From: Candidatus Poribacteria bacterium
GTDB lineage: Bacteria > Poribacteria > WGA-4E > PCPOR2b
Direction: 5' to 3'
Length of the DNA: 64,000 nt
Assembly: GCA_965208325.1 (NCBI GenBank)
Contig: OZ242326.1
Coordinates: 64,001 to 128,000 of the forward strand
Shown: positions 1-64,000 of the stretch, piece after piece
Layout of the letters: each line of letters opens with the position of its first letter
How positions within the stretch are numbered: the stretch's first letter is position 1
Made by a program: the position numbers and the translations under genes
The notes under the pieces: model-generated
The model's input: the letters and a program-made list of their open reading frames with translations, nothing else
Database searches by the model: none
What the model was told of the DNA's origin: nothing

Positions 1-2232
1 TGTGATTGGGCGCGGGAGCGGTTCACGATGGATGAAGGCCTATCAAAAGCTGTCCGCACCGCGTTCGTCAAGCTGTATGACGACGGTCTCATTTATCTCA
101 GTGAGAATCTCACTAACTGGTGCCCGAATTGCGGCACCGGAATCTCCGATTTGGAAGTCAACCCGGTCGAAATTGACGGGAATCTCTACCATATCAAATA
201 CCCAATCGAAGGATCGGGCGAATTCCTTGAAATCGCCACTACCCGCCCGGAAACGATGATTGGCGATACAGCAGTTGCTGTTCATCCTGAAGACCATCGG
301 TATCAGCATCTCATTGGCAAGTCCGCAATACTCCCGATTCTTGAGCGTAAACTGCCGGTTATCGCCGATGAATACGTGGACCGTGAATTCGGCGTCGGTG
401 CGTTAAAAGTCACACCGGCGCACGACCCGAACGACTACGAAATTGGACATCGACACAATCTGAAACAGATGAACATCCTCAATCCCGACGGTACACTGAA
501 CGAAAACGCTGGGCAAGCATACCACGGTATGGATCGATTTGCATGTCGAGAAAAGCTTGTCGAGGATTTGCGCCAACGCGGATACTTAATCAAAATTCTG
601 CCGCATCGTCACACCGTAGGGCATCACGAACGGTGCAATCAAATCATTGAACCGTACATTGCGCCGCAATGGTACTTGAACGTCAAGCCGATGGCAGAAC
701 GCGCCATTGAGGCCGTCCGGAAAGGCGAAATCGTCATTCTTCCTAAACGTGAAGAAAAACGCTTCTTTCAGTGGATGGAAAACATTGAGCCGTGGCCGGT
801 TTCACGTCAGCGTTGGTGGGGGCATCTCTTACCGATGTGGCACTGCCATGATTGCGGTGAGATTTCTGTAGCTATTGATACACCGCGCTGCTGCTCTCAT
901 TGCACTTCAGATAACATCAGTCAGAGTGAGGAAGTGCTAGACACTTGGTTCAGTTCAGCGCTTTGGCCATTCTCCACAATGGGATGGCCAGATGAAAGTC
1001 CCCTATTGAAAACGTTTTATCCAACTTCCGTATTGGTTACCGGATGGGACATCCTTTTCTTCTGGGTTGCGCGCATGACGATGTTTGGTCTACAGTTTAT
1101 GGATGAGGTGCCGTTCCGCCACGTCTACCTTCACGCATTAGTTGCCGATGAACAAGGACAAAAGCAGAGCAAATCCAAGGGCAACGCCATAGATCCCGTG
1201 CCAACGATTCAGGAATACGGGGCAGACGGTTTTCGGTTCGCGCTCAGCTATTCTAACGTACCTAATCCTTATATTGCTTTAGGGCAACCTCAGATTGAAG
1301 CGGGGAAACGGTTCGCAAACAAGATTTGGAATGCCTCTCGATTTCTACTAATGAATCTTGATGGTTACGACAGTTCCGCGCCCGTTAGCGGCAATTTTCT
1401 CCTTTGTGACCGATGGATTCGTAGTCGGTTTAACCACACTGTAAACGTTGTTACGGCCGCCTTCGAAGAGTACCGATTCAGCGATGCGGCGCACGCACTG
1501 TATGAATTTTTATGGCACGAATTCTGTGATTGGTATATCGAAATCATCAAGCAACGGTTGTATTACACTGACCAACCCGATGCGAAACACACGGCGCAAA
1601 CTGTCGCCGCCCAAATCCTCGAAAGCACGATGCGCTTGCTCCACCCCATGATGCCGTTCATCACTGAAGAAATTTGGCAGCAACTGCCCCATCAAGGAGA
1701 GAGCATATTGGACGCTAGTTGGCCAAGGGCTGATGCAGTGCTGGAAGATTCAAAATCGGAAAATGCCATGAAAACCATCATGAGTGTTATCGACAGCATC
1801 CGCAGCGTTCGTGGTGAGATGAATGTCCCGCCAGCCAGCGAAATCGAGGTGTTGATTCAAGTCCCGGACGCTGATTCTCGCGAACTCCTAACCAATCACC
1901 TGGAAGAATATCTTCCAGCGTTCACGCATTTCTCAAGAATTTCTACCGCGGCACACCAAACGAAACCTGACGCAGCCGCAGCCGCAGTGATTGGCGAAAT
2001 TGTGATTTATATCCCGCTTGCGGGAATAATCGACATTGACAAGGAAAAAGCGCGTTTACAAAAACGGATCGACAAGGTAATTAAGGATTTAGACAGCACC
2101 CAGAAAACCCTCAATAATCCAAACTTCATTGAGCGGGCACCGGAGGCGGTTGTTGAACAGAGGCGTTCTCGGTTTAAGGCGCTCGAATCGGAAAAGAAGA
2201 AGTTAGCTGCGAATTTGCAGATGTTGGCGTGA
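1..2232 (+). CDS. valS: Valine--tRNA ligase, 5'-truncated (gene starts before the window; the Met at 28 is internal)
   Basis: ATTRPET, GALKVTPAHD, SRQRWWGH, LDTWFSS and TGWDILFFWVARM motifs, a KMSKS-like KQSKS, and a C-terminal coiled-coil arm. Confidence 0.97.
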   Translation, partial: CDWARERFTMDEGLSKAVRTAFVKLYDDGLIYLSENLTNWCPNCGTGISDLEVNPVEIDGNLYHIKYPIEGSGEFLEIATTRPETMIGDTAVAVHPEDHRYQHLIGKSAILPILERKLPVIADEYVDREFGVGALKVTPAHDPNDYEIGHRHNLKQMNILNPDGTLNENAGQAYHGMDRFACREKLVEDLRQRGYLIKILPHRHTVGHHERCNQIIEPYIAPQWYLNVKPMAERAIEAVRKGEIVILPKREEKRFFQWMENIEPWPVSRQRWWGHLLPMWHCHDCGEISVAIDTPRCCSHCTSDNISQSEEVLDTWFSSALWPFSTMGWPDESPLLKTFYPTSVLVTGWDILFFWVARMTMFGLQFMDEVPFRHVYLHALVADEQGQKQSKSKGNAIDPVPTIQEYGADGFRFALSYSNVPNPYIALGQPQIEAGKRFANKIWNASRFLLMNLDGYDSSAPVSGNFLLCDRWIRSRFNHTVNVVTAAFEEYRFSDAAHALYEFLWHEFCDWYIEIIKQRLYYTDQPDAKHTAQTVAAQILESTMRLLHPMMPFITEEIWQQLPHQGESILDASWPRADAVLEDSKSENAMKTIMSVIDSIRSVRGEMNVPPASEIEVLIQVPDADSRELLTNHLEEYLPAFTHFSRISTAAHQTKPDAAAAAVIGEIVIYIPLAGIIDIDKEKARLQKRIDKVIKDLDSTQKTLNNPNFIERAPEAVVEQRRSRFKALESEKKKLAANLQMLA

Positions 2233-2363
2233 AATGTGAAAGGAACCTAGGTGGGATATGAATGCGATAGTTGCGCGTCAAGTTTAAGAACCGTTGTGAA
2301 TTTCTCTACGCTTCCAAACATTGTCAACGGTTGTCTCTATTGCGGCTGGGTACGTTTGCTCGG

Positions 2364-3791
2364 CTAGGCGAGCCGCGGGTGCCGCCCCAACTTTTTCAGT
2401 AGTGTGTCAACCTCTTTGCCGTATGTATTGAAAGGATCCTGCATTTCAAATGGGTCTTCATGAGTAAAGTAAATTTGATGCCAATCAACAATGCAAGGCA
2501 AGCGATTTTGGGACAGATAGCGCATCACCTGTGTTCGTGCTTTTGCTCTGGTGTCCTCAGGGGCATTCTGAATAGCAACATTAAGCTGCTGATCGCTTGT
2601 TAGCCTCCTTGCGTGGCCTTGATTCTCCAATTCATAATAGAGCCCCTTTTCCGTATGCATGTGGTGATACTGCAGATCGAGACTCTCAAGCCACGGATCG
2701 TCCCAATCCAATCCTTCGTCCGCCATGAAGGTCTCAAGCAGCCATTTTTTTGCTACCCAATCAACCCGATCGGTTAAACGCTCCCAATCCGCTTCCAAGT
2801 CGTCCAAGACAGATTCCCATTCGGTCAAAACCCAATCAGTGTCTTCATCCCGGCCTTTTAGTAATTTTTGTGCCAGATTTAAATATTCACGCTGCAGTTC
2901 AACGGCGGAGATAGTTCCTCCCGAATCTAACTCGACCATCCACTTAAACGACTGATCTCTCGAAATCTGTTTAATGGCTTCAACCGGATTAAGAAGGCTC
3001 AAATCGCGGGGTCGATGCCCTTCTTCAATCAAATCGAGAATTAGAGAGGTCGTACCAACCTTCAATGCGGTTACATATTCAGACATATTGGAATCTCCGA
3101 CTAGCAGGTGCAGCCGCCGATATTTTGTGTGGTCACCCAGTGGTTCATCTCGAGTGTTGATGATTGCGCGGCTAAACTGGATCCATTCATAAATTTCTGT
3201 GACGATGTGATCTGCACGTTGAGAAATTTGGAAGCCTACAAAGTCGTCGCGGCGGCAATGGGCATCTCCAAACTCAAGAATTTCTTCGTGTCCGCCTACT
3301 CGACCTGCGCCCGCAAAAATCTGCCGTGTCACAAAAAAGGGCATCAATGTCGGAATCACAACCTTGTAGAAAGGAATATCCCGCCGGAGTTGGTAATTTT
3401 CATGGCAGCCGAATGTCGCCCCGGTGAGGTGATCCACGTTATTCTTGAAAAAAGAAACCTCCTCGCCTAACCCAATGTCGTTTAGTACGTCAGCAAGCAG
3501 CCGTTCAATAGATTTATCGTAAGCGAGAAGATCGAAAAGCTTAACGCATTCCGGCGTTGCATATTCCAGATGACCCATATCAATATAAAGCCGCCCCCCA
3601 TTGAACAGGAAACCGCCGTTGCCCGGCGGTTCGCCCCAGTCTCGATAGTGCATGTCAGAGATGCCAAGCTTTAATTCGTGGAAAACGTAATCTCTGACTC
3701 GTGCAGCGACCCCTTCAGGCGTGCCAAAAGATTGGTCGATGTTCGCCAAACATCCATATTCCGTTTCAATGCCAAATATGCGTCTACTCAC
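2364..3791 (-). CDS. pafA: PafA-family Pup/UBact--protein ligase
   Basis: RRIFGIETEYG, FLFNGGRLYID-GHLEYATPEC, GCHENY, SQRADH, INTRDEP and RRLHLLVGDSNM motifs; last gene of the proteasome operon. Confidence 0.9.
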   Translation of the reverse strand: MSRRIFGIETEYGCLANIDQSFGTPEGVAARVRDYVFHELKLGISDMHYRDWGEPPGNGGFLFNGGRLYIDMGHLEYATPECVKLFDLLAYDKSIERLLADVLNDIGLGEEVSFFKNNVDHLTGATFGCHENYQLRRDIPFYKVVIPTLMPFFVTRQIFAGAGRVGGHEEILEFGDAHCRRDDFVGFQISQRADHIVTEIYEWIQFSRAIINTRDEPLGDHTKYRRLHLLVGDSNMSEYVTALKVGTTSLILDLIEEGHRPRDLSLLNPVEAIKQISRDQSFKWMVELDSGGTISAVELQREYLNLAQKLLKGRDEDTDWVLTEWESVLDDLEADWERLTDRVDWVAKKWLLETFMADEGLDWDDPWLESLDLQYHHMHTEKGLYYELENQGHARRLTSDQQLNVAIQNAPEDTRAKARTQVMRYLSQNRLPCIVDWHQIYFTHEDPFEMQDPFNTYGKEVDTLLKKLGRHPRLA

Positions 3792-3810
3792 AACGTTCCC
3801 TCATAGCGGG

Positions 3811-4647
3811 CTAAAGCCAATCTGAAATAGCTGCATTAATATCTTCCGCAGAAATCGAGCGAAACTTGCTCTTGCTTCGGCGGGATTCTTGCAAGACGCC
3901 TACATTAATCTGCCCTTGGTTCAACTCTCTCTTGAGCACGCCGTGTATGTGCTCCATGTCCATATTAAGATTACCGGGATTCTCCTCTTCGCAACGGCTG
4001 TTACCTTCCTCTACCTGCCCGGAATCTTCCGCCCCGATATAGTTCGAATTTTCAACGCTTGGGCTTACATCCCAACCGACTGCCCACGCTTCTAGCCCCA
4101 ATCGCAACGCTGAAGTAAACGAAAGGCCGGCTGAATCCGAGTTCGATAAGTGACTTTTCATCGCCGTTTCAACTTCCTCTGTGCCGCCAATAACTTCCGC
4201 CGATTGATTTGACCGCGTTGTGCCATCATAATTCAGCGCAACGAATTGATGCCCTTGTCCATGGCTGCCCAGTTCAGCCAGCAGCATTTTTATGATATAA
4301 GCGGATGCAAAAACGGCTTCAAAGGCTTGTTTTAAAGTAGGTCCCAGTACAAAATTTGAGAGTCGGTGTAGAGTGACATCATCCACCGAACTTTGAAACC
4401 CTTGTACGGAAGCGGTGTCAGTTGCCAGCATGCGCAAACGTTCGATATCCGCAGTGTGTCCGATTGCCGACAGCGCTAGGCGGTCGTGGACTTCGAAGAT
4501 TTTACGCTGACCGCGCCCGATTGTCAAAAGCAACATACCCTCATCGTAGCTTAATCCAACTACAGGGCTTCCCATTCGTAGTTGGTCTTCAATGTAGTCG
4601 CGCCGATTGTTGATTGCTTCAATCCAGCGATATGGCTCATCCAACAT
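3811..4647 (-). CDS. prcA: 20S proteasome alpha subunit (likely start 4647, MLDEPY; track ORF starts at 4659)
   Basis: Ntn-fold alpha-type N-terminus (RRDYIEDQL..GSPVV, KIFEVHDRL...IG..ADIE.LR); overlaps the prcB stop. Confidence 0.85.
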   Translation of the reverse strand: MLDEPYRWIEAINNRRDYIEDQLRMGSPVVGLSYDEGMLLLTIGRGQRKIFEVHDRLALSAIGHTADIERLRMLATDTASVQGFQSSVDDVTLHRLSNFVLGPTLKQAFEAVFASAYIIKMLLAELGSHGQGHQFVALNYDGTTRSNQSAEVIGGTEEVETAMKSHLSNSDSAGLSFTSALRLGLEAWAVGWDVSPSVENSNYIGAEDSGQVEEGNSRCEEENPGNLNMDMEHIHGVLKRELNQGQINVGVLQESRRSKSKFRSISAEDINAAISDWL

Positions 4648-5443
4648 GGTCTGTCTCAACAGATTGACTATAAATTTGGCTTAATTGTTCAACCGAAAGA
4701 TCGCGAATCCCGTCCTTTGTAATGGTTTTGACGGTTGGAAAAATTTTTGATTTTGGATTATACCCGCTTGTCGCGGAATCATATTCTGAAGCCGCATCAA
4801 GAAGTCTTAAGATATTGATTGTAGCTTGACGCTCGTCCATTTCGATAAGACGTACATCTCCCCAGCGATTCACATGATACAACACACCGCGAATCCACAC
4901 GGAACCAGAACCGGACGTTGCAAAATCCGCGCTTTCAAAGTGAGCGCCGAGCGCATCGTAAAAAAAGATTTGCCCCCCGTTTGCACCGCCGCTCTGCAGA
5001 TTATAGACGGCGAAGATTGGAATTACGCCTCCAATGCCTTGCAATGCCATTGGCAAATTCTCGCGAATCAGGCGCGAGAGCATTCGAAGCTTTCCCTCTA
5101 TGCTCAACTCTTGAAGCTGACTGCGGCGAAAATACTGGAACGAATGTTCTAGCACACGTGCCATTTCATAAGCCACGGCAGGCGCTCCCGAGATGGCCAA
5201 CACGGAAAATTCATCAATTTGCAGGACTTTTTCCGCGCGATCATAAATGACCGCCGTACCCGCCGTTGCACGTCGATCGCCGCCGATGATGACACCGTCC
5301 TTGTACCGTGTTGCGACTACTGTTGTACCTTCTGTCCATTCGGGATGATTCGAAGGTGTGTTTATAGATCCGGCAGGCGGATCAATCTGAATCTGGCAGT
5401 CATGTGCTTTCAAAAGATCAAGAAAGTCACCCTTATTCTCCAT
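4637..5443 (-). CDS. prcB: 20S proteasome beta subunit with propeptide
   Basis: EG|TTVVA autocleavage site giving the catalytic Thr; GDRRATAG and SGSGS motifs. Confidence 0.92.
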   Translation of the reverse strand: MENKGDFLDLLKAHDCQIQIDPPAGSINTPSNHPEWTEGTTVVATRYKDGVIIGGDRRATAGTAVIYDRAEKVLQIDEFSVLAISGAPAVAYEMARVLEHSFQYFRRSQLQELSIEGKLRMLSRLIRENLPMALQGIGGVIPIFAVYNLQSGGANGGQIFFYDALGAHFESADFATSGSGSVWIRGVLYHVNRWGDVRLIEMDERQATINILRLLDAASEYDSATSGYNPKSKIFPTVKTITKDGIRDLSVEQLSQIYSQSVETDHVG

Positions 5444-5445
5444 GC

Positions 5446-5646
5446 CTATTCACCTGTTCGCTGCCGATACCGCCGCGATTGATCTTTATCAACACGCTTC
5501 ATCCGGCGGAGCAACTCTTTTGTGTCTGGCTTATTAACATCCGGACGTTTCGGCCCCTCATCTTCGCCATCGCCCCCGCCGCTATCAAGCGGCTTTGCGG
5601 GCCTTCGGATGCGGTCTCGAAAAAGGGCAATATCATATGTAGTCAT
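5446..5646 (-). CDS. ubact: Ubiquitin-like modifier UBact (Pup analogue)
   Basis: 66-aa disordered protein ending YRQRTGE (R[T/S]G[E/Q] UBact signature); lies between dop and prcB; AGGAGG RBS. Confidence 0.9.
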   Translation of the reverse strand: MTTYDIALFRDRIRRPAKPLDSGGGDGEDEGPKRPDVNKPDTKELLRRMKRVDKDQSRRYRQRTGE

Positions 5647-5909
5647 GCTTATTTCCTCCTTTGCGGGGATTCATGGGTTTGAAAACGCCAGCCGTCACCC
5701 GATAAACTTACTAGTTTAAGATTTTCTCTAGACGTAACAAGTCATCTACTCGTTGGCAAGGAAGAAGTTATCAATCTCTAACTTGTATAATTATGTTCAG
5801 TGTGTGCAAATCAACATAGGGGAAACGAATTTTGCATTCGTTATACGCGGGATACACCCGTTGTGCTACCCACCTTGAAAAATCTCTTGCTGCGCCAGGA
5901 TGCTTCTCC

Positions 5910-7430
5910 CTACGCCTTACGCAACCCCAGATTCTCAAGTAACGCTTCAACTGTTTGGGACTGGTTTAGAATACGGTTGTATTTCTCTGAAATTTCTGGA
6001 CTGGCAAGTTGGTTCATGTTCACGGTAAACGGCTGCCCTTTGGAGTTGAATGTGATACTGTCCCATTGCACAGATTTGACGTGAGAACGAAATTTATGCA
6101 GCGATTTACCTCTAAAATATGCGCGAGTGTCAGCCGGCGGATTCTGAATCGCTTCTTCAATCTGTTGATCGGTAACGACGCGCTGCATTAACCCTTGGGC
6201 TTCCAATCCATAATATAACCCTGCGTCGCAATCAATGTTGTGATACTCCAGGTCAAGGCTCTGTAACCACGTATCGTCCCAACCAAGGTTTTCTTCATCA
6301 ATAAAGGTATCTAGCAGCCATTTTTTGGCGACCCAGTCGAGTTGGCTTCTCAGCTCCATCGGTTCTTTTTCAAGCGAATCTAGCACTGATTCCCATTCGG
6401 CAAGTACCCAATCCGTCTCATCGTTTTTTGCGTTAAGATGTTTTTGGGCTAAAGCGAGATATTCCCGCTGAAGATTTACCGCCGAAATTGTCTTTCCGTT
6501 ATTCAACTTCAACATCCATTCATAAGTCTGATCGCGGGAAATTTCTTTGATTGCGTGAGTCGGCTGCTGGACCGTAAAATCGTCTGGGATTCGATTCTCC
6601 TCAATTAAATCTATGACTAGCGTCGTCGTGCCAATCTTTAGCGCCGTAGCATACTCTGACATATTCGCATCACCGACAATGCCGTGCAAGCGGCGGAATT
6701 TAGTGGGATCAGCATGTGGTTCGTCCCGCGTATTCACGATGGGGCGGTTGTGCATCGTATCAACGCTCGCTTCAACATGAAAAAAATCTGAGCGCTGCGC
6801 GAGTTGAAACAAACCCGCTGAATTCAGGCCCGACTCGGTTTCGATTCCTACTTTGCCGGCGCCTGCAAAAATTTGCCTCGTAATCAAAAACGGCATGATA
6901 CTCTCTTTGAGATATTCAAAAGGGATGTCACGCCGCATTAGGTAGTTATCATGACAGCCGTAACTGTGTCCGTGAAAATCAGTGTTGTTTTTATATAGGA
7001 CTACCCGCTTGCCTATTTCTAGACTCCGTCTCGACGCACATCGTTGAAGTATCCGCTCGCCGCTCTTATCATGGGCAACTAGCTGAAAAAGACTGCGGCA
7101 TTCAGCCGTGGAGTATTCAGGATGTGCATGGTCGTTGTATAGACGAGCACCGTTGTTTAGAATTAAGTCGCTCTTGATTTCAAGTGCAGACAGATTGCGA
7201 TGCCGGTCCGCTGCCTGGTGACTCCGCTCATCTGGGTGTTCCTCCAGTGTCTTTGCGCGGAAGCCGCGCACATCTTGTAACGGGTCCTCGCCGCTGTAAT
7301 CCCACATCGGATAAAAATCGCCGTGTCTATAACTCTTGATTAATTCGATGGATTGTTGGACTGGATCGATGTTGTCCTCGCCTTCAATTGTAATGCCGTA
7401 TTCCGTTTCGATTCCCAAGAGTCTTTGCAT
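5910..7430 (-). CDS. dop: Dop/PafA2-family deamidase/depupylase (likely start 7430, MQRLLGIETEYG)
   Basis: GIETEYGI, Dop-loop region (WDYSGEDPL.D.RGF), NGARLYNDHAHPEYST, SYGCHDNY, NTRDEPHAD. Confidence 0.9.
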   Translation of the reverse strand: MQRLLGIETEYGITIEGEDNIDPVQQSIELIKSYRHGDFYPMWDYSGEDPLQDVRGFRAKTLEEHPDERSHQAADRHRNLSALEIKSDLILNNGARLYNDHAHPEYSTAECRSLFQLVAHDKSGERILQRCASRRSLEIGKRVVLYKNNTDFHGHSYGCHDNYLMRRDIPFEYLKESIMPFLITRQIFAGAGKVGIETESGLNSAGLFQLAQRSDFFHVEASVDTMHNRPIVNTRDEPHADPTKFRRLHGIVGDANMSEYATALKIGTTTLVIDLIEENRIPDDFTVQQPTHAIKEISRDQTYEWMLKLNNGKTISAVNLQREYLALAQKHLNAKNDETDWVLAEWESVLDSLEKEPMELRSQLDWVAKKWLLDTFIDEENLGWDDTWLQSLDLEYHNIDCDAGLYYGLEAQGLMQRVVTDQQIEEAIQNPPADTRAYFRGKSLHKFRSHVKSVQWDSITFNSKGQPFTVNMNQLASPEISEKYNRILNQSQTVEALLENLGLRKA

Positions 7431-7456
7431 AATTATTAGAATGCGTCGTCCTGAAT

Positions 7457-7600
7457 CCTCCCGTTTACGAATGGGGAGTTGGAGGGGGTGATAACACGGT
7501 TGCAGCAATTCCACCGGGATGCCCAAATCGTAGGGGTTGGGCATCCCTATCCACTAAATGGCGTTTCCTACCCCTTACGAAGGGGACGTTAGCGGGGGTA
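7457..7600. repeat. REP-like palindrome cluster between arc and dop
   Basis: Perfect 11-bp IR GGGATGCCCAA (7516-7526)/TTGGGCATCCC (7537-7547); CCCCTT-acg-AAGGGG hairpin near 7571; G-rich tails like the repeat at about 18010. Confidence 0.55.
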
Positions 7601-7633
7601 GAATCACTTTTACGGACAGATCCGCACCAATGC

Positions 7634-9424
7634 CTAGATTACGTGAGTCGCGGTAGATTTTCTGCGGTTTGATTTTTCAGGGCGAAATGGGGTTACCTTG
7701 ACAACTTTCTCAGGGTCATAGTCGAGCAGTTTCAGCCAATCTTCCACACTATCCGTCGCCGGAAAAATTTCATTTTCGCGGTATTCTGCTGCAACTGCAT
7801 CCAGGAGATCGCCTGCACGAATCCCGACGCCATCATCACCAGGGGCATCAACTTCTTTAATGTGTTCGCTGCGTTCAATTGCCCTTTTGATTGCGGATTC
7901 TTTGGCACGTTGAATTATGGAAGCAATAATCGCACCATTACAAAGATCGCCCCGATACAACGTGTCACGACGACCGTTTTGCAAAACAACCTCTAAGAAC
8001 TTGTTACTTTCGGTGCGCTGAAACAGTTCGCTGCAGACCAAATCAAGGAGGTGCGAAACAGCGTCTTCTGAATTGCCGTTATGCGTTTCTAGCACTTCAG
8101 GATCGATTGGTAGATCTGACGCGAGATAAATGCGGGCGATTTCCTCCGCCCCTTCTTTATCCGGCCGCCTGACCCTTATCTTTCGGTCAATGCGTCCAGG
8201 GCGCAGAATCGCAGGATCGATAAGATCCGGGCGGTTCGTTGCGAGAATTATCACGACATCTTTCAGCGACTCGAGCCCGTCCATTTCGGCACAAAACATC
8301 GGTACAACCGTGTTTGAAATGTTATGGGAGCGGAAGGATCGGCGTGTTCCCAAGATGGACTCTGCTTCGTCAATAAAAACAAACGGTAGGAAACCCTCGT
8401 GCCGTTTTTCACGCGCAATCTGGAAGATTTCACGCACCTTGCGTTCCGATTCGCCAAGCCACATATTTAGAATTTCCGGCCCCTTGATGTGGAGGAAACA
8501 CCCTGTGACATCAGATCCTGTCTCTTGTCTCAATCGCTGCGTCAGATTGTAGGCCGTGGCTTTGCCAATGAGCGTCTTGCCGCAACCGGGAGGGCCATAC
8601 AACAGAAAACCCTTGGGAGGCGCATATTGGAAGCGATTAAAGAGGTCAGGGTAGAGAATCGGAAGCTCAATAGTATCTTTAATTAGTTGAATGGTATCAT
8701 TCAATCCTCCAATTTTCGTCCAAGGCACCTGTGGCACGTCTTCGAGGAAGTAATCTTTCACTTCTTTAACTTCAAGTCGTTCAAGCGCAACTCTAAAGTT
8801 TGCATCGATACGAATTTCTTCGTTCGCTTTGAGTTTTGCGTTGGCGAGATCGGTCGACCGGTTTAATACAACCGCCTGCAATCCATGTTCCTGCCCAACC
8901 CGTAGTCGGCCGTCAGGCATCACATCAACAATCTTACCAGTTGGTCCGGACTGGTTGTATCCTAGCTCGCCAACTACGACATACGCCTCGTTAAGCAGTA
9001 CACTGTAACCGATTTTGAGAGACGAGGGATCCATTTGTGGATGAAGGTTTGCAAAATACTCTGAACCGCCTACAATCACATGGGCAACATCTTTTTTCGG
9101 CAAGCCTAACAGTGTCCCAATTCGATTTGCGGGTGCCGTGAGTTTTTCAACGACCTGCTGCATCTCGACGATTGTCTGTCTCGCCTCTTGAAACGTCATT
9201 TCATCTTCCAGGATGGCACGCCGCAGTTCATACAGCAGCGGACGAATGCCGTCGTCTTCAGGGGTTGCGAAGATGAGTTGGTCGACTAACATCAGAGATC
9301 GAGGTAATCCTGCCGTATCCTCATCATCTTCCCCAATCTCTTCTTCAAAGTCGTCATTGTCGAATAATCGTATGCGCTCCTCGGATATTTTCTCATGCCG
9401 GTTAACATCTTTTTTGTTTTGCAT
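7634..9424 (-). CDS. arc: Proteasome AAA+ ATPase ARC/Mpa
   Basis: N-terminal coiled coil and OB domains; GPPGCGKT Walker A, FIDEAE Walker B, ATNRPDLIDPAILRPGRID SRH; first gene of the operon. Confidence 0.93.
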   Translation of the reverse strand: MQNKKDVNRHEKISEERIRLFDNDDFEEEIGEDDEDTAGLPRSLMLVDQLIFATPEDDGIRPLLYELRRAILEDEMTFQEARQTIVEMQQVVEKLTAPANRIGTLLGLPKKDVAHVIVGGSEYFANLHPQMDPSSLKIGYSVLLNEAYVVVGELGYNQSGPTGKIVDVMPDGRLRVGQEHGLQAVVLNRSTDLANAKLKANEEIRIDANFRVALERLEVKEVKDYFLEDVPQVPWTKIGGLNDTIQLIKDTIELPILYPDLFNRFQYAPPKGFLLYGPPGCGKTLIGKATAYNLTQRLRQETGSDVTGCFLHIKGPEILNMWLGESERKVREIFQIAREKRHEGFLPFVFIDEAESILGTRRSFRSHNISNTVVPMFCAEMDGLESLKDVVIILATNRPDLIDPAILRPGRIDRKIRVRRPDKEGAEEIARIYLASDLPIDPEVLETHNGNSEDAVSHLLDLVCSELFQRTESNKFLEVVLQNGRRDTLYRGDLCNGAIIASIIQRAKESAIKRAIERSEHIKEVDAPGDDGVGIRAGDLLDAVAAEYRENEIFPATDSVEDWLKLLDYDPEKVVKVTPFRPEKSNRRKSTATHVI

Positions 9425-9776
9425 CAGACTTCTCCTTGGAACAAAATGATGGCTGATTAAATGGTTGCACTCAATACGTAAGTTCTAATTTCAATGTAAC
9501 AAGATGGCGGTAGGCTCCATCCCGGAAAGACCGCTAATGGTTAACGCGAAATTCAAAATTTCAAGTCAATCTCAATGCTGCGAAGTGTATTCGTAAAGGT
9601 TCGAGAGGATTCTTGAAAATAGCCGGTTTGAATCGAACCGGCCGAACATCTTTCATTGCCTAGATTGGGGATGCAGCGGTTCGCCGAACAAGTGTTGGTT
9701 AGGTATCGTTGGGAGACAAAATTGTAATTCTGATTTCGTGAAACCTTACGACTTTTTGTCATGCGAGGACAGACTT

Positions 9777-9805
9777 ATTCTATCACAACCCCAAAAAAAC
9801 ATCAA
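9777..9805 (-). promoter_or_regulatory. Putative sigma70-type promoter upstream of arc
   Basis: Minus strand TTGATG-17nt-TAGAAT with a TGn extension. Confidence 0.35.
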
Positions 9806-10155
9806 CGCAAAATCGTAATTTGGGAATGTGCTTATTCTTTAAAACTTGTATGAAAATACATCTTTATTTATCTTGACGATTGTTCTGACCACAACCGTCT
9901 AATTCCTCCCCTCACACAAGCAGGACACACCGCTGGTCACATTTTGCCGAATCGGGTCGCCGCCGAGAGCGGATGAAACCTTCCATAACTAGCAACCCTG
10001 AGATTGAAACGCGGGCGTTATTCAGGGTTGGACTCGGGCGCGCTCACATGGCTAAAATATCAGGTCATAACCGCCAAACTAGTGTGAACGCCGTTTTGCC
10101 GACGTATGGAATCGGACTGTTGCTGACCGCTTTATGGAGACCGAGGTCTGTCTTC

Positions 10156-10827
10156 TCAAACCGGCAAAATACAATCCGGTGTATCGTTGCTCGGCTTATT
10201 CACCAGACGAGAAACCGCGTAGGCAGTCATTTCATCCGCGGGATACGGCTGGAGTAGGCGATCCAACTCGGCGGGTGCTCGGTCGGTCGGATTTAACCAT
10301 AGGTCATACGCATCATTATCCAGAATTACCGGCATTCGATGATGTATCTGCTCTAGCATCTCGTTCGGCGGGCACGTAATGATTGTGCATGACAAGACGG
10401 CGTCTGACTCCTGTGTTGGTTTCCACTGCTCCCACAGCCCGGCGAAGGCGAAAGGCTGCTCCGATGCCATGCGGATGTAATACGGTGTTTTTGCGCCGCC
10501 GCCCGGATCCTTACACCACTCGTAATATCCGTCTGCCAATATGAGGCATCGCCGACGCTTGTATGCGGTTCGGAATGAAGGTTTTTCCGCCAACGTCTCT
10601 GATCGTGCGTTTATCATTCGATTGCCGATTGCCGGGGCCTTTGCCCACGACGGAATCAACCCCCACCGGAAGAATTCTATTTTGGCGGATTTGTTGTTCG
10701 CAACGACAGCGACGTCTTGGGTAGGTGTAATGTTGTAGCGTGGGTTTGGTTGGTCGGCAAGTTCCAACCCGGGGAAGGTTTCTGTCAATGTGGTGGTGGT
10801 AGCTGTAAGCGTGAATCGACCGCACAT
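10156..10827 (-). CDS. SOS response-associated peptidase (SRAP/HMCES/YedK family), abasic-site protection
   Basis: N-terminal MCGRF; WGLIP.W, INARSET, RRCLI.ADGYYEW and IHHRMPVIL motifs. Confidence 0.95.
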   Translation of the reverse strand: MCGRFTLTATTTTLTETFPGLELADQPNPRYNITPTQDVAVVANNKSAKIEFFRWGLIPSWAKAPAIGNRMINARSETLAEKPSFRTAYKRRRCLILADGYYEWCKDPGGGAKTPYYIRMASEQPFAFAGLWEQWKPTQESDAVLSCTIITCPPNEMLEQIHHRMPVILDNDAYDLWLNPTDRAPAELDRLLQPYPADEMTAYAVSRLVNKPSNDTPDCILPV

Positions 10828-10906
10828 TTGTCATCTCCCTCTTGCATTCTGCCGTGCCTACGCTTTCTGCTTGTGCCGATATTCTATTATATTTTACCGT
10901 TGGGTT

Positions 10907-13900
10907 TCAAGTCCAATTGTTTTGGCGCCCACTATTCCCGCTTCTGCCTGGATCCGCTGCTGAACCTTTGCCGAAAGACATTTCTGTAAAATACTGTGCT
11001 TGGATGTTAATCAACTCGCCCTCACGCTGCAAGATGCCGCAAACGCACACAAACGGAGAAAGCTTGAAAATCGATCGGTAGCGATTATAAACATCGCGCG
11101 AAATAATCACATTGAGCAGGCTTTCCTCGTCCTCAATTAGCATGAAGGCGACTCCCTTTGCCGTGGCAGGTTTTTGTATACACACGACTAGCCCCGCTAC
11201 GCAGGTTCTTACGCCGTTTCGAAGTTTTTTCAGCGTGTCGCCGCGCCGGACACTCTTATTGAGCGTATTCCGAATGTACTGCATCGGATGAGTATGCGTC
11301 GAAAACCCCTGAACGCGGTATTCCCACGCTAACTGAGACCATAAGTCAATTCTTGGCAGCGGCGGCGCGGTGATGTCCGGATGGATGAGCAAATTCTTAT
11401 CTCGCCACCGGTCAAGTATCCACAGTTGCCACGACAGTTCCCTGCGCGGCAAACCAAAATCATCGAACGCGCCGGCGCCTATCAGATTTTCGATATTAGA
11501 TGAACTGAGTTGTGTCCGTAGGACGAAATCCTGCAGCGACTTGAACCGCCCGCGCTCACGGGCATTCACAATTGACTCGGCCTTCGCCGTACTGATACCT
11601 TTCACACAGACTAAACTTAATCGAATAGCTTGCGGTTCTGTATTTTCGAGATAACAACGGACACCGCTGCGATTAACGTTCACGCTTAAGATTTTTACCC
11701 CGCTGCGCTGGGCGTCGGCTATCAAGATTCGCACCGGATAGAACCCAAGCGGCTGATTGTTAATGAGCGCTGCAGTATAAGCGGCTGGATAGTAGCGCTT
11801 AAGCCATGCCGACTGGTAAGCGAGCTGGGCGAACACTAAAGCGTGCGATTTACAAAATCCATAGCCTGCAAACCCTTTAATACAGTCGAAAATCTGGATC
11901 GCATCGCTGCGCGAAACCCCGTTTCTGACCGCGCTGTCCACGAAGTCGACTTCCATCTTGTCAACAACTTTCTTAAAGCGGTGTTTATCCAGATCGCGCC
12001 TCAAATTTTCAGCCTTGCCAGCGGTGTAACCGGCAATGGCGCAAGCGATTTGGACGATCTGTTCTTGAAAGAGCACCACCCCCAGCGTCTCTTCAAGAAT
12101 TGGCTCAAGCAGGCGGTGCTGATACTGAATTCTCTCACGCCCCTGTCTTCGCCGAATGTAGGGGTTCACGGCGCGTCCTTGTACCGGCCCCGGCCTTATT
12201 ATCGCCACTTCAATTGCTAGGTCTAACAAATTGTGCGGTTTGACGCGCGGCAACGTCTGCATTTGGACGCGCGATTCGATTTGGAACAATCCAATCGTGT
12301 CGGCGCGGGCAATCATATCGTATACGTCGGCATCGTCAGTATTAATGTCCGCTAGGTCAATTTTAAGTCCGTAAGCCTCGGCAATCAAAATAAGGCATTC
12401 TCTAATGACAGCGAGGATGCCCAAGCCTAATAAGTCCACTTTGATCAGGCCCGCGGTTTCAACATAATCTTTGTCCCATTGGCAGATTCGTTGCCCTTGC
12501 GTCGTTGAATACTGCAGCGGCACTAACTTCGTAAGTTCACACGAAGTGATTATCATCCCGCCCGGATGGGTCGAAACGTGGCGGGGCGTTCCGATTACCG
12601 CCTGAACCTGATCTCGGAAATGCCGCCACTTTGCTTGTTTGGTATAACAATCAAACTGCTTGAATGTCTCAATCTTGCTAAAGGCTGGTTCTGGATCTTT
12701 TCGTCCTTCCGTGAAGCGTGACATCGTTTCCAACAGAGATTGCGGGTAGCCAAAAACCTTGCCAATCTCGCGGATAGCCATCTTGACGCCGAAGGTGATG
12801 AACGTGCAGGTCAATCCTACACAATCAACGCCGTATTTACGCTGAACGTAGTTCAGGACATCATCTCGATCAGGCAACCGAACATCGCGCGCAGAGGCGA
12901 AATCGAGGTCAATGTCCGGAATTGTAGATCGCTCTTCGTTGAGAAAACGGGCGAATACCAAATTATACGCAATCGGATCCACTGTCGTAATATCGAGAAG
13001 ATAAGTCACAAGCGAATTCGCCGCCGAACCGCGGCCCTGTGTCGGGATGCCCTTAGATTGGGCGAATTGCACGATATCCCACACCATTAAGAAATATCCG
13101 GCAAGGCCTAGACGCCCGATAAGCGTAAGTTCCTCGCGCAGTCTAGCTCTAATCCGGTCTGTTATTGAGGCATACTTTTTGGAGAGCGATGCCTCACATA
13201 GCATGGTCAAATATGTGCTTTCCGTATAGCCCGCAGGCACGGCATAGTTCGGGAATCGATATTTAGAAAAATCGAACTCAACATTGCATTGCTCACTGAT
13301 TAGCCGCGTATTCTTCAACGCCGACGGCATTTCTCTAAATAGCGCCGCCATTTCCTGCGGCGGCTTGAGATAGCGTTGATGGTTTGCGGACCGTATCCCG
13401 TCCGATTCGTCTAGTGTCACTTTATGGACGATGCACCGCATCACATCGTGCAATCGCGCCTTATCCTCAGCCGCATAATGCACCGCATTGCTAGCGGCGC
13501 ACGGCAGGCATAACTCGTGCGCTAGTTGACACAGTGCTTTGCAGAGACCGGTATCACCGGGTTCGAGATGGTTGTTGAGCTCGATATAGAGATGGCCGCC
13601 GGAAAAGATTTGGCGGTACGCATCTAAACGCGCCCGCGCCAATTCAATCTGATTCTGCTGCAAGAGCGCGGCGGCGTGGCTCTGTTTTCCAATCAGGCAA
13701 ATGAGATTACGTGAGCATTCGCTGAGTTGCTCTGCTGTTACTTGCGGATCGGATGCCGCGTTGGCGTGAGCTTGAGTAATCAACCGCGAAAGTTGATGAT
13801 AACCCGTAATGTCTTGGCACAATAAAACGACTTTATCAACTTTATCGTCTAAGGCTACGGAAATGACAGAACCGACAATGCTGTGAAGCCCAATCTCTTC

Positions 13901-14062
13901 GCATCGGTTAATAAACGGAATCACGCCGTACAAGCCGGCTGTATCCGTTAACGCCAACCCTTTCAATCCCAGTTTCTGCGCCCGCTCGGCAAGTACATCC
14001 GGGCTGGAAGTGCCATCCAAAAAACTGTAATAGCTATGACAGTGAAGTTCGGCGTAGTCCAT
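10907..14062 (-). CDS. dnaE2: Error-prone DNA polymerase III alpha DnaE2 (ImuC)
   Basis: PHP domain YAELHCHSYYSFLDG, GRGSAANS, PDIDLDF, DnaE2-type FQIESR.QM..LPR, C-terminal OB fold; flanked by imuB-like and SRAP genes. Confidence 0.92.
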   Translation of the reverse strand: MDYAELHCHSYYSFLDGTSSPDVLAERAQKLGLKGLALTDTAGLYGVIPFINRCEEIGLHSIVGSVISVALDDKVDKVVLLCQDITGYHQLSRLITQAHANAASDPQVTAEQLSECSRNLICLIGKQSHAAALLQQNQIELARARLDAYRQIFSGGHLYIELNNHLEPGDTGLCKALCQLAHELCLPCAASNAVHYAAEDKARLHDVMRCIVHKVTLDESDGIRSANHQRYLKPPQEMAALFREMPSALKNTRLISEQCNVEFDFSKYRFPNYAVPAGYTESTYLTMLCEASLSKKYASITDRIRARLREELTLIGRLGLAGYFLMVWDIVQFAQSKGIPTQGRGSAANSLVTYLLDITTVDPIAYNLVFARFLNEERSTIPDIDLDFASARDVRLPDRDDVLNYVQRKYGVDCVGLTCTFITFGVKMAIREIGKVFGYPQSLLETMSRFTEGRKDPEPAFSKIETFKQFDCYTKQAKWRHFRDQVQAVIGTPRHVSTHPGGMIITSCELTKLVPLQYSTTQGQRICQWDKDYVETAGLIKVDLLGLGILAVIRECLILIAEAYGLKIDLADINTDDADVYDMIARADTIGLFQIESRVQMQTLPRVKPHNLLDLAIEVAIIRPGPVQGRAVNPYIRRRQGRERIQYQHRLLEPILEETLGVVLFQEQIVQIACAIAGYTAGKAENLRRDLDKHRFKKVVDKMEVDFVDSAVRNGVSRSDAIQIFDCIKGFAGYGFCKSHALVFAQLAYQSAWLKRYYPAAYTAALINNQPLGFYPVRILIADAQRSGVKILSVNVNRSGVRCYLENTEPQAIRLSLVCVKGISTAKAESIVNARERGRFKSLQDFVLRTQLSSSNIENLIGAGAFDDFGLPRRELSWQLWILDRWRDKNLLIHPDITAPPLPRIDLWSQLAWEYRVQGFSTHTHPMQYIRNTLNKSVRRGDTLKKLRNGVRTCVAGLVVCIQKPATAKGVAFMLIEDEESLLNVIISRDVYNRYRSIFKLSPFVCVCGILQREGELINIQAQYFTEMSFGKGSAADPGRSGNSGRQNNWT

Positions 14063-14102
14063 TAATAGTCAATGCCATTCATATTTACACATGTTTCGGT
14101 AA

Positions 14103-14313
14103 GAACCTGTTTGAAAATTCATTTTATTACAGTACGCCACCACGCCTTGTAGGCGGGGCATCTTGCCCCGCCCAATGCTGGAGTAAGGTATTTGGTGGAA
14201 TCAAGCGACCGAATTGCGAAGGCGATAGTAAATCCCGCGCGATAGAAGTTCCACCGGTAATAGCAACTCAAACGCACAAGAATGGCTTTGTCACCTATTA
14301 TTCAAACAGGCTC
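14103..14313. mobile_element. 211-bp MITE with 13-bp TIRs and TAA target duplication (IS5-like ends)
   Basis: GAACCTGTTTGAA (14103-14115) vs TTCAAACAGGCTC (14301-14313), 12/13 inverted match; TAA at 14100-14102 and 14314-14316; no ORF inside. Confidence 0.7.
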
Positions 14314-14316
14314 TAA

Positions 14317-14381
14317 GTGCGGTTTCCAACCGCACCTATGGACTGGATAAATACCGGTTCGGTTAGGAAACCGAACCTATC
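14317..14381. repeat. Two tandem REP-type hairpins
   Basis: GTGCGGTTTCCAACCGCAC-CTAT and GGTTCGGTTAGGAAACCGAACC-TAT palindromes, each reading ATAGG on the minus strand (GTAG-family-like). Confidence 0.65.
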
Positions 14382-15181
14382 TATCGGCATAGTTTCCAAT
14401 CGTCACGGACAAGATCGTGGCAAACTGTTAACTCGCGTCCGGAAGTATACAATTTGAAGTAAATCAACTCTTGCGGTTTTTCTGTCCACCAAGCGTCCTC
14501 TAGCTTCCAGACATCTATAATGCCGTCAAAATATAGCCACTTGTCATCGTATCGCATGCGCTCGGGAAAGTCGATGCACCCAATTTTTTTTGACGTTACC
14601 GCAATTCGCTCTGAATGGCCGCTGAGTTCCTTGCCCCAGATGGTTAAATGTTGTGCAGTGGTGTCAGCGGTTATTGGCGGTTGATAGAACGTAAGCGGGG
14701 ATGGGTCGACGCCTTTTCCTAACTCTGACATCGCAGCCCCTTGCTTTCCAAATTGCCGGATTAGATCCGCCTTTTTGATGTTAGCCAACTGTCCGAGCAT
14801 GCAGAGTCCCAATCTGTCCAGACGCCTATGCAGTTCGGCATCGAGCGGCAGAAGCGAAACGCTCTGATTTGCCATAAACGCCGGCGTCTCCTCTGATGAT
14901 ACGACGCACGCCGCATCCGGGGTTGCGTTTTGCGCCGCGGCAAGACTGGCGAAACGGGACGATGCGACACCGACGCGGATATCGGGGCAAATCCCTTTCA
15001 GCTCGCCTCGTAAATGTCTGATGAAATCGTCGGCTTCGTCCGTAATTTCGGAGACCCCTAAATTTACATAGATGCTGTTATTTTTGATTTCACACCTCAG
15101 ACGCCCAGCCTCTTCCGTCAATATTTCTTGAATCTCTTTTAATTGAGCCTTAAGGTTCTCTACCAGCAAGCAAGCAATCAT
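14381..15181 (-). CDS. Short ImuB-like inactive Y-family polymerase accessory protein
   Basis: VGVASSRFASLAAA, F.....VSLLPL, RLDRLGL..LGQLA, RQFG..G (Y-family thumb-like); C-terminal W..E..WW....YF motif; directly upstream of dnaE2. Confidence 0.75.
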   Translation of the reverse strand: MIACLLVENLKAQLKEIQEILTEEAGRLRCEIKNNSIYVNLGVSEITDEADDFIRHLRGELKGICPDIRVGVASSRFASLAAAQNATPDAACVVSSEETPAFMANQSVSLLPLDAELHRRLDRLGLCMLGQLANIKKADLIRQFGKQGAAMSELGKGVDPSPLTFYQPPITADTTAQHLTIWGKELSGHSERIAVTSKKIGCIDFPERMRYDDKWLYFDGIIDVWKLEDAWWTEKPQELIYFKLYTSGRELTVCHDLVRDDWKLCR

Positions 15182-15222
15182 AATTATATGAATCCCTAAC
15201 CCCGTCTAAAATACTTAACTAA

Positions 15223-15251
15223 ATAATACTATTTATACGTTACCCAGTCAA
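15223..15251 (-). promoter_or_regulatory. Putative sigma70 promoter of the imuB-dnaE2-SRAP cassette
   Basis: Minus strand TTGACT-17nt-TATTAT; overlapped by palindrome TAAATA-atac-TATTTA (15220-15235). Confidence 0.5.
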
Positions 15252-15505
15252 GAAAAAAATCACCCCGAATAATCATTCGCCGAATTCTTCCGAAAAGGCG
15301 GCAACGAATACTGTGCTACGGCGCGTTACGGCTGGTCAATACAGGTCGGGGATTGGGGGTAAGCTTCTGTAGGTTGGGTAGATCAATCAACCGACCGAAC
15401 AGTCTTTGAAACCGAGTTTTTTATAGTTTGTATCAAATGACCCCATGAGTTAAACTGATAACAGATGTTATTTCCATCAATTACCATGAATCCATGGAGG
15501 TCATT

Positions 15506-16306
15506 ATGAAACCACAAAGTCATTCAAACTACGGTATCAATCGTCTGGAATCAAAGACGGCGAGAGCGGCAATTATTCAGAAGATTGCGTCAGACTTCAA
15601 TCTGATGCCTATCCTTGCCGAAGCCTACTATAATCAGATTTCTTCCTACTTTGCCCAACACGCCGATATTAAACTCACATCAGGCCAAATCTGCTATGAA
15701 GCCGTAGCCGCCGACGAACCCGCAGGTAAACACATTGCCTTAGCCAAAAAGGTCTCCTGCCAACTCACCCTCAATGATGTGCACACCGATCTTGAGGTGT
15801 TAGCCAACTATGGACTTGCAGGACTCAGACGACATCGAATCTTACGGTTAACCAAACAAGCCTATGACCAAGACGCTTTGCTCAGCTATGAAGATTTAGC
15901 GGTGCTATTAACCACCAGCCCGGCGACCGTCAAACGAGACATTCGACAGTTGAAACAGCAAGGGTTTTTTGTAATGACTCGCGGCGCCAAACACGACATG
16001 GGCCCCGGCATCTCTCATAAAACCCAAATCCTAGAACTGTACTTTAAAGGCTATCAATTCACCGACATTGAGCGAAAGACGAACCACACCGAACGCGCCG
16101 TGTTGAGATACTTGCGTAATTTCACTCAGGTAGCAACCCTCCATCATCAAGACTTTCCAAAGGAACAGATACGGCTCATCACCCATCTCTCTGACCGATT
16201 GATTCGTGAGTATCTCTCCCTGTATGATAAATACGAACATACAGAGCGAATGACGACTTTACTTCATCCTGAACCCGTTGATGAAAAAAAGGGGGAAAAC
16301 TCATGA
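15506..16306 (+). CDS. DUF1670 domain protein A (likely start 15506 after GGAGG)
   Basis: GQI...AV..DEPAGK, QAYDQDALLSYEDLAVLL, TRG..HDMGPGISHK and H...AV.RY motifs, recognised as DUF1670. Confidence 0.8.
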   Translation: MKPQSHSNYGINRLESKTARAAIIQKIASDFNLMPILAEAYYNQISSYFAQHADIKLTSGQICYEAVAADEPAGKHIALAKKVSCQLTLNDVHTDLEVLANYGLAGLRRHRILRLTKQAYDQDALLSYEDLAVLLTTSPATVKRDIRQLKQQGFFVMTRGAKHDMGPGISHKTQILELYFKGYQFTDIERKTNHTERAVLRYLRNFTQVATLHHQDFPKEQIRLITHLSDRLIREYLSLYDKYEHTERMTTLLHPEPVDEKKGENS

Positions 16307-17196
16307 GTAAATCATTGACTCGAACCGAAATCAACGAGAAGAAAATCAGACGTATCAATGATAAATCGTTGCGGCAGTTGCTGATTCATCGCTTTATCAA
16401 TTCCTATGGGTATGACAAAGGCGAAGTGACTGCCAAAGCCATTGTCGATGACATCGTCAAAACTATTGAAGACTATTTCCTGATTCGCTTGCCACTTGAT
16501 AAACTCGCCGCTGGAGAACAACTTCCTGATGAACGAATGCTTAGCTATGGTCAACTGGTTTGGATGGCTGTGCCGATTGACGAATATCCACAGAGAGCCA
16601 AGTCAATCGTTAAAACCCGCATGAAGCCTGTGGTTTTAAGCTTTGTGGCCCCCGAGGACATTGAACACTATTACAGCGGCTTCAGCTCTCGTGAACTCAG
16701 AATTCATCGATTGGTGCGATGGTGTTATCAAGCCTATGACCAAGGGGCATTGTTGACTCAACTAGACCTGGCTGTGTTGCTCAACGTCCGCGACCCAGTA
16801 GTGAGTGAGTATGTCAACGAGTGGCAAAGCACCAGTGGAAAAATCTTGCCCACTCGCGGCAACATTCACGATTTATCGGCGGCAATTACACACAAGAAGG
16901 AGATTATTACCCTTTATCTACAAGGGCACCTGACTCCGACCATTGCTGCCAAAACCAAGCACTCCAAAGAAGCTGTTGACCGATACATCCATGATTATGA
17001 GTCCGTTAAGATTGTTCGCACCGCTACCGATGACATTGACAAAATCTCTCAGATTACCAAACTTTCCAAGCGCGTCATCTCTCAATATCTCGACCTAATT
17101 CCTCAACATTCGCTGAATGACATCAACGCAAACTTGGAAGACGGCAAAGATAACACCGTGCCGTCCAGTTCCAAACCTACAGGAGACTTGCAATGA
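16303..17196 (+). CDS. DUF1670 domain protein B (paralogue, ATGA-coupled to A)
   Basis: GQLVWMAV, QAYDQGALLTQLDLAVLL, PTRGNIHD..AITHK and HSKEAVDRY motifs. Confidence 0.8.
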   Translation: MSKSLTRTEINEKKIRRINDKSLRQLLIHRFINSYGYDKGEVTAKAIVDDIVKTIEDYFLIRLPLDKLAAGEQLPDERMLSYGQLVWMAVPIDEYPQRAKSIVKTRMKPVVLSFVAPEDIEHYYSGFSSRELRIHRLVRWCYQAYDQGALLTQLDLAVLLNVRDPVVSEYVNEWQSTSGKILPTRGNIHDLSAAITHKKEIITLYLQGHLTPTIAAKTKHSKEAVDRYIHDYESVKIVRTATDDIDKISQITKLSKRVISQYLDLIPQHSLNDINANLEDGKDNTVPSSSKPTGDLQ

Positions 17197-17465
17197 CAGC
17201 ATACGCCTATTATTGCTTAGACATGGGAAAACAACGTCTCTTTCTTTGGCATCGGCTTGGCACGCCATAGCCATTTTGGTATACTTTGTCACGCTTCTAG
17301 CCAAACCAAATGAATTTCTTGACGGATAAGCTAATTAAGCCAACATAACTCGCTCATTTGATGATGGCTCGAAGTCAGTAACCACGCGCATTCCAACTAT
17401 CATCAGGTCATTTGATACTATTTTCTTCAAAACTCGGTTTCTTAATCGCAGCAAAACCTGTACTT

Positions 17466-18460
17466 TAGCCCCAGCGGGGCGGCAGGTATATAGAAAACAC
17501 AGTAACCCAATCCCCAAAGCCCCAGATGAGAATCAACCGACCGAATAGAGAGGGATCAACTGAGCGGATAGCGAAGGCGATAGTCTTCTCAAGTTATTAT
17601 AGTTCTTGTAGGTTGGGTAGAGCGGATTCATCCAAAAACATCCATGAAAACGAACCGCCCTGTCAACCGCAACACGTACAAAATTCGAGGCTTGTAGCGA
17701 AACCCAACGCTTTTAAAACCTCACCCATCCCAATTGATTACCAAACACCAACACCGCTGCTAATCCCGGACAACCCTTTTTCCATGAACCTACCCCCAAT
17801 GGTTAAACAATCATGCTTGTCCAATAAGGTGTAAGTGCTAGGAAATCCGGCTACGCTTCATAACCGAATGATCATGTGCGCTCTTAATCATCGCCCATCA
17901 TTCAATCAAAAAAATCACAGTTCAGACAGTTCTTGTAGGTTGGGATTAATTCAGCGCCTAGATCAACCGACTGTATAAGGCGCGCAATAGCGTTTTTGCA
18001 ATCTCAATTCCCCTCCTTACCAAGGAGGGGATAGGGGAGGTTATAGGACGGATCAGCTCAGCGCACAAGGAGTGCAATAGTCTTGGTTCTTAAAGTTCGA
18101 ATCTCGCCGTGGAACCTACTCCCGAAAATCTCGAATCCACCCCCGTCGGAGCGATCTCCGAATCGCGAAACATACCCTCATAATCACAGTCCATTCATTT
18201 AATCATATAAATCACAGTTCAGACAGTTTTTGTAGGTTGGGTAGAGCGGATACACCGAAACATGCCCATTATAACGAACCGCTCTGTAAGCTGAATGTAT
18301 GCAAGATACGCTGGATGCAGCGAAACCCAACGCTTTTATAACCTCCGCCCCTCCAAAAACGTCGGGTTTCAGTGAAGACTATGAGTAAATTATCGCTCTC
18401 CCTGCTCGGTCGGTTGATCCGTCGCTATTCGCTCAGTTGTTCGTTCTACAAAACCTACAA
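17466..18460. repeat. Dense REP/REPIN-like repeat patch
   Basis: About 115-bp diverged units TGTAGGTTGGGTAGAGCGGA...AACGAACCGC...AGCGAAACCCAACGCTTTTA at 17607 and 18231, with an inverted partner ending CTACAAAACCTACA at 18459; AATCACAGTTCAGACAGTT twice; CCCCTCCTT-acc-AAGGAGGGG at about 18010; GCCCCAGCGGGGC at about 17469. Confidence 0.8.
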
Positions 18461-18681
18461 AACCCACCATTTTCTGATTGCGAATTCCCCCTTTTTGGGT
18501 TATTATTCTGGCAGACATTTATTCATGACTCCCCTGCAAGAGACACTCGGCCTGGTGGTCAATTAACACTTGGCTTGGGTGTTGCGGTTCCTCTACTCAA
18601 CGTGAGCATCCCAGTGGAGCCATGATGCCGAAAATCGCTAACCGCTAGTAACTGAACAATACGTCTAGGCGATCAAGAACA

Positions 18682-21600
18682 ATGGCAAATAAAAAACCAC
18701 GAAAACGACGCAAAAAAGCAAACCTGCAAGCAAACCCCAAGCGGCAAGCATACGATCCGCTAAGGGGATACCGCTATCAAATATTGCACAGCGTACACGC
18801 TTGGTTGGGCCTTTCTGAAGATCAGGACCTCTATCTGGAATGTGCGGGAGATTTTGACACGATATCAGATGATGTTGCTACGGCAGTGCAGGTCAAAGAC
18901 ACGAAACACAACATCACGCTCAGATCTCAAGAAGTAACTGATGCAATCAACAACTATTGGAAATTGCGAGCGGACAACCCCGATAGGCGTGTGAAATTCC
19001 GTCTTCTCACACGATCCAAGATAGGCACGGAACGCGGAAACCCGTTTGGAGAGGGTAAATCGGGGCTTCACGTGTGGGGTCGCTGTGCAGACGATGAAGC
19101 AACTATCACGGAACTCTCTAAATTTCTGCAGTCAGATGAAAAAATTACAGATGACGTGAAGAACTTTCTAAAAAAATCAGATTCCAAAGAAATCTACGAA
19201 AAGCTCATTGAACCTATTTCTTGGGAAACGGGCAGCAAACCCGCTAGTTATGTTGAGCAATCTATACATGACAAACTAGTTCTTCACGGGAATCAACTCG
19301 GTTTCTTACCTTCTGAAGCCAAAAAAGTTGTTGATCCGCTAATCCAAGAAGCTTGGAAGGTAGCAACGCAAAAGGCAAACCGCGTTCTCACCAAAACCCG
19401 ATTCCTCGAAATTTTCGAGAAACAGACTACACAAATAGTCTCGACCCAGTATTTGCGGCATCTGCAAATGCAGGTCGCTACCATGAGTAATGTTGGCACT
19501 CCCTTTATAGGTGACCCAACTGATATATCAATTCAATCTCACTCTTCTATACTGAAAACAATACCGCCGCTCTATCCTGATGTAACTTCAAGAACCAGTT
19601 TGCTTGCAAGCATTCATGCTAAACTTCTTTCAGAGGGGATAGTTGTCATTCACGGCGGAGCAGGAAGAGGAAAGACAACACTCGCAAAATTAACCGCAAA
19701 GGAGACAAGCGAATCATGGTTTTGGCTGAATCTAACTAATAGAGAGCCGTCTCAAGTAGTCCACCATTTACAACAACTCACTATTGAAATCAGTAATCAA
19801 CCCACACCAGTCAACATCGCCCTTGACGATCTGAATTTACAACCCCAGCAGTTACGGAGGTATGAAGAAATCTTGGGAGTAGTGGTTTATAGAGTGTTTG
19901 AGCGTGGTGCAAAAGTGCTGATTTCAAGCCAACATGAACCCCACGACAATCTCACCCGCCAACTCGGTGTATCACGGTCAGTGGCTGTTGATGTGGGTGA
20001 CTTTTCGCTATCTGAAATTGAGCAATTTGCAAAACAGTTGGGGTGTCCTGCTGAAGACGCAAAAAAATGTGCACAGGTAGTCCTGTGGCATACAAGTGGA
20101 CATCCGAGACTTGTACACGCTCGACTCGCTCGACTACGGCAAGATAACTGGACTCGACCAGATATAATCGAAAGCATGGTGCAAACACCCGGAGAGGTAT
20201 TGGACGAACGGGAAGCCGCGCGACAATTGCTCGTAGAGTTGCCAGACGATCAACAGGAATTTCTCTATAGACTTAGCTTGTTGCCTATGCCTTTCCGGAG
20301 AGATTGCGCGCTCTACATCGGCGAGATAACAAAACCTATCCCTTTTTCAGGAAATATTTTCAGTCAACTAGTCGGTCCTTGGATAGATCAAATTCATAAA
20401 ACCTACTACACAATTTCACCTTTATTGACTAATGCGGCCAAGCAGATTTGGCCAGAAAAAAAGATAAACGACCTTCACGCTCAAATCGCAGAGGCAATCC
20501 TCGAATCGACAGATCTGACCAAAATAGAAGCACGGGCTGTGCTCTATCATAGTATGCTCGGACAGAACGAGCTAGGCTTTTTTGTTGTGATTCAGGCATT
20601 GATGACCGCTCCAGAGCACCATTGGAAAGAACTTAGCCATGAATTCTCGTGGTTGATACATCTTAAAACTGATTCTCGCGGAATGTTATTTCTTCAGAAT
20701 CCCGTTGTGAATAATCTCTTTCGCTCACTCCAACATCGTATTGCGGTTGAGGTCGAACCAGAGGCTGCACCAAAGATACTTGAAAATTGGGATAAGAAAG
20801 TTGTGCCATACGAGCCGGACCATTTGTATCACCTAGATCGCCTAATGCTGGCACAGCAGGCATTGACGTATGGCCAATCGTCACTTTCAGCCAAAAAGAT
20901 AGTAGGCTATCTCAAAGAGATTATCGAAATTACAAAAAAACATAAAGAATTCTTAGAATCAGATGATGATTCGACGGGAAAGCTTAAAGGATATAAAACC
21001 GATAAATCTAACTTTTTCAGCCTTCTAGTTGGCTTTATTTGTGCTCGTCGTCCAATTTACGCTCCGTTTCTCAGCAGCCTTATTGGCGAGTTGGATGAAC
21101 TTCAACCGGAAAGTCGGACTTTATTATTGGCTGATTTCGAGGATGATACCATTCACTCTCGAGTTCTCATGGATGGTATATGGGAATCGGAGGCGAACCG
21201 CGAAAATCCGGATTGGACAAGATGTTTTCAGGTATTAGACAAAGCAATTGAACGAACTATCGCTTGGGGTTATCCCCATCTCGCTGCTGCATCAGCAAGG
21301 TGTAAAGCCATGATCCATGATGAATGCTTACATGATGCCGATACGGCCCATAAAATTCTTCAGGATATAATATTAAAAGTGGGGCAATTTCCGGTGCTAG
21401 AAGAAGCAATAGCAGCCATATATTTGAATCAGGGACGCTATAAGGAAGCACTCAATATTTATGAGCGAATTCTTCCCGACTGGAATCCACCGTCGGGACA
21501 GTTGGATGTTATGCCTCCAGAAGGTTGTCGTCGCGCCGCAATTTGCGCCGCAAATTTGGGCGATTGGGGTAAAGCCGCCGCCTTTTTTGTAGATGGAGCT

Positions 21601-22959
21601 AATAGAACTCGTGAGAACACCGAAAGACATATCGGGTTTTATGCGGATGCGGGATATGCGCAATTCAAGGCCGGTTATTTCCTAGATAGCATAAGTCTAT
21701 TGAAACGGGCGTTGCAAACATTTGAGATACTTCAGCAAAACAATGGACATGACAGGTATTTTACTATAAAGCGACGTTTAGCGTACACTTTGAAATGGAT
21801 GACAGAGCAAGAGGGTGAATTTAGATCCTCAGAACTTGTAGAACCCCCGGTGGGTTTCTGCACCAATCCGGAGACAGATGAAGGTGTTTCATCTCTGCCT
21901 GATTTTTCAATCGCGTACGCTTGGCTTTATCTAGCGCAGATTGAATACAACTTTGGTCATGGAACAGAGGCTTTAGAGCACGCCGTGGACGTCATGGACG
22001 GTGATGAATGTCCCAACTTAGATTTCATTCGCGCTTTCGCGGAAACACAAAAAGATTTTAGAAACAAAACCTTTGATGAACTGCCACAACGAATAAATCA
22101 ACTAGTGATTGCGTGTGACTTAGTACAGAGTCATATCAAGAGTGCGAAGGGACTTGAAGAACAACGAGACAAAAATTTGCCTAGTGTAAATCCTCCCAAT
22201 TTCGCTTCTGTTGCGAACATCACCACTATGTTAGTAGCCGCACTGCTTGTTCAAATGTGGACTAACTCAGGTATGCATAGTGTTCTAGCAACATGGCGTA
22301 GAAATTCAGCGGAACTACCCATCCAAGAAAACATGTTCAGTGTTCTCGATCTGATTGAATCCATGTTATCCAGAGACCAAAAGCACGCGTTGGATGTAAT
22401 GAGAACGCAAGGAGCCAAATATGAAAAACGGCTTGTGGCAACATTAAAGATTCTCAATAGTAACAAAACGAGCCCGGAAATTCTCTTCCATGCACATGTG
22501 CTCATCACGACAGCTTTCATTGGTCAGCTGTATGAAGGATATGTCATCCAGGACTTAGCTGAATCTCTTTCTGCACAATGGCTAGAAAAAACTAGAGCGC
22601 CCGGAATTTTGCAAATGCCAAGGATTACGGTCCCTGAGATAGAACGTGCTTGCAAGGGGAGTGAGTCTGCGAAGAAAAAAATTGGCAAAATTCTCCTCGC
22701 CGCACAACAAGCTGTCTCAATAAGGGTGTCGACTGAAACCGTACAGCAGTTTCGTAATTGGGCAGAATCGGAATCAAGCGCGAAACAGGAACCGAAAACA
22801 GCAAAAAATCCGATAGCACAACGCCTAATCCGCGCGATGGAAAAACCGCCGCATCTCACCCATGAAGACGTTGAAACGCTGCGTCAATCAATCGAAGAAG
22901 GTAAAATTCCTGTAAAATTCGACTCGCCTTTTGAGCCGGATGAATCTGAAAAGCAATGA
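18682..22959 (+). CDS. Avs-like STAND NTPase: N-terminal Cap4/DUF4297-like PD-(D/E)xK nuclease, P-loop, TPR-like repeats, short antitoxin-like C-terminal tail
   Basis: LRGYRYQ...LYLE..GDFD...AVQVK nuclease motif; GGAGRGKT Walker A; IALDD Walker B; TSGHPRL (GxP); helical repeats. Confidence 0.75.
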   Translation: MANKKPRKRRKKANLQANPKRQAYDPLRGYRYQILHSVHAWLGLSEDQDLYLECAGDFDTISDDVATAVQVKDTKHNITLRSQEVTDAINNYWKLRADNPDRRVKFRLLTRSKIGTERGNPFGEGKSGLHVWGRCADDEATITELSKFLQSDEKITDDVKNFLKKSDSKEIYEKLIEPISWETGSKPASYVEQSIHDKLVLHGNQLGFLPSEAKKVVDPLIQEAWKVATQKANRVLTKTRFLEIFEKQTTQIVSTQYLRHLQMQVATMSNVGTPFIGDPTDISIQSHSSILKTIPPLYPDVTSRTSLLASIHAKLLSEGIVVIHGGAGRGKTTLAKLTAKETSESWFWLNLTNREPSQVVHHLQQLTIEISNQPTPVNIALDDLNLQPQQLRRYEEILGVVVYRVFERGAKVLISSQHEPHDNLTRQLGVSRSVAVDVGDFSLSEIEQFAKQLGCPAEDAKKCAQVVLWHTSGHPRLVHARLARLRQDNWTRPDIIESMVQTPGEVLDEREAARQLLVELPDDQQEFLYRLSLLPMPFRRDCALYIGEITKPIPFSGNIFSQLVGPWIDQIHKTYYTISPLLTNAAKQIWPEKKINDLHAQIAEAILESTDLTKIEARAVLYHSMLGQNELGFFVVIQALMTAPEHHWKELSHEFSWLIHLKTDSRGMLFLQNPVVNNLFRSLQHRIAVEVEPEAAPKILENWDKKVVPYEPDHLYHLDRLMLAQQALTYGQSSLSAKKIVGYLKEIIEITKKHKEFLESDDDSTGKLKGYKTDKSNFFSLLVGFICARRPIYAPFLSSLIGELDELQPESRTLLLADFEDDTIHSRVLMDGIWESEANRENPDWTRCFQVLDKAIERTIAWGYPHLAAASARCKAMIHDECLHDADTAHKILQDIILKVGQFPVLEEAIAAIYLNQGRYKEALNIYERILPDWNPPSGQLDVMPPEGCRRAAICAANLGDWGKAAAFFVDGANRTRENTERHIGFYADAGYAQFKAGYFLDSISLLKRALQTFEILQQNNGHDRYFTIKRRLAYTLKWMTEQEGEFRSSELVEPPVGFCTNPETDEGVSSLPDFSIAYAWLYLAQIEYNFGHGTEALEHAVDVMDGDECPNLDFIRAFAETQKDFRNKTFDELPQRINQLVIACDLVQSHIKSAKGLEEQRDKNLPSVNPPNFASVANITTMLVAALLVQMWTNSGMHSVLATWRRNSAELPIQENMFSVLDLIESMLSRDQKHALDVMRTQGAKYEKRLVATLKILNSNKTSPEILFHAHVLITTAFIGQLYEGYVIQDLAESLSAQWLEKTRAPGILQMPRITVPEIERACKGSESAKKKIGKILLAAQQAVSIRVSTETVQQFRNWAESESSAKQEPKTAKNPIAQRLIRAMEKPPHLTHEDVETLRQSIEEGKIPVKFDSPFEPDESEKQ

Positions 22960-23372
22960 ATAAGTATCTTCTGCAGACATCTACGTGCAGCGCTTTGATG
23001 GAAGATTCCCCGGCAGTTATCAAGCGTTTGAATTCTCTAACCGAGGCGGACTATCTATTTACTTGCCCGATCGTAAAAGAAGAGATTTTATACGGAATTA
23101 TTCGCCTCCCTGCAGGAAAAAGACAACGAGATCTGCAACAAAAGGCAAATGAACTGTTTGCTCAAATTCCCTGTGAACCAATCCCAGATAATGTTGCCGA
23201 TTTCTATGCAAAGATAAAAGCTGCGGCTGAACGACAAGGAACGCCATTAGATGAATGTGACCTTTGGATTGCTGCGACAGCTCTTGCGCTTGACACAATT
23301 CTGGTTACTTCTGATTCCGACTATGGAAGAATAGCGGGGCTAGGATTGCGCCTGGAAAATTGGGTCATTTAA
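22956..23372 (+). CDS. vapC: PIN-domain (VapC-like) toxin
   Basis: MNKYLL(Q)TS, I..EEI.YG, D..DLWIAATA and LVTSD.DY motifs; ATGA overlap with the upstream gene; first acidic residue replaced by Gln. Confidence 0.85.
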   Translation: MNKYLLQTSTCSALMEDSPAVIKRLNSLTEADYLFTCPIVKEEILYGIIRLPAGKRQRDLQQKANELFAQIPCEPIPDNVADFYAKIKAAAERQGTPLDECDLWIAATALALDTILVTSDSDYGRIAGLGLRLENWVI

Positions 23373-23422
23373 CATACAGCTAACTGCTAACCAATAGCCA
23401 CTGCCCTCAAGGAGTTTTACCA

Positions 23423-25036
23423 ATGCCCACACTCGATTTCAAAGGAAAACAACACATCTACGCCCACCATCTCACTGTCCCCTACCAGCCGCTTGAACCA
23501 GACGAGTCTCGCTCTTGCAACCCGAACGGAACCGACGACAATCTAATCATCCACGGCGATAACCTAAAGGCGCTCAAAGCCCTGTTTCCCCGCTACGCGA
23601 ATCGAGTCAAGTGTATCTACATTGATCCGCCCTACAATACCGGCAATGAGGCCTGGGTATATAACGACAACGTAAACAGCCCGCTAATGCAGCAGTGGCT
23701 CGGGGAGATTACCCCTGTTGACAACGAAGACCTTGAACGGCATGAGAAATGGCTTTGTATGATTTGGCCACGGTTACACCTGCTCAAAGAGTTGCTTGCC
23801 GAAGATGGAGTAATTTTTGTCTCAATCGACGACAACGAGCAACACCATCTGCGAATGCTAATGGATGAAATTTTCGGGGAAAAGAATTTTGTTGCTAACA
23901 TCGTGTGGCACCACCGGAAATCCAGCCAGAATGATATAGACGTTTCTCTTTCCCATAACCACATACTTTGCTATGCGCTTGAAAGGTCTTCCTTTTCTTT
24001 CAACGCTGGCGACATTGATGAAAGCAAATTCTCCAATCCTGATAACGATCCTCGTGGTCCATGGGTAGCAGATCCAATGGACGCACCCAATATCAGGGAA
24101 AACTTGACATACGAAATCATCAATCCCAACACGGGTAAAGTTTATCTTCCTCCCGCTGGCAGATGTTGGAGATTTTCAAAAGAGAGATACGATGATGCAT
24201 TAAAAGAAAGTCGAATTTTGTTTGGACGGCGAGGGACTTCTAAACCCCAATATAAGCGTTTTCTCAGTGAAGCCCGCGAAAGGGGAGTCAACATCTTTAC
24301 AATATGGAGCGATGTAGGGACAGCTACCGATGGCACAAAGGAATTTAATCGTATTTTTGGACGCGAACAATCTTTTGCAACCCCAAAACCGACCGATTTA
24401 ATTGCAAAAATAATTAGGGTATCCACATCGAAAGATGACATTGTTCTCGACTCTTTTGCCGGCAGCGGGACAACCGCACACGCTGTTCTAGAATTGAACA
24501 AAGAAGATGGCGGTAACCGCAAATTCGTCCTCGTTGAATGCGAAGATTACTCCGACACCATCACTGCCGAGCGGGTACGCCGTGTCATCAACGGTGTTTC
24601 AAACGCCCGCAACGCATCACTACGTGAAGGATTAGGCGGCTCTTTCACCTACTGTACGTTGGGTGAACCGATGAATATGGAAGGGATGCTCACCGGTGAC
24701 GCGCTGCCTGCGTTTGAATCCCTCGCTGCTTATCTGCTGCACACCGCCTCTGGAGTTACATGTGGCGCCGGTCAGTTGACCCCGAAAAACGATGATGGCC
24801 TATTTCACACGGGAGACAGAACCGACTACTATATGCTCTACAAACCCGATTTAGAATTCCTGCGCAGTAATGAGTCAATGCTCACCCAAGATCGGGCGGA
24901 ACGCATACGGGACGCCAGTTGCCACAATGGTAAAAAGGCAACCGTTTATGCTCCGGGCAAATACATTAGCCAGAAAGATCTTACACCCATGGGAATTACA
25001 TTCTGCCAAATTCCGCATGCCTTGCACGAAAGATAA
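23423..25036 (+). CDS. mod: Type III R-M methyltransferase (Mod)
   Basis: IHGDNL, IYIDPPYNTG, SIDDNE, TPKP and LDSFAGSGTT (beta-class order). Confidence 0.92.
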   Translation: MPTLDFKGKQHIYAHHLTVPYQPLEPDESRSCNPNGTDDNLIIHGDNLKALKALFPRYANRVKCIYIDPPYNTGNEAWVYNDNVNSPLMQQWLGEITPVDNEDLERHEKWLCMIWPRLHLLKELLAEDGVIFVSIDDNEQHHLRMLMDEIFGEKNFVANIVWHHRKSSQNDIDVSLSHNHILCYALERSSFSFNAGDIDESKFSNPDNDPRGPWVADPMDAPNIRENLTYEIINPNTGKVYLPPAGRCWRFSKERYDDALKESRILFGRRGTSKPQYKRFLSEARERGVNIFTIWSDVGTATDGTKEFNRIFGREQSFATPKPTDLIAKIIRVSTSKDDIVLDSFAGSGTTAHAVLELNKEDGGNRKFVLVECEDYSDTITAERVRRVINGVSNARNASLREGLGGSFTYCTLGEPMNMEGMLTGDALPAFESLAAYLLHTASGVTCGAGQLTPKNDDGLFHTGDRTDYYMLYKPDLEFLRSNESMLTQDRAERIRDASCHNGKKATVYAPGKYISQKDLTPMGITFCQIPHALHER

Positions 25037-25048
25037 AGTGATGCTGCC

Positions 25049-27604
25049 ATGATGGAACTGAAGACGTATCAGACCCGCGCGCTTGACGCTTTTAGTCAAT
25101 GGTTAGATACGCTTAAAACAGCGCGGCATCAGTCGGAAACTGCGGTTAAATCATGGCCCGCAGCTGCCGGCGGTATTCCTGATGCGGTGAAAAATTATCC
25201 GCGGCTGGCGTGGGAGACGCTTAAAGAGAGCGGAGGGCTCGCGCATAGTGCGGCGCCGTATGTAGACCGCACCGACGAAGCAAACTCTCCAATTCCGCAC
25301 ATCTGCTTCAAAATCCCAACAGGCGGCGGCAAGACCCTCCTTGCGGCTTCTGCGCTTGAACGTCTCAATCGGCAAACCGGTTTGACATTGTGGGTTGTAC
25401 CGACCAAGGCAATCTACGCGCAGACAAAAACTGCACTGTGGAATCGGGAACACCCGTATCGTCAAACCCTAGAGCGCGCGAGTGCGGGCAGAGTCAAAAT
25501 GTTGGAAAAGGACGACGAGTTCAGCCGAGACGACATCGCAAACTACCTTTGTGTCATGCTGCTCATGTTGCCAGCAACCAACCGGCAACGAGGAAGAGAG
25601 TTTCTGCGCATGTTTCGGGATTCGGGGCGTTATCCCAGCTTCTTCCCCGAAATCGACGATGTGTTTAGAGATGCTCGCCTGCAAATCGATCATCCCGATC
25701 TGGACTGTCATACCGCACCAGGTCCCGTCAAGCATAGCCTTTTTAACGTGTTCAAGCTACTGCGTCCAGTCGTGGTTCTTGATGAGGCGCATAAAGCCTA
25801 CGGTTCTAAGACCAGGTCCGCCAACGAAGAGTTTGCCCGTTCAATCTCACGCCTAAATCCACGTCTCGTAATTGAACTCTCCGCAACGCCCAACCGTGGT
25901 ATCAGCAACTTGCTTGTTGACATTGACGGCCCCGATCTCAAGAAAGAGGAAATGATTAAGCTGCCGGTGCAGGTCACGTCATTTCCGAATGCGGAGTGGC
26001 AATTAACGTTGAGTCAGGCTGTCGAAGAGTTAGAACAATTAGATGCCGAAGCAAAATCGCTAGAGAGCAATACAGGGCGTTACATCCGACCAATCGCCGT
26101 TGTCCGCGTCGAAAACACAGGTGCGGCTCAGATTGGTGGAGATAATATCCATGCTGAAGATGTACGGCAAAATCTCGAACACAATTTACATGTGCCCTCG
26201 GAGGCAATTCGTGTGAAATCCGCTGAAAAGGATGAGCTTGGCAAGGAAGATTTGCTCTCCGAGATTTGCCCGGTGAAATGGATCATCACAAAATCGGCAT
26301 TGATGGAAGGTTGGGATTGTCCATTCGCATACCTACTGGTGATGCTGGACAACACGCAGGCACAAAGGGCGATTACGCAGCTCGTCGGTAGAGTCATGCG
26401 GCAACCGCACGCGCAACTCACCGGACGGGTATCACTCGATCAGTGTTACGTCTATTGCCATAACGCAGCCGTTGGCGAGGTCGTCCAACAGGTCAAAAAT
26501 GGTCTGGAAGCAGAGGGCCTCACTGGCTTGGGCGATGAAGTGCTAAGCACGGCAGGTGAGGGGCAACCGGACGCCATTCGGAAAACCGTTGAACGGCGAA
26601 CGCAGTATAGAGGTAAAGACATCTTTCTGCCGCTGGTGTTGCATTTAAATGGCGCGGATTGGATTCAACTGGATTATCAGCGTCATATTCTGCCGCACAT
26701 TGACTGGGTGGCAATCGCAGCGCCAGATCCTCGCAAATCTGCACCCGCCGTTGCAAGTCGCCAAGACGCAACGGTCGACCTTGACGATTTGCCGCCAATG
26801 TATCACGCCGACCAAGACCTTCACATTGACAAAACGGTTCGTGTATCCGACTTCGCACGCCATCTTTCCGACATTGTACCGAATCCGTGGCACGCCGCAC
26901 GTATAGCACAAGGTCTAATTGACCGCCTCAAACAGGCAGGCGAGTCGAAGGATAATATCTATGATCGCCGCGCCTATCTTACACAAGTGCTGCGAGAGCA
27001 TGTAAGGGATGAAGTGGAAGCGCAGGCGGAGCGTGTTTTTCAGGAGAAGTTGAACGGTGGAGAAATTCGGTTTGATTTAGAGACTGAAGAACCGAATTAC
27101 AGAATGGTAGGAAATTATGAAATTTTTGTTGCGGACAATGATACACTTCTTACTAGAAAGAGCTATGAACCATTACAGTTAAGTCTGTTTGAACCAGTTT
27201 TCGTAAGCCAATTCAATGAGTTGGAAATGAGTTTTGCTCGTTATCTGGACGAGCAGAAGGCGTTGAAATGGTGGCATCGTGTCGCTGCACGTCAAAAGGG
27301 GGAATACTACCTGCAAGGCTGGAAACAAGGGCGCATTTACCCGGACTTTGTAGCACTTGCAAGTCGCGGCGATGATGAGAAACGGGTACTAATTTTCGAT
27401 ACAAAAGGCGAACACCTCAGCGGAAACCGGGATTCGGAATACAAGAAAAAAGTGCTGGAAACACTCGAAGGCGCGTTCAATGCCGTGGGAAAGGTAAAAG
27501 TGCGTGAGGGCACTACAATTACGGGAGTTTTTGAGTTGGTATTTGAAAAACACGCCGACACCGATTTCGCAGAGCTAACCCCGCGGCTGTCTGGAGAACT
27601 TTAG
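25049..27604 (+). CDS. res: Type III R-M restriction subunit (Res; SF2 helicase plus PD-(D/E)xK)
   Basis: PTGGGKT, DEAH, LSATP, EGWDCP, Q.VGR.MR and C-terminal YPDF....DTKG; directly after mod. Confidence 0.9.
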   Translation: MMELKTYQTRALDAFSQWLDTLKTARHQSETAVKSWPAAAGGIPDAVKNYPRLAWETLKESGGLAHSAAPYVDRTDEANSPIPHICFKIPTGGGKTLLAASALERLNRQTGLTLWVVPTKAIYAQTKTALWNREHPYRQTLERASAGRVKMLEKDDEFSRDDIANYLCVMLLMLPATNRQRGREFLRMFRDSGRYPSFFPEIDDVFRDARLQIDHPDLDCHTAPGPVKHSLFNVFKLLRPVVVLDEAHKAYGSKTRSANEEFARSISRLNPRLVIELSATPNRGISNLLVDIDGPDLKKEEMIKLPVQVTSFPNAEWQLTLSQAVEELEQLDAEAKSLESNTGRYIRPIAVVRVENTGAAQIGGDNIHAEDVRQNLEHNLHVPSEAIRVKSAEKDELGKEDLLSEICPVKWIITKSALMEGWDCPFAYLLVMLDNTQAQRAITQLVGRVMRQPHAQLTGRVSLDQCYVYCHNAAVGEVVQQVKNGLEAEGLTGLGDEVLSTAGEGQPDAIRKTVERRTQYRGKDIFLPLVLHLNGADWIQLDYQRHILPHIDWVAIAAPDPRKSAPAVASRQDATVDLDDLPPMYHADQDLHIDKTVRVSDFARHLSDIVPNPWHAARIAQGLIDRLKQAGESKDNIYDRRAYLTQVLREHVRDEVEAQAERVFQEKLNGGEIRFDLETEEPNYRMVGNYEIFVADNDTLLTRKSYEPLQLSLFEPVFVSQFNELEMSFARYLDEQKALKWWHRVAARQKGEYYLQGWKQGRIYPDFVALASRGDDEKRVLIFDTKGEHLSGNRDSEYKKKVLETLEGAFNAVGKVKVREGTTITGVFELVFEKHADTDFAELTPRLSGEL

Positions 27605-28226
27605 TCATTCTTCATTTTGCCGGTCGCGAATCGTTGACCCCGTGTTTGTAAAGCCCATTTACTGTAACTGCGCTGACCTTATGATAACTTCCACTGTTGG
27701 CGCCTACCGGGCTAATACACAAATCTATAGTCATGGGCGAAACCAATTACTTCATTACGAAGCTAGGTCACGAGTACATTTCTAAGCACAAATCAAAGCA
27801 AAAACCTCTGCGCGAGAATGACACATCTGAGTAGCAATTCTTGGGGTGAAATGTACTGCCCGAACCAAACATACCACCCATTTAGCGATAGCGCCCTGCC
27901 ATATCCTACACTACCGATTTCCGATTCTATAAACCGTGCCAACACGGAGACATGCCCGGAAACGATAGTGAGCAAAATAGCATTTTCATAGACATTTTCG
28001 CGCGTTTGCCTTTTTCGGTCTAAGAACATTGCGTTGGAATTCGCAATGCACTCCTACCTACCATCCACCCCTCCTGTTTCCATGACTTCTGGCGGCTAAT
28101 CCAAATCCTCAATTTACCCGCAAACCAAATTAATCAAAGCTCCGCCAAAATCAAAATTGTATTCGTTAAATGTCAGGTCCTGCCGAGGCGACAAAGATGA
28201 AGCATCTGAAGTACCCGGAACAATTT

Positions 28227-28270
28227 AACATGTTAAATCTGTTAAATTTTGTAAACTTTTGTAAACTTTT
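28227..28270 (+). repeat. Array of four 9-10-bp TGT(T/A)AA repeats, copy 1
   Basis: tgttaaatc-tgttaaattt-tgtaaacttt-tgtaaacttt; the block recurs at 28422-28461. Confidence 0.75.
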
Positions 28271-28379
28271 TCAAGGAATTCACTGTCCTCGAAAATCGAA
28301 CGGCGGAACCGCTAAGAGATCCCATACATGTTAAGAGCAGGGCAGTGACCCCACCGCCAAAAAAAATTTGCATTTTTCT

Positions 28380-28461
28380 TTGACATCGTGACTAACCGTT
28401 ATGTATAGTTTTAAGCGTGATAACATTTGTTAAATCTGTTGAGTTTTGTAAAATTTTGTAA
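28380..28461 (+). promoter_or_regulatory. Sigma70-like promoter followed by operator-like repeat array (copy 2), upstream of an HTH gene
   Basis: TTGACA (28380-85), about 17-18 nt, TATAGT; tgttaaatc-tgttgagttt-tgtaaaattt-tgtaa sits between the promoter and the GGAGG RBS. Confidence 0.6.
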
Positions 28462-28477
28462 TGGAGGTTAACTGGCT

Positions 28478-29083
28478 ATGCCTACCAAAACTGAACTGAA
28501 ACAACGTGAAGCCATTTCACTCTTTCTGACTGGCAAAACCGAAACCGAGGTAGCCGAAGCCATTGGCGTATCTCGCCAAACGATTTGGAAATGGAAGAAG
28601 GAAACAGATTTTAATCACGATATTGTCGAGGCAGGCGAGTGCATTCTCGCGGAACATACATTGGCAGTTTCAAGTCTCGTAGACGAATCACTCGGCGTCA
28701 TGTCCGAACTGCTAAAAAGTGATGACGAGAGCATACGGTTCAAAGCCGCAACGACCATCCTAAACTCCGCCAGCAATTGGCGCGCGCAGCGTCCCGCAGC
28801 CCCGGGTCACAAAACGGCTGAAAGCGAACTCCACGAAACCCAAGTTGACGCCATTATGCAGATCGAGCAGTGGAAAGTACAATTCACAAAGCAAGGTGGC
28901 AAGCCGGATGATTTCACGATGTGGTTGTTGCAAGGAATGCCCGAAATTAAAGGCAATGGCGCGGAGGCCGCGAAGTCCAACGAACCAGCAAAACCGGATT
29001 CGGTAAAGGCGAAATCAGCAAAAAACGGCGGCTTGAAGAACGGCGGTATTTCAAATCTAAAAAATTCCCGCCAAAAATCATGA
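28478..29083 (+). CDS. HTH DNA-binding protein (phBC6A51/terminase-small-subunit-like N-terminus)
   Basis: KQREAI..F.TG.T.TEVAEAIGVSRQTIWKWKK..DF, then a helical region with S.RFKAA..IL; GGAGG RBS. Confidence 0.65.
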   Translation: MPTKTELKQREAISLFLTGKTETEVAEAIGVSRQTIWKWKKETDFNHDIVEAGECILAEHTLAVSSLVDESLGVMSELLKSDDESIRFKAATTILNSASNWRAQRPAAPGHKTAESELHETQVDAIMQIEQWKVQFTKQGGKPDDFTMWLLQGMPEIKGNGAEAAKSNEPAKPDSVKAKSAKNGGLKNGGISNLKNSRQKS

Positions 29084-29863
29084 ATGGGGGAAAAACTATT
29101 GCCTATGAAAAGCGACCTTACAGCAGCAATCGATCACTTGACCGTCTACGGATACTGCATTCTGGAAGATCGCATTCCCGAGGACATGGCGTTGAGCATG
29201 GCCAATCGCTTCGTCGAATTGCACGATGACCCGAAGTGCCAGCCTTACAACACGGGGGACGAGTATTATCAGACGCTGTTTGGGATGGTGAACTTCGACG
29301 ACCGGGTGTGGACCTGTGCTAGTCATCCGGATACCGTTGCAATCGCGGAGCATTTTCTAGGGCCAAACTGCCGCATCCCCGATGCGTGTTCCAAGCCCAC
29401 GTGGCCCGGTGCGCCGCATGGCGGACTGCACGTTGATTCCGCACACAACTTCGCCGTGGTTCCCAATGTTCCTTGGATGATTAACAGCATTTGGATGTTG
29501 ACGGAGTTCACCGAAGAGAACGGCGCAACCGGCGTGGTACCGATGAGCCACCGTTCCCGCCTGCATGGTCCGCCGTCGGACATCACGCCGGACAGCCCGC
29601 TCGTGAAACCCATCACCGGACGCCCCGGCACCGTAATGATGTGGCACGGCGGGCTATTTCACATGTCGCGCGCCAACACCACATCCAATGAAATTCGTGT
29701 CGGTCTGAACATAGGTTACTGCCCGCGGTGGTTCAATACGTGGGTAGAGGGCGGACATCAGCCGGTGTGGCCCGAGACATACGAGCGAATGCCGCCGGAA
29801 ATGAAGCGGCTGTGCCTCGGGAAATTGGGCCGCGACCGTGCAGAACTGTACGAACGGTTTTAA
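29084..29863 (+). CDS. Phytanoyl-CoA dioxygenase (PhyH) family Fe(II)/2OG oxygenase
   Basis: GYCILED, LHVD (HxD), WMLTEFTEENGAT.VVP.SH and G...H....N...R motifs. Confidence 0.9.
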   Translation: MGEKLLPMKSDLTAAIDHLTVYGYCILEDRIPEDMALSMANRFVELHDDPKCQPYNTGDEYYQTLFGMVNFDDRVWTCASHPDTVAIAEHFLGPNCRIPDACSKPTWPGAPHGGLHVDSAHNFAVVPNVPWMINSIWMLTEFTEENGATGVVPMSHRSRLHGPPSDITPDSPLVKPITGRPGTVMMWHGGLFHMSRANTTSNEIRVGLNIGYCPRWFNTWVEGGHQPVWPETYERMPPEMKRLCLGKLGRDRAELYERF

Positions 29864-29926
29864 ATAACTGTTTGGCGCTTAAATCTTACGTACGCCGCAA
29901 TGGTGAGGTTGTGTGCACCGGCACCG

Positions 29927-30706
29927 TCATGAAAAGATATCGCGAAATCGAGTCATCGCCTCAACGTCGTCGCCTTTCGGAAACGCTTCCAAGCCGATGA
30001 CCCCGTCATAGTTCAACTCGCGCAAGACGTGGACAATGCCCGGATAATTCATCTCCCCAGTGCCCGGCTCATGGCGGCCGGGCACGTCCGCTACGTGTAA
30101 ATTGCCGATGTAATCGTAATAGTCCCGGACAGTCTGGATGACATTGCCCTGCTGGAGTTGCATGTGATACAGATCGCAAAGCAGTTTGATGCGCGGACTG
30201 CCAACTTCGTCAAGAAGATTCGTGACATCCGCGGTATGTGGGAAGGGATATCCGGCGTGATCGACCTTGATGTTTAGTTGCTCCACATGGTAAATAGTAC
30301 CGTGCTTTTCCGCGAGTTCAGCCACGCGGCATAGTGTCTTATAGGCGGTAATCCACATCGTCGCCGGATGCGCCGCTATGGGGTGCACAACATTGCCGGC
30401 TTCGTCTAATTCCCCAGTCAAAAGGCACAGATTCCTGCAGTTCAGCCTCCCGGCGAGGTCGAGGCACTTCTCAACCCCATCCATAAACAGCTCGACGCCA
30501 TCGGGATGTACCATACTCCCGCCCATACATCCAGGTATGGCGTTGACTTCGATATTGGGATCAGCGGCGATTCGTTCAATCGCGCTCTCGTCCGAACCCC
30601 AAAAATCAACAAGAAACCCGGCTTGGGCAATCTCTCTTACTCGCTGTTCAAAGGGTATGTTTTGCAGAACCGTGCCAGCCGACACAGATAAACGATACAT
30701 GGGCAA
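29927..30706 (-). CDS. Hydroxypyruvate isomerase-like sugar phosphate isomerase (TIM barrel)
   Basis: EQLN..VDH.GY, DLYHMQ, H.ADVPGRHEPGTGE.NY and GLEAF motifs. Confidence 0.88.
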   Translation of the reverse strand: MPMYRLSVSAGTVLQNIPFEQRVREIAQAGFLVDFWGSDESAIERIAADPNIEVNAIPGCMGGSMVHPDGVELFMDGVEKCLDLAGRLNCRNLCLLTGELDEAGNVVHPIAAHPATMWITAYKTLCRVAELAEKHGTIYHVEQLNIKVDHAGYPFPHTADVTNLLDEVGSPRIKLLCDLYHMQLQQGNVIQTVRDYYDYIGNLHVADVPGRHEPGTGEMNYPGIVHVLRELNYDGVIGLEAFPKGDDVEAMTRFRDIFS

Positions 30707-30948
30707 CTCCTTTTAGATGTTGGGAGAATATTCGCTCGCCAACAACATCGCCGTGCAGAACTTTGAGATTGATGGCGCAACCGGTCAAAACATTATACCA
30801 CGTTTCGTGGGATTTCTGTCAATCGGTTTTAGCTCACCGCGCTGCCGCTGAATGTTCATTGTGATTCGCGGTTATAATGTGGTATCATTCTAATCTAAGT
30901 CCTATATTTCACTGCCGGATTCCGCCTGATTACGCAAGGAGGCAAAGG

Positions 30949-32748
30949 ATGCAACCCGATTCTGCCGAAGAAACTATTCAACGGCTAACGTTCAGTCTGT
31001 CAGAGCTAGAGCAGCTTGGTGAGGCAATTCTTACAGGCGGGGGAAATTTTAATGTGTCTAGCAAGACATATCTGCGGGTAATTCTTGGAACATTGGGCGT
31101 AACCAAGGGCGCAATTTTTTCTTTCGATGCGGCGGAAAGCCATCTGGTGATTGAATCGGAGATTAACCTCAATAATGAATCACTAGTAATTCCAGTGGCT
31201 TCGGACGAAATTTCCATCATACGCGGTTCCTCAATCATTGAAATTTCTCAGCCGCCCCACCTCCTGGAGCCGTTGTTTAACAGCATTCGGCCGCAACTGC
31301 AAAACCTTGACGCTCAACTCTGGGCGCCGCTCAAAATCCGTGACGAACTTCTGGGAGTCATCAGTCTGGGCCCGTTTCTATCCGGAATGAGAATGGAATC
31401 GTGGGCGCGCGGCGTGTTAAGTGTATTAGCCAACCAAACCTCGATTGCAATGGCATATTCACGTTTGATGGATGAGATGCGCGCTGACAAGTTTCACCTT
31501 TTTCTCCTTTCTGATATAACCACTCAGATTTACAAACAGTTGAACACGGAACGTCTAGAGGAGGAAATCATAAGCCATGCAGTAACGCTGTTAGACGCCA
31601 ACGCGGGTTACCTATTCCTCACCGATCCGTTTACCCGCCAACTCGAGTTAAAGAGCAGCTTATACCTCAATCCGGCATCGGATTCCGGCCTGACGGCAAA
31701 TCCTAACGAAATAGGTGAGTTGTCGTCCCATGCCATGATTAGTGATGTTGCAGCGGGCGGGAGAACATTGGTGTGCAATGATGAAAAAACGGCTGCGCCG
31801 TTTGGCAGGGCGAACCTGATAGCTACTCCGATTTTTGGGCGTGAGGAAAATTTGGGTGTTCTCGTTGTATGCGACAAGGAGGATCGAGGCGGAGTTGCGC
31901 GTAAACTGACTTCCGAGGACAGAATTCTGCTTGAAGCCTTTTCAAACCAATCGGGTGTGATTGTCGAAAATGCACGGCTTTATCAAGAGGCGCTTGAACG
32001 GCGGCGAATGCAAGCAGAAATGGAGGAAGCGGAAAAAATTCAGAGAAACCTCCTCCCAGACGCGCCGCCTGAAATCGCCGGTTATGAACTCGCGGGGATT
32101 TCTATACCGCGCGGCGGTGTTGGCGGAGATTACTACGATTACATTCGAGAACCCAATGGGCGGTGGGGACTTGCGATTGCCGATGTCTCTGGAAAAGGCA
32201 TGCAGGCTGCCCTGCTGATGGCAACACTGCGGGCCGGCTTGCTTTCAGAAGTAGCGCGGCGCAATGATTTGCCGAGCATGGCAATAACCCTGAATTCGCT
32301 GCTTTATGAGAGCAGTACACTGGGCAAATTCGCAACCTTCTTCTACGCGCAGTTGGATCCGGAAACCGGTGTGTTGACTACAATGAATGCAGGGCATAAC
32401 TACCCCGTGGTTGTTCGAAGTGATGGCAGCACAGAGCGGCTAACGGTCGGCGGCGTAATGTTAGGCATGTTTCCCGATGATATGATCCATCAGATTTCGG
32501 CCTATGAGCAGGAAACGATTGAGCTTGATAACGGCGACATCGTCCTGTTTTATACCGATGGCGTGACCGAAACATTCAACATCAACAAAGAGCTTTTTGG
32601 AGAGAAACGGTTGGAACACCTCGTGAGCCGGATTCATCACCGAGATGCGAAGGAAATTTGCGGTTCAATACATAATGCAGTGTTGGAATTCCAAGGGGAA
32701 GCCCAGCAGTTTGACGATTTAACGCTCATGGTGCTTAAGAAAACGTAA
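30949..32748 (+). CDS. GAF-GAF-SpoIIE (PP2C, RsbU-like) phosphatase, paralogue 1 (likely start 30949)
   Basis: GAF repeats; GGDYYD, IADVSGKG, NAGH, YTDGVTE and DDLTL PP2C motifs; AGGAGG RBS. Confidence 0.9.
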   Translation: MQPDSAEETIQRLTFSLSELEQLGEAILTGGGNFNVSSKTYLRVILGTLGVTKGAIFSFDAAESHLVIESEINLNNESLVIPVASDEISIIRGSSIIEISQPPHLLEPLFNSIRPQLQNLDAQLWAPLKIRDELLGVISLGPFLSGMRMESWARGVLSVLANQTSIAMAYSRLMDEMRADKFHLFLLSDITTQIYKQLNTERLEEEIISHAVTLLDANAGYLFLTDPFTRQLELKSSLYLNPASDSGLTANPNEIGELSSHAMISDVAAGGRTLVCNDEKTAAPFGRANLIATPIFGREENLGVLVVCDKEDRGGVARKLTSEDRILLEAFSNQSGVIVENARLYQEALERRRMQAEMEEAEKIQRNLLPDAPPEIAGYELAGISIPRGGVGGDYYDYIREPNGRWGLAIADVSGKGMQAALLMATLRAGLLSEVARRNDLPSMAITLNSLLYESSTLGKFATFFYAQLDPETGVLTTMNAGHNYPVVVRSDGSTERLTVGGVMLGMFPDDMIHQISAYEQETIELDNGDIVLFYTDGVTETFNINKELFGEKRLEHLVSRIHHRDAKEICGSIHNAVLEFQGEAQQFDDLTLMVLKKT

Positions 32749-32802
32749 TCGCCGTGTAACTGCGGCATTTGGCGACATGCGTTTGATAAGGAAGTTGAGA
32801 AC

Positions 32803-32831
32803 TTGACAAAACGATGTATTTCAATTAAAAT
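32803..32831 (+). promoter_or_regulatory. Near-consensus sigma70 promoter upstream of the STAS gene
   Basis: TTGACA-17nt-TAAAAT. Confidence 0.6.
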
Positions 32832-32965
32832 AGTGTAAGCCAACGTAGAATGACAATCGCCAAGTGATTTGACAAACATCAGGGGACAGTTAGCGTGTGC
32901 GCGTCTAATCACCAAAACAGCATAATTCCCCGTAGATTTTGATTATACGTTAGGAGGTAATACTA

Positions 32966-33316
32966 TTGAAAATCAATGTTAGCCAACGTGATGATGTTAT
33001 CATTTTAACGCCGATTGGCAAAATCATTGGTCCGGCTGTCAGCGATCTCAGAAAGACGATTGATGAGCAACTCGCTAATTTTACCGATGCGCCCAAATTT
33101 CTAATCAATTTTGCCGACGTTTCGATGTTGGATAGTTCGGGGCTCGGAACGCTCATGGGGACGCATGTATCTGTTGTGCGCAAAAATGGACGCATTGCCG
33201 TCATAAATGTTGGTGCGAACATCAAAAACCTAATTGTTAGAAGCCGATTAATCAGCGTCTTTGAGCATTTTGACAGTGAAGACGAAGCCATCGCATCGCT
33301 TACATCGGACGGATAA
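32966..33316 (+). CDS. STAS-domain anti-anti-sigma factor (RsbV-like), TTG start
   Basis: DVSMLDSSGLGTL phospho-Ser motif; AGGAGG RBS. Confidence 0.9.
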   Translation: MKINVSQRDDVIILTPIGKIIGPAVSDLRKTIDEQLANFTDAPKFLINFADVSMLDSSGLGTLMGTHVSVVRKNGRIAVINVGANIKNLIVRSRLISVFEHFDSEDEAIASLTSDG

Positions 33317-33442
33317 CTGCACTCATTAGTGCCGATGAGTAGACAGATTGATTTTTTTGGGGAACTCTGAGGAAGTCTAAGAAGGATAAAAACTAGCCTC
33401 TTTTGCACATCCAATCTGCCCAAATAGAATGGAGATGCTAAG

Positions 33443-35254
33443 ATGCAGTCTGCTTCTGCTGAAGAAACCATTCAACGACTAGTTCTCAATCTGTCTGAGC
33501 TTGAACATCTCGGTGATGCGGTTGTTTCCGGCCGCGGCAACTTTAGCGCTTCGAGTCAGGCATATCTTCGGATAGTCCTTGATACACTGAGTGTGACCGA
33601 TGGGGCAATTTTGCGCTTCCATCCGAATGCTAACGAACTTACCATCGAATCGTCAATCAATGTCGATGATGATTCACTCGTGATTTCGGTGCATCCCGGC
33701 GAGATTGCCGCCATGATTCAGTTTCCGGTCCTCGATCTGTCACGTCCGCCGCTCGTCCTGGAGCCGTTTTTTGATGCTATTCAACCTCAGTTGAAGCGCC
33801 TTGGCGCCCACCTATGGGCTCCGTTAAAAATTGGCGAGGAATGTTTTGGCGTAATCAGTTTAGGCGCACTTCCCGCTCGCATCAAAATGGCATCATGGAG
33901 CAGGAAACTTGTGAATGTGCTAGCCAACTATGTTTCAAGACAGATTGCACATTCGCGAGCGCTGGAAGAGATGAAAACTGCCAAGTTTCAGCTCTTTCTG
34001 CTTTCCGATATCGCCGCACAGATGGGCAGGTTGTTGGATACGGCGCACCTTGAGAGTGAAATAGTGCACCACGCTGTCAGTCTCTTTGACGCACGCGGCG
34101 GTTGTTTACTGCTTATGGATGCAATGAGCCAACGGCTCGAGATGAAAAGCAGCTTTGTTATGGAGGCAGAATCCAATCCTGAATGGGAAGACCTTTCGAT
34201 TTCACTTCAAGGCAACGGAGAAGTTCATCCCGCGGTTTCCCTGCTCCGCGGAGTCGCAGCGCAAGGTAAAACGCTCATTCGCAACCGCGAAAAAGAAGCG
34301 GAGTTTTTCGGCGCAAAAAATCTCATGGTGGTGCCGATTTTTGGACGTGAGATTCTGGGCGTATTGGTTGTTTATGATAAGGAAGAGCAGCACGGAGTTA
34401 CTGCAGACTTCACGCAAAGAGATGGGATTTTGTTGGAAGCCTTCGCCAATCAGGCAGGGGTCGTCATAGAAAATGCGCGGCTGTATCAAGAAGCTCGAGA
34501 ACGTCGTCGGCTGCAAACAGAAATTGAGGAAGCGTCAAAAATACAGAAAAATCTCATCCCCTCCACTCCGCCGGAAATCCCCGGCTACGAGGTAGTCGGA
34601 TTGAGTGTTCCCCACCACGATGAAGTTGGGGGAGATTATTACGATTTTATTAAAGAACCGGATGGGTTGTGGGGATTTGCAGTTGCTGATGTCTGTGGAA
34701 AAGGCATGCAAGCTGCGCTGCTTATGGCGATGCTTCGGATGGGGCTGCGCGCAGAGGTAGCCAGACACAATGATTTGAGGTCAATGGCGGCAGCGCTGAA
34801 TGCGCTGCTTTATGAAGGGAGTACTACTGACACTTATGCTACCCTTGTTTACGCCAAGTTGGATCCAGCACGCGGAGTGCTCACGTCCATTAGCGCGGGG
34901 CACAACCTTGCAATGGTTGTGCGGCGTGACGGCAGCGTAAAGCGCTTGGAGAAGGGTGGTCTAGTATTGGGGATGTATCCCGATGACTTGCTTCGTCAAA
35001 TTGTAGAATATGAACAAGAAACAACGATATTGTCCAGCGGCGACACGGTTCTGCTTTACACCGACGGAATTACCGACACCCTAAACTTAGACGATGAAAT
35101 GTTTGGAGAAGCGCGCTTAGTTGAACTTGTGACGGAGCGGCGCAATGCAGCCGCCACCGAAATTTGCACGGCAATTTACAATGCCGTACAAAGTTTTCAA
35201 GGGGAAGCCAATCCATTCGACGATTTAACGCTGATGGTTCTTAAGAGAAAGTGA
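33443..35254 (+). CDS. GAF-GAF-SpoIIE phosphatase, paralogue 2
   Basis: Colinear with 30949-32748 (SAEETIQRL start; GGDYYD, ADVCGKG, YTDGI, DDLTL). Confidence 0.9.
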   Translation: MQSASAEETIQRLVLNLSELEHLGDAVVSGRGNFSASSQAYLRIVLDTLSVTDGAILRFHPNANELTIESSINVDDDSLVISVHPGEIAAMIQFPVLDLSRPPLVLEPFFDAIQPQLKRLGAHLWAPLKIGEECFGVISLGALPARIKMASWSRKLVNVLANYVSRQIAHSRALEEMKTAKFQLFLLSDIAAQMGRLLDTAHLESEIVHHAVSLFDARGGCLLLMDAMSQRLEMKSSFVMEAESNPEWEDLSISLQGNGEVHPAVSLLRGVAAQGKTLIRNREKEAEFFGAKNLMVVPIFGREILGVLVVYDKEEQHGVTADFTQRDGILLEAFANQAGVVIENARLYQEARERRRLQTEIEEASKIQKNLIPSTPPEIPGYEVVGLSVPHHDEVGGDYYDFIKEPDGLWGFAVADVCGKGMQAALLMAMLRMGLRAEVARHNDLRSMAAALNALLYEGSTTDTYATLVYAKLDPARGVLTSISAGHNLAMVVRRDGSVKRLEKGGLVLGMYPDDLLRQIVEYEQETTILSSGDTVLLYTDGITDTLNLDDEMFGEARLVELVTERRNAAATEICTAIYNAVQSFQGEANPFDDLTLMVLKRK

Positions 35255-35337
35255 CAATCAGCGGCCGGGGCGCATTCAGGAGCTACTTCAAAATTGACCG
35301 TTATTGAAAAGGCGTCTTTCACTATGCGGAGGCCACT

Positions 35338-37515
35338 ATGGAACGAGATGTCTCAAAACGCATGCAGAAGTCCATTATTGCGTATTCAGCATTAGGAATA
35401 TGCGCAATCGGCTTAATTGTTTCGTTCATCAGCATCTCTTCGTATTATCAAGATCGCAAGAAATTAGAGGAAAGAAATCTCGTCCAGACGGTAGATACTC
35501 GGGGTATAGCCGTTGATGAATATCTGTCTCGCTTAAAAGATATTGCAAAACTAATTACTAGCCAGAGCGAAGCCCGCGAGCAACTTGAAGCCTACAGCAA
35601 CGGGGAGGTGAAGCGAGAAGCATTAACCCGTTTTAGCGGAATCACATTGAATAATGCCATGCAGACATCTGAGCTAGTGGACGGCATCGTTCGGATTGAC
35701 GCAGACGGTGAATCCATCGTTCGTGTCGGATTGCCGATACCAGAAAAGGAGTGGCCATCATACGCTGGAAGGTTCAGCGGCATGATTGTTCACGGTCCGG
35801 TTTCATTGTATGGCGAACCTTATATTATTGTCAGCGCGCCGATTTTCGGGGTAGACGCAGAACGTATCGGAACTGACTTGGTACTATTCAGAATGTCTGC
35901 CTTACAAAAACTAGTTAAGGATTACGCCGGCTTGGGAGAAACTGGAGAAATTATTTTGGGGCGATACACAACTCGCGGCGTCGAGGTATTCTTCCCCATG
36001 CGGGAGGTTGAAAGCACACCCATTGGAGAGGTCCCCAAGGATTCCCCAATTGGGTTTGCACTCAAAGCTGCCTCGGGTGACGCTTTCGGAATGATAGGTC
36101 CTGACACGTTCCCGAATAGTCCGTTTGTTATTGCCTATAACTTTGTTAAAGATACCGATTGGGGAATTCTTGCAAAGGTGGATAAGGATGAGCTCTTTGC
36201 GCCAATCAATCGCAAAATTCTTGAAATCGGCAGCGTCATTATAGGCCTCACATTACTCGGCACTTGCGGAATGGTACTGCTGCTTCGTCCGCTTACAGGC
36301 AGGATTATTATCCATACCGATGAGTTGGAGACTGAGATTGAAGAAAAGACCGTGGATTTGCAAAATGAAATTGAGGAGCGAAAAAGAACCGAAGCAGCGC
36401 TCGTTCGATTAGCCTCATTGCCCGAACAAAGCCCCGATCCTGTTATTGAAACCGGCCTTGATGGGAAGGTGAACTATCTCAACCCGGCTGCACAACTGCA
36501 ATTTGCAAATTTGGATGAGATTGGGCTTGAACACCCGACACTAGAGGGATTGCAGCCAATCATCGCCTCGTTTCAAAGTGACAAAGAGGAATCTTTTACT
36601 CGCGAAATCGACCTTGGGAGCCTCGTATACGTGCAGAAAATCTGCCATGTCTCGGACAGTAACCTGATTCGAATCTACATGACCGACATTTCAGACCGCA
36701 AGTGGGCTGAGGCGGAATTGCAAGGCGCAAAGGAGGCCGCCGAATATGCCAACCGCGCAAAGAGTGAATTCCTCACCAACATGAGCCATGAACTTCGCAC
36801 GCCCTTGAACGCCATCATCGGATTTTCAGAGATTTTGCGGGATGCCATTCTAGGTCCCGTGAACGATAGCCAAGAAGAGTTGATTCGCGACATACACACC
36901 AGTGGACACCACCTCTTGGATATGATTAACGGAATTTTGGATTTGGCTAAAATCGAAGCGGGCAAAATGGATTTACAACTTGAGATGTTCTCCGTCGAGA
37001 CGGCGATGGCGGAGGTGAATGCCATCGTTAATGCCATCGCAAACAAAAAACAGATTGAACCCGCGCTTGAATTCGATCAAGATGTCTCAATAGAAGCGGA
37101 CAAAGTCAAATTCAAGCAAATTCTCTACAATTTGCTTTCAAACGCTATTAAATTCACTGGTGAACGCGGTCAAGTAATCACGAGGTTTAGTGTATCTGAA
37201 AATGAGCTGGTGACTCAAGTGACCGATACTGGTGTAGGCATGACGCCGGAGGAACAAGAAAAGTTGTTTCAACCATTCATGCAACTTGATGCCTCAAAAT
37301 CCCGCGAATATAGCGGAAGCGGATTGGGACTCGCCTTAACCAGAAGATTGGTGGAAATTCATGGTGGGAAGATTTGGGTCGAGAGCGAAAAAGGTCAGGG
37401 GAGCACCTTTCAGTTTACACTCCCCTTGAGTCAATTGGCGAAGACACCGCAGCCTGCCGCTGTCGAATTTTCTGCATCCATTCACGGTGATGACACCATT
37501 CTCGCTGAAGACTAA
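35338..37515 (+). CDS. Membrane sensor histidine kinase (Cache-like extracytoplasmic domain, PAS, HisKA, HATPase)
   Basis: Two TM segments; AKSEFLTNMSHELRTPLNAI, NLLSNAIKFT, DTGVGM and GSGLGL motifs. Confidence 0.93.
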   Translation: MERDVSKRMQKSIIAYSALGICAIGLIVSFISISSYYQDRKKLEERNLVQTVDTRGIAVDEYLSRLKDIAKLITSQSEAREQLEAYSNGEVKREALTRFSGITLNNAMQTSELVDGIVRIDADGESIVRVGLPIPEKEWPSYAGRFSGMIVHGPVSLYGEPYIIVSAPIFGVDAERIGTDLVLFRMSALQKLVKDYAGLGETGEIILGRYTTRGVEVFFPMREVESTPIGEVPKDSPIGFALKAASGDAFGMIGPDTFPNSPFVIAYNFVKDTDWGILAKVDKDELFAPINRKILEIGSVIIGLTLLGTCGMVLLLRPLTGRIIIHTDELETEIEEKTVDLQNEIEERKRTEAALVRLASLPEQSPDPVIETGLDGKVNYLNPAAQLQFANLDEIGLEHPTLEGLQPIIASFQSDKEESFTREIDLGSLVYVQKICHVSDSNLIRIYMTDISDRKWAEAELQGAKEAAEYANRAKSEFLTNMSHELRTPLNAIIGFSEILRDAILGPVNDSQEELIRDIHTSGHHLLDMINGILDLAKIEAGKMDLQLEMFSVETAMAEVNAIVNAIANKKQIEPALEFDQDVSIEADKVKFKQILYNLLSNAIKFTGERGQVITRFSVSENELVTQVTDTGVGMTPEEQEKLFQPFMQLDASKSREYSGSGLGLALTRRLVEIHGGKIWVESEKGQGSTFQFTLPLSQLAKTPQPAAVEFSASIHGDDTILAED

Positions 37516-37656
37516 ATCACAACAGCGGACCCCGCGTCGGAGTCAGTTGAATTTTCAGATGTAGATGGGCGTTAAGCCAAGCTTGATACCGACGATTTGA
37601 TTGCTGGAAGGGCAAGCCATAGACGCAAAACCAGATGGGAAGGAGAGTTCCTACTC

Positions 37657-38034
37657 ATGAGTACCAAGCGCGTATTAGTGGTCGAAGATGTTGAAATGAA
37701 TCGTAAGCTCGTGCGAATTGTTTTGACGACAAAAGGTTACGAAATAATAGAAGCCACGCATGCGGAAGAGGCGCTCGAAATACTTCAAACCGAGGTGCCC
37801 GATTTGATTCTAATGGACATCGCTCTGCCCGGAATAAGTGGAGAAGAATTGACACGCCAGATTAAAGCCGATCCGCGGTGGTGTCATGTGCCTATCATCG
37901 CTTTAACGGCGGCGGCAATGAAGGGCGACCGAGAACAGTTTCTCAGCGCAGGATGTAACGATTATATCAGCAAGCCCATTGATACACACGCCCTCGCCGA
38001 GATTGTAGATCGGTATCTCTTAAAGGAATTTTAG
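37657..38034 (+). CDS. Single-domain response regulator (likely start 37657)
   Basis: VLVVED, LILMDI.LPG.SG, IIALTA and YISKP motifs. Confidence 0.92.
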   Translation: MSTKRVLVVEDVEMNRKLVRIVLTTKGYEIIEATHAEEALEILQTEVPDLILMDIALPGISGEELTRQIKADPRWCHVPIIALTAAAMKGDREQFLSAGCNDYISKPIDTHALAEIVDRYLLKEF

Positions 38035-38038
38035 TGTA

Positions 38039-39217
38039 ATGAAAGACCCTAGCCCAATAATTCTCGTTGTTGACGATGAACCCAGAAATATCCGGGTGCT
38101 TCAAATCCTTCTTGAGGCAAAAGGGTACACTGTTATCACCGCAGAGCATGGACAAGAAGCACTAGACCATGTAAAAGCAGGTCCTCCGGATCTGATTTTG
38201 CTGGATATTATGATGCCGCGAATGAACGGCTTTGAGGTCTGTCAAAGAATTCGCGCGGATGAAGACGCCCAATTCGTTCCAATTGTGATGGTTACTGCAC
38301 TGACGGAGGCTCATGACCGAATCAAAGCCATTGAAGTCGGAGCCGACGATTTTATCTCGAAACCGTTTGACAGTTACGAAATTATCGCCCGCGCGCGTTC
38401 CCTGTTGCGCGTCAAACAATACCACGATGCACTCAAACAAGCCAATCAAGAACTCGCAGAGCACAATGCCCGCTTGGATATGGAATTGCAAATGGCGCAA
38501 GAGGTACAGGCGAGCCTGATGCCGCAGCGAATTACAAACATGGCAGGATTTCAAATTGTATCGCACTATTCGCCTGAGATTGCCGTGGGAGGAGACTTTT
38601 TCGATCTGTGGGAAGTGGGACCAGGGAAACTGGGAGTTCTAATCTCCGATGTGATGGGACACGGCGTACCCGCCGCTTTTGTTACCGTGTTCATTAAGAC
38701 CATCGTCGAGGAAATGAGGGAACAGACCGACGATCCCGGACGGATACTAGAAGTATTAAACACGCGTTTCGACAAATCCATGAGCTTAGATTTGGCGATT
38801 TTCGCCACTGCGTTCTGCGCGGTCATAGATCGATCCGACCAAACGCTTCGCTGGGCAAATGCGGGACATCCCTTCCCCTTTCTGATACGCCGCGGACTGG
38901 GTGTTTGTGAAACCGTCGAAAACGAGTCCATCGGCGAAGGGCTGGGACTCCTATCCGATTCAATTTATCACACGTTTCAAGTCCCTTTCAATCCATCGGA
39001 CGGCTTGTTCCTTTATACCGACGGTGCACACGAACTTCAGAATTCCAACGGAGAGGAATTCAGTCCGGAACGCCTTCAGAATGTGCTCGTTGAACAAAAC
39101 TCGAAGCCCGCAACGGTTCTTGTGGATAGCGTTGTGCAGGCAATCGATCAATTTAGCGTGGGAATACCAAGGGAAGATGACATTACAATTGTGGCCATAG
39201 ACGCGCACGCTGAATAA
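38039..39217 (+). CDS. REC-SpoIIE phosphatase (RsbY-like)
   Basis: REC (VVDD, LLDIMMP, FISKP) plus PP2C (GGDFFD, SDVMGHG, NAGH, YTDG, DDIT). Confidence 0.92.
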   Translation: MKDPSPIILVVDDEPRNIRVLQILLEAKGYTVITAEHGQEALDHVKAGPPDLILLDIMMPRMNGFEVCQRIRADEDAQFVPIVMVTALTEAHDRIKAIEVGADDFISKPFDSYEIIARARSLLRVKQYHDALKQANQELAEHNARLDMELQMAQEVQASLMPQRITNMAGFQIVSHYSPEIAVGGDFFDLWEVGPGKLGVLISDVMGHGVPAAFVTVFIKTIVEEMREQTDDPGRILEVLNTRFDKSMSLDLAIFATAFCAVIDRSDQTLRWANAGHPFPFLIRRGLGVCETVENESIGEGLGLLSDSIYHTFQVPFNPSDGLFLYTDGAHELQNSNGEEFSPERLQNVLVEQNSKPATVLVDSVVQAIDQFSVGIPREDDITIVAIDAHAE

Positions 39218-39324
39218 TGTGCACGTTAGGCATACTCACCCCTTTCGCGCTAAATGAGGGAGTATTTCTCTAGAGCAACTTCAGTGCTTCTTTGTTGTCT
39301 CCAATGAAGTAATTCACAGTCTGG

Positions 39325-39780
39325 TCACACCGTATGATACACTGATTCCGGTATCACTACGAGCGAAAAGGTGATTCGAACATCGGTACCGCCGTGAGTA
39401 TTGGGCTGCATTTCCATGTGGTCTGAGAGTTTTTTCGCAAGATAAACGCCGTGGCCGCGATCGCTGCCGGGTGTTCTCCTTGTGAGAAATTCATCAACCC
39501 ATCCTTCGGTAAGCCAGCTATTTTCCGAGTTTTGTCCTTTATCTCGAACCAAAACCTCTAATTGGCTGGAATCGCAATGAAATGTCAAATCAATTCCTGC
39601 TGTTTCACTAGGCGACCCGTGCTCAATCGCATTGCTGCACACTTCATCAATAACCGATGTTATATCATTCATGCGTGTTTGAGAAAAACCGATTTGTTGA
39701 GCCAACCGCCTAGCAAATGCCAGAATAGAACTCACGTACAAGAGGCGACTGGGCATCTTGAGGTCAATGTACTCTTGCAT
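39325..39780 (-). CDS. Anti-sigma factor Ser/Thr kinase (RsbW-like HATPase)
   Basis: EVCSNAIEHG, VRDKG and DRGHGVYL motifs. Confidence 0.88.
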   Translation of the reverse strand: MQEYIDLKMPSRLLYVSSILAFARRLAQQIGFSQTRMNDITSVIDEVCSNAIEHGSPSETAGIDLTFHCDSSQLEVLVRDKGQNSENSWLTEGWVDEFLTRRTPGSDRGHGVYLAKKLSDHMEMQPNTHGGTDVRITFSLVVIPESVYHTV

Positions 39781-39975
39781 TTTTTCCTGTCCTTGGGATT
39801 TTATTTTAAGAAGGTTAAGGTATTCAATGGAGGCTTCGCATAGAATCGTATTATCTGTGCTCAGCCCTAGACTGAATGATTCAAACGCTTACGTGCCAAA
39901 GGCGGAATCCAATTCCATCCGCCGGTATCCGCCGCCGCATTCTCCTGAAGCCAATATTGGAGGCGGGCAGAAGCA

Positions 39976-40320
39976 CTATTTGAAGCCAGCTAGTGCGCTG
40001 GTCTCCGATTCATAAAGCTCAAGCACTCTAGAGGCGCCAATCATATCGAACGTCCGCTTAATATGATCAGCAGTTCCGAAAACCTTAAGGTCTCCACTTT
40101 TCTGGCGTAACCGCTTTGCAACGCCAACTAGGGCGCCAACTGCGGTACTGTTGATATGTTGTACACCGTTCAGATTAACAACAATTTTCTCGGCTTCCTG
40201 ACCGATTAACTCCTGAAGCCCTCTCCGTAGTTCAGCAGCCTCATAGCTTCCAAGGTCGGTGTTGACATCAACGATTATTACGTCTGAATCTTCACGCATG
40301 GTTAAAGATTTCGTTGGCAT
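39976..40320 (-). CDS. STAS-domain anti-anti-sigma factor (likely start 40320)
   Basis: VVNL.GVQHINSTAVGAL motif; AAGGAG RBS. Confidence 0.87.
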   Translation of the reverse strand: MPTKSLTMREDSDVIIVDVNTDLGSYEAAELRRGLQELIGQEAEKIVVNLNGVQHINSTAVGALVGVAKRLRQKSGDLKVFGTADHIKRTFDMIGASRVLELYESETSALAGFK

Positions 40321-40508
40321 AACGAAGACATCTGCTCCTTTCAATTGGTGTGCTCTTGAGTGTACCCCATTCAAAAATGATGGTTGTACCTACATGTCCC
40401 TCAAGAGGTAAAATAGAGATTTCTCAGAATTGGGGTGGCTAACAATTAGGATTAAAAGATAACATTTTACAAAAAAAAATGCAAGAAATTTAATTGCAAG
40501 AGGTTATT

Positions 40509-41273
40509 ATGAAATTTGGAGACAATTGCTGGGTTGACATGCAACAGGCGGATAAGAACAAGATTGTCGTGATGCCGCTCGGATCGATGGAACAGCATGG
40601 TCACCACTCGCCGCTTTTGACCGATACTTATCTTGTGACGGAAATTGCGGAACGGGTAGAAGAACATCTCAGCGGGCAAATCTACATGCTGCCGACGATG
40701 TGGCTTGGTGCATCGGATCATCATTTAGATTTGCCCGGTACCGTAAGCGTTACCAACAGCGTCTACTCCGCTATAATCAAAAACATCGTTAGGTCAATCG
40801 CCAAAGCGGGCTTTCGCCGACTTCTATTTCTTAACGGACACGGCGGAAATGTCACGCCCGGCACGCAAGCAATCACGGAACTCACTAACGAGTCTGATGT
40901 TTACAACGAAATGTGGATAGCACTGTCTTCTTACTGGACCGTAGCTGCACCGGCAATTTCGCCGGAAGACCACGGCATGCAGACGAAACAGCTTACGCAC
41001 GCTTGCGAATATGAAACTTCGATGATGTTGTTCCTGCACGGTGAAATCATGCGTATGGATCGAGTCGAGTCAAGTCCGCCGTTAATCAATTCTCCGTATT
41101 TCCACAGCGAATACGGTGGACGCCTCAATGTCGCCAAACGGATGGCTACGCGCACACCAACAGGCGCGATGGGTGAACCGCAATATGCAACACCGCAAAA
41201 GGGTGAATCATTGCTGAATGCCATCGCTGATGAGGTGATTGCTTGTATCGAAGATTTTGCAACTTGGTCGTAG
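40509..41273 (+). CDS. Creatininase family amidohydrolase
   Basis: PLGS.EQHG.H.PL.TD, GASDHH, NGHGGN and HA.E.ETS motifs. Confidence 0.92.
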   Translation: MKFGDNCWVDMQQADKNKIVVMPLGSMEQHGHHSPLLTDTYLVTEIAERVEEHLSGQIYMLPTMWLGASDHHLDLPGTVSVTNSVYSAIIKNIVRSIAKAGFRRLLFLNGHGGNVTPGTQAITELTNESDVYNEMWIALSSYWTVAAPAISPEDHGMQTKQLTHACEYETSMMLFLHGEIMRMDRVESSPPLINSPYFHSEYGGRLNVAKRMATRTPTGAMGEPQYATPQKGESLLNAIADEVIACIEDFATWS

Positions 41274-41373
41274 TCAACGCGTAATCGCGGTTATATTGAG
41301 AACGACTCATTGCGGCGCAACGTAGTTTCTACTGTCAACTTTTTCCGAATCCGCAAACGCCTAAAACACCGTT

Positions 41374-41871
41374 ATGAACAAGCTGACTCATTTTGACCAA
41401 GAAGGCCGCGCTCGAATGGTCGATATCACTCCGAAATCGGAAACACTGCGGGTAGCCGTGGCACGCGGCCATATTTCCGCCAAACCGGAGACAATCAGAT
41501 TAATCACCGAACATAGTATTGCCAAGGGGGATGTACTTGAGACAGCGCGGCTCGCTGGGATCATGAGCGCTAAGCGTACCGGAGATCTAATTCCGCTCTG
41601 CCACCCGATTCCGCTGACGGCTGTCAGAGTGGATTTGTCCATCAACGAAGCGGCATGCCGGATCGAGATTGAGGCAGAGGTGCGAACCGTCGGGCGTACT
41701 GGGGTGGAAATGGAATCTTTAACCGCCGTTTCGGTCGCTGGTTTGACCGTCTATGACATGTGTAAAGCGGTCGATCGAGAGATGGTTATCTCCGATGTTC
41801 GGTTAATCAAAAAAGTTGGCGGCAAAAGCGGGGCGTTTACTCGCGGTGAATGCGGCGCGGATAACCGATGA
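41374..41871 (+). CDS. moaC: Cyclic pyranopterin monophosphate synthase
   Basis: LTHFD..G.ARMVD, KGDVL, LIPLCHP, TGVEME and GGKSG motifs. Confidence 0.97.
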
Positions 41872-42761
41872 CCCCGGCTTATGTTCTTCTTGTTCTATTT
41901 TCTGCCTGCCTGCATGCCTTGTGGAACTGCTTCAGTAAAGCTAGCCGTTCGCCGCAAATCTTCTTCTTCTGGACCGGTATATTTACTGCAACAATTGCAA
42001 TTGTCATCTTTGCGGTTCGGCACCCAACTATCCCCCCGTCCGTTCAATTCTACGTCGTCGCGTCCGGGTTGGTTCATTCTGTATACTGGTATTCATTGAG
42101 CCAAGCCTACTCGTCAGGCGATGTGTCCTATGTCTACCCAATCGCTCGATCAGCACCAGGGTTTGTACCTCTATTTGCGTACCTGTTTTTGCACGAGGCA
42201 ATTTCAGCCCGAGGTCTGATTGGTATCGTCTGCGTGGTATTCTCCATTTATCTGTTTCAACAAGGAGGCAGCCGCTTACAGCTTATAGAACTCACCCGGC
42301 GTATTAGGCAACGAGATGCAATTTGGGCGTTTTCAACACTTTGCACGGTAATTGCTTATTCGCTGATTGACAAGAAGGGAATGTCCGAGTTCAATACCAC
42401 CGGCACAACCCAACTCCCTGTTTGGCACGCCGTAAGCTACTATTTGACACAAGCCGCAATATCCGCCGTATTTTACGGTGTGTTTACCTTTCGGAGTTTT
42501 GAAAAGCGAGAAATTACGGATATCGCACGGAGAGAGTGGCGGACAATCATTTTGGCATGTTGGTTGATACTCATTTCTTACACGATAATTCTATATACAT
42601 TTATCACGCAAAAAGTGAGTTATGTCGTCGCAATTCGACAGAGTTCCGTGATTTTTGCCGTGTGGTTAGGAGCCAATGTGTTAAAGGAATCCAATGCAAA
42701 ATTGAGATTCGCCGCGGCCGGCGTGATGGTTGTCGGCGTGTTTTTAATCTCGACAGCGTGA
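41868..42761 (+). CDS. EamA/DMT family transporter
   Basis: About 10 TM; HALWN..K, AY..GD.S.VYPIAR and YV.A.R..SV motifs. Confidence 0.9.
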
Positions 42762-42792
42762 ACTTTCGGTAGGTTGAAAAATTGGTGAGCAT

Positions 42793-43464
42793 TCAGAACG
42801 GAAGGGATTGAATAGTATTCCCTATCCAATCATTCACTAAAAAATCTACGCGTTGAATCAGCAACGAAACACGACCCATCACCGTATTGCCGAACGCAGA
42901 ACCAAATCCGACCATCAGGAAAACTATGCCAACCTTGGAAATCCCGCCGACAACTCCGCGATGTTCGACTGAGAAGAAGAAGTAGGTCAGTGTTGCAATG
43001 ACACCAATAAACATTAGGATTGCGCCAAAAATTTCAAACGGACCTAGTTTTCCAGCGTAAATCTGTGCGAACGGCACGAGTGTTCCATGAAGCTGACGAA
43101 AAATACTTGCGTCCATTACATTGGGGATCGCCAAACCAGAACCTACGCCGATAAGGATTGCGAACGGATATCGAATTATCCATGCGTGTTTTGGAACGAG
43201 GCGCGCAAAAAACATCAGGCCAATTGCAATAGGGATAAGTTTCAGTAAACCTGCAGCCTCCCGCTCCGTCACCGCCTTCCAGAAGGGATTCCAAGCAAAA
43301 GGAATCAACCCGTCATGGATTGAAAGTACAATGCCGTAGCCTACCGAAACCCCGAGGAAAAGATGCTCGGCAAATCGATAAAATGGATTGTCACGGTAAA
43401 GAAAACTGTAGATGCAGAGTGTGAGAAATGCGGCTACCCAAACACCAAATAATTCCATACGCAA
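42793..43464 (-). CDS. Conserved hypothetical membrane protein (DUF6754 operon gene 4)
   Basis: Multi-TM; SFLY.DNPFYRFAEH..LGVS.GY and FG..FG.TVMGR motifs. Confidence 0.75.
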   Translation of the reverse strand: MRMELFGVWVAAFLTLCIYSFLYRDNPFYRFAEHLFLGVSVGYGIVLSIHDGLIPFAWNPFWKAVTEREAAGLLKLIPIAIGLMFFARLVPKHAWIIRYPFAILIGVGSGLAIPNVMDASIFRQLHGTLVPFAQIYAGKLGPFEIFGAILMFIGVIATLTYFFFSVEHRGVVGGISKVGIVFLMVGFGSAFGNTVMGRVSLLIQRVDFLVNDWIGNTIQSLPF

Positions 43465-43474
43465 CCCCCCAATT

Positions 43475-44290
43475 TTATTGTTCCTTGCGGCGCCGAATAA
43501 AAAATGCGATATTGCCGAAAATTACCAATGCGACGATTAGCAGGTGCACGAAAGATTGAACGCTCATTCCTGCCGTCCCCTTCTCCGGTGCGTTAATCAG
43601 TTTTTCGTACTCCGCCGCTCCTAAGAGTCCAGGCATCAGTCCCACCAACTGCTTCGTTTGGAGATAAGGATACAACTCCGATACCATCACACCGGTCACG
43701 CCCGCAGCAATCTGTTGGTTATACCTCGTATTGGTGTAAGTAATCCACCACGCCGGTGATGAAGATGATGCCAAGTCCAAAACCAAGTCAATATGATCGT
43801 AGTTTTTGATTTCATTCATCATAGGTATTTCTCGCAAAGGCTTATCGGCATAATCGCTCTCGAAAACACTTTCGATTGAACTACCCATACCGAGGAGAAC
43901 TTGTATCCTGCCGGGTCTATATCCTAGATACACGTAATCTTCACCATTTACGGCACCTGTTTCTTCCGCGATGTCCTTTATTACTTCGTCTCCCAAAGTT
44001 GCTCCGTCCGGAAAAAGCGTCAAACCGATGACGCGAAGCCCCCTTTTAAAGCAGTGCCGCAAAACGGCGGCTGCCATTGGTTCTAATTCGGCAAGCGATG
44101 ATGGCCCATAATTAAAAGCCATCAAAACAGTAGCGTCCGGTGGAAGTTCGTCGATGTGGGTGTATATTTGGCGTGTCGGTTCTGAGACCGTGATTGGGAA
44201 ACTGACCTTTAAGAATGTTGGGATGATTACCGCGAGCGCTACTAGAATGAAAATAATACGTCGATCGATATTCATCAATCTTTCAAGCAT
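43475..44290 (-). CDS. Conserved hypothetical membrane-anchored protein (DUF6754 operon gene 3)
   Basis: IDRRII, Y.P...AELEP, G.DYVYLGY and PY..T.QL.G...GL.GAAEYE motifs; terminal TM segments. Confidence 0.75.
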   Translation of the reverse strand: MLERLMNIDRRIIFILVALAVIIPTFLKVSFPITVSEPTRQIYTHIDELPPDATVLMAFNYGPSSLAELEPMAAAVLRHCFKRGLRVIGLTLFPDGATLGDEVIKDIAEETGAVNGEDYVYLGYRPGRIQVLLGMGSSIESVFESDYADKPLREIPMMNEIKNYDHIDLVLDLASSSSPAWWITYTNTRYNQQIAAGVTGVMVSELYPYLQTKQLVGLMPGLLGAAEYEKLINAPEKGTAGMSVQSFVHLLIVALVIFGNIAFFIRRRKEQ

Positions 44291-44295
44291 CGCCT

Positions 44296-44940
44296 TTAAT
44301 CTCCTCCGCCAAGATAGGACCGCTCAATCCCCAAAATTATGCGGATAGATTGAGAAATAACGCCGAGGCTTATACCAAGTATGATTCCTCTGCGGGATGA
44401 GAGGTTTGGATTATCCAAAATCCACTGCCGCGCCGTGGATGGCAGGTCATCTCCGAATGGTATTAACTTATTCCAGATAAAATCGCCAACGGGCACATTC
44501 CCAATCATTACAATCAATGCGGCTGCAAGTAGCAAGGACGCTTCAAACGTACGTGCGCGGAAGGCGCGGTAAGCGGCGGAGGCAATAATAAAAGCCAGAA
44601 GCGAAAACATGGTCGCATCCATTGGTACCTGGACATTTTCAAACATCCACACAAATGCAGGATGCCGCTTCCCAAAAGGAATACCAATCACCACCATGAC
44701 AATCATTCCGATAAAAACTAGATAACTGTATTGCCAGTATTCCGCGCGGCGTCGAATACGAATCCAGTGTGTGTGCACAAGGGATGCAACCGCTAACACA
44801 AGTGCAAATGGCCAAATGATTAGCGACCAGTCGATAATCTCTTTCCTGATTCCTTGAGATACAGGGTGTGGACTAAACTCGGCTAGCATCATTACAAGAC
44901 CAAAAATGAAGCATAGTGCTAACGGAACTTGTCGTCTCAT
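44296..44940 (-). CDS. Conserved hypothetical membrane protein (DUF6754 operon gene 2)
   Basis: Multi-TM; P..ATMFSLLAF.I.SAAYRAFR.R and RIILG.ER.Y motifs. Confidence 0.75.
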   Translation of the reverse strand: MRRQVPLALCFIFGLVMMLAEFSPHPVSQGIRKEIIDWSLIIWPFALVLAVASLVHTHWIRIRRRAEYWQYSYLVFIGMIVMVVIGIPFGKRHPAFVWMFENVQVPMDATMFSLLAFIIASAAYRAFRARTFEASLLLAAALIVMIGNVPVGDFIWNKLIPFGDDLPSTARQWILDNPNLSSRRGIILGISLGVISQSIRIILGIERSYLGGGD

Positions 44941-45006
44941 TGCACCTCCATATCGATAACTTGAAACATAAAGCGGATTGGGACCACCTGCGTTAGGCGG
45001 CGATAA

Positions 45007-46173
45007 TCAGACTCGCTGAAAGAACGTGGTCACCCAAGTTACTCCGATAAGTTCGAGTATGACTCCAATGATGAGGGCGCCGAAGATTATCAACTTTCCA
45101 TAATCCTGCCCTCTTAAACTCCCAATCAACATCGGTTCGCGCGATAAATACGCGCTTGCGGCGTACAATTCTTCTCCAATCAGCGTGTAATCGCATGCAG
45201 CGATAAAGAACGGCAGTTGTGAGTCGGAATCCGTGCCGGCTATTTGAATCGCACCGACAGAATTTCCAGTTTCGGCAAGAATTAGAGATTCCGCGTAGAA
45301 CGTACCCTGCATGAAAATTGCTGCGGGTTTTTCGCGTATCATCATCCCATCAACGCCGGCAGCATAAGCGAACTGACTTTCAGTAAGGAAAAAGATGTCA
45401 TCCTCCTGATACGCGTCCGGGCGGCCTTCGTTAACATAGGCAGTTCTCACCATTTCACGAACTACATTCAACACGATTGGGTCATTGCACGGTACCCGCA
45501 ATGGCATTTCGTAGTCTGCGGTTTTCCTTGCAACTTGACTGAGAATGTTCATGCTTGCAATCGTTGCGACGTCACTAACACTCCCCAAGCCCAAGATATA
45601 CATGATTGGGCGTCCCATCTCAGTCGATCTCCCGATTGCCTCATCGACTGCCTCAAGCCCAGGAATGCGGCGGATGAAAATTTCCTTCCCGCGGCGTGCA
45701 TGGTAGATAGAGTAAACTACAGCAACCGAAAACAGAATGAGTGCGAGGAAAATCCATCTTTTTCCGAAGTGGAACCAGTTCCCAACCGCTTTCACAGGCG
45801 CTGTCTCTGCGGAATTTACTGCTGATTCGGAAGCAGTGATAGCTTGGACGGAATATGTGTACGCTGAACCGCCTTTGGCGCCTTTATCGACATAACGTGT
45901 TTCACCCGCTGTAAGAGGGGATTTTGTAATCACCTCAAACTCCGAGTCACCTGACTTGCGAAGGACGTGGTACCCGGTGACAGCTTCTGCGCCCGTACCA
46001 TCTTCGGGTGACTTATCCCATGTGATGGTAATGCTCGCTCCGGCATCATTTGGTGTATCGAATGCGTTGACGTTTTCCGGTGGCGCCGGCTGCTGCGAAA
46101 AACCGACACTACAGCCGAAAACTAGTATGAGAGCGTTCACAACAATCTGTTGAAGCATCTTTTCAATATTCAT
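45007..46173 (-). CDS. Signal peptide, FN3-like domain, TM and DUF6754 domain protein
   Basis: PAPPENV..DTPND.G..I.ITW; IRRIPGLEAVDEAIGR.TEMGRP; QLPFF...CDYTLIGEELYAASAYLS. Confidence 0.8.
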   Translation of the reverse strand: MNIEKMLQQIVVNALILVFGCSVGFSQQPAPPENVNAFDTPNDAGASITITWDKSPEDGTGAEAVTGYHVLRKSGDSEFEVITKSPLTAGETRYVDKGAKGGSAYTYSVQAITASESAVNSAETAPVKAVGNWFHFGKRWIFLALILFSVAVVYSIYHARRGKEIFIRRIPGLEAVDEAIGRSTEMGRPIMYILGLGSVSDVATIASMNILSQVARKTADYEMPLRVPCNDPIVLNVVREMVRTAYVNEGRPDAYQEDDIFFLTESQFAYAAGVDGMMIREKPAAIFMQGTFYAESLILAETGNSVGAIQIAGTDSDSQLPFFIAACDYTLIGEELYAASAYLSREPMLIGSLRGQDYGKLIIFGALIIGVILELIGVTWVTTFFQRV

Positions 46174-46311
46174 CCGCTTTCACCGCCTCCTAACGTTTCC
46201 CTTTGAGTCTATGATTGTTGCCGCGGCAATTGGGTGCGTGAATCAATCTACCGATAAAACTGTCAACGCGGCTGTATTCTAACACATTGGCGCCATCTTT
46301 CCAAGACCTAA

Positions 46312-47358
46312 TTAAAGCCGCGGTGTTGGGACACCAAACGAGGATGCTGTTTCAACTAGTTTATTCCATGTTTTATCTTCAATTGGAATTCCGGTTTTCA
46401 ACCGTTCCTCCCGGCTTAGTATTTCGAATTCACCCGGGACATAAATGTCCTCAACCCCCGGCAGCCGTGGGGACGATTTTACCCAATCAATTAGAGCTTC
46501 GATCTCCTCACGATATACTTCTAAATCGATAAAGTCTTCTATTCGTATAGCAATCATTACGATACCGCTGGCACCGCGCGTCGGATTGGCTTGGCTGCAT
46601 CCCGCCCATGATAGGCCCCCGGCAATAGCATCAATCATGAATCCCAAGCCAAAGCCTTTGTGGCCGAATTGGAACCCGCCGAGCGGCATAATCGCTGAAC
46701 CGTCCGGGCAATCCCGTAGCGCAGATGGATCGGTCACGGCGTTCCCTTCCCGATCGATCATCCAACCCTCCGGCATTTTCTCATTCCGCGCTGCCTTGAG
46801 GAGAACCTTACCACCCGCTACAACGGTGGTTGTCATGTCGAGCATTAGCGGTTCACCATTCTTGCGGGGAACAGCAATGGCAATCGGATTGGGAGGCAAT
46901 CGCCGCGCGGAACCTCCAAATGGGTGCATCAATTGGCCGCCGCCATTCAGCAGTATTATGCCAATCATCCCCTCCCTTGCAGCTCTCGGCGGGTAATCTC
47001 CCATGCGGCCGGCATGCCCGCAGCCGTGCAGCCCAACCGCACCAATCGTGTTCGTTCTTGCTTTTTCTATTGCGAGTGCCATCCCCTTGCACGCCGCTAC
47101 CATCCCAAGCGCCCCGTTCGCATCAATAACGGCACTCGACGGGGTCTCACGAACAATCTCCAACTTACCCGTTGATGCGCCGCCTAGCATTTCATTGACA
47201 TATGTAGGCGCGTTAATTACGCCGTGAGAGTCGTGCCCTGCAAGATTAGAATCTACAACGTGGTCACTGACGATTCGGGCATCTTCCTCAACACCGCCCG
47301 CCGCAATGTACATATCATATACAAATTCCCTGAGAACATCATGTTGAATAATAGGCAT
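46312..47358 (-). CDS. Ldh_2 family (malate/L-lactate dehydrogenase type 2) oxidoreductase
   Basis: GHDSHG, GH.GR.G.Y, NPIAIA.P, LDM.T, GHKGFGL and PGE motifs. Confidence 0.92.
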   Translation of the reverse strand: MPIIQHDVLREFVYDMYIAAGGVEEDARIVSDHVVDSNLAGHDSHGVINAPTYVNEMLGGASTGKLEIVRETPSSAVIDANGALGMVAACKGMALAIEKARTNTIGAVGLHGCGHAGRMGDYPPRAAREGMIGIILLNGGGQLMHPFGGSARRLPPNPIAIAVPRKNGEPLMLDMTTTVVAGGKVLLKAARNEKMPEGWMIDREGNAVTDPSALRDCPDGSAIMPLGGFQFGHKGFGLGFMIDAIAGGLSWAGCSQANPTRGASGIVMIAIRIEDFIDLEVYREEIEALIDWVKSSPRLPGVEDIYVPGEFEILSREERLKTGIPIEDKTWNKLVETASSFGVPTPRL

Positions 47359-47422
47359 TAATCTCCTCTACGCTATTGGTCAGTACCCCGCGACATCATC
47401 TATGCAAGGTCATTCTGAATCG

Positions 47423-48505
47423 TTACGCCTCATATTTCGGCTGGTTGGCTCCACGGTTTCTTTGCAGTCGCAACTTGCATCCCTTTAACGGAATATCTAC
47501 CCGAGCGCCGTTTTGCAGATGAGATTCCATGAACGCAAAGATTAACTCTGTGCTTGCGTGTGCTACCCGTACACCGCCGCGCGTCGGCTCGCCGGTGTCT
47601 AAAGCGTGAACCAAATCCTCAATGAGATTCGCCGTGCTGCTCGTGTTTTCGAATTCTGGGAATCGCTCGGGCGCAAAACTAGCGCCCCATCCGGGAATAT
47701 TAGTCTGGCGGCGCAAATTCCACCGCCAGCCGTTGTTAAAACACGCGAGACTGCCGCTTTCACAAATGGCTTCCCATTCGCTCGAACGCGGCGATAAAAG
47801 CGCGTATCCGGTTACGCCGTTCTGGAACTGAATCATCCCGTGCGCTACGGGATCTTCCCGCACAATTTCGCCGTCGAATATCCCTTCGCTGTTGGGAACG
47901 TGTGCCGAGACCCATGACGCCGGCTGATCAGAATTTAATCGAAAAATCAGATCAAAGTTATGACTGGCGGTGTTGAAAAGGGTTCCGTTAGCGTAGACAA
48001 TCAGAGTTTTGAGCGAGCCTAACTCGCCGCTGTCAATGACTTCTTTCATAGTGTCGAAGCCCACGTCCCAACGGCGGTTTGTACCCAAGTTAAAAAAGAC
48101 ACCGTTGCGTTCAACGGATTCTACCATCGCATCCGCTTCGTCCATTGAGGCAGCCATTGCCTTTTCAGCATAAATTGCCTTGACGTTGTGTTCAGCAGCG
48201 TGGATGACGATTTCTGCGCGTTGTTCGGGCTGCGTCGCGACACTCACGATATCGGGTTGTTCCTTCTCGATTAACTCTCGGTAATCAATATATTGCCTAT
48301 TTTTCGGCACTTCGTACCGCGTCCCGAATACCGACATAACGTCAGCGCGAAGATCTGAGCAAGCGATGAGCTCAATTCGCTCTTCTGCGTAAAAACCCGC
48401 CGCATGTGAATACGGTAGTGCAATCCCGCGATTGCCGATAACTTCGTTGTCAATGAATGCTCCCATTCGGCTACAGCCAATTACAGCAGCACGGTATATT
48501 TTCAT
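47423..48505 (-). CDS. Gfo/Idh/MocA family oxidoreductase
   Basis: AAVIGC.RMG, PDIVSVAT and EK.MA motifs. Confidence 0.9.
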   Translation of the reverse strand: MKIYRAAVIGCSRMGAFIDNEVIGNRGIALPYSHAAGFYAEERIELIACSDLRADVMSVFGTRYEVPKNRQYIDYRELIEKEQPDIVSVATQPEQRAEIVIHAAEHNVKAIYAEKAMAASMDEADAMVESVERNGVFFNLGTNRRWDVGFDTMKEVIDSGELGSLKTLIVYANGTLFNTASHNFDLIFRLNSDQPASWVSAHVPNSEGIFDGEIVREDPVAHGMIQFQNGVTGYALLSPRSSEWEAICESGSLACFNNGWRWNLRRQTNIPGWGASFAPERFPEFENTSSTANLIEDLVHALDTGEPTRGGVRVAHASTELIFAFMESHLQNGARVDIPLKGCKLRLQRNRGANQPKYEA

Positions 48506-48559
48506 AATCTAAACTCCTATACCTCGAAATCGAGCACGAGATGAGAAATATTACCCGCT

Positions 48560-49675
48560 TTACAAAAGTGCCTCGCCTGTTTCATTGTCAAAAAGATGTA
48601 TCCGTTCGGGAACGAAACTCATCCAAATCTTCTGTCCAATCCGGACATCATGCATAGGGGCTGTCCGAGCCTTTACGACGACATCTGTGCCTTCTTGACT
48701 CTTTCCAAGCGATATATCTACTATGGTTTCGGCCCCGAGCGGTTCAAAACCATAGACCTCCGCAGCGACGCTGCCTCCATCCTGGTCCGAACCAACCACT
48801 ACATCCTCGGGATGCACACCCAAAATCAGATCGCTACTCATTCTGGACCCTATCAGAGCGTGAGTAAGCCGATTATTTTTAATCTCAATTTGTAGTCTTC
48901 CTATTAGCGTCAATATGGTTTTGTCATCAACAATGACTAAGTTACAAGGAATTAGGTTTATGCTGGGATTGCCAATAAAGTTGGCGACGAGAAGATTGGC
49001 AGGAGAATGGTAAACCTCTTTTGGCGTACCGACTTGCTGAATGCAGCCCCGATCTAATACCGCTATTCGATCCGCCATTGACATGGCTTCAATCTGATCA
49101 TGCGTAACATATAACGTAGTTGCCTCAAGTTGGCGCTGCCGCCACTTAATTTCCGCCCGCATCTCGGCGCGAAGTTTTGCATCAAGATTTGAGATTGGTT
49201 CGTCCATTAGGAAAAGCCGTGGATGCCGCACCATGGCGCGGCCAAGCCCAACGCGCTGCGTTTCACCTCCGCTAAGTTGATTCGGTTTGCGCTGCAGGAG
49301 GTGCCCGATGTGCAACATCTCGGCAATGTCGTTCACCCGACGATTGATTTCCGGTTCCGGCATTTCACGTGGATACAGCGGGAATGCCATATTCTGGTAG
49401 ACCGTCAGATGCGGGTAGAGTATATGTGATTGAAATACAAAGGCGACATCTCGTTCAGCCGGAATGAAATCGTTGATTCGCTCACCATCAAAATAGATAG
49501 AACCTTCATCCGGGCGGTCAAGTCCAGCGATGCATCGCAGTGAGGTCGTCTTACCTGCACCCGTTTGACCAAGTAACACGAAGAATTCCTCGTTGTTTAT
49601 CTCCAGATTGATGTTGTCAAGGGCTACGACTTCATCGAATCGTTTGGTGAGATTTTCCAGTTTGACAGCTGTCAT
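48560..49675 (-). CDS. Carbohydrate ABC transporter ATP-binding protein
   Basis: GQTGAGKTT, LSGGE.QR, LMDEP, YVTHDQ and TOBE tail. Confidence 0.95.
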   Translation of the reverse strand: MTAVKLENLTKRFDEVVALDNINLEINNEEFFVLLGQTGAGKTTSLRCIAGLDRPDEGSIYFDGERINDFIPAERDVAFVFQSHILYPHLTVYQNMAFPLYPREMPEPEINRRVNDIAEMLHIGHLLQRKPNQLSGGETQRVGLGRAMVRHPRLFLMDEPISNLDAKLRAEMRAEIKWRQRQLEATTLYVTHDQIEAMSMADRIAVLDRGCIQQVGTPKEVYHSPANLLVANFIGNPSINLIPCNLVIVDDKTILTLIGRLQIEIKNNRLTHALIGSRMSSDLILGVHPEDVVVGSDQDGGSVAAEVYGFEPLGAETIVDISLGKSQEGTDVVVKARTAPMHDVRIGQKIWMSFVPERIHLFDNETGEALL

Positions 49676-49732
49676 AGGACGATTGCAGAGAAACAGTGAC
49701 TCTTACAAACGAGAATATACGCAATTATGAAT

Positions 49733-50950
49733 CTACTTTTTCACTGCTCCAAACGTAACGCCGCGAAGGAGATGCGCCCGCATAATGAACGTGAAAATCG
49801 CAACGGGCAACAGAAACACAAAGGTCTTTGCCGCAATCTGACCCCACTCTATGCCGCCAGAGCCAATCTCGCTCGGGATTGAAGGCGGTGCCGTTACAGC
49901 TTTACCGCCAACTTCCGTCAAGACTAGCGCGAACACAAACTCATTCCACGCCGTGATTAAACAGAAAACCGCAGTGGCGGCGATACCTGTCACGGATTGT
50001 GGAAGAACAACCTTTACGAAAGTTTGAAATCGAGTATACCCGTCGACAAGCGCGGCGTCTTCATACTCTTTTGGGATTTCATCAATGAAGCCCTTCATAA
50101 GCCAAACTGCGAAGGATACGTTAAAAGTTGTATAAAGCAGGATGAGTCCAAAATGAGTATCGCGCAACCCCAGTGCGCTGTACATCAGATAAATCGGGAT
50201 GACCACAACCACTGGCGGAAGCATGCGGGTACTCAGAATAAAGAAGAGCAAATCCTCTTTTCCCGCCACCTTAAACCGTGAAAACGCGTAGGCCGACAAT
50301 GTGCCTAACGAAACGGCGAGTAGAGTGCTAGCAAATCCAATGATGATACTATTCGACAGTTGATGGAAAAATTTTGATCCGCTGCATGCAAGCGACAAGC
50401 AAACAGCAATGACTGACAAGATGACATGGCTAATGAAAGAATATCGAATTAATTTGAAGTCTGTTTTGTTTTTCGGTGAGATGAACAAGTAGGCGGCGAC
50501 GCCGTAGATAATTAGCATCAGGAAGTTATAGCGGACTGTAGCTACAAACGCATACATGCAGGTTAAAACCAGCACCCCGCTCCAAATATGCGTAAATCGG
50601 AACATTAGCGCCGTACTTTGAACAAGCGGAAGAAGGCACAATATTCCCACAATAGCCTGTGTTACAAAAATATACGTGAGGAAGTCCACTTCAGCCGGCA
50701 TCAATGCTTGATAATGGTCTAACGTCCATTCAAACAGCAACAGTTTTGGCGTTTTGTCATGAATGTCGCCCGATGCCTTTAAAGAGGTGGTAACAATCCA
50801 GTATATCGGGATCAAATAGACAATAGCAGCTATCGCTATCAGAACCAGCGCTGTGTGATGCCGCAGTCTTTTGCGCGTTGCTCCGTGCGATCGGATTTTG
50901 GGGCGTTTAACGCCATCCCGCGAAATTTCACCTTCCGCAATTCGAGACAT
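49733..50950 (-). CDS. Carbohydrate ABC permease (MalG-like) with an internal hydrophobic insertion
   Basis: EDAALVDG (EAA motif), AWNEF; about 110 extra hydrophobic residues after TM1. Confidence 0.9.
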   Translation of the reverse strand: MSRIAEGEISRDGVKRPKIRSHGATRKRLRHHTALVLIAIAAIVYLIPIYWIVTTSLKASGDIHDKTPKLLLFEWTLDHYQALMPAEVDFLTYIFVTQAIVGILCLLPLVQSTALMFRFTHIWSGVLVLTCMYAFVATVRYNFLMLIIYGVAAYLFISPKNKTDFKLIRYSFISHVILSVIAVCLSLACSGSKFFHQLSNSIIIGFASTLLAVSLGTLSAYAFSRFKVAGKEDLLFFILSTRMLPPVVVVIPIYLMYSALGLRDTHFGLILLYTTFNVSFAVWLMKGFIDEIPKEYEDAALVDGYTRFQTFVKVVLPQSVTGIAATAVFCLITAWNEFVFALVLTEVGGKAVTAPPSIPSEIGSGGIEWGQIAAKTFVFLLPVAIFTFIMRAHLLRGVTFGAVKK

Positions 50951-50951
50951 T

Positions 50952-51866
50952 TTATGCCTCCCGCAATCGGTTCAGATATTTGACGTAGATGTTGCTGAGT
51001 GCCACAATGACAACCAGAAGAATGTATGCCATAGCGCACGCTTTTCCCGTGTTGTAGCTTCGAAACGCCAACCTGTATAAATTCATCGAAACAGTCTCGG
51101 TCGCAGTGCCCGGTCCCCCTTCATGCGTGAGCACATAAACAATGTCAAACATTTTGAAAGCATCCATTGTGCGAAACAGCAGGGCAATTAGCAGAAGTGG
51201 AGACACCAATGGTAAGGTAATTTGACGAAATTTGAACCAGCCGGACGCGCGGTCCACATCCGCTGCTTCATAGAGGTATTTTGGGACAGCCGAGAGTCCG
51301 GCCAATGAGATTAACATCATGAATGGCGACCACATCCACGTATCGACAATAACAACTGCAATCATCGCCATGTTTGGGCTTGTTGTCCAGGGAATCGAAT
51401 CGCGGTTTAAAGCGTTCAAGAGCGGGCTTAGAAAATAGTTGACCAATCCTGAAGCATCCGAGGCCAAAATGAAGCGCCAGAACAACCCGACAACTACGGG
51501 GGAGAGCATCATCGGTAGGAGAATCAGCGTTGTCACCAAGCCCTTATATCGAAATTGCCGGTTAAGCAACAGTGCAAGTCCGAAGCCGATGATAAATTGC
51601 GCAGCAACCGCGAGCACGACAAAATAAGCCGTCGTTCGGAAATACTCCCATATTTCGGGATCTGAGAGCAATTGCGCGTAGTTGCGAACGCCGATGAATT
51701 TCGGGAGGCGATTGGGAAGTGAAGCTTTATAACGATGAAAACTCAGATATAACGACCATAGAAGCGGGAATATATTCATCAAGATGAGCAATATCATTGT
51801 TGGCATGATAAACGCCATCTTGATTTGATAGTCGCTCAACCCACGAGCAAAACGGATTTTTTGCAT
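50952..51866 (-). CDS. Carbohydrate ABC permease (MalF-like)
   Basis: F.G..NY, W.W.PF, LYEAA.VD.A and GGPG motifs. Confidence 0.93.
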   Translation of the reverse strand: MQKIRFARGLSDYQIKMAFIMPTMILLILMNIFPLLWSLYLSFHRYKASLPNRLPKFIGVRNYAQLLSDPEIWEYFRTTAYFVVLAVAAQFIIGFGLALLLNRQFRYKGLVTTLILLPMMLSPVVVGLFWRFILASDASGLVNYFLSPLLNALNRDSIPWTTSPNMAMIAVVIVDTWMWSPFMMLISLAGLSAVPKYLYEAADVDRASGWFKFRQITLPLVSPLLLIALLFRTMDAFKMFDIVYVLTHEGGPGTATETVSMNLYRLAFRSYNTGKACAMAYILLVVIVALSNIYVKYLNRLREA

Positions 51867-51899
51867 AGATTCTATTGTGCAAATTAGTCAAGACGTAAT

Positions 51900-53216
51900 T
51901 TACTCGTCGTAGTAGCCCGCTTCTTCAAAAATCTGTTCGTGTTTCCGGGCAATCTGATCCAGAGCCGCTTTTGGCAATTTAGCGCCGACAATCACCGCGT
52001 TCCAGTTTGTTTGGCATACTTCTAGAAGGTCTGCGTACTCAGGCACTGCCCAGAAGTCTTTTAGGTAAGGCATGCTATCTGAAAACGCCTGATTGAACGG
52101 CGTTGCATTCAGGAACGTTTCCGACTGTAGTACCTCCCTATGCGGTGTGAAACCGCCGAGCATTGCCCATTTCTCCTGGACGGCTTTCTGAATAAACCAT
52201 TTCATGTACTGTTTAGCGGCCGGTTTGTTCTTGGAATAAGAAGAAATAGACATGCCTTGCCCGCCGATGCTGATGTAGTGCCCCTTTGGTCCCTTTGGCG
52301 CGATAAAGAAACCCGTTTTATCGTAAAATTTTGGATTCTGTTTCGGATCGATCGCACCCGCAAAAAAGGCAAAATAATTCATAGCCATTGCCACTTTTCC
52401 CGCCTTATAGGCATCTAAAACCTGCTGCCAATAGTAATTCGGTGCATCGGGAGGGGCGAACTTTATGAGTTTTGCGTAATATTCCAACGCCTTTACGGAA
52501 TCTTCGTTGTTAATATAACCATCGACTCTGTACGTGTGAGGGTCGCCGTAAGACCCGCCAAACGACCACATCACCTGCTGGAATCCCATTGTGATACTGT
52601 CGTATTCTTTACTGAAGTATGCCGCAATTCCGTAGAGATCAGGAGGTCGAGTGAAGAATTCGGCAATATCGAGCAGTTCTTTGTATGTTGTTGGCGGGGC
52701 TAACGCATATCCGTATTTGGCTATGAACGCCGCCTGTTCCTTCGGATCTTCAAATAGGTCTTTGCGGTACATAAAACCGTTGATGTCCACCTCCGCAGGA
52801 AGCGCCCAATATTTCTTACTCCCTTTCGGATACTCCGCAAAGGCTGTCATTGCTGTGTCGGAAATCGAACTGACATCAATGTTGCCATTCATCCATTCCG
52901 TCAGCTCAATGTAATGTCCACCAACAGAGTTTCTGCCAAGCCACTGGCTATCGCCAATGACAATATCATAGAGATCGCTCTTTCCAACAAACGCGGCAGA
53001 AATCTTCTCCTGAAAACTCCCCCACGGAATTTGAACTACGTTGACCGCAATACCCGTTTCTGCTGTAAAATCCTTCGATAGCTCATCCAGATAATCCGCA
53101 GGCGCCCATTCTGCCCAAACGACGGTCAATGGTTTTTGCGCATTTGTCGAGGGGGCGAGCAAAATTATGGCGCTTATGGTAACTACGAAAATATAGATGT
53201 GTGGTTTTTTCATCAA
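51900..53216 (-). CDS. Sugar ABC transporter substrate-binding protein
   Basis: Signal peptide; F..ETGI.V, YDIV, ALP....GF.YRKDLF and G..AM motifs. Confidence 0.92.
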   Translation of the reverse strand: MMKKPHIYIFVVTISAIILLAPSTNAQKPLTVVWAEWAPADYLDELSKDFTAETGIAVNVVQIPWGSFQEKISAAFVGKSDLYDIVIGDSQWLGRNSVGGHYIELTEWMNGNIDVSSISDTAMTAFAEYPKGSKKYWALPAEVDINGFMYRKDLFEDPKEQAAFIAKYGYALAPPTTYKELLDIAEFFTRPPDLYGIAAYFSKEYDSITMGFQQVMWSFGGSYGDPHTYRVDGYINNEDSVKALEYYAKLIKFAPPDAPNYYWQQVLDAYKAGKVAMAMNYFAFFAGAIDPKQNPKFYDKTGFFIAPKGPKGHYISIGGQGMSISSYSKNKPAAKQYMKWFIQKAVQEKWAMLGGFTPHREVLQSETFLNATPFNQAFSDSMPYLKDFWAVPEYADLLEVCQTNWNAVIVGAKLPKAALDQIARKHEQIFEEAGYYDE

Positions 53217-53453
53217 TCTCCTCCTAAATTAGTCAATGAGGTAAAGTAGTTTACAAATTCAAACTAAGGAAACTGCCGTGCGGGGTTATAACAATTTGTC
53301 ATCTAGCAACGGATTTTTTTGCCCATATTTGGACAAATGTCTGAGAATACTTGAGCACACAAAGCAAGGCAATGCGCGTAGAGCAAATGAAAACGTGCAG
53401 CGAATTGGTTAGGTCTTCCGCTGCATTTGCGCAACGGGATATTATCACGATTT

Positions 53454-55484
53454 TCATATTTCGTTCAATGAAAAATCCTCGCTGCGGGTCGAATCTTGGC
53501 TGTCGGGAAAATCGAAAAGATCGGCAATCTGCGCTATTTTTTCGGGATGCCCGAGCAGATATACTTCATCATCAACCTCAATCCGCATGTCTCCATGTGG
53601 ATTAGGTAAAACCTGGCCGTTCCGCAGGATTGCAACGACTGACACCTCGAATGTCTTTCGTAATTTGATTTCCTCAAGGGTTTTTTCAACAAAAGGGGAT
53701 CTCTTATCAACCCGTAAAACTGAAATCTCAAGATCGGGAAGATGCACGTCCCGGTGGGGAAGAGATAACATATCTTTGGATGGAGTGCGGAACATCTTGT
53801 AACCATCGGCACGCACGTCGGCAATGAAACGTTCAATCTCATCGTGCGGGACGAGGTACTCCATCAATACTCGAGTGAAAATCTCGACTGATGTCTCAAA
53901 CTCCTCCGGAATTACTTCGTTCGCACCGGCATGATATAGCGGTTCTACCTCAGCTATATGCCGAGTTCTGACGATTATATGCGCCGCGGGATTCAATGCA
54001 CGGGCGGTTCCTACGATTCGGCGGGAGGACGCATCGTCCGAAATTGCTACGACAACGACACGCGCGGATTTGATGTTTGCATGGTGAAGTACGGCATCGT
54101 GAACTGCGTCACCGAAGAAAATGGGCTCGCCATTTGTCCGGGCAGAACGCACAATTTCATTATTCATTTCGATAACGACATACGGTAGATCTGCCGCCGC
54201 GGCCGCCTTTGCAACGTTTTTTCCGTTGATTCCGAAGCCGATAATTATAATATGGTTACTTTGCTCCGGATTTGGTTTCGAATGAGTTTGCCTCAATCCT
54301 GACACCAGTCGTTTCGGAAGCCGCAATCGCAGTATCCTATCGGCAACTCGCCCGGATACCGAGACGACAATCGGTGTAGCAGCCATAGTTATAACCGAAA
54401 CAGCCAGAAACAATTTATAATTTGCTTCGCTGAATAAACCGTGTTTTATGCCTTCATTCGACAGGATAAATGCAAATTCTCCCACTTGACTAAGTGCGAG
54501 CCCTGCAAGGATTGCCGTGCGCAATGGATATCCAATACTGGAAGTTACTGCGCCTGCGACGATGCTCTTTGCAGCCAAAACGCCAATTGCGAGACCGGCA
54601 ATCAAAAATGGCTTTTCGATCAGAACGTGAAAATCGAATAACATTCCTACTGATACGAAGAAGAAACTCGTGAACACATCCCTAAAAGGTGAAATATGAC
54701 CCAGCGCGTCGTGGCTGGATTCTGATTCGGAGACAATCAGTCCTGCCAGAAATGCGCCAAGTGCCAATGAGACACCGAAAATTGACGTCACCCACGTGAC
54801 AGCTAAGCAAATGGCGAGTACGCTCAATAAAAAAACTTCGCGGCTCCGCGTCCGTAACACCTGCGAAAGCAATAGTGGGACAACGTATTTTGCACCCACA
54901 ATTACTACGACAACCATCACCGCGCCCTTTGCCAGCAACGAAATGAGTGCTTGGTTCACCTCACTCGCTTCGCCGGCAAGAATTGGCGTAATCAATATCA
55001 TGGGTACAATTGCGATATCTTGAAAAATAAGGATTCCCAGCGCCGTACGTCCGTGAGGTGTTCGCGTTTCATCTCGCTCTTGTAGAAGTTTCATCACAAT
55101 CACAGTACTGCTTACGGCCGAAAGGCATCCTACGAATATCGCTTGGTTGGCTACCATGCCAAAATGTCGAGCGATGATAAACGTTGCTAATAGCGTAAAT
55201 CCTACCTGCAGCGGTCCGCCTATAAGTACGGTACGCTTGACCTGCAGTAGATAATCCAACGAAAATTCAATCCCGATAGTGAACAACAGCAAAATGATTC
55301 CCACCTCTGCTAGAATTTCAACTTCACCATCGGCCTGAACCAGCGCCAATCCATGAGGTCCAGCTATCAGTCCCGTCAAAAGAAAGCCGACAATGGCAGG
55401 CACATGGAGCCTATGGCAGATAAGCAAACAACAAATAGACAACACGAATATGATGCAGATGTCGTAAAGCAAAGGAATTTCCAT
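53454..55484 (-). CDS. CPA2 family K+/H+ antiporter (KefC-like) with RCK-N and RCK-C domains (likely start 55484)
   Basis: AEVGIILLLF.IG.E, SSTV, FQDIA and SQVGEFAF; IIGFG.NG KTN domain; TrkA-C tail. Confidence 0.92.
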   Translation of the reverse strand: MEIPLLYDICIIFVLSICCLLICHRLHVPAIVGFLLTGLIAGPHGLALVQADGEVEILAEVGIILLLFTIGIEFSLDYLLQVKRTVLIGGPLQVGFTLLATFIIARHFGMVANQAIFVGCLSAVSSTVIVMKLLQERDETRTPHGRTALGILIFQDIAIVPMILITPILAGEASEVNQALISLLAKGAVMVVVVIVGAKYVVPLLLSQVLRTRSREVFLLSVLAICLAVTWVTSIFGVSLALGAFLAGLIVSESESSHDALGHISPFRDVFTSFFFVSVGMLFDFHVLIEKPFLIAGLAIGVLAAKSIVAGAVTSSIGYPLRTAILAGLALSQVGEFAFILSNEGIKHGLFSEANYKLFLAVSVITMAATPIVVSVSGRVADRILRLRLPKRLVSGLRQTHSKPNPEQSNHIIIIGFGINGKNVAKAAAAADLPYVVIEMNNEIVRSARTNGEPIFFGDAVHDAVLHHANIKSARVVVVAISDDASSRRIVGTARALNPAAHIIVRTRHIAEVEPLYHAGANEVIPEEFETSVEIFTRVLMEYLVPHDEIERFIADVRADGYKMFRTPSKDMLSLPHRDVHLPDLEISVLRVDKRSPFVEKTLEEIKLRKTFEVSVVAILRNGQVLPNPHGDMRIEVDDEVYLLGHPEKIAQIADLFDFPDSQDSTRSEDFSLNEI

Positions 55485-55900
55485 AATAAATCCATGCTTT
55501 AATGAATGGTGACAATAAAGATCGGTTAAATCAATTTCGTCGAAAGGGAACCCTTCCTTCAAACCACCGATTAAGTTCTCCCGCCAAAAACGCCACCTTA
55601 CGAAAGTTCAATCCAATTAATAGCAGACTGCGTTCTTCAAATGCCGGATACATGTTTCTAACCGGGGTAATCTTGTCAAAATCTACTGGTAGCGGCAAAC
55701 TGGGTTTCGCGGTGAAAAGGCAGGAGGTCGTTCGGGTTGACGATTGGGAATATGCTTACTTGCGGTAAATCTCTAAGTCGCATTTATTCGAGCAGCACCG
55801 ATTGAAATCATATCAATGATGGATGAAAAACTCCGGTGATGTGAACAACTGTGTTGACAATATTCCCCGATTCACACACCCGCGTTGGCTAATCCTCGTG

Positions 55901-56329
55901 TTAATTCGGTTGCACAAACTCGATGAGGATACCGTCCGGGGCTTTTGCGCAAGCAACGCCCACAGCATCCGGTGCGTCGACAGGATCAGCCACAAACTCT
56001 ACCCCTTTCTGTTTGAGTTTTTTGACGGTTCCCTCAATATCATCGACGAGAATAGTTAGCCAACCTAAACCGGCGCCAAAACTGTGTTCGGGAGGCGATG
56101 GCGGCGTTTCAATATCCATCAGTTTAATCAGTGTGTTACCAGCCTGCACTCGGACTTGATGAAATCCACGCGGCGCAAGACCGACTTTTTGTGCCAACGG
56201 CGCGGAAATGTCGAGTTCCATCACAATCTCCAAGCCCAGCAACTCGTGGTAGAAGCGAAGCGATTCCTCGAAATTACTGCAGGTGATGGCTATGTCAACG
56301 GTTGGACGTTTCAGTTCGAGTATGGACAT
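55901..56329 (-). CDS. VOC/glyoxalase family protein (likely start 56329)
   Basis: IAI...E.SL.FY..LLGL, V.DI......L...GV and PDG.LIE motifs; GGAGG RBS. Confidence 0.85.
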   Translation of the reverse strand: MSILELKRPTVDIAITCSNFEESLRFYHELLGLEIVMELDISAPLAQKVGLAPRGFHQVRVQAGNTLIKLMDIETPPSPPEHSFGAGLGWLTILVDDIEGTVKKLKQKGVEFVADPVDAPDAVGVACAKAPDGILIEFVQPN

Positions 56330-56491
56330 AAAAACCTCCGTTCTTTTTTGGATTTCAAGATTGGAATGCGAATACCGCTCAAAAATCACCCGATCGAAAA
56401 GGCACCGACTACTGCGCGGGTGTCCGTCACGTAGGAAAACTCGGCGGGATTGGTGTAGCCCATCCAAAGGCTTTCCGATTCTGAAGGGGCT

Positions 56492-57535
56492 CTACTCATG
56501 ACAGTGTCCATAGTGATAGTGCAAGCGGAGTAGATCCAAACCGAAATCATCCTCCAAATGCCGCCAGACCGAATGGATATGATTCGCGTCGTTTTGCGTA
56601 TTGTCATATTCCACAAAAAATGACGGTCCGTGAATCCGATAATAATGCGCTGCACCGCGATCCAGTCTGCCTGCCCAGGCGAAGTGAATGTCGTTTACAC
56701 CGTCATGACGTAACTTCTGTGTTTCAAATGCAGCCAGTGAATCTGGAAGCCGATCGATGTACGTTCGTACGAGATTCATCAATGTGCCGCGCTGGTCGGA
56801 AGTCATCAAATCCGCTGCCAACCCTTCAACAGCCTCAAACTCTATTTTCGGGGCAGCTTTCGTGATAATGTCTCTGGGCGCTGTCGTCGTGATAACCGTA
56901 TTCTTTTTCTGTTCACCGTTCAGGCTGTCCAAAAGAACCCGCGCAAAATCTTCCTCGGCTGACAGGATGCGCAGCCCCGTTTTGGGTCCATACCTCACAT
57001 GTGCGGGGTTGGACCCGAAGAAGAAAGGTGTCGGTGCGATTAACGCTCGGTTCACGATTGTAAAATTAACCGAGACATGATGCCCTTCCGTTCGCCAGCC
57101 CCATGGCTCTGTGTTTGTAGGATTGCCGAACACGCTGAAATAGTAGAGATTCGGTATCCTAGCAAACCGAGCCGTACCGTCCCGGCGCTCCAGGTCGCCA
57201 AGCGTGGATTCCAAGTCAATTATCGCCCTAGCCTTTTCGTACCCCGTTTGACTTAATCCGCAACTGAGCAACCCAAGTGCCGCTGCCTGCTGCTTTTCAT
57301 TCATCTCTTTCAGCGGTAAACCCTTGCGTTCAAAATTCTCCCGCGGAAAGTAATGCCAACGGCGGCGCTCATCCACGTCGAATGCAAACTCTGCCTTTTG
57401 TCTCAAATTCGGCGTCAGTGACTCTAAGAATTGTACGCAGAATGACGCCATCTCATCTGCGACTTCCGGCGCGGAAATCAGCGATGGAACAGTTGGTATG
57501 CGCGTATTTTCTTGTGGATGCGTGTGTTCTGCCAT
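56492..57535 (-). CDS. DUF3500 domain protein
   Basis: FL.SL, ER..WHY.P, LS..GY, PWGWR.EGHH.S.N, YYRIHGP and NH.HSVWR....DFG motifs. Confidence 0.88.
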   Translation of the reverse strand: MAEHTHPQENTRIPTVPSLISAPEVADEMASFCVQFLESLTPNLRQKAEFAFDVDERRRWHYFPRENFERKGLPLKEMNEKQQAAALGLLSCGLSQTGYEKARAIIDLESTLGDLERRDGTARFARIPNLYYFSVFGNPTNTEPWGWRTEGHHVSVNFTIVNRALIAPTPFFFGSNPAHVRYGPKTGLRILSAEEDFARVLLDSLNGEQKKNTVITTTAPRDIITKAAPKIEFEAVEGLAADLMTSDQRGTLMNLVRTYIDRLPDSLAAFETQKLRHDGVNDIHFAWAGRLDRGAAHYYRIHGPSFFVEYDNTQNDANHIHSVWRHLEDDFGLDLLRLHYHYGHCHE

Positions 57536-57732
57536 GCTGTAAATCTCCAATTAAACGCTAATGACAATACCGCGTGAATACATAATCGCCGTAAATCTCA
57601 AAATTTTGCCACTATAGCACACAAAGCTGCGTCTCCTCAATGTCAAATCTTCTAATTTCACGATTTAAAAACTGACGCAAGATTGATTCAGATTAGGCAA
57701 GTTATATGAATACCTTCAAACCTGTGGAGATC

Positions 57733-58731
57733 CTAATCGTTCTTGGATGACTTTTGCCGATCACAATCATACTCAATCTGATTTACCGGATAACGAGGAC
57801 GTTCACCGCTGAGCACCCGCACCACCTCTTGAGCGGACCAGGCGCGCATATCTCGGCCTGAAGCTTCCGAGTACCAACCAATATGCGGCGTAATCATAAT
57901 TCTCTCGTCGCGCAAAAGCGGGTCGTCCAGCGGCGGCGGTTCGGCCAACAATGCGTCGAGTGCGGCACCTGCAATTGTCCCAGACTCAACCGCACACAGC
58001 AGCGCGTTTTCATCAACGAGTCCGCCCCTTGCAGTGTTGATTAGGAACGCTGTCGGCTTCATGAGCGGCAACGCCTTCGCATCAATGATGTGGTGAGTGG
58101 CGTTTGACAGAGGCATATGCAGCGTCAAAAAGTCGGAGGTGCGAAGAATTGTTTCAAAATCAACTGACCGCACGCCCATCTCCCGCATTGATGCCGCATC
58201 AACGAAAGGGTCGTGGGCGGTAACCGAAAGGCCCAACCCAATCCCTTTTTTCGCAACTGCTCGGCCAATTCTGCCAAACCCCAAGACGCCCAAATTCTGG
58301 CCAGCAAGCCGCTCAAGCGGCCGAACTAACATCGAATCCCATATTCCTTGGCGCGTCATTTCGACCAGACGCGGGATTCGTCTGACATAAGCCAGCAGCA
58401 GTGCAATGGCGTGCGTAGATACTTCGTCCACTGAGTAATCGGGTACGTTCGTCACCCAGATGCCGTATTTGGTCGCGGCTCCCACATCAATGTTGTCAAC
58501 GCCGGTACCCGCGCGGCTCACGATTCGGCACCGGCGCAGACGACTCAACATTTCGCCGGATACCTTTTGCCGTGCGACGATTAAAGCATCAGCCTCGATA
58601 GCTGCTTCAATCGCTTCTGGTGTGGTGAGGTTTCGGGGGTATAATACGGTTGCTCCAATAGCGCTAAGTACGTCCTCTTCAACGGTGGCATCAGTAAATT
58701 CGTCGTGGGCGACTACGACGATTGGTTTCAT
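57733..58731 (-). CDS. D-isomer-specific 2-hydroxyacid dehydrogenase (CtBP-like)
   Basis: G.GVDNID, NVPDY, GFGRIG, INTARG and TPHIGW motifs. Confidence 0.92.
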   Translation of the reverse strand: MKPIVVVAHDEFTDATVEEDVLSAIGATVLYPRNLTTPEAIEAAIEADALIVARQKVSGEMLSRLRRCRIVSRAGTGVDNIDVGAATKYGIWVTNVPDYSVDEVSTHAIALLLAYVRRIPRLVEMTRQGIWDSMLVRPLERLAGQNLGVLGFGRIGRAVAKKGIGLGLSVTAHDPFVDAASMREMGVRSVDFETILRTSDFLTLHMPLSNATHHIIDAKALPLMKPTAFLINTARGGLVDENALLCAVESGTIAGAALDALLAEPPPLDDPLLRDERIMITPHIGWYSEASGRDMRAWSAQEVVRVLSGERPRYPVNQIEYDCDRQKSSKND

Positions 58732-58782
58732 GGCATACCTCGTGTATGGGAAACAAGTGGAGTAACATCAAAAGGAACAAAA

Positions 58783-59754
58783 TTACGCCGCTTCTGCATT
58801 CAATATTTCAAGGAAAGCCGTCATGTAACCAATCGTATACGCCCGCCCTCGATGGTCCCACGGTGTATCATCGACGACATGCGGGACGTGATCGGGAATC
58901 ATGAAACCGTTAAATCCGACTGACTTCAAAGTCTTCATGACTGCAAACATATCGCAGTTGCCTTCATTGACGAACGCTTCGGCAAATTTCGGCACATGAC
59001 CTTGGACATCGCGGAAGTGTACGTAAAAGATTTTGCCTCGCTCCCCAAAATATCGTATCGCATCGATTACACCAGGCCCCATCTCCGACCATGAACCGAC
59101 GCAGAAATCCAAGCCGTGTATTTGACTGTCCCCAATTTCCATCCCTCTCTTGAATCCCTCAAAGTTACGGAAAAGACGCGGCACGCCGGCCAACGATTCC
59201 ACCGGCGGATCATCCGGGTGAAGCGCAAGTTTCACGCCAGCCTCTTCCGCGACCGGGAGAATCGCCTTCATGTAGTATTCATAGTTATCCCACATTTCTT
59301 CTTCACTGAAGATCCGTCCGTGAGACAGCGGCGCGTCTTTGACAAGCGCTAAATCGAAGCTTGTGACGGTTGCGCCGCCCCGACTAGGCGTTGTACTGGA
59401 CGTGCGCCACACACTGTTCGGCATCCAGTGGTAACCGAATGTCTCTACGCCTGCCCGTCCCATATTGCGGATGGTATCCGCCATGTTCTCAATTTGTTTG
59501 TCCCGGCCGGGCAAACCTAGCATGATCTTGTCGTAGAATTGAATCGGAACATTCTCAAGCGCACCTAACCGTAAACCGGCACTTTCAATCTGGGTGCGTA
59601 GGTGCAGCACATCCTCAAATTCCCAGTGCGTGTCACCGGGCAACGCCGGGGTATTGAGAAGTACGTCATCAACACCAAGTTGCTTGATAAACTTGAGCCG
59701 TTCTTCGCTTAACTGGTTGAATTGGCCCAAACCGAGCCGCATTTGACGTTCCAT
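58783..59754 (-). CDS. uxuA: Mannonate dehydratase
   Basis: I.LGLPGRD.QIE, LALHPDDPP, VHFRDV and PDHVP motifs. Confidence 0.9.
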   Translation of the reverse strand: MERQMRLGLGQFNQLSEERLKFIKQLGVDDVLLNTPALPGDTHWEFEDVLHLRTQIESAGLRLGALENVPIQFYDKIMLGLPGRDKQIENMADTIRNMGRAGVETFGYHWMPNSVWRTSSTTPSRGGATVTSFDLALVKDAPLSHGRIFSEEEMWDNYEYYMKAILPVAEEAGVKLALHPDDPPVESLAGVPRLFRNFEGFKRGMEIGDSQIHGLDFCVGSWSEMGPGVIDAIRYFGERGKIFYVHFRDVQGHVPKFAEAFVNEGNCDMFAVMKTLKSVGFNGFMIPDHVPHVVDDTPWDHRGRAYTIGYMTAFLEILNAEAA

Positions 59755-59767
59755 AGCTCATCCTTAC

Positions 59768-60067
59768 TTAATGAAATGTTGCCACCTGAATTAGATTTTT
59801 GCTAGAAATTGAACCTTCCTCATAGCAAGAATACCATTCAGTAGCATTTGGGATATTCACCATGTCCGCTTCTGCCTTCTTAGCATCGTCCTTTGATTTC
59901 CAATAAACGATGTCGGTATAGCCTCCATCGTTGTTTTTGTGAATCTCCCATTTGATAAAACCCGATTGTTTGCTCATCCAATTTTTGGCGATATCATTTG
60001 CTACATTTAATAATTGCTCTTCAGAAATATTCTCTGATAACTTGTAACTAATCACATCCTTGTACAT
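59768..60067 (-). CDS. Hypothetical ABM-like (dimeric alpha-beta barrel) protein, AT-rich (likely start 60067)
   Basis: W...Q.GFI.W......G.Y.DIV.W.S..DA..A pattern; AAGGA RBS. Confidence 0.65.
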   Translation of the reverse strand: MYKDVISYKLSENISEEQLLNVANDIAKNWMSKQSGFIKWEIHKNNDGGYTDIVYWKSKDDAKKAEADMVNIPNATEWYSCYEEGSISSKNLIQVATFH

Positions 60068-60131
60068 ACCAACATCCTTAAGAAATTCCGCCAAACCACC
60101 GGTTACACTTGAGTGCTCATTCGCTGAAGCA

Positions 60132-60581
60132 TTAGAATAGCTTAGTGCTGTCGAGCATTATTGTAACCGGACCATCGTTAATCAACTCGACATCCATCAT
60201 CGCTTGGAAAATACCCGCTTTGACCGGCACATTCATACGCGTGACGGTTTCTATGAATTCCTGATAGAGTGCGTTTCCTTTTTCTGGGTTCGCCGCCGCA
60301 ATGAAACTTGGACGCCTGCCTTTGCGGCAATCACCATAGAGTGTAAATTGAGAAACAACAAGGAGTCCACCACCGCTCTCAAGAAGTGATTCATTCATGC
60401 GTCCCGTTTTGTCTTCAAAAATTCGGAGATTGGCAATTTTATTTGCCAGATAAATTACATCGTTGGAGGTGTCATCCTGCCCAACGCCGAGGAAAACAAG
60501 CAAACCCTGACAAATCTCGGAAATGCATTCTCCCCCCACCTTTACATTTGCAGATTTTACCCGTTGAACAACAGCTCTCAT
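60132..60581 (-). CDS. dtd: D-aminoacyl-tRNA deacylase
   Basis: MRAVVQRV, LRIF.D, VSQFTL, GRRPSF and NDGPVT motifs. Confidence 0.97.
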   Translation of the reverse strand: MRAVVQRVKSANVKVGGECISEICQGLLVFLGVGQDDTSNDVIYLANKIANLRIFEDKTGRMNESLLESGGGLLVVSQFTLYGDCRKGRRPSFIAAANPEKGNALYQEFIETVTRMNVPVKAGIFQAMMDVELINDGPVTIMLDSTKLF

Positions 60582-60720
60582 CGTTAACCGAAATTGTTGA
60601 TAATCATTCAGATTTCCTCATCTTCGTGCACATTATTCTAGCACCGTTGATACAATTGTGCAAGCGAAACAAGCATGCATACGGCGTCGTCGCCGATCGC
60701 ATGAAGTAGGTGTTCGGCAG

Positions 60721-61971
60721 TTAATTGCCGTGATTCGCGGAATCTATGGTTTGCCCGCAACGGACGGCTTCGTTATAAACCTCTTGAAGCGGAATGTGGT
60801 ACTGCTCCGCGAGACGTTTACAATCTTCGTATTCGGGTATACTTTTGAGTAGCTTGTCTCCCAAATACCCGTGTTTTACTCGAATGATACCCCATCGAGT
60901 CTTGACTTCGGTGAAATTGCGGGACAGTTTATATCTTTGAACGGTGGAACATCTGACGCCAAATGTTGTTGTTTCCGTGAGTAGCGATTCCATCATCGCC
61001 TCCCGGTGTGTGATATTTGCGAGCACACTCAGTTTCGTCGCCGGCCGCCCTTTCTTCATCAAGATTGGTGTCAGGAAAACGTCTAGCGCCCCTTGATTCA
61101 AAAGTTTCTCCGTGACGTAAGCCGTAATCTCCGGCGAAAGGTCATCAAGGTTCGTTTCGATGAGACAGACTTGTTCGTGCTCGAAGCCGCTTCTCTTTTC
61201 ACCGGTAACCATACGTAGGAGGTTCGGTTGTTCCTCAAGGTCGCGCGTTCCTGCACCGTACCCGATTCGACCTATAACCATTTCGGGCATAGGTCCAAAT
61301 CCACGTCCGAGCGTGGTTACGATTGCCGCGCCCGTGGGAGTCACTAGTTCATGCCGAATTTTGGTTTGATGTACCGGGGTACCCTGCAGCAGTTCTAGCG
61401 TCCCTGGCGCCGGGACGGGCATCAGCCCATGATCGCAGCGGACAAACCCGCTTCCCAGCGATAATGGAGAGGCATAAATCTCCTCAATTCCCAGAAGGTG
61501 AAGTCCAATCACGACGCCGGTGATGTCTACTATTGAATCAACAGCGCTCACCTCGTGCAGGCGAACCCTTTCTTTTGGCATGTTGTGGATTTTTGCTTCT
61601 GCTTCCGCGAGCCGATCGAAAATTTTTTTCGCACGCGAAACTAGAGATTTCTCAAGAGTGCTGTTGTCAAGGATATCTAGAACGTCTGAAAGGCAGCGAC
61701 TCGGCTGATGGGCGTGTCCATGGTGATGGGCGTCGCCGTGAGGATTCTTGGAATGTGATACCGCTGATTTCGATTCGGCTGTTTCCACAACGGCTCGTGT
61801 CCCCGTAATGCCATGTTTAGTTATTTTTTCAAAATGCAAGGCGAATTCGTCAAGGTTTAACTTAGCCAACTCTGTCTTCAGCGCGTCTGGTTGGACGCCA
61901 ACATCAACTAATGCACCAAGTGCCATATCGCCGCTGATGCCCGAGAAGCAATCAAAATATGCGATTTTCAA
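60721..61971 (-). CDS. larC: Nickel-pincer cofactor nickel insertase LarC (likely TTG start 61971)
   Basis: YFDCFSGISGDM.LGAL, His-rich loop, EVSAVDSI.D, PVPAP, TPTGAA, MKKGRP and PEYEDC motifs; AAGGAG RBS. Confidence 0.93.
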   Translation of the reverse strand: MKIAYFDCFSGISGDMALGALVDVGVQPDALKTELAKLNLDEFALHFEKITKHGITGTRAVVETAESKSAVSHSKNPHGDAHHHGHAHQPSRCLSDVLDILDNSTLEKSLVSRAKKIFDRLAEAEAKIHNMPKERVRLHEVSAVDSIVDITGVVIGLHLLGIEEIYASPLSLGSGFVRCDHGLMPVPAPGTLELLQGTPVHQTKIRHELVTPTGAAIVTTLGRGFGPMPEMVIGRIGYGAGTRDLEEQPNLLRMVTGEKRSGFEHEQVCLIETNLDDLSPEITAYVTEKLLNQGALDVFLTPILMKKGRPATKLSVLANITHREAMMESLLTETTTFGVRCSTVQRYKLSRNFTEVKTRWGIIRVKHGYLGDKLLKSIPEYEDCKRLAEQYHIPLQEVYNEAVRCGQTIDSANHGN

Positions 61972-62478
61972 TTGATTCTCCTTTTGGTTTGTATCCTTCA
62001 ACTGTGTAAGTACCATCAATACGCAGGAAGGATTACATTCTCGCTTTCCGCCAATCTAGTTCTTGGCGTTTGCATGTTGCCGTCTGGCACGCTAGGCGCA
62101 CGGTGCTCCTACTATACTGGTAGCATGGCGGCGAATCTTCGATTGGTTAAATTCTAAATTTCAAAAATTTCAGGCGTTGAATCGGCGGCGAATCAAATTG
62201 GAAAACAACCAAGAACAAAATCAGCCCAATTGAACTAGTTCGCTTCAATCCGGTAAATTCAACAATGGGCTGCGTTCCGTCTCCTACAGCGGGGCCATCT
62301 CTATTGTACCAGATTCATCATACTGCTTCAACACGAATGAGAGTGGCACATTGCATTGAGCGACGTATTATCTATTCGAAAATTAGGTAGTCTCATTAAT
62401 ACCGAGATTCATATTTTAGCAGGTAAAATTATTGCGTATCTGCTATAATTACGATAGCTCAATTCCCGGAGGAGAGTT

Positions 62479-62799
62479 ATGAAAACTTATGCTGTCATCT
62501 TCACCTTTGTGCCGAATGCTATGGAACGGCGAAAACCCTATCGTGATGCGCATCTAAAGCACTTTAATGAACTTAGAGACGCTGGCAAAATTATTATGGC
62601 CGGTCCGTGGGCGGACGCATATGATGGGGGACTAATTTTATTCCGGGCGGAATCTCAGATGGAAGTAGAGGCGATAATTCAGGACGACGCCTACTATAAA
62701 GCTGATCTTTGGCCTGAGATACAAATCCGTGAGTGGAACGTGGTTATATCGTCGCAATCGGCGTTTTTGGATGCAATAGCCCTGCCTTATCCGGTATGA
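62479..62799 (+). CDS. YciI family protein
   Basis: RR..YR.AHL, AGP...GG and DAYY motifs. Confidence 0.85.
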   Translation: MKTYAVIFTFVPNAMERRKPYRDAHLKHFNELRDAGKIIMAGPWADAYDGGLILFRAESQMEVEAIIQDDAYYKADLWPEIQIREWNVVISSQSAFLDAIALPYPV

Positions 62800-62864
62800 A
62801 CATCTACGCAGGGCAGGAATAAACATAAGATTATGCAAAAATCGAGCATTTTCAGGGAGTCGGC

Positions 62865-63935
62865 ATGAAAGCGGTTGTATTTCACGCACGTAACCAGCCC
62901 TTGCTACTGGAAGAAGTAGAGTTGCCTTTTCCTGGTCCTGATGAGGTGCTTGTGCAAGTTATGGCGTGCGGCGCAGACATTACTGACTGGAAGATACTGG
63001 ATGGGTTTGCTTACATACCTAAACTGCCAATTGTGCTTGGCCACGAGACAGCAGGAGTTGTGGCAGAAGTCGGAAGCGAAGTGACAAGCTTCAAGCCCGG
63101 TGACCGTGTTGCAGTCTACAACTATTTCTACTGCGGCAAATGTTCCAATTGCCGCGCCCGCAGGGAACAGCTCTGCTTGAACATGGCTGGGCTCTTAGGA
63201 ATACTTGAGCGGGACGGCGGTTACAAGGAGTACACCACGGTGCCCGCCCGGCAACTTGTCCTCGTTCCAAAAAACGTTGCGTGGCATGATGCTGCGGTGT
63301 GCTGTGATGCGGGAATCACGGCAGTTCATGCTGTTGATAGGAGTGGGGTGAAACTGGGAGAAACTGTACTTGTCATCGGCGTTGGGGGCGTGGGCGCAGT
63401 AGTAACGCAGCTGTGCAAGCTGGCGGGCGCTCGTGTCGTGACTGTTGACCAGTCCGAGGTGAAAGTGCGGCGCGCCCGGGAAATGGGTGCCGATACTGCG
63501 CTCAACTCGCGTGAGGTAGACATCACTCAAGCCGTCCTTGACCTCACTGAAGGCGAAGGCGCAGACTGTGTAATGGACGTTGTCGGGGTTGAGGAGACCG
63601 TAACCTACGGAATGGATTCACTGCGGCGCGGCGGGCGGCTCGTGCTTGTCGGATATACCGAGGAACGATACCCGCTGAAAGGTGAGCAGCTTGACCAAAA
63701 CGAACTGACTATCATTGGCACTCGTGGCGGCCGGATGCTAGACCTAATCACTACAGTTCAACTGGTAGCCGCGGGCAAGATTAAGTCCATCGTCACAGAT
63801 TTTTACCCCCTGGAAAAAGCCAACGACGCCCTTGCCTTCTTGCGGGCTGGAAAAGCGTTAGGTCGAGTTGTGTTGCTAACACCAGCCGGCAGAAAGGCGG
63901 TTGGACGACGATCTACCGCACCGCCAATGGGATAG
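62865..63935 (+). CDS. Zn-dependent alcohol dehydrogenase (MDR family)
   Basis: ACG...TD, GHE.AG, CGKCSNC....C and G.GGVG motifs. Confidence 0.93.
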   Translation: MKAVVFHARNQPLLLEEVELPFPGPDEVLVQVMACGADITDWKILDGFAYIPKLPIVLGHETAGVVAEVGSEVTSFKPGDRVAVYNYFYCGKCSNCRARREQLCLNMAGLLGILERDGGYKEYTTVPARQLVLVPKNVAWHDAAVCCDAGITAVHAVDRSGVKLGETVLVIGVGGVGAVVTQLCKLAGARVVTVDQSEVKVRRAREMGADTALNSREVDITQAVLDLTEGEGADCVMDVVGVEETVTYGMDSLRRGGRLVLVGYTEERYPLKGEQLDQNELTIIGTRGGRMLDLITTVQLVAAGKIKSIVTDFYPLEKANDALAFLRAGKALGRVVLLTPAGRKAVGRRSTAPPMG

Positions 63936-64000
63936 GAATCGACCAATCGCTCGTATTTGAAAATTTCTGCATTACTCATCAATGCGTTAAATTGCCTCAT

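Follow-up and report, generated by a model that had tools for sequence, protein, structure and literature searches.

The locus lies in a window of 64,000 nucleotides (positions 64,001 to 128,000 of contig OZ242326.1, from a Candidatus Poribacteria bacterium) and carries two coupled genes on the + strand. The first, orfA (15506–16306), encodes 266 aa and has a GGAGG 5 nt 5′ of its ATG. The second, orfB (16303–17196), encodes 297 aa and overlaps orfA at an ATGA, in the −1 frame relative to it. Both products match Pfam PF07900 (DUF1670; E 7.4e-64 and 215.6 bits for orfA, E 1.1e-59 and 201.9 bits for orfB, against a cut-off of 25), and the two are paralogues sharing 34% identity over 186 aa (E 2e-27). 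The pair is enclosed by two nested inverted repeats: an outer, perfect 13-nt repeat (15408–15420 and 17429–17441) and an inner repeat (15430–15442 and 17406–17418) that can be extended to 19 nt at 89% (15430–15448 and 17400–17418). An earlier note on this DNA had placed the repeats and both DUF1670 ORFs exactly here, and the whole stretch recurs at three further places in the genome with ~100% identity.

In the source genome, a single contig of 4.7 Mb, the full-length element is present four times, and these four pairs are the only PF07900 genes found. The copies differ by a single T in the flanking T-run, outside 15423–17421; all are intergenic, each at a different place with unrelated flanks. 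Homology to the elements of other genomes, which are 74–95% identical, ends at 15420/21 and 17423/24, and contigs from public sequencing runs have loose ends at 15421 and 17423. In the sister genome G002, the orthologous locus is empty, with flanks 95% identical and an intact hairpin that reads GAAACCGAG-TTTTTTT-CTTC-AAAACTCGGTTTC. The copy in the window has six T residues on its left and three on its right, compared with seven in the empty site. Because the empty site reads so, the insert is 15423–17421 (1,999 bp) plus a gain of 2 bp, TT. The earlier note had proposed a deletion of 15421–17420 plus one TTTT, leaving GAAACCGAGTTTT-CTTC-..., which comes near this solution but is not exact. The mobile element (15423–17421, + strand), delimited by the homology limits, the copy comparison and the contig loose ends, moves as a single block that starts with ATAG and finishes with CTAT, with inverted ends of 13–19 nt and TT adjoining on either side, and its insertion gains exactly these 2 bp.

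Near-identical copies with unrelated flanks, conserved terminal inverted repeats (TIRs), and an empty site with a short target duplication are the generic marks of an insertion sequence (IS). The proposal of a mobile, IS-like element made in the earlier note is borne out by the four copies, by the empty orthologous site it had called for, and by a patchy, multi-copy spread in relatives. Junctions were looked for in the assembled contigs of four of 22 public runs (X1, X5, X6 and X7); among the joints listed there, where rare forms are invisible, none corresponded to excision (15422 joined to 17424) or to a circle (right end joined to left end). A tblastn search of a plasmid collection gave no match to orfA.

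The left TIR (15423–15448, + strand) reads ATAG-TTTG-TATCAAATGACCCCATGA and contains an insert of 4 nt that is missing from the right TIR (17400–17421, + strand), which reads TCATCAGGTCATTTGATACTAT. The TT at the left end (15421–15422), whose position within the T-run is ambiguous, and that at the right end (17422–17423) are the two copies of a dinucleotide representing either a 2-bp duplication of the target or the crossover. TT is found on both sides of all 38 elements for which both ends were found, and in each of these the ATAGTTTGTATCAAATGACC of the left end carries five or fewer changes. Read on the opposite strand, the right end together with its flanking TT gives AAATAG, a Lys codon followed by a stop.

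Two non-coding parts of the element are also conserved. In the leader (15439–15502, + strand), GACCCCATGAG (15439–15449), just inside the left TIR, is complementary to CCATGGAGGTC (15492–15502), which covers the orfA Shine-Dalgarno sequence. The resulting stem has an energy of −13.2 kcal/mol (RNAalifold) and is paired in 27–29 of 29 distinct sequences, without covariation because its arms are near-invariant (G-C/G-U changes only, never on both sides). It may be a fold-back that masks the orfA ribosome site. By analogy with other insertion sequences, such pairing of the inner left end with the ribosome site would probably block gene expression from read-through transcripts. The right non-coding part (17197–17399, + strand) contains conserved blocks and an imperfect subterminal palindrome (GATGATGGCT...AACTATCATC) in an alignment of 30 elements. 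This part has no significant fold (z −0.05 on the + strand and −1.45 on the − strand), and RNAalifold gave no consensus structure for the right end of the 30 elements on either strand, nor did it support a by-eye reading of covariation in the palindrome. An Rfam search of 15300–17600 (E ≤ 1) returned only a chance snoRNA match (E 0.28).

Outside the element, the left hairpin arm (15408–15420, GAAACCGAGTTTT) and the rest of the loop with the right arm (17424–17441, T-CTTC and then AAAACTCGGTTTC) are target DNA of the host. The uninterrupted hairpin is found at 124 further loci in the source genome and between 2 and 266 times per genome in five relatives, compared with 0 for a reversed control. 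Four hairpins lie less than 400 bp from a Y1_Tnp match in the source genome (G000:C1:3321944-3322279), on both sides of it. The hairpin is a REP-type repeat: a short palindrome with many extragenic copies and an association with a Y1 (RAYT-like) gene. As the earlier note had supposed, the loop occupied by the window copy belongs to a multicopy repeat of this kind.

That note had also offered an alternative, in which the two nested repeats together make up a single bipartite TIR of 35/36 bp; hairpins elsewhere would then be deletion derivatives (TIR–TIR mini-MITEs). The same outer arms do occur on all four copies in the source genome, and the hairpin can be read as a left end joined to a right end. 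However, homology with the elements of other genomes breaks off precisely between the outer and the inner repeat, no hairpin surrounds 28 of the 38 elements, and the hairpin is intact at the orthologous G002 locus. Hairpins also exist in genomes free of DUF1670 (two in G001, eight in G003 and 20 in G007) and flank the Y1_Tnp gene, and in G018 there are 266 of them, whereas the five element copies examined there all lie at the ends of type IX secretion (T9SS) C-terminal-domain (CTD) genes. Because homology stops between the repeats and the hairpin exists independently of the element, we reject the bipartite TIR, which we regard as very improbable, and take the hairpin to be host target DNA.

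The hairpin is one of two kinds of target. Among 38 elements, 28 are inserted at T9SS-CTD genes, seven in canonical hairpins and two in degenerate hairpins, and one locus is at a contig end. The idea that the element targets REP palindromes thus stands for nine of the 38 and is too narrow for the family, since 28 lie on the stop codons of T9SS CTD genes. Ten of the 28 CTD-type flanking ORFs were scanned; all ten match PF13860 over the cut-off, and all ten match PF18962 with E ≤ 3e-4, six of them over the cut-off. At these genes the element sits exactly on the Lys-stop, and its own end, AAATAG, rebuilds the Lys codon and the stop. Insertion is base-precise and in a single orientation at both kinds of site, the T-run of the hairpin loop (as in this copy) and the Lys-stop of T9SS-CTD genes.

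The two target types have little sequence in common beyond TT. A motif shared to the right of both (CTCGG/CCGGGTT) was considered, but its distances differ and it is unconvincing. A guide-RNA-like or clade-bound choice of target was also rejected: element L058, inserted at a CTD gene, shares 89.7% identity with the window copy, compared with only 78.2% for L056, which lies in a hairpin, and target type therefore does not track relatedness.

The DUF1670 pair is found in nine of 41 relatives, and A and B together in 40 of 176 genomes of the phylum, always paired and often in several copies. Within the Poribacteria phylum both conserved ends are present at 38 of the 40 loci examined, and the pair is intact together with its ends down to 72% DNA identity; the end repeats are conserved across DUF1670 pairs, as the earlier note's reading would have it. 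More widely, the DUF1670 family has 961 representatives at 50% identity in a large protein library, and many homologues lie on metagenome contigs of about 2 kb. One DUF1670 match is labelled Gemmatimonadota, and Methanosarcina acetivorans was positive as a control. In G006, orfB is broken by a TGA or a frameshift in four copies, and some copies have therefore multiplied or persisted without an intact B.

The resemblance of the proteins to transcription regulators, together with one source that labels a homologue "biotin operon repressor", could suggest a non-mobile, duplicated regulatory cassette at fixed loci, with inverted ends that are chance or operator sites. This is hardly conceivable: four near-identical copies lie in intergenic surroundings that are unrelated, the orthologous locus in G002 is empty, all 38 elements have conserved ends bordered by TT, and the element is distributed patchily among genomes, often in several copies.

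According to structural models, A and B each look like a small N-terminal alpha/beta domain followed by a winged helix-turn-helix (HTH) and two further HTH modules. The orfB model has predicted helices at residues 7–69, a beta hairpin at 84–113, a winged HTH at ~129–192, and HTH modules at 195–240 and 245–279; in orfA, HTH_DeoR matches aa 124–159. Among the polar residues (B numbering), H197 and Y228 are invariant, and R139, D155, D190, K198, H220 and Y262 are found in at least 90% of the family; the pattern is the same with A as the lead sequence. These conserved His, Tyr, Asp and Lys residues need not be catalytic, because ordinary HTH and winged-HTH domains constrain those positions too. 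DUF1670 units also occur in chains of two or three, in proteins of ~530 aa (P0183 and P0265) and ~930 aa (P0133 and P0134). An A_AAA_AAG heptamer precedes the orfA stop. Its frame is the correct one in the window copy and, by our reading, in roughly two thirds of 30 elements, though not in all. It is a candidate site for a programmed −1 frameshift that would yield an A–B fusion. The conserved G-run is explained by the orfB ribosome site. Predictions of an A+B complex scored 0.15, 0.34 and 0.13 (mark 0.32), which speaks neither for nor against binding. In the ESM Atlas the best scores were 0.77–0.81, below the level of a lead.

No recognised transposase was found in the element with Pfam, NCBIfam, Foldseek or VIA-align, in agreement with the earlier note. 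Pfam returned only DUF1670 and HTH families for A and B, and NCBIfam no transposase model over its cut-off. A sequence search of the PDB gave zero matches to A or B, a profile search matched only a designed HTH repeat, and Foldseek found nothing at E ≤ 0.001. The best VIA-align Z was 6.2, restricted to the HTH modules, and the N-terminal domain alone reached at best Z 4.2. The top VIA-align row was topoisomerase VI-A (Z 6.2, 62 residues aligned, rmsd 2.3); it was tied with many winged-HTH proteins and therefore reflects a common fold only. Likeness to resolvases was confined to the HTH (residues 193–267, Z 5.3–5.6 in VIA-align). DDE_3, the domain of IS630 and Tc1-mariner elements, was found neither in A or B (E ≤ 0.1) nor in a six-frame search of the source genome, and the same holds for DEDD_Tnp_IS110 and the serine recombinase domain PF00239; the rve domain of the IS3 family is not found in A or B. 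There is no Pfam match to tyrosine recombinases (Phage_integrase-type fold, residues R-K-H-R-H/W-Y) in A or B, and that family is absent among the fold matches. The motif THK...HSxxxVDRY resembles box II of tyrosine recombinases by eye only; the profile matches only a designed HTH repeat, with which the motif aligns, and no recombinase fold appears, so that we retain this reading solely as part of the HTH-only hypothesis given below.

Neither protein yielded a catalytic fold or a match to a known transposase family, and we therefore infer that the DUF1670 pair is the recombinase solely from its being the element's only genes. Our preferred reading, which we consider somewhat probable, is that 15423–17421 is an active or recently active IS whose sole genes, the translationally coupled DUF1670 pair, bind the ends and the target and perform or direct strand exchange. 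A and B together would bind the element ends and the target DNA, performing or at least directing the exchange. A 2-bp stagger at a fixed dinucleotide would be expected because TT is invariant, orientation is fixed, and the commonest target (CTAT-TT-...) resembles the joined ends (CTAT-TT-ATAG). The reaction would most likely be conservative and proceed through a circular junction; cut-and-paste appears less likely.

More tentatively, the pair could represent a new, HTH-only class of recombinase or transposase, with catalytic Tyr and His residues (H197, H220 and Y228 in B; H171, H194 and Y202 in A). An A/B hetero-oligomer of this kind might cut the DNA at TT with a 2-bp stagger and join the circularised element to its target. 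A parallel is provided by topoisomerases, in which the catalytic tyrosine lies in a winged-helix (CAP-type) domain.

It is also possible, albeit doubtful, that the element is mobile and non-autonomous, with A and B as DNA-binding specificity or regulatory factors and the chemistry supplied by an enzyme encoded elsewhere, such as a Xer-type tyrosine recombinase, a Y1 RAYT-like protein or the DDE enzyme of another IS. A and B do model as HTH arrays in which no catalytic fold was found; the G006 copies are numerous despite a broken orfB, and the hairpin used as target is the repeat found on both sides of a Y1_Tnp gene. Candidate recombinases for action in trans are encoded elsewhere in the source genome: five rve over the cut-off, several DDE_Tnp_1, four tyrosine recombinases and two Y1_Tnp. 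However, the rve genes are away from the element and without its ends; in this genome the ends are common to no other element, being found elsewhere only as short solo remnants, and no rve or DDE_Tnp_1 gene lies less than 3 kb from any of these. The genome is also without serine, IS630-type and IS110-type enzymes, and the pair is kept intact with its ends at 38 of the 40 loci. Finally, the family is found in lineages as distant as that of the Gemmatimonadota-labelled match and Methanosarcina acetivorans, so that a fixed host partner would need a very wide distribution.

Tobes & Pareja (2006, PMC1525189) report REP targeting for five IS families, with target choice attributed to the transposase. 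Such elements (IS1397 and ISKpn1 of IS3; IS621, ISPa11 and ISPpu9/10 of IS110) likewise insert specifically into repeated extragenic palindromes. They encode rve-type DDE or IS110-type DEDD enzymes, whereas the DUF1670 pair matches neither, and the DUF1670 element differs further in its second, unrelated target, the T9SS-CTD stop codons. IS630 and Tc1-mariner elements resemble it in their short TIRs, the duplication of a fixed dinucleotide and HTH-rich DNA-binding parts; here, however, the dinucleotide is TT (38/38) rather than TA, there are two ORFs and no DDE_3, and insertion is orientation-specific. Similarly, IS110/IS1111-type and serine (IS607-type) elements have targets that resemble their joined ends, a fixed orientation and a very short crossover, but no DEDD or resolvase domain is present in A/B or the source genome, and the DUF1670 element has clear TIRs. 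Serine recombinases typically have a crossover of 2 bp. Two consecutive coupled ORFs, with an A_AAA_AAG heptamer and orfB in the −1 frame, recall IS21 and IS3; in contrast to these, orfA and orfB are paralogous, neither an rve nor an AAA+ IstB domain is present, and the heptamer is not found in all elements. Tn7 uses TnsD to insert at attTn7, base-precisely and in one orientation, its site being the 3′ end of a conserved gene, which stays functional. The T9SS-CTD target is analogous, but the DUF1670 element is only 2 kb long, has no TnsA/B/C/D-like genes, uses a target family with many members, and rebuilds the last codon and stop.

In a literature search with most subscription journals outside its scope, we found no paper naming DUF1670 or PF07900 and none that joins insertion sequence, type IX secretion, C-terminal domain and target site. 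A description of this IS family was not found in the sources searched, a scope that lies outside ISfinder.

The known prokaryotic insertion sequences move by means of a few enzyme types: DDE, DEDD, HUH, serine and tyrosine. Here, a widespread and clearly mobile 2-kb element has as its only genes a pair that matches none of these types. If the DUF1670 pair is the enzyme, it would bring a recombination chemistry that is new, or one that at least relies on a new fold, in a system whose small size, base precision and fixed orientation are the qualities of genome-engineering tools. If it is not, the element would be a compact parasite that supplies targeting alone and borrows its catalysis. Either way, DUF1670 gains a biological context, and a single family is seen to use two "safe-site" strategies: insertion into the loops of REP hairpins, and insertion at the last codon of a large family of secreted-protein genes, which the end of the element repairs.

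The element occupies window positions 15423-17421 (1,999 bp, ATAG...CTAT) and is a mobile element. The earlier note had proposed as much from one copy, and its observation is real: the 4.71-Mb single-contig genome holding the window (G000) contains the 2,034-bp stretch three further times at about 100% identity, with the same ends and different flanks. When the four copies were aligned with 300-bp flanks, the sole difference was one T, in the T-run immediately beyond the right end. All four are intergenic, their flanks are mutually unrelated, and DUF1670 in G000 is confined to these four gene pairs. One public run has contigs matching the window without differences; depth was 15 for the flank contig and 52-67 for the element contigs, a ratio that fits four copies, metagenome contig depth being a rough guide only. 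Twelve runs (X5-X16, ten studies, labelled sponge or marine metagenome) had between a third and more than half of the sampled words present, and among the contigs from X5-X7 are pieces that are at least 99% alike.

Two inverted repeats surround the gene pair, at the positions claimed: a perfect outer repeat of 13 nt (15408-15420 and 17429-17441) and an inner repeat of 19 nt at 89% (15430-15448 and 17400-17418), the core of which is the perfect 13-mer described earlier. When the window copy was compared by BLASTN with 15 elements of six further genomes (75-96% identity), homology ended at 15420/21 and 17423/24, between the outer and inner repeats. At three loci, L018, L020 and L024, it extends past these limits by another 6 to 26 bases, at one end or at both; L024, in the sister genome G002, itself lies in a hairpin. 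The left flank of the window copy has an orthologue in G002, of the same genus, at 95% identity, and there the uninterrupted locus was found, reading ...cagtctttGAAACCGAG-TTTTTTT-CTTC-AAAACTCGGTTTCttaatcgcagc. The earlier note's alternative, that both repeats form a single bipartite terminal repeat, is rejected because homology stops between them and the G002 site is an empty hairpin. Its proposed deletion was essentially correct, differing by a few T. In the window copy, ATAG is preceded by 6 T and CTAT followed by 3, against 7 T in the empty G002 site; the unit of movement is therefore ATAG...CTAT, with a gain of 2 bp (TT). A 2-bp gain is also seen in the other three G000 copies, which carry 6 + 2 T where the most frequent form of the empty hairpin carries 6.

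The outer repeat belongs to an independent host repeat of REP type. The empty hairpin is indeed multicopy, with 124 further loci in G000 (at most two changes per arm), 72 of which carry the loop TTCTTC in either orientation; many lie within tandem arrays or mosaics with other short repeat modules. The hairpin 28-mer (at most two mismatches) is present in relatives lacking DUF1670 genes (2 in G001, 8 in G003 and 20 in G007) as well as in G002 (22) and the related genome G018 (266), while the reversed 28-mer, used as a control, gave 0 in every genome. Four hairpins lie within 400 bp of one of the two G000 Y1_Tnp (HUH) genes, forming a REP/RAYT-like unit (G000:C1:3321584-3322320) with three hairpins on one side of the gene and one on the other. 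Hairpins flanking a Y1 gene are the layout reported for REP-associated Y1 transposases. The second Y1_Tnp gene (1955941-1956273) has no hairpin within 3 kb and sits among other repeats of the GGCAAGATGCCGCGCCTAC type. Hairpin-bearing units also form tandem arrays with spacings of 193 bp and 352 bp (e.g., 1894627-1895399 and 2032412-2033469), the latter array adjoining element copy 2. Intergenic DNA at window 15368-15402 and 17531-17621 is a mosaic of short repeat modules, as it is genome-wide: TGTAGGTTGGGTAGA occurs at 15368 and 17607, AATCAACCGACCGAA at 15385 and 17531, and ATCTCCGAATCGCG has 94 matches in G000 at up to one mismatch.

Nine of 41 close relatives carry PF07900, the Pfam family of both genes, as do 40 of 176 genomes across the phylum, always as an A+B pair and with up to at least 15 matches per genome; genera are mixed (e.g., 2/20 in genus g5 and 22/65 in g14). 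Ends were sought at 40 loci representing the best matches of the search tool, 16 from G000 and close relatives and 24 from the phylum survey. Both ends were present at 38 loci (all except L048 and L055), and TT stands directly outside both ends in every one of these 38 elements. Seven of the 38 sites are canonical hairpins, two are degenerate and hairpin-like (L016 and L018), and one is cut by a contig end (L050). The position in the loop and the orientation relative to its asymmetry are identical in the four G000 copies and in L024, L056 (G059) and L047 (G060). The remaining 28 sites, from 23 genomes, lie at the end of an opposite-strand ORF encoding ...G(I/V)YFY...(T)R(K/R)M(L/V)I(L)K-stop. 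Thus the idea that the element targets REP palindromes holds for G000 and is incomplete for the family.

Ten of the 28 ORF ends were scanned. FlgD_ig (PF13860) was over the cut-off in all ten, CHU_C also matched in each, and Por_Secre_tail (PF18962) matched in all ten at E ≤ 3e-4 and was over the cut-off in six; by these matches the ends are type IX secretion (T9SS) C-terminal sorting domains (CTDs). The reconstructed targets are the complement of the final lysine and stop codons, such as CTAT-TT-CAAAAT or TTAC-TT-CAGAAT. Once the element is in place, its right junction, CTAT-TT-CA..., reads TTG AAA TAG on the strand of the gene, which therefore retains its last Lys and a stop regardless of the original stop. 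Target type does not follow element relatedness: identity to the window element is 89.7% for L058 (CTD), about 90% for L047 and L018 (hairpin) and 78.2% for L056 (hairpin).

Only 13 ORF ends in G000 fit the strict CTD pattern. Decayed element right ends follow three of them (G000:C1:2325643, 2333448 and 4057034) and now provide the Lys-stop of those ORFs, as AAATAG or AAAGTAG followed by TATCA.... At two others (2894325 and 2899011) a hairpin begins 5 nt past the stop; targets that adjoin in this way could explain how target use shifted. In G018, the copy L021 directly adjoins an old right end, which fits a right junction that recreates a target. Short solo right ends are also present in G000. 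A further one, which likewise provides the Lys-stop, stands at a CTD-like gene end at 2139017, where a MITE-like remnant of about 390 bp (2139017-2139404), outside any hairpin, keeps its right end well but has a diverged left one. In the related genome G006 (L017, L025, L031, L038 and L040), orfB is broken by TGA or a frameshift in four copies and some loci carry larger insertions, three of which gave no clean ends.

The two genes are orfA (15506-16306, 266 aa; DUF1670, PF07900, E 7.4e-64, with weak HTH matches) and orfB (16303-17196, 297 aa; PF07900, E 1.1e-59), overlapping by ATGA. The two products, A and B, share 34% of residues over 186 aa (E 2e-27) and are thus paralogues. The earlier statement that the element holds no known transposase stands: Pfam matches were to DUF1670 and HTH families, and no NCBIfam model was over the cut-off for either, the nearest transposase-related match being the HTH part of an IS1 model (E 0.012). 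A word-indexed search returned 1,433 relatives of orfA at E ≤ 0.001; among the 120 matches listed, all have PF07900, none bears the name transposase, and many come from contigs about 2 kb long. For orfB there were 961 cluster representatives at the same threshold. Some chains hold two or three DUF1670 units (P0133, P0134, P0138 and P0147, about 930-950 aa; P0183 and P0265, about 530 aa), being natural fusions of the paralogues.

A_AAA_AAG, a heptamer in the orfA frame, lies 13 nt upstream of the orfA stop (window 16285-16306). The frame of orfB, -1 relative to orfA, stays open on the upstream side, so an A-B fusion through -1 frameshifting is conceivable. As read by eye, some two thirds of 30 aligned elements have the heptamer; the conserved G-run doubles as the orfB ribosome site. 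In 27-29 of 29 distinct sequences, the ribosome-binding stretch of orfA is complemented by the inner left end, GACCCCATGAG, a pairing that may mask translation of read-through transcripts; the arms are nearly invariant in these sequences and so show no covariation.

An alignment of 81 sequences has H197 and Y228 (B numbering) invariant and R139, D155, D190, K198, H220 and Y262 kept in at least 90%; the same columns are prominent with A as the first sequence. As modelled by AlphaFold (mean pLDDT 84.5), B consists of helices at 7-69, a beta hairpin at 84-113, a winged HTH at about 129-192 and HTH units at 195-240 and 245-279. Foldseek against the PDB gave nothing at E ≤ 0.001. VIA-align against 48,161 chains gave a best Z of 6.2, with every top row limited to residues 126-269 and drawn from winged-HTH, sigma region 4, LuxR or resolvase-HTH proteins; when the first 127 residues were modelled on their own (pLDDT 83), the best Z was 4.2. 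PDB sequence and profile searches returned a designed HTH repeat only. Since these searches gave HTH likeness alone, no known catalytic fold is visible, which does not demonstrate that one is absent.

Insertion is base-precise and in a single orientation, into REP loops and CTD gene ends. We propose that A and B, which together contain six HTH modules, would bind the inverted ends and the target, and that strands would be exchanged with a 2-bp stagger at TT, probably via a circular junction. The stagger is suggested because TT is fixed and non-palindromic and because the CTD target (CTAT-TT) resembles the joined ends (CTAT-TT-ATAG). Judging from strand positions, the element probably does not keep the fixed orientation to the replication fork that is seen in single-strand transposition: the five G018 copies found among close relatives are all on one strand, from 0.25 to 5.8 Mb of a 6.8-Mb contig, and the G000 copies are two per strand.

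The DUF1670 pair itself would probably perform the chemistry; mobilisation in trans by an enzyme borrowed from elsewhere is less likely. Six-frame searches of G000 did find rve (five over the cut-off), DDE_Tnp_1, two Y1_Tnp and four tyrosine recombinases. The 3 kb around each rve or DDE_Tnp_1 gene holds no end-like sequence, and the trans reading is left without a candidate because no other G000 sequence bears the ends except short remnants.

Adjacent genes were also annotated. The element sits just past a minus-strand region (window 10907-15181) with a DNA polymerase III alpha-type gene (1,051 aa, with PHP, NTPase, finger and HHH domains) and, upstream of it on the same strand (14381-15181), a 266-aa ORF with no Pfam match, possibly together an error-prone polymerase cassette. 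A 1,425-aa ORF at 18682-22959 (plus strand) looks like a STAND-type defence candidate: its N-terminus weakly resembles Cap4 nuclease (E 4.6e-5, below cut-off), its translation shows a P-loop-like GGAGRGKT motif, and it has TPR-like repeats.

Tn7 inserts harmlessly at a gene end, attTn7, and the element resembles it in this respect; it resembles IS630 in its fixed 2-bp duplication. PMC1525189 describes REP loops as targets of five IS families (IS3, IS110, IS4, IS256 and IS5). The catalytic domains defining the families compared were not found in A or B, and neither resolvase, IS630-type DDE_3 nor IS110-type DEDD domains were found in G000; three candidate enzyme families are thus absent from a genome in which the element multiplied recently. 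Our searches found no paper naming DUF1670 or PF07900 and none in which the T9SS target terms occur together; ISfinder lay outside their scope. By gene content the element is a new insertion sequence family, and it possibly represents a new kind of recombinase.

Follow-up and report, generated by a model that had tools for sequence, protein, structure and literature searches.

Why should an NTPase of the STAND type, with a nuclease domain at its N-terminus, end in what looks like an antitoxin, and why should its stop codon overlap the start of a PIN toxin gene? This arrangement is found in a 64,000-nucleotide stretch of DNA from “Candidatus Poribacteria” (contig OZ242326.1, positions 64,001 to 128,000 of the forward strand), which is referred to below as the window. 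The same arrangement physically joins a putative immune sensor to a toxin-antitoxin (TA) pair in many related species and touches on two open questions, namely, how an infection switches TA systems on and how NLR-like sensors come by their effectors.

Domain Organization of the STAND-Tail Protein

The STAND-tail gene comprises the following features (positions are those of the window).

18682..22959, + strand: STAND-tail open reading frame (ORF), 1425 aa, with the order nuclease, NTPase, helical/TPR region, linker, VapB-like tail
18739..19458, + strand: DUF4297/Cap4/LmuA-type PD-(D/E)xK nuclease domain, aa 20-259 (Pfam, PADLOC, family profile)
19582..20121, + strand: STAND P-loop NTPase core, aa 301-480, with Walker A (19654-19680), Walker B (19825-19830), and a GxP motif
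20602..22764, + strand: C-terminal helical region, presumed sensor, aa 641-1361 (weak TPR matches)
22765..22803, + strand: variable polar linker, aa 1362-1374 (identity 0.47)
22804..22956, + strand: predicted VapB-type toxin-binding tail, core at aa 1375-1417 plus an acidic end

The 1425-aa ORF, the Cap4-like nuclease, the STAND P-loop, and the helical repeats reported in the first-pass annotation are all recognizable from Pfam and PADLOC matches and sequence motifs, with the Pfam matches to TPRs (at 885-932) all falling under the cut-off. The window protein is 56 to 77% identical to its 120 nearest homologues. Within an alignment of 14 family members, the nuclease residues E53, D57, Q70, and K72 are invariant, as are the Walker A (G325-T333), Walker B (D382 D383), and GxP (G473 H474 P475) motifs of the NTPase; residue E56 of the nuclease is replaced by Gly in the window copy only. 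The Pfam model Cap4_nuclease matches residues 28-164 with 24.1 bits, slightly under its 26.2-bit cut-off, and PADLOC finds LmuA (2.2e-10) and DUF4297 (3e-05) in the N-terminus of the window protein. Across the family, DUF4297 matches all 14 members and LmuA matches 13 of them, and the family profile of the nuclease matches solved DUF4297 chains (8xav, E = 0.0024; 9c1m, E = 0.0039). The nSTAND3 model matches 13 of the 14 members weakly (best E, 1.6e-05); other weak matches of the NTPase are to NACHT and NB-ARC. Mean pairwise identity in the helical region is 0.58 to 0.65.

The first description of this protein as Avs-like holds for its architecture: like Avs and other bacterial NLR-like proteins, it is tripartite, and its gene lies in a defense island. 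However, PADLOC found no match to any Avs model in the window protein at E <= 0.1 or in the 14 members at E <= 0.01, the nuclease matching DUF4297/LmuA instead. The protein further differs from Avs in its VapB-type tail and coupled PIN gene and, in some relatives, in an N-terminal DUF4926 domain, none of which is described in the Avs literature that was searched. The nuclease domain, with its conserved E..D...QxK residues, is homologous to those of the DUF4297-HerA and Lamassu systems but is fused here to a STAND NTPase. Lamassu combines LmuA with the SMC-like ATPase LmuB and with LmuC; among the 8 neighboring proteins scanned with PADLOC, there was no HerA, LmuB, or LmuC, so that the resemblance to Lamassu is confined to the nuclease domain.

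The Tail as an Antitoxin-Type Module

The tail, whose sequence is exactly as given in the first annotation, contains the best-conserved segment of the protein: identity in its core is 0.79, versus 0.58 to 0.66 for other segments. On its own, it matched no Pfam, PADLOC, or NCBIfam model, and solved structures offered no credible likeness, the best matches being a repeat artefact and a ParD-like chain with an E value of 1.1. The tail shares 56 to 88% identity with many small proteins (70 to 88% with the 120 small proteins listed among 152 hits). Comparison of the tail with the last 60 residues of classical antitoxins in hhalign gave 99.6%, with an E value of 2.1e-24. The same module forms the C-terminal end of representatives of the DUF4926, AF2212-like, DUF433, HicB-like, and RHH proteins, and the antitoxin relatives of the tail include RHH-, AbrB/AF2212-, HicB-, DUF433-, and DUF2281-type proteins, with the DUF2281 matches falling under the Pfam cut-off. 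The PIN subfamily encoded in the window is found behind such antitoxins in 6 of 7 metagenome loci; the antitoxin and PIN genes overlap by 4 nt in 5 of 6 pairs, and the PIN is 49% identical to that of the window. Judged from these sequence comparisons, identification of the tail as an antitoxin-type module is supported.

The tail had been likened at first to small stand-alone proteins encoded upstream of PIN genes. This is borne out by the homologous antitoxin C-termini and by the metagenome loci just mentioned, but many of the “stand-alone” tail proteins of this phylum are split-off or collapsed remnants of the same STAND gene and have no PIN. The antitoxin element of the window lacks an N-terminal DNA-binding domain (RHH, AbrB, HTH, or Phd), its place before the tail being taken by the STAND protein, and thus there is no obvious means of autoregulation. 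A search of viral contigs revealed no relatives of the tail and hence no hint of a phage-borne mimic.

Tails accompanied by a PIN show a dN/dS of ~0.11 (0.114), versus 0.135 to 0.143 for those without one, a comparison that is confounded by shared history. The proposal that the tail is useless without a PIN is not supported by these values, which indicate purifying selection on PIN-less tails, too. Together with the clean ATGA start of tails that have been split off from the STAND frame, this suggests that the tail may do more than silence an adjacent PIN.

The PIN Gene and Its Junction with the Tail

22956..22959, + strand: ATGA stop/start overlap of 4 nt, predicted translational coupling of the PIN to the tail
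22956..23372, + strand: VapC-type PIN toxin gene, 138 aa
22974..22976, + strand: CAG codon for Gln7, which occupies the first catalytic acidic site of the PIN (alignment with homologues and VapC structures)

The overlap with a vapC-like gene and the lack of a separate vapB were correctly recognized in the first-pass annotation; the window contains no small ORF between the STAND-tail ORF and the PIN gene. Overlap between the start codon of the PIN gene and the stop codon of the tail ORF, by 1, 4, or 8 nt, is likewise seen in 40 of 42 related loci. The product matches the PIN domain PF01850 over the cut-off (E = 2.8e-15), NCBIfam VapC models under their cut-offs, and the solved chains of VapC (6nkl, 3zvk) and FitB (2h1o).

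Position 7 of the PIN aligns with the first Asp of VapC. It is Asp or Glu in all 23 homologues compared and Gln in the window copy, which also carries a G42E substitution and retains E43, D102, D120, and D122. Thus, a complete acidic active site is present in orthologues from other species but not in the window PIN, and the two substitutions suggest that this PIN may be inactive and that the pair may no longer be toxic in this genome. Contigs of two public runs (Logan; X1 and X2) have no differing letter in the Gln7 codon and 0 differences from the window over positions 22600-23276. These runs may come from the source sample of the assembly; the host organism is uncultured.

Distribution of the Fusion

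The survey covered 176 Poribacteria species genomes, which, being related, are not independent samples for the counts that follow. PIN matches of at least 205 bits have a tail directly upstream in 57 of 58 cases, and the sole exception has a broken tail remnant, whereas 84 of the 150 tails listed have no PIN of at least 176 bits behind them. Such an imbalance is what one would predict for a toxin paired with its antitoxin.

The association between fusion and PIN was counted on 56 STAND genes (57 matches). There are 29 full-length genes fused to the tail, 25 of them followed by a PIN; the 7 full-length split genes and 8 full-length tail-less ones have none (0/15). Among 11 truncated fused genes, 9 have a PIN. 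Overall, of the 35 genes with a PIN, 34 carry a tail in frame with the STAND part. The tail-fused form is also found in 62 of the 120 nearest protein clusters. Therefore, the view that the fusion is peculiar to this assembly and the alternative raised in the first-pass annotation, an accidental joining of an Avs gene to a vapBC locus, can both be set aside; sequence comparison supports a fusion that is neither unique nor accidental. Two further proposals failed. The STAND family is not confined to Poribacteria, as an untailed homologue was found in 5 of 151 sampled genomes of another phylum, and the TA pair does not appear to shield the STAND ORF from truncation, with 10 of 35 genes truncated in the presence of a PIN versus 2 of 21 in its absence.

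Intermediate forms exist in some variety: split, tail-less, collapsed in frame, deprived of the PIN, or capped at both ends. The linker region is the junction at which split forms carry a stop codon, a new ATG, and a 1-nt deletion. Decayed STAND genes keep the tail in frame; thus, protein P0124 consists of residues 15-76 followed by the tail and is a relic of an in-frame collapse, and the DUF4926-tail proteins correspond to the first ~100 aa and the last 51 aa of a DUF4926-STAND-tail protein.

Proposed Capture of a Toxin-Antitoxin Pair

We put at about 0.5 the probability that a nuclease-STAND-TPR defense gene has captured a VapBC-type TA pair at its 3' end. This reading starts from the observed homology, gene order, coupling, and comparative rules and adds three predicted elements: physical binding of tail and PIN, toxicity of the latter, and a trigger. 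The antitoxin, having neither a DNA-binding domain nor a start codon of its own, would exist only as the ~55 C-terminal residues of the 1425-aa STAND protein, to which a flexible linker would join it. VapC would be translated by termination-reinitiation at the ATGA overlap and thus only after a tail has been made. The tail would bind and silence the PIN, leaving it tethered to the STAND protein. While the PIN is active, loss of tail translation through a frameshift, a stop codon, or un-fusing would be lethal, whereas fusing would be a viable one-step change, so that the fusion would act as a ratchet. Such a ratchet would make the fusion persist, restrict the PIN to loci with an in-frame tail, and cause decaying STAND genes to collapse in frame around the tail. 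It would be leaky once the PIN is lost, as suggested by at least 19 changes of tail state on a tree of 121 STAND bodies. The PIN would be a latent second RNase, freed when the full-length STAND-tail protein is no longer made or is turned over, for example, upon phage shut-off or loss of the island. The result would likely be an abortive-infection and island-stabilizing layer that supplements the nuclease of the STAND protein and the type III R-M system next to it. In evolutionary terms, if the sole antitoxin of a toxin is fused to a neighboring gene, the fusion would be irreversible as long as the toxin is active, a rule that could explain other odd domain fusions in defense islands.

A tentative alternative, which we consider possible though less than probable, is that the sensor itself controls the release: the helical/TPR region would sense a phage protein, NTP-dependent oligomerization would switch on the nuclease, and the tail would be stripped off or occluded, freeing the PIN as a second effector, one directed at RNA. 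This would fit the retention of the PIN by most full-length fused genes, the variable and polar character of the linker, as expected for a tether, and the invariance of the nuclease and NTPase motifs in PIN-bearing members, which indicates that the STAND part is functional rather than a passive carrier. A precedent is offered by the ternary ParA-TA “apoptosis” systems, in which an NTPase is proposed to reorganize the TA complex and unleash the toxin and which, according to the available part of the text, likewise combine an NTPase switch and a TPR-type sensor with a captured type II TA pair (bioRxiv 10.64898/2026.10.19.760177). In that part of the text, however, ParA serves as the NTPase, each of the three components has its own gene, the toxins named are not VapC, and the phrases “fused to the antitoxin” and “antitoxin fus” are absent, whereas here a STAND NTPase carries the antitoxin covalently. 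Against sensor-controlled release, the STAND protein exists without the PIN (19 full-length genes, 58 of the 120 clusters, and 3 full-length untailed copies in the other phylum), and the tail-PIN pair exists without an intact STAND protein, as small antitoxin-tail proteins paired with a PIN and as truncated STAND genes with a PIN. Plain dependence of a toxin on its antitoxin predicts every pattern seen; a conserved fusion need not mean functional coupling, and an addiction ratchet without any signaling appears to account for the comparative pattern equally well.

Relatives of the window gene suggest a broader version of sensor-controlled release, with antitoxin-type modules grafted onto both ends of the STAND protein. 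In the 176 genomes, 8 STAND genes have a DUF6883 gene immediately at their 5' end, and 3 of the 8 also have the tail and the PIN; in three loci (L021, L034, L045), the DUF6883 gene shares 4 nt with the beginning of a gene for a DUF4926-STAND-tail protein. The window copy has neither DUF4926 nor DUF6883. According to the available part of a preprint, DUF6883 (BECR-Tox3 RNase) pairs with DUF4926 as its immunity protein (bioRxiv 10.64898/2026.08.28.747851); in the relatives, by contrast, DUF4926 runs on into the whole nuclease-STAND-tail protein. By the same logic as the tail, DUF4926 at the N-terminus would hold the DUF6883 RNase, and the STAND protein would be a hub keeping latent RNase toxins on end-grafted antitoxin modules (VapB tail for VapC and, in relatives, DUF4926 for the DUF6883 BECR RNase) until phage-triggered oligomerization sets them free. 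We regard this as rather unlikely. If true, it would describe an NLR-like sensor that deploys complete TA pairs as releasable effectors and is integrated into a type III R-M operon.

Association with Type III R-M Genes

23423..25036, + strand: type III R-M methyltransferase (Mod), MTase_III 1.8e-173 (PADLOC), N6_N4_Mtase (Pfam), conserved neighbor
25049..27604, + strand: type III R-M restriction subunit (Res), REase_III 3.1e-188 (PADLOC), ResIII (Pfam), conserved neighbor

Both components of a type III R-M system, the Mod methyltransferase and the Res helicase-nuclease, are thus encoded next to the PIN gene. In the wider family, Mod and/or Res adjoin the tail in 46 of 80 related loci, and most STAND loci have the order STAND-tail, PIN, Mod, Res, with a gap of ~60 nt between PIN and Mod. 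The 80 related loci contain no counterpart of the DUF1670 genes upstream of the window STAND gene or of the ORF at 17526..17834.

The prrC gene sits inside the EcoprrI genes, and, by analogy, the STAND-tail/PIN module might serve the Mod-Res operon as a guard, providing a latent RNase as a backup that comes into play when a phage blocks or evades restriction. Beyond the conserved adjacency, this would agree with the placement of the module between Mod and Res in two loci (L016, L023), with the persistence of tail remnants beside Mod in four loci that have lost the STAND gene (L006, L018, L024, L074), and with the compact layout of the window, in which the gaps are 50 nt (PIN-Mod) and 12 nt (Mod-Res) and a promoter/terminator scan of positions 17000-28600 gave counts at or below the shuffled expectation, with no above-chance promoter-like site between the genes. 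However, adjacency is common in defense islands and need not mean interaction. Free tail-PIN pairs occur without an R-M neighbor (L002, L047, L071, L077-L079), and five complete STAND-tail-PIN loci (L026, L028, L029, L032, L035) have no Mod or Res within the flank fetched. A role in guarding the R-M system is improbable, and capture of a TA pair remains the preferred explanation.

TIR Proteins and the Tail

In four loci (L014, L017, L090, L091), the order is STAND, a separate tail ORF, a TIR protein (CAP12-like), Mod, and Res, and two proteins, P0231 (1735 aa) and P0279 (1766 aa), are STAND-tail-TIR triple fusions. Such cases would be expected if the tail were a general docking handle, rather than an antitoxin in particular, that brings the effector encoded by the next gene, be it PIN or CAP12-like TIR, to the STAND oligomer, where clustering would activate it; purifying selection on PIN-less tails points the same way. 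However, the TIR family is abundant and mostly found without a tail: by eye, only ~5 to 6 of ~45 near-full-length matches directly follow one of the tails listed. A TIR protein is also encoded upstream of the STAND gene (L003) and, in another phylum, behind an untailed one (L100). Thus, the tail as an obligate partner of the TIR protein was rejected, most TIR copies having none. Unlike the TIR protein, the PIN is almost always accompanied by the tail, and the relatives of the tail are the C-termini of classical antitoxins, all of which makes general docking quite improbable.

That the fusion results from a frameshift in the assembly or represents a decaying, functionless pseudogene could be argued from the private changes at conserved sites (E56G in the nuclease, Q7 and G42E in the PIN) but is largely refuted and very improbable indeed, given a 4.3-kb open frame, the same fused frame open in 29 other species genomes, the identical public-run contigs, and a number of private substitutions (26) so close to those of other members (e.g., 21 and 24) that decay of the window copy is not supported.

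Comparison with Other Toxin-Antitoxin Systems

CapRel(SJ46) carries toxin and antitoxin in one chain, and its antitoxin itself senses the phage. The STAND-tail protein resembles it in that an antitoxin element is covalently part of a larger defense protein, which would tie neutralization to the state of that protein, but differs in that the presumed sensor is an NTPase distinct from the antitoxin attached to it, with the toxin made as a chain of its own. In the literature that was searched, no STAND-antitoxin fusion was found and no paper joins VapB, STAND, NTPase, and TPR. The Poribacteria provide a natural case, recurring in dozens of species, of a covalent link between an NLR-like sensor and a TA pair.

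With classical VapBC, the system shares a PIN homologous to solved VapC proteins, an upstream antitoxin element with overlapping stop and start codons, and a toxin that almost never occurs without its antitoxin. In addition, the tail has homologues at the C-terminal ends of RHH, AF2212-like, HicB-like, and DUF433 antitoxins, which are encoded ahead of PIN genes of this subfamily. The system differs from VapBC in that the antitoxin is not encoded separately and lacks a DNA-binding domain, forming instead the C-terminus of a 1425-aa NTPase, and, in the window copy, in having Gln at the first catalytic acidic site of the toxin.

Layout of the locus

The gene for the STAND-tail protein overlaps that of a VapC-type PIN protein and is followed by a type III restriction-modification (R-M) operon, as listed here in window coordinates.

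18682..22959, + strand: open frame of 1,425 aa, STAND-tail protein
22956..23372, + strand: open frame of 138 aa, PIN protein
22956-22959, + strand: ATGA, in which the STAND-tail TGA overlaps the PIN ATG
23423..25036: type III R-M methyltransferase, Mod (PADLOC, 1.8e-173)
25049..27604: type III R-M restriction subunit, Res (PADLOC, 3.1e-188)

No separate small gene lies between the STAND-tail and PIN frames, and the gaps between PIN and Mod and between Mod and Res are 50 and 12 nt. The G+C content is 0.43 to 0.47 across ~15 to 24.5 kb of the window, 0.50 to 0.53 across Mod and Res, and again 0.43 to 0.46 at 27 to 29 kb, with flanks at 0.49 to 0.57. The left flank carries housekeeping genes (Pup ligase, proteasomal ATPase, a DNA polymerase III alpha homologue, and SRAP), the right flank carries a transposase-like HTH gene, and the genome is a single 4.71-Mb contig. 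Pup-proteasome genes (Pup ligase and proteasomal AAA ATPase) are found at 5910-9424 in a member of Poribacteria. Directly upstream of the island, a tandem pair of DUF1670 genes carrying HTH motifs (15494-17196) has no counterpart in 80 related loci.

The STAND protein

The Cap4-like nuclease and STAND P-loop proposed in the first-pass annotation are borne out. Residues 20 to 260 form a DUF4297/Cap4/LmuA-type nuclease, which scores 24.1 bits against Pfam Cap4_nuclease, slightly under the cut-off, and 2.2e-10 against the PADLOC LmuA model. Among 14 aligned family members, the DUF4297 model matches all 14 and LmuA 13; residues E53, D57, Q70, and K72 do not vary, and the family profile recovers the solved DUF4297 chains 8xav and 9c1m. 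In the NTPase (residues ~301 to 480), Walker A, Walker B, and the GxP motif are invariant, and nSTAND3 is a weak match in 13 of the 14 members; the remainder is helical, with TPR matches under the cut-off. None of the 14 members matches any PADLOC Avs model, so the earlier term “Avs-like” holds for the architecture but not for membership. Look-alikes found in an atlas search comprise the protein's own untailed family and clusters combining NB-ARC/AAA_22 with TPR.

The tail as a probable antitoxin module

A search with just the C-terminal 64 residues matches 152 small proteins, 120 of them listed at 70 to 88% identity. An exhaustive HMMER search found 72 representatives bearing the tail, whose ~55 residues are always C-terminal, preceded by DUF4926, AF2212-like, DUF433, HicB-like, or RHH domains or by a TPR block (DUF2281 matches in this position stay under the cut-off). 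The tail profile matches the C-terminal 60 residues of these antitoxins with 99.6% probability (E value of 2.1e-24, 43% identity). In 6 of 7 metagenome loci located via distant tail-bearing antitoxins, the next gene encodes a PIN of the same subfamily, 49% identical to that of the window, with a 4-nt overlap in 5 of the 6. The likeness to small proteins upstream of PIN genes proposed in the first-pass annotation is supported. Conservation across the STAND protein peaks in the tail core, where mean pairwise identity is 0.79; the domains reach 0.58 to 0.66 and the preceding linker 0.47. The tail core also has a dN/dS of ~0.11. No solved structure resembles the tail.

In 176 Poribacteria species genomes, 58 PIN matches score 205 bits or more, and 57 of them directly follow a listed tail match; the exception (in genome G104) retains just the last 19 tail residues behind a stop. 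Conversely, 84 of 150 listed tails have no PIN of at least 176 bits behind them, a count that does not extend to PIN matches under that score or to the 51 tails not listed. In PIN-less loci, remnants of the start of PIN are seen, or Mod is joined on directly. A putative toxin almost never without its antitoxin, and an antitoxin often orphaned, is the pattern that a toxin-antitoxin pair predicts. That the tail is the cognate VapC-neutralizing module is well supported, with a probability of roughly 0.85.

Fusion, splitting, and decay

The nearest 120 protein clusters of the STAND body share 56 to 77% identity with it. The tail is present in 62 of them, 2 of which continue into a TIR protein, and the other 58 stop exactly where the STAND body ends. 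On a tree of 121 STAND bodies, the tail state changed at least 19 times, versus 40 on average, and never fewer than 29, with shuffled labels. In the 176 genomes, the STAND C-terminal region has 57 matches from 56 genes (one is in two pieces), which were crossed with tail and PIN positions; these genomes are related, not independent, and the split cases fall in three genera.

Table. States of 56 STAND genes (genes; with PIN)
Full-length, tail fused: 29; 25
Full-length, tail as a separate ORF: 7; 0
Full-length, no listed tail: 8; 0
Truncated, tail fused: 11; 9
Frameshifted (genome G110): 1; 1

The PIN neighbor is thus kept by 25 of the 29 full-length fused homologues, and PIN is confined to genes that have the tail in frame with STAND (34 of 35 PIN-bearing genes). 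Simple decay does not account for the split form. The same TGA stop, new ATG (ATGA overlap), and 1-nt deletion restoring the tail frame occur in loci L014, L017, and L072; L039 reached the split state by another route.

Truncated STAND genes retain the C-terminal piece, tail, and PIN in L004, L020, L029, L032, and other loci, and the 130-aa protein P0124 joins nuclease residues 15 to 76 in frame to the tail. Many “DUF4926-tail” proteins of 140 to 165 aa correspond to the first ~100 and last 51 residues of DUF4926-STAND-tail proteins (77 and 84% identity, respectively), take in the start of the nuclease domain, and look like in-frame internal deletions. A lock shielding the STAND gene from truncation is not visible, as 10 of 35 PIN-bearing genes are truncated versus 2 of 21 PIN-less ones.

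Modules at the other end and neighboring genes

Some STAND homologues carry DUF4926 at the N terminus. In three loci a DUF6883 gene (PF21814, E values of 1e-29 to 1e-30; L021:1226-1648, L034:1319-1669, and L045:1331-1681) overlaps the start of the DUF4926-STAND-tail gene by 4 nt, and PIN overlaps its end, which places antitoxin-type modules at both STAND ends and two toxin genes on the flanks. In a 2026 preprint, DUF6883 is proposed to be a BECR RNase toxin that has DUF4926 as immunity partner (bioRxiv 10.64898/2026.08.28.747851). By manual comparison of positions, DUF6883 abuts the 5' end of 8 STAND genes in the 176 genomes, 3 of which also have tail and PIN. The STAND gene of the window has neither DUF4926 nor DUF6883.

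The tail adjoins Mod and/or Res in 46 of 80 loci, most commonly in the order STAND-tail, PIN, Mod, Res; the STAND-tail and PIN module of L016 and L023 lies between mod and res rather than upstream of both. A CAP12-like TIR protein occupies the post-tail slot in L014, L017, L090, and L091, replaces PIN behind a separately encoded tail in several loci (e.g., L014:6181-7122), and lies upstream of STAND in L003. Since this TIR family is abundant and most copies are tail-less, the adjacency is treated as positional. In two proteins, P0231 (1,735 aa) and P0279 (1,766 aa), STAND, tail, and a CAP12/Pycsar-type TIR protein are fused into one chain.

Of 151 genomes sampled from another phylum, 5 have untailed STAND homologues (48 to 51% identity), one of them with the TIR gene behind it. 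Others there are followed by unrelated pairs of small genes that, by eye, resemble TA pairs: AbrB-like and PIN-like ORFs in one locus (L101:2350-2999) and a further pair in another (L102:2402-3010). TA pairs may recur behind STAND genes.

Possible roles of the fusion

Beyond the probable antitoxin role of the tail, two readings fit everything observed. The slightly favored one is an addiction module with its antitoxin locked onto the STAND C terminus, from which PIN would be freed once STAND-tail synthesis stops. Fusion would be a single viable step and its reversal would pass through an antitoxin-less state, which would yield both the restriction of PIN to fused tails and the in-frame relics. 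Alternatively, STAND activation might release PIN, and in relatives also DUF6883, as further effectors. This reading is kept alive by the grafting of antitoxin-type modules on both STAND ends and by the precedent of ParA-TA ternary systems, the nearest idea in print among the texts searched (October 2026 preprint, bioRxiv 10.64898/2026.10.19.760177); however, STAND and tail-PIN each occur without the other, which tips the balance slightly toward the addiction module. An accidental fusion, also considered in the first-pass annotation, is at odds with a tail on 62 of the 120 nearest clusters and 29 full-length fused genes in 176 genomes.

These proteins with an antitoxin-type tail are nameless or “hypothetical protein” in public records, and full-text literature searches turned up no STAND or Avs protein described as bearing such a module. 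NLR-like STAND proteins and VapBC, which the locus combines, are known kinds.

The window copy

Position 7 of the window PIN, the aligned counterpart of the first catalytic Asp in VapC, is Gln (CAG, 22974-22976), versus Asp or Glu in all 23 homologues compared; the codon is the same in contigs of two public runs, which may be the source sample. PIN also carries G42E (23079-23081; Gly in 23 of 23), and the nuclease motif region carries E56G (18847-18849; Glu in the other 13 aligned members), with E53, D57, Q70, and K72 intact. Private changes are not clearly more numerous than in other members. In this genome the toxin may have lost its catalytic activity, and PIN orthologues are better test objects. 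A second, ordinary pair lies elsewhere in the same genome (G000:C1:446739-447322, locus L002), where a 111-aa tail-bearing protein and a PIN form a coupled unit. This PIN has Glu at position 7 and shares 59% identity with that of the window; the two pairs could cross-neutralize in either direction.
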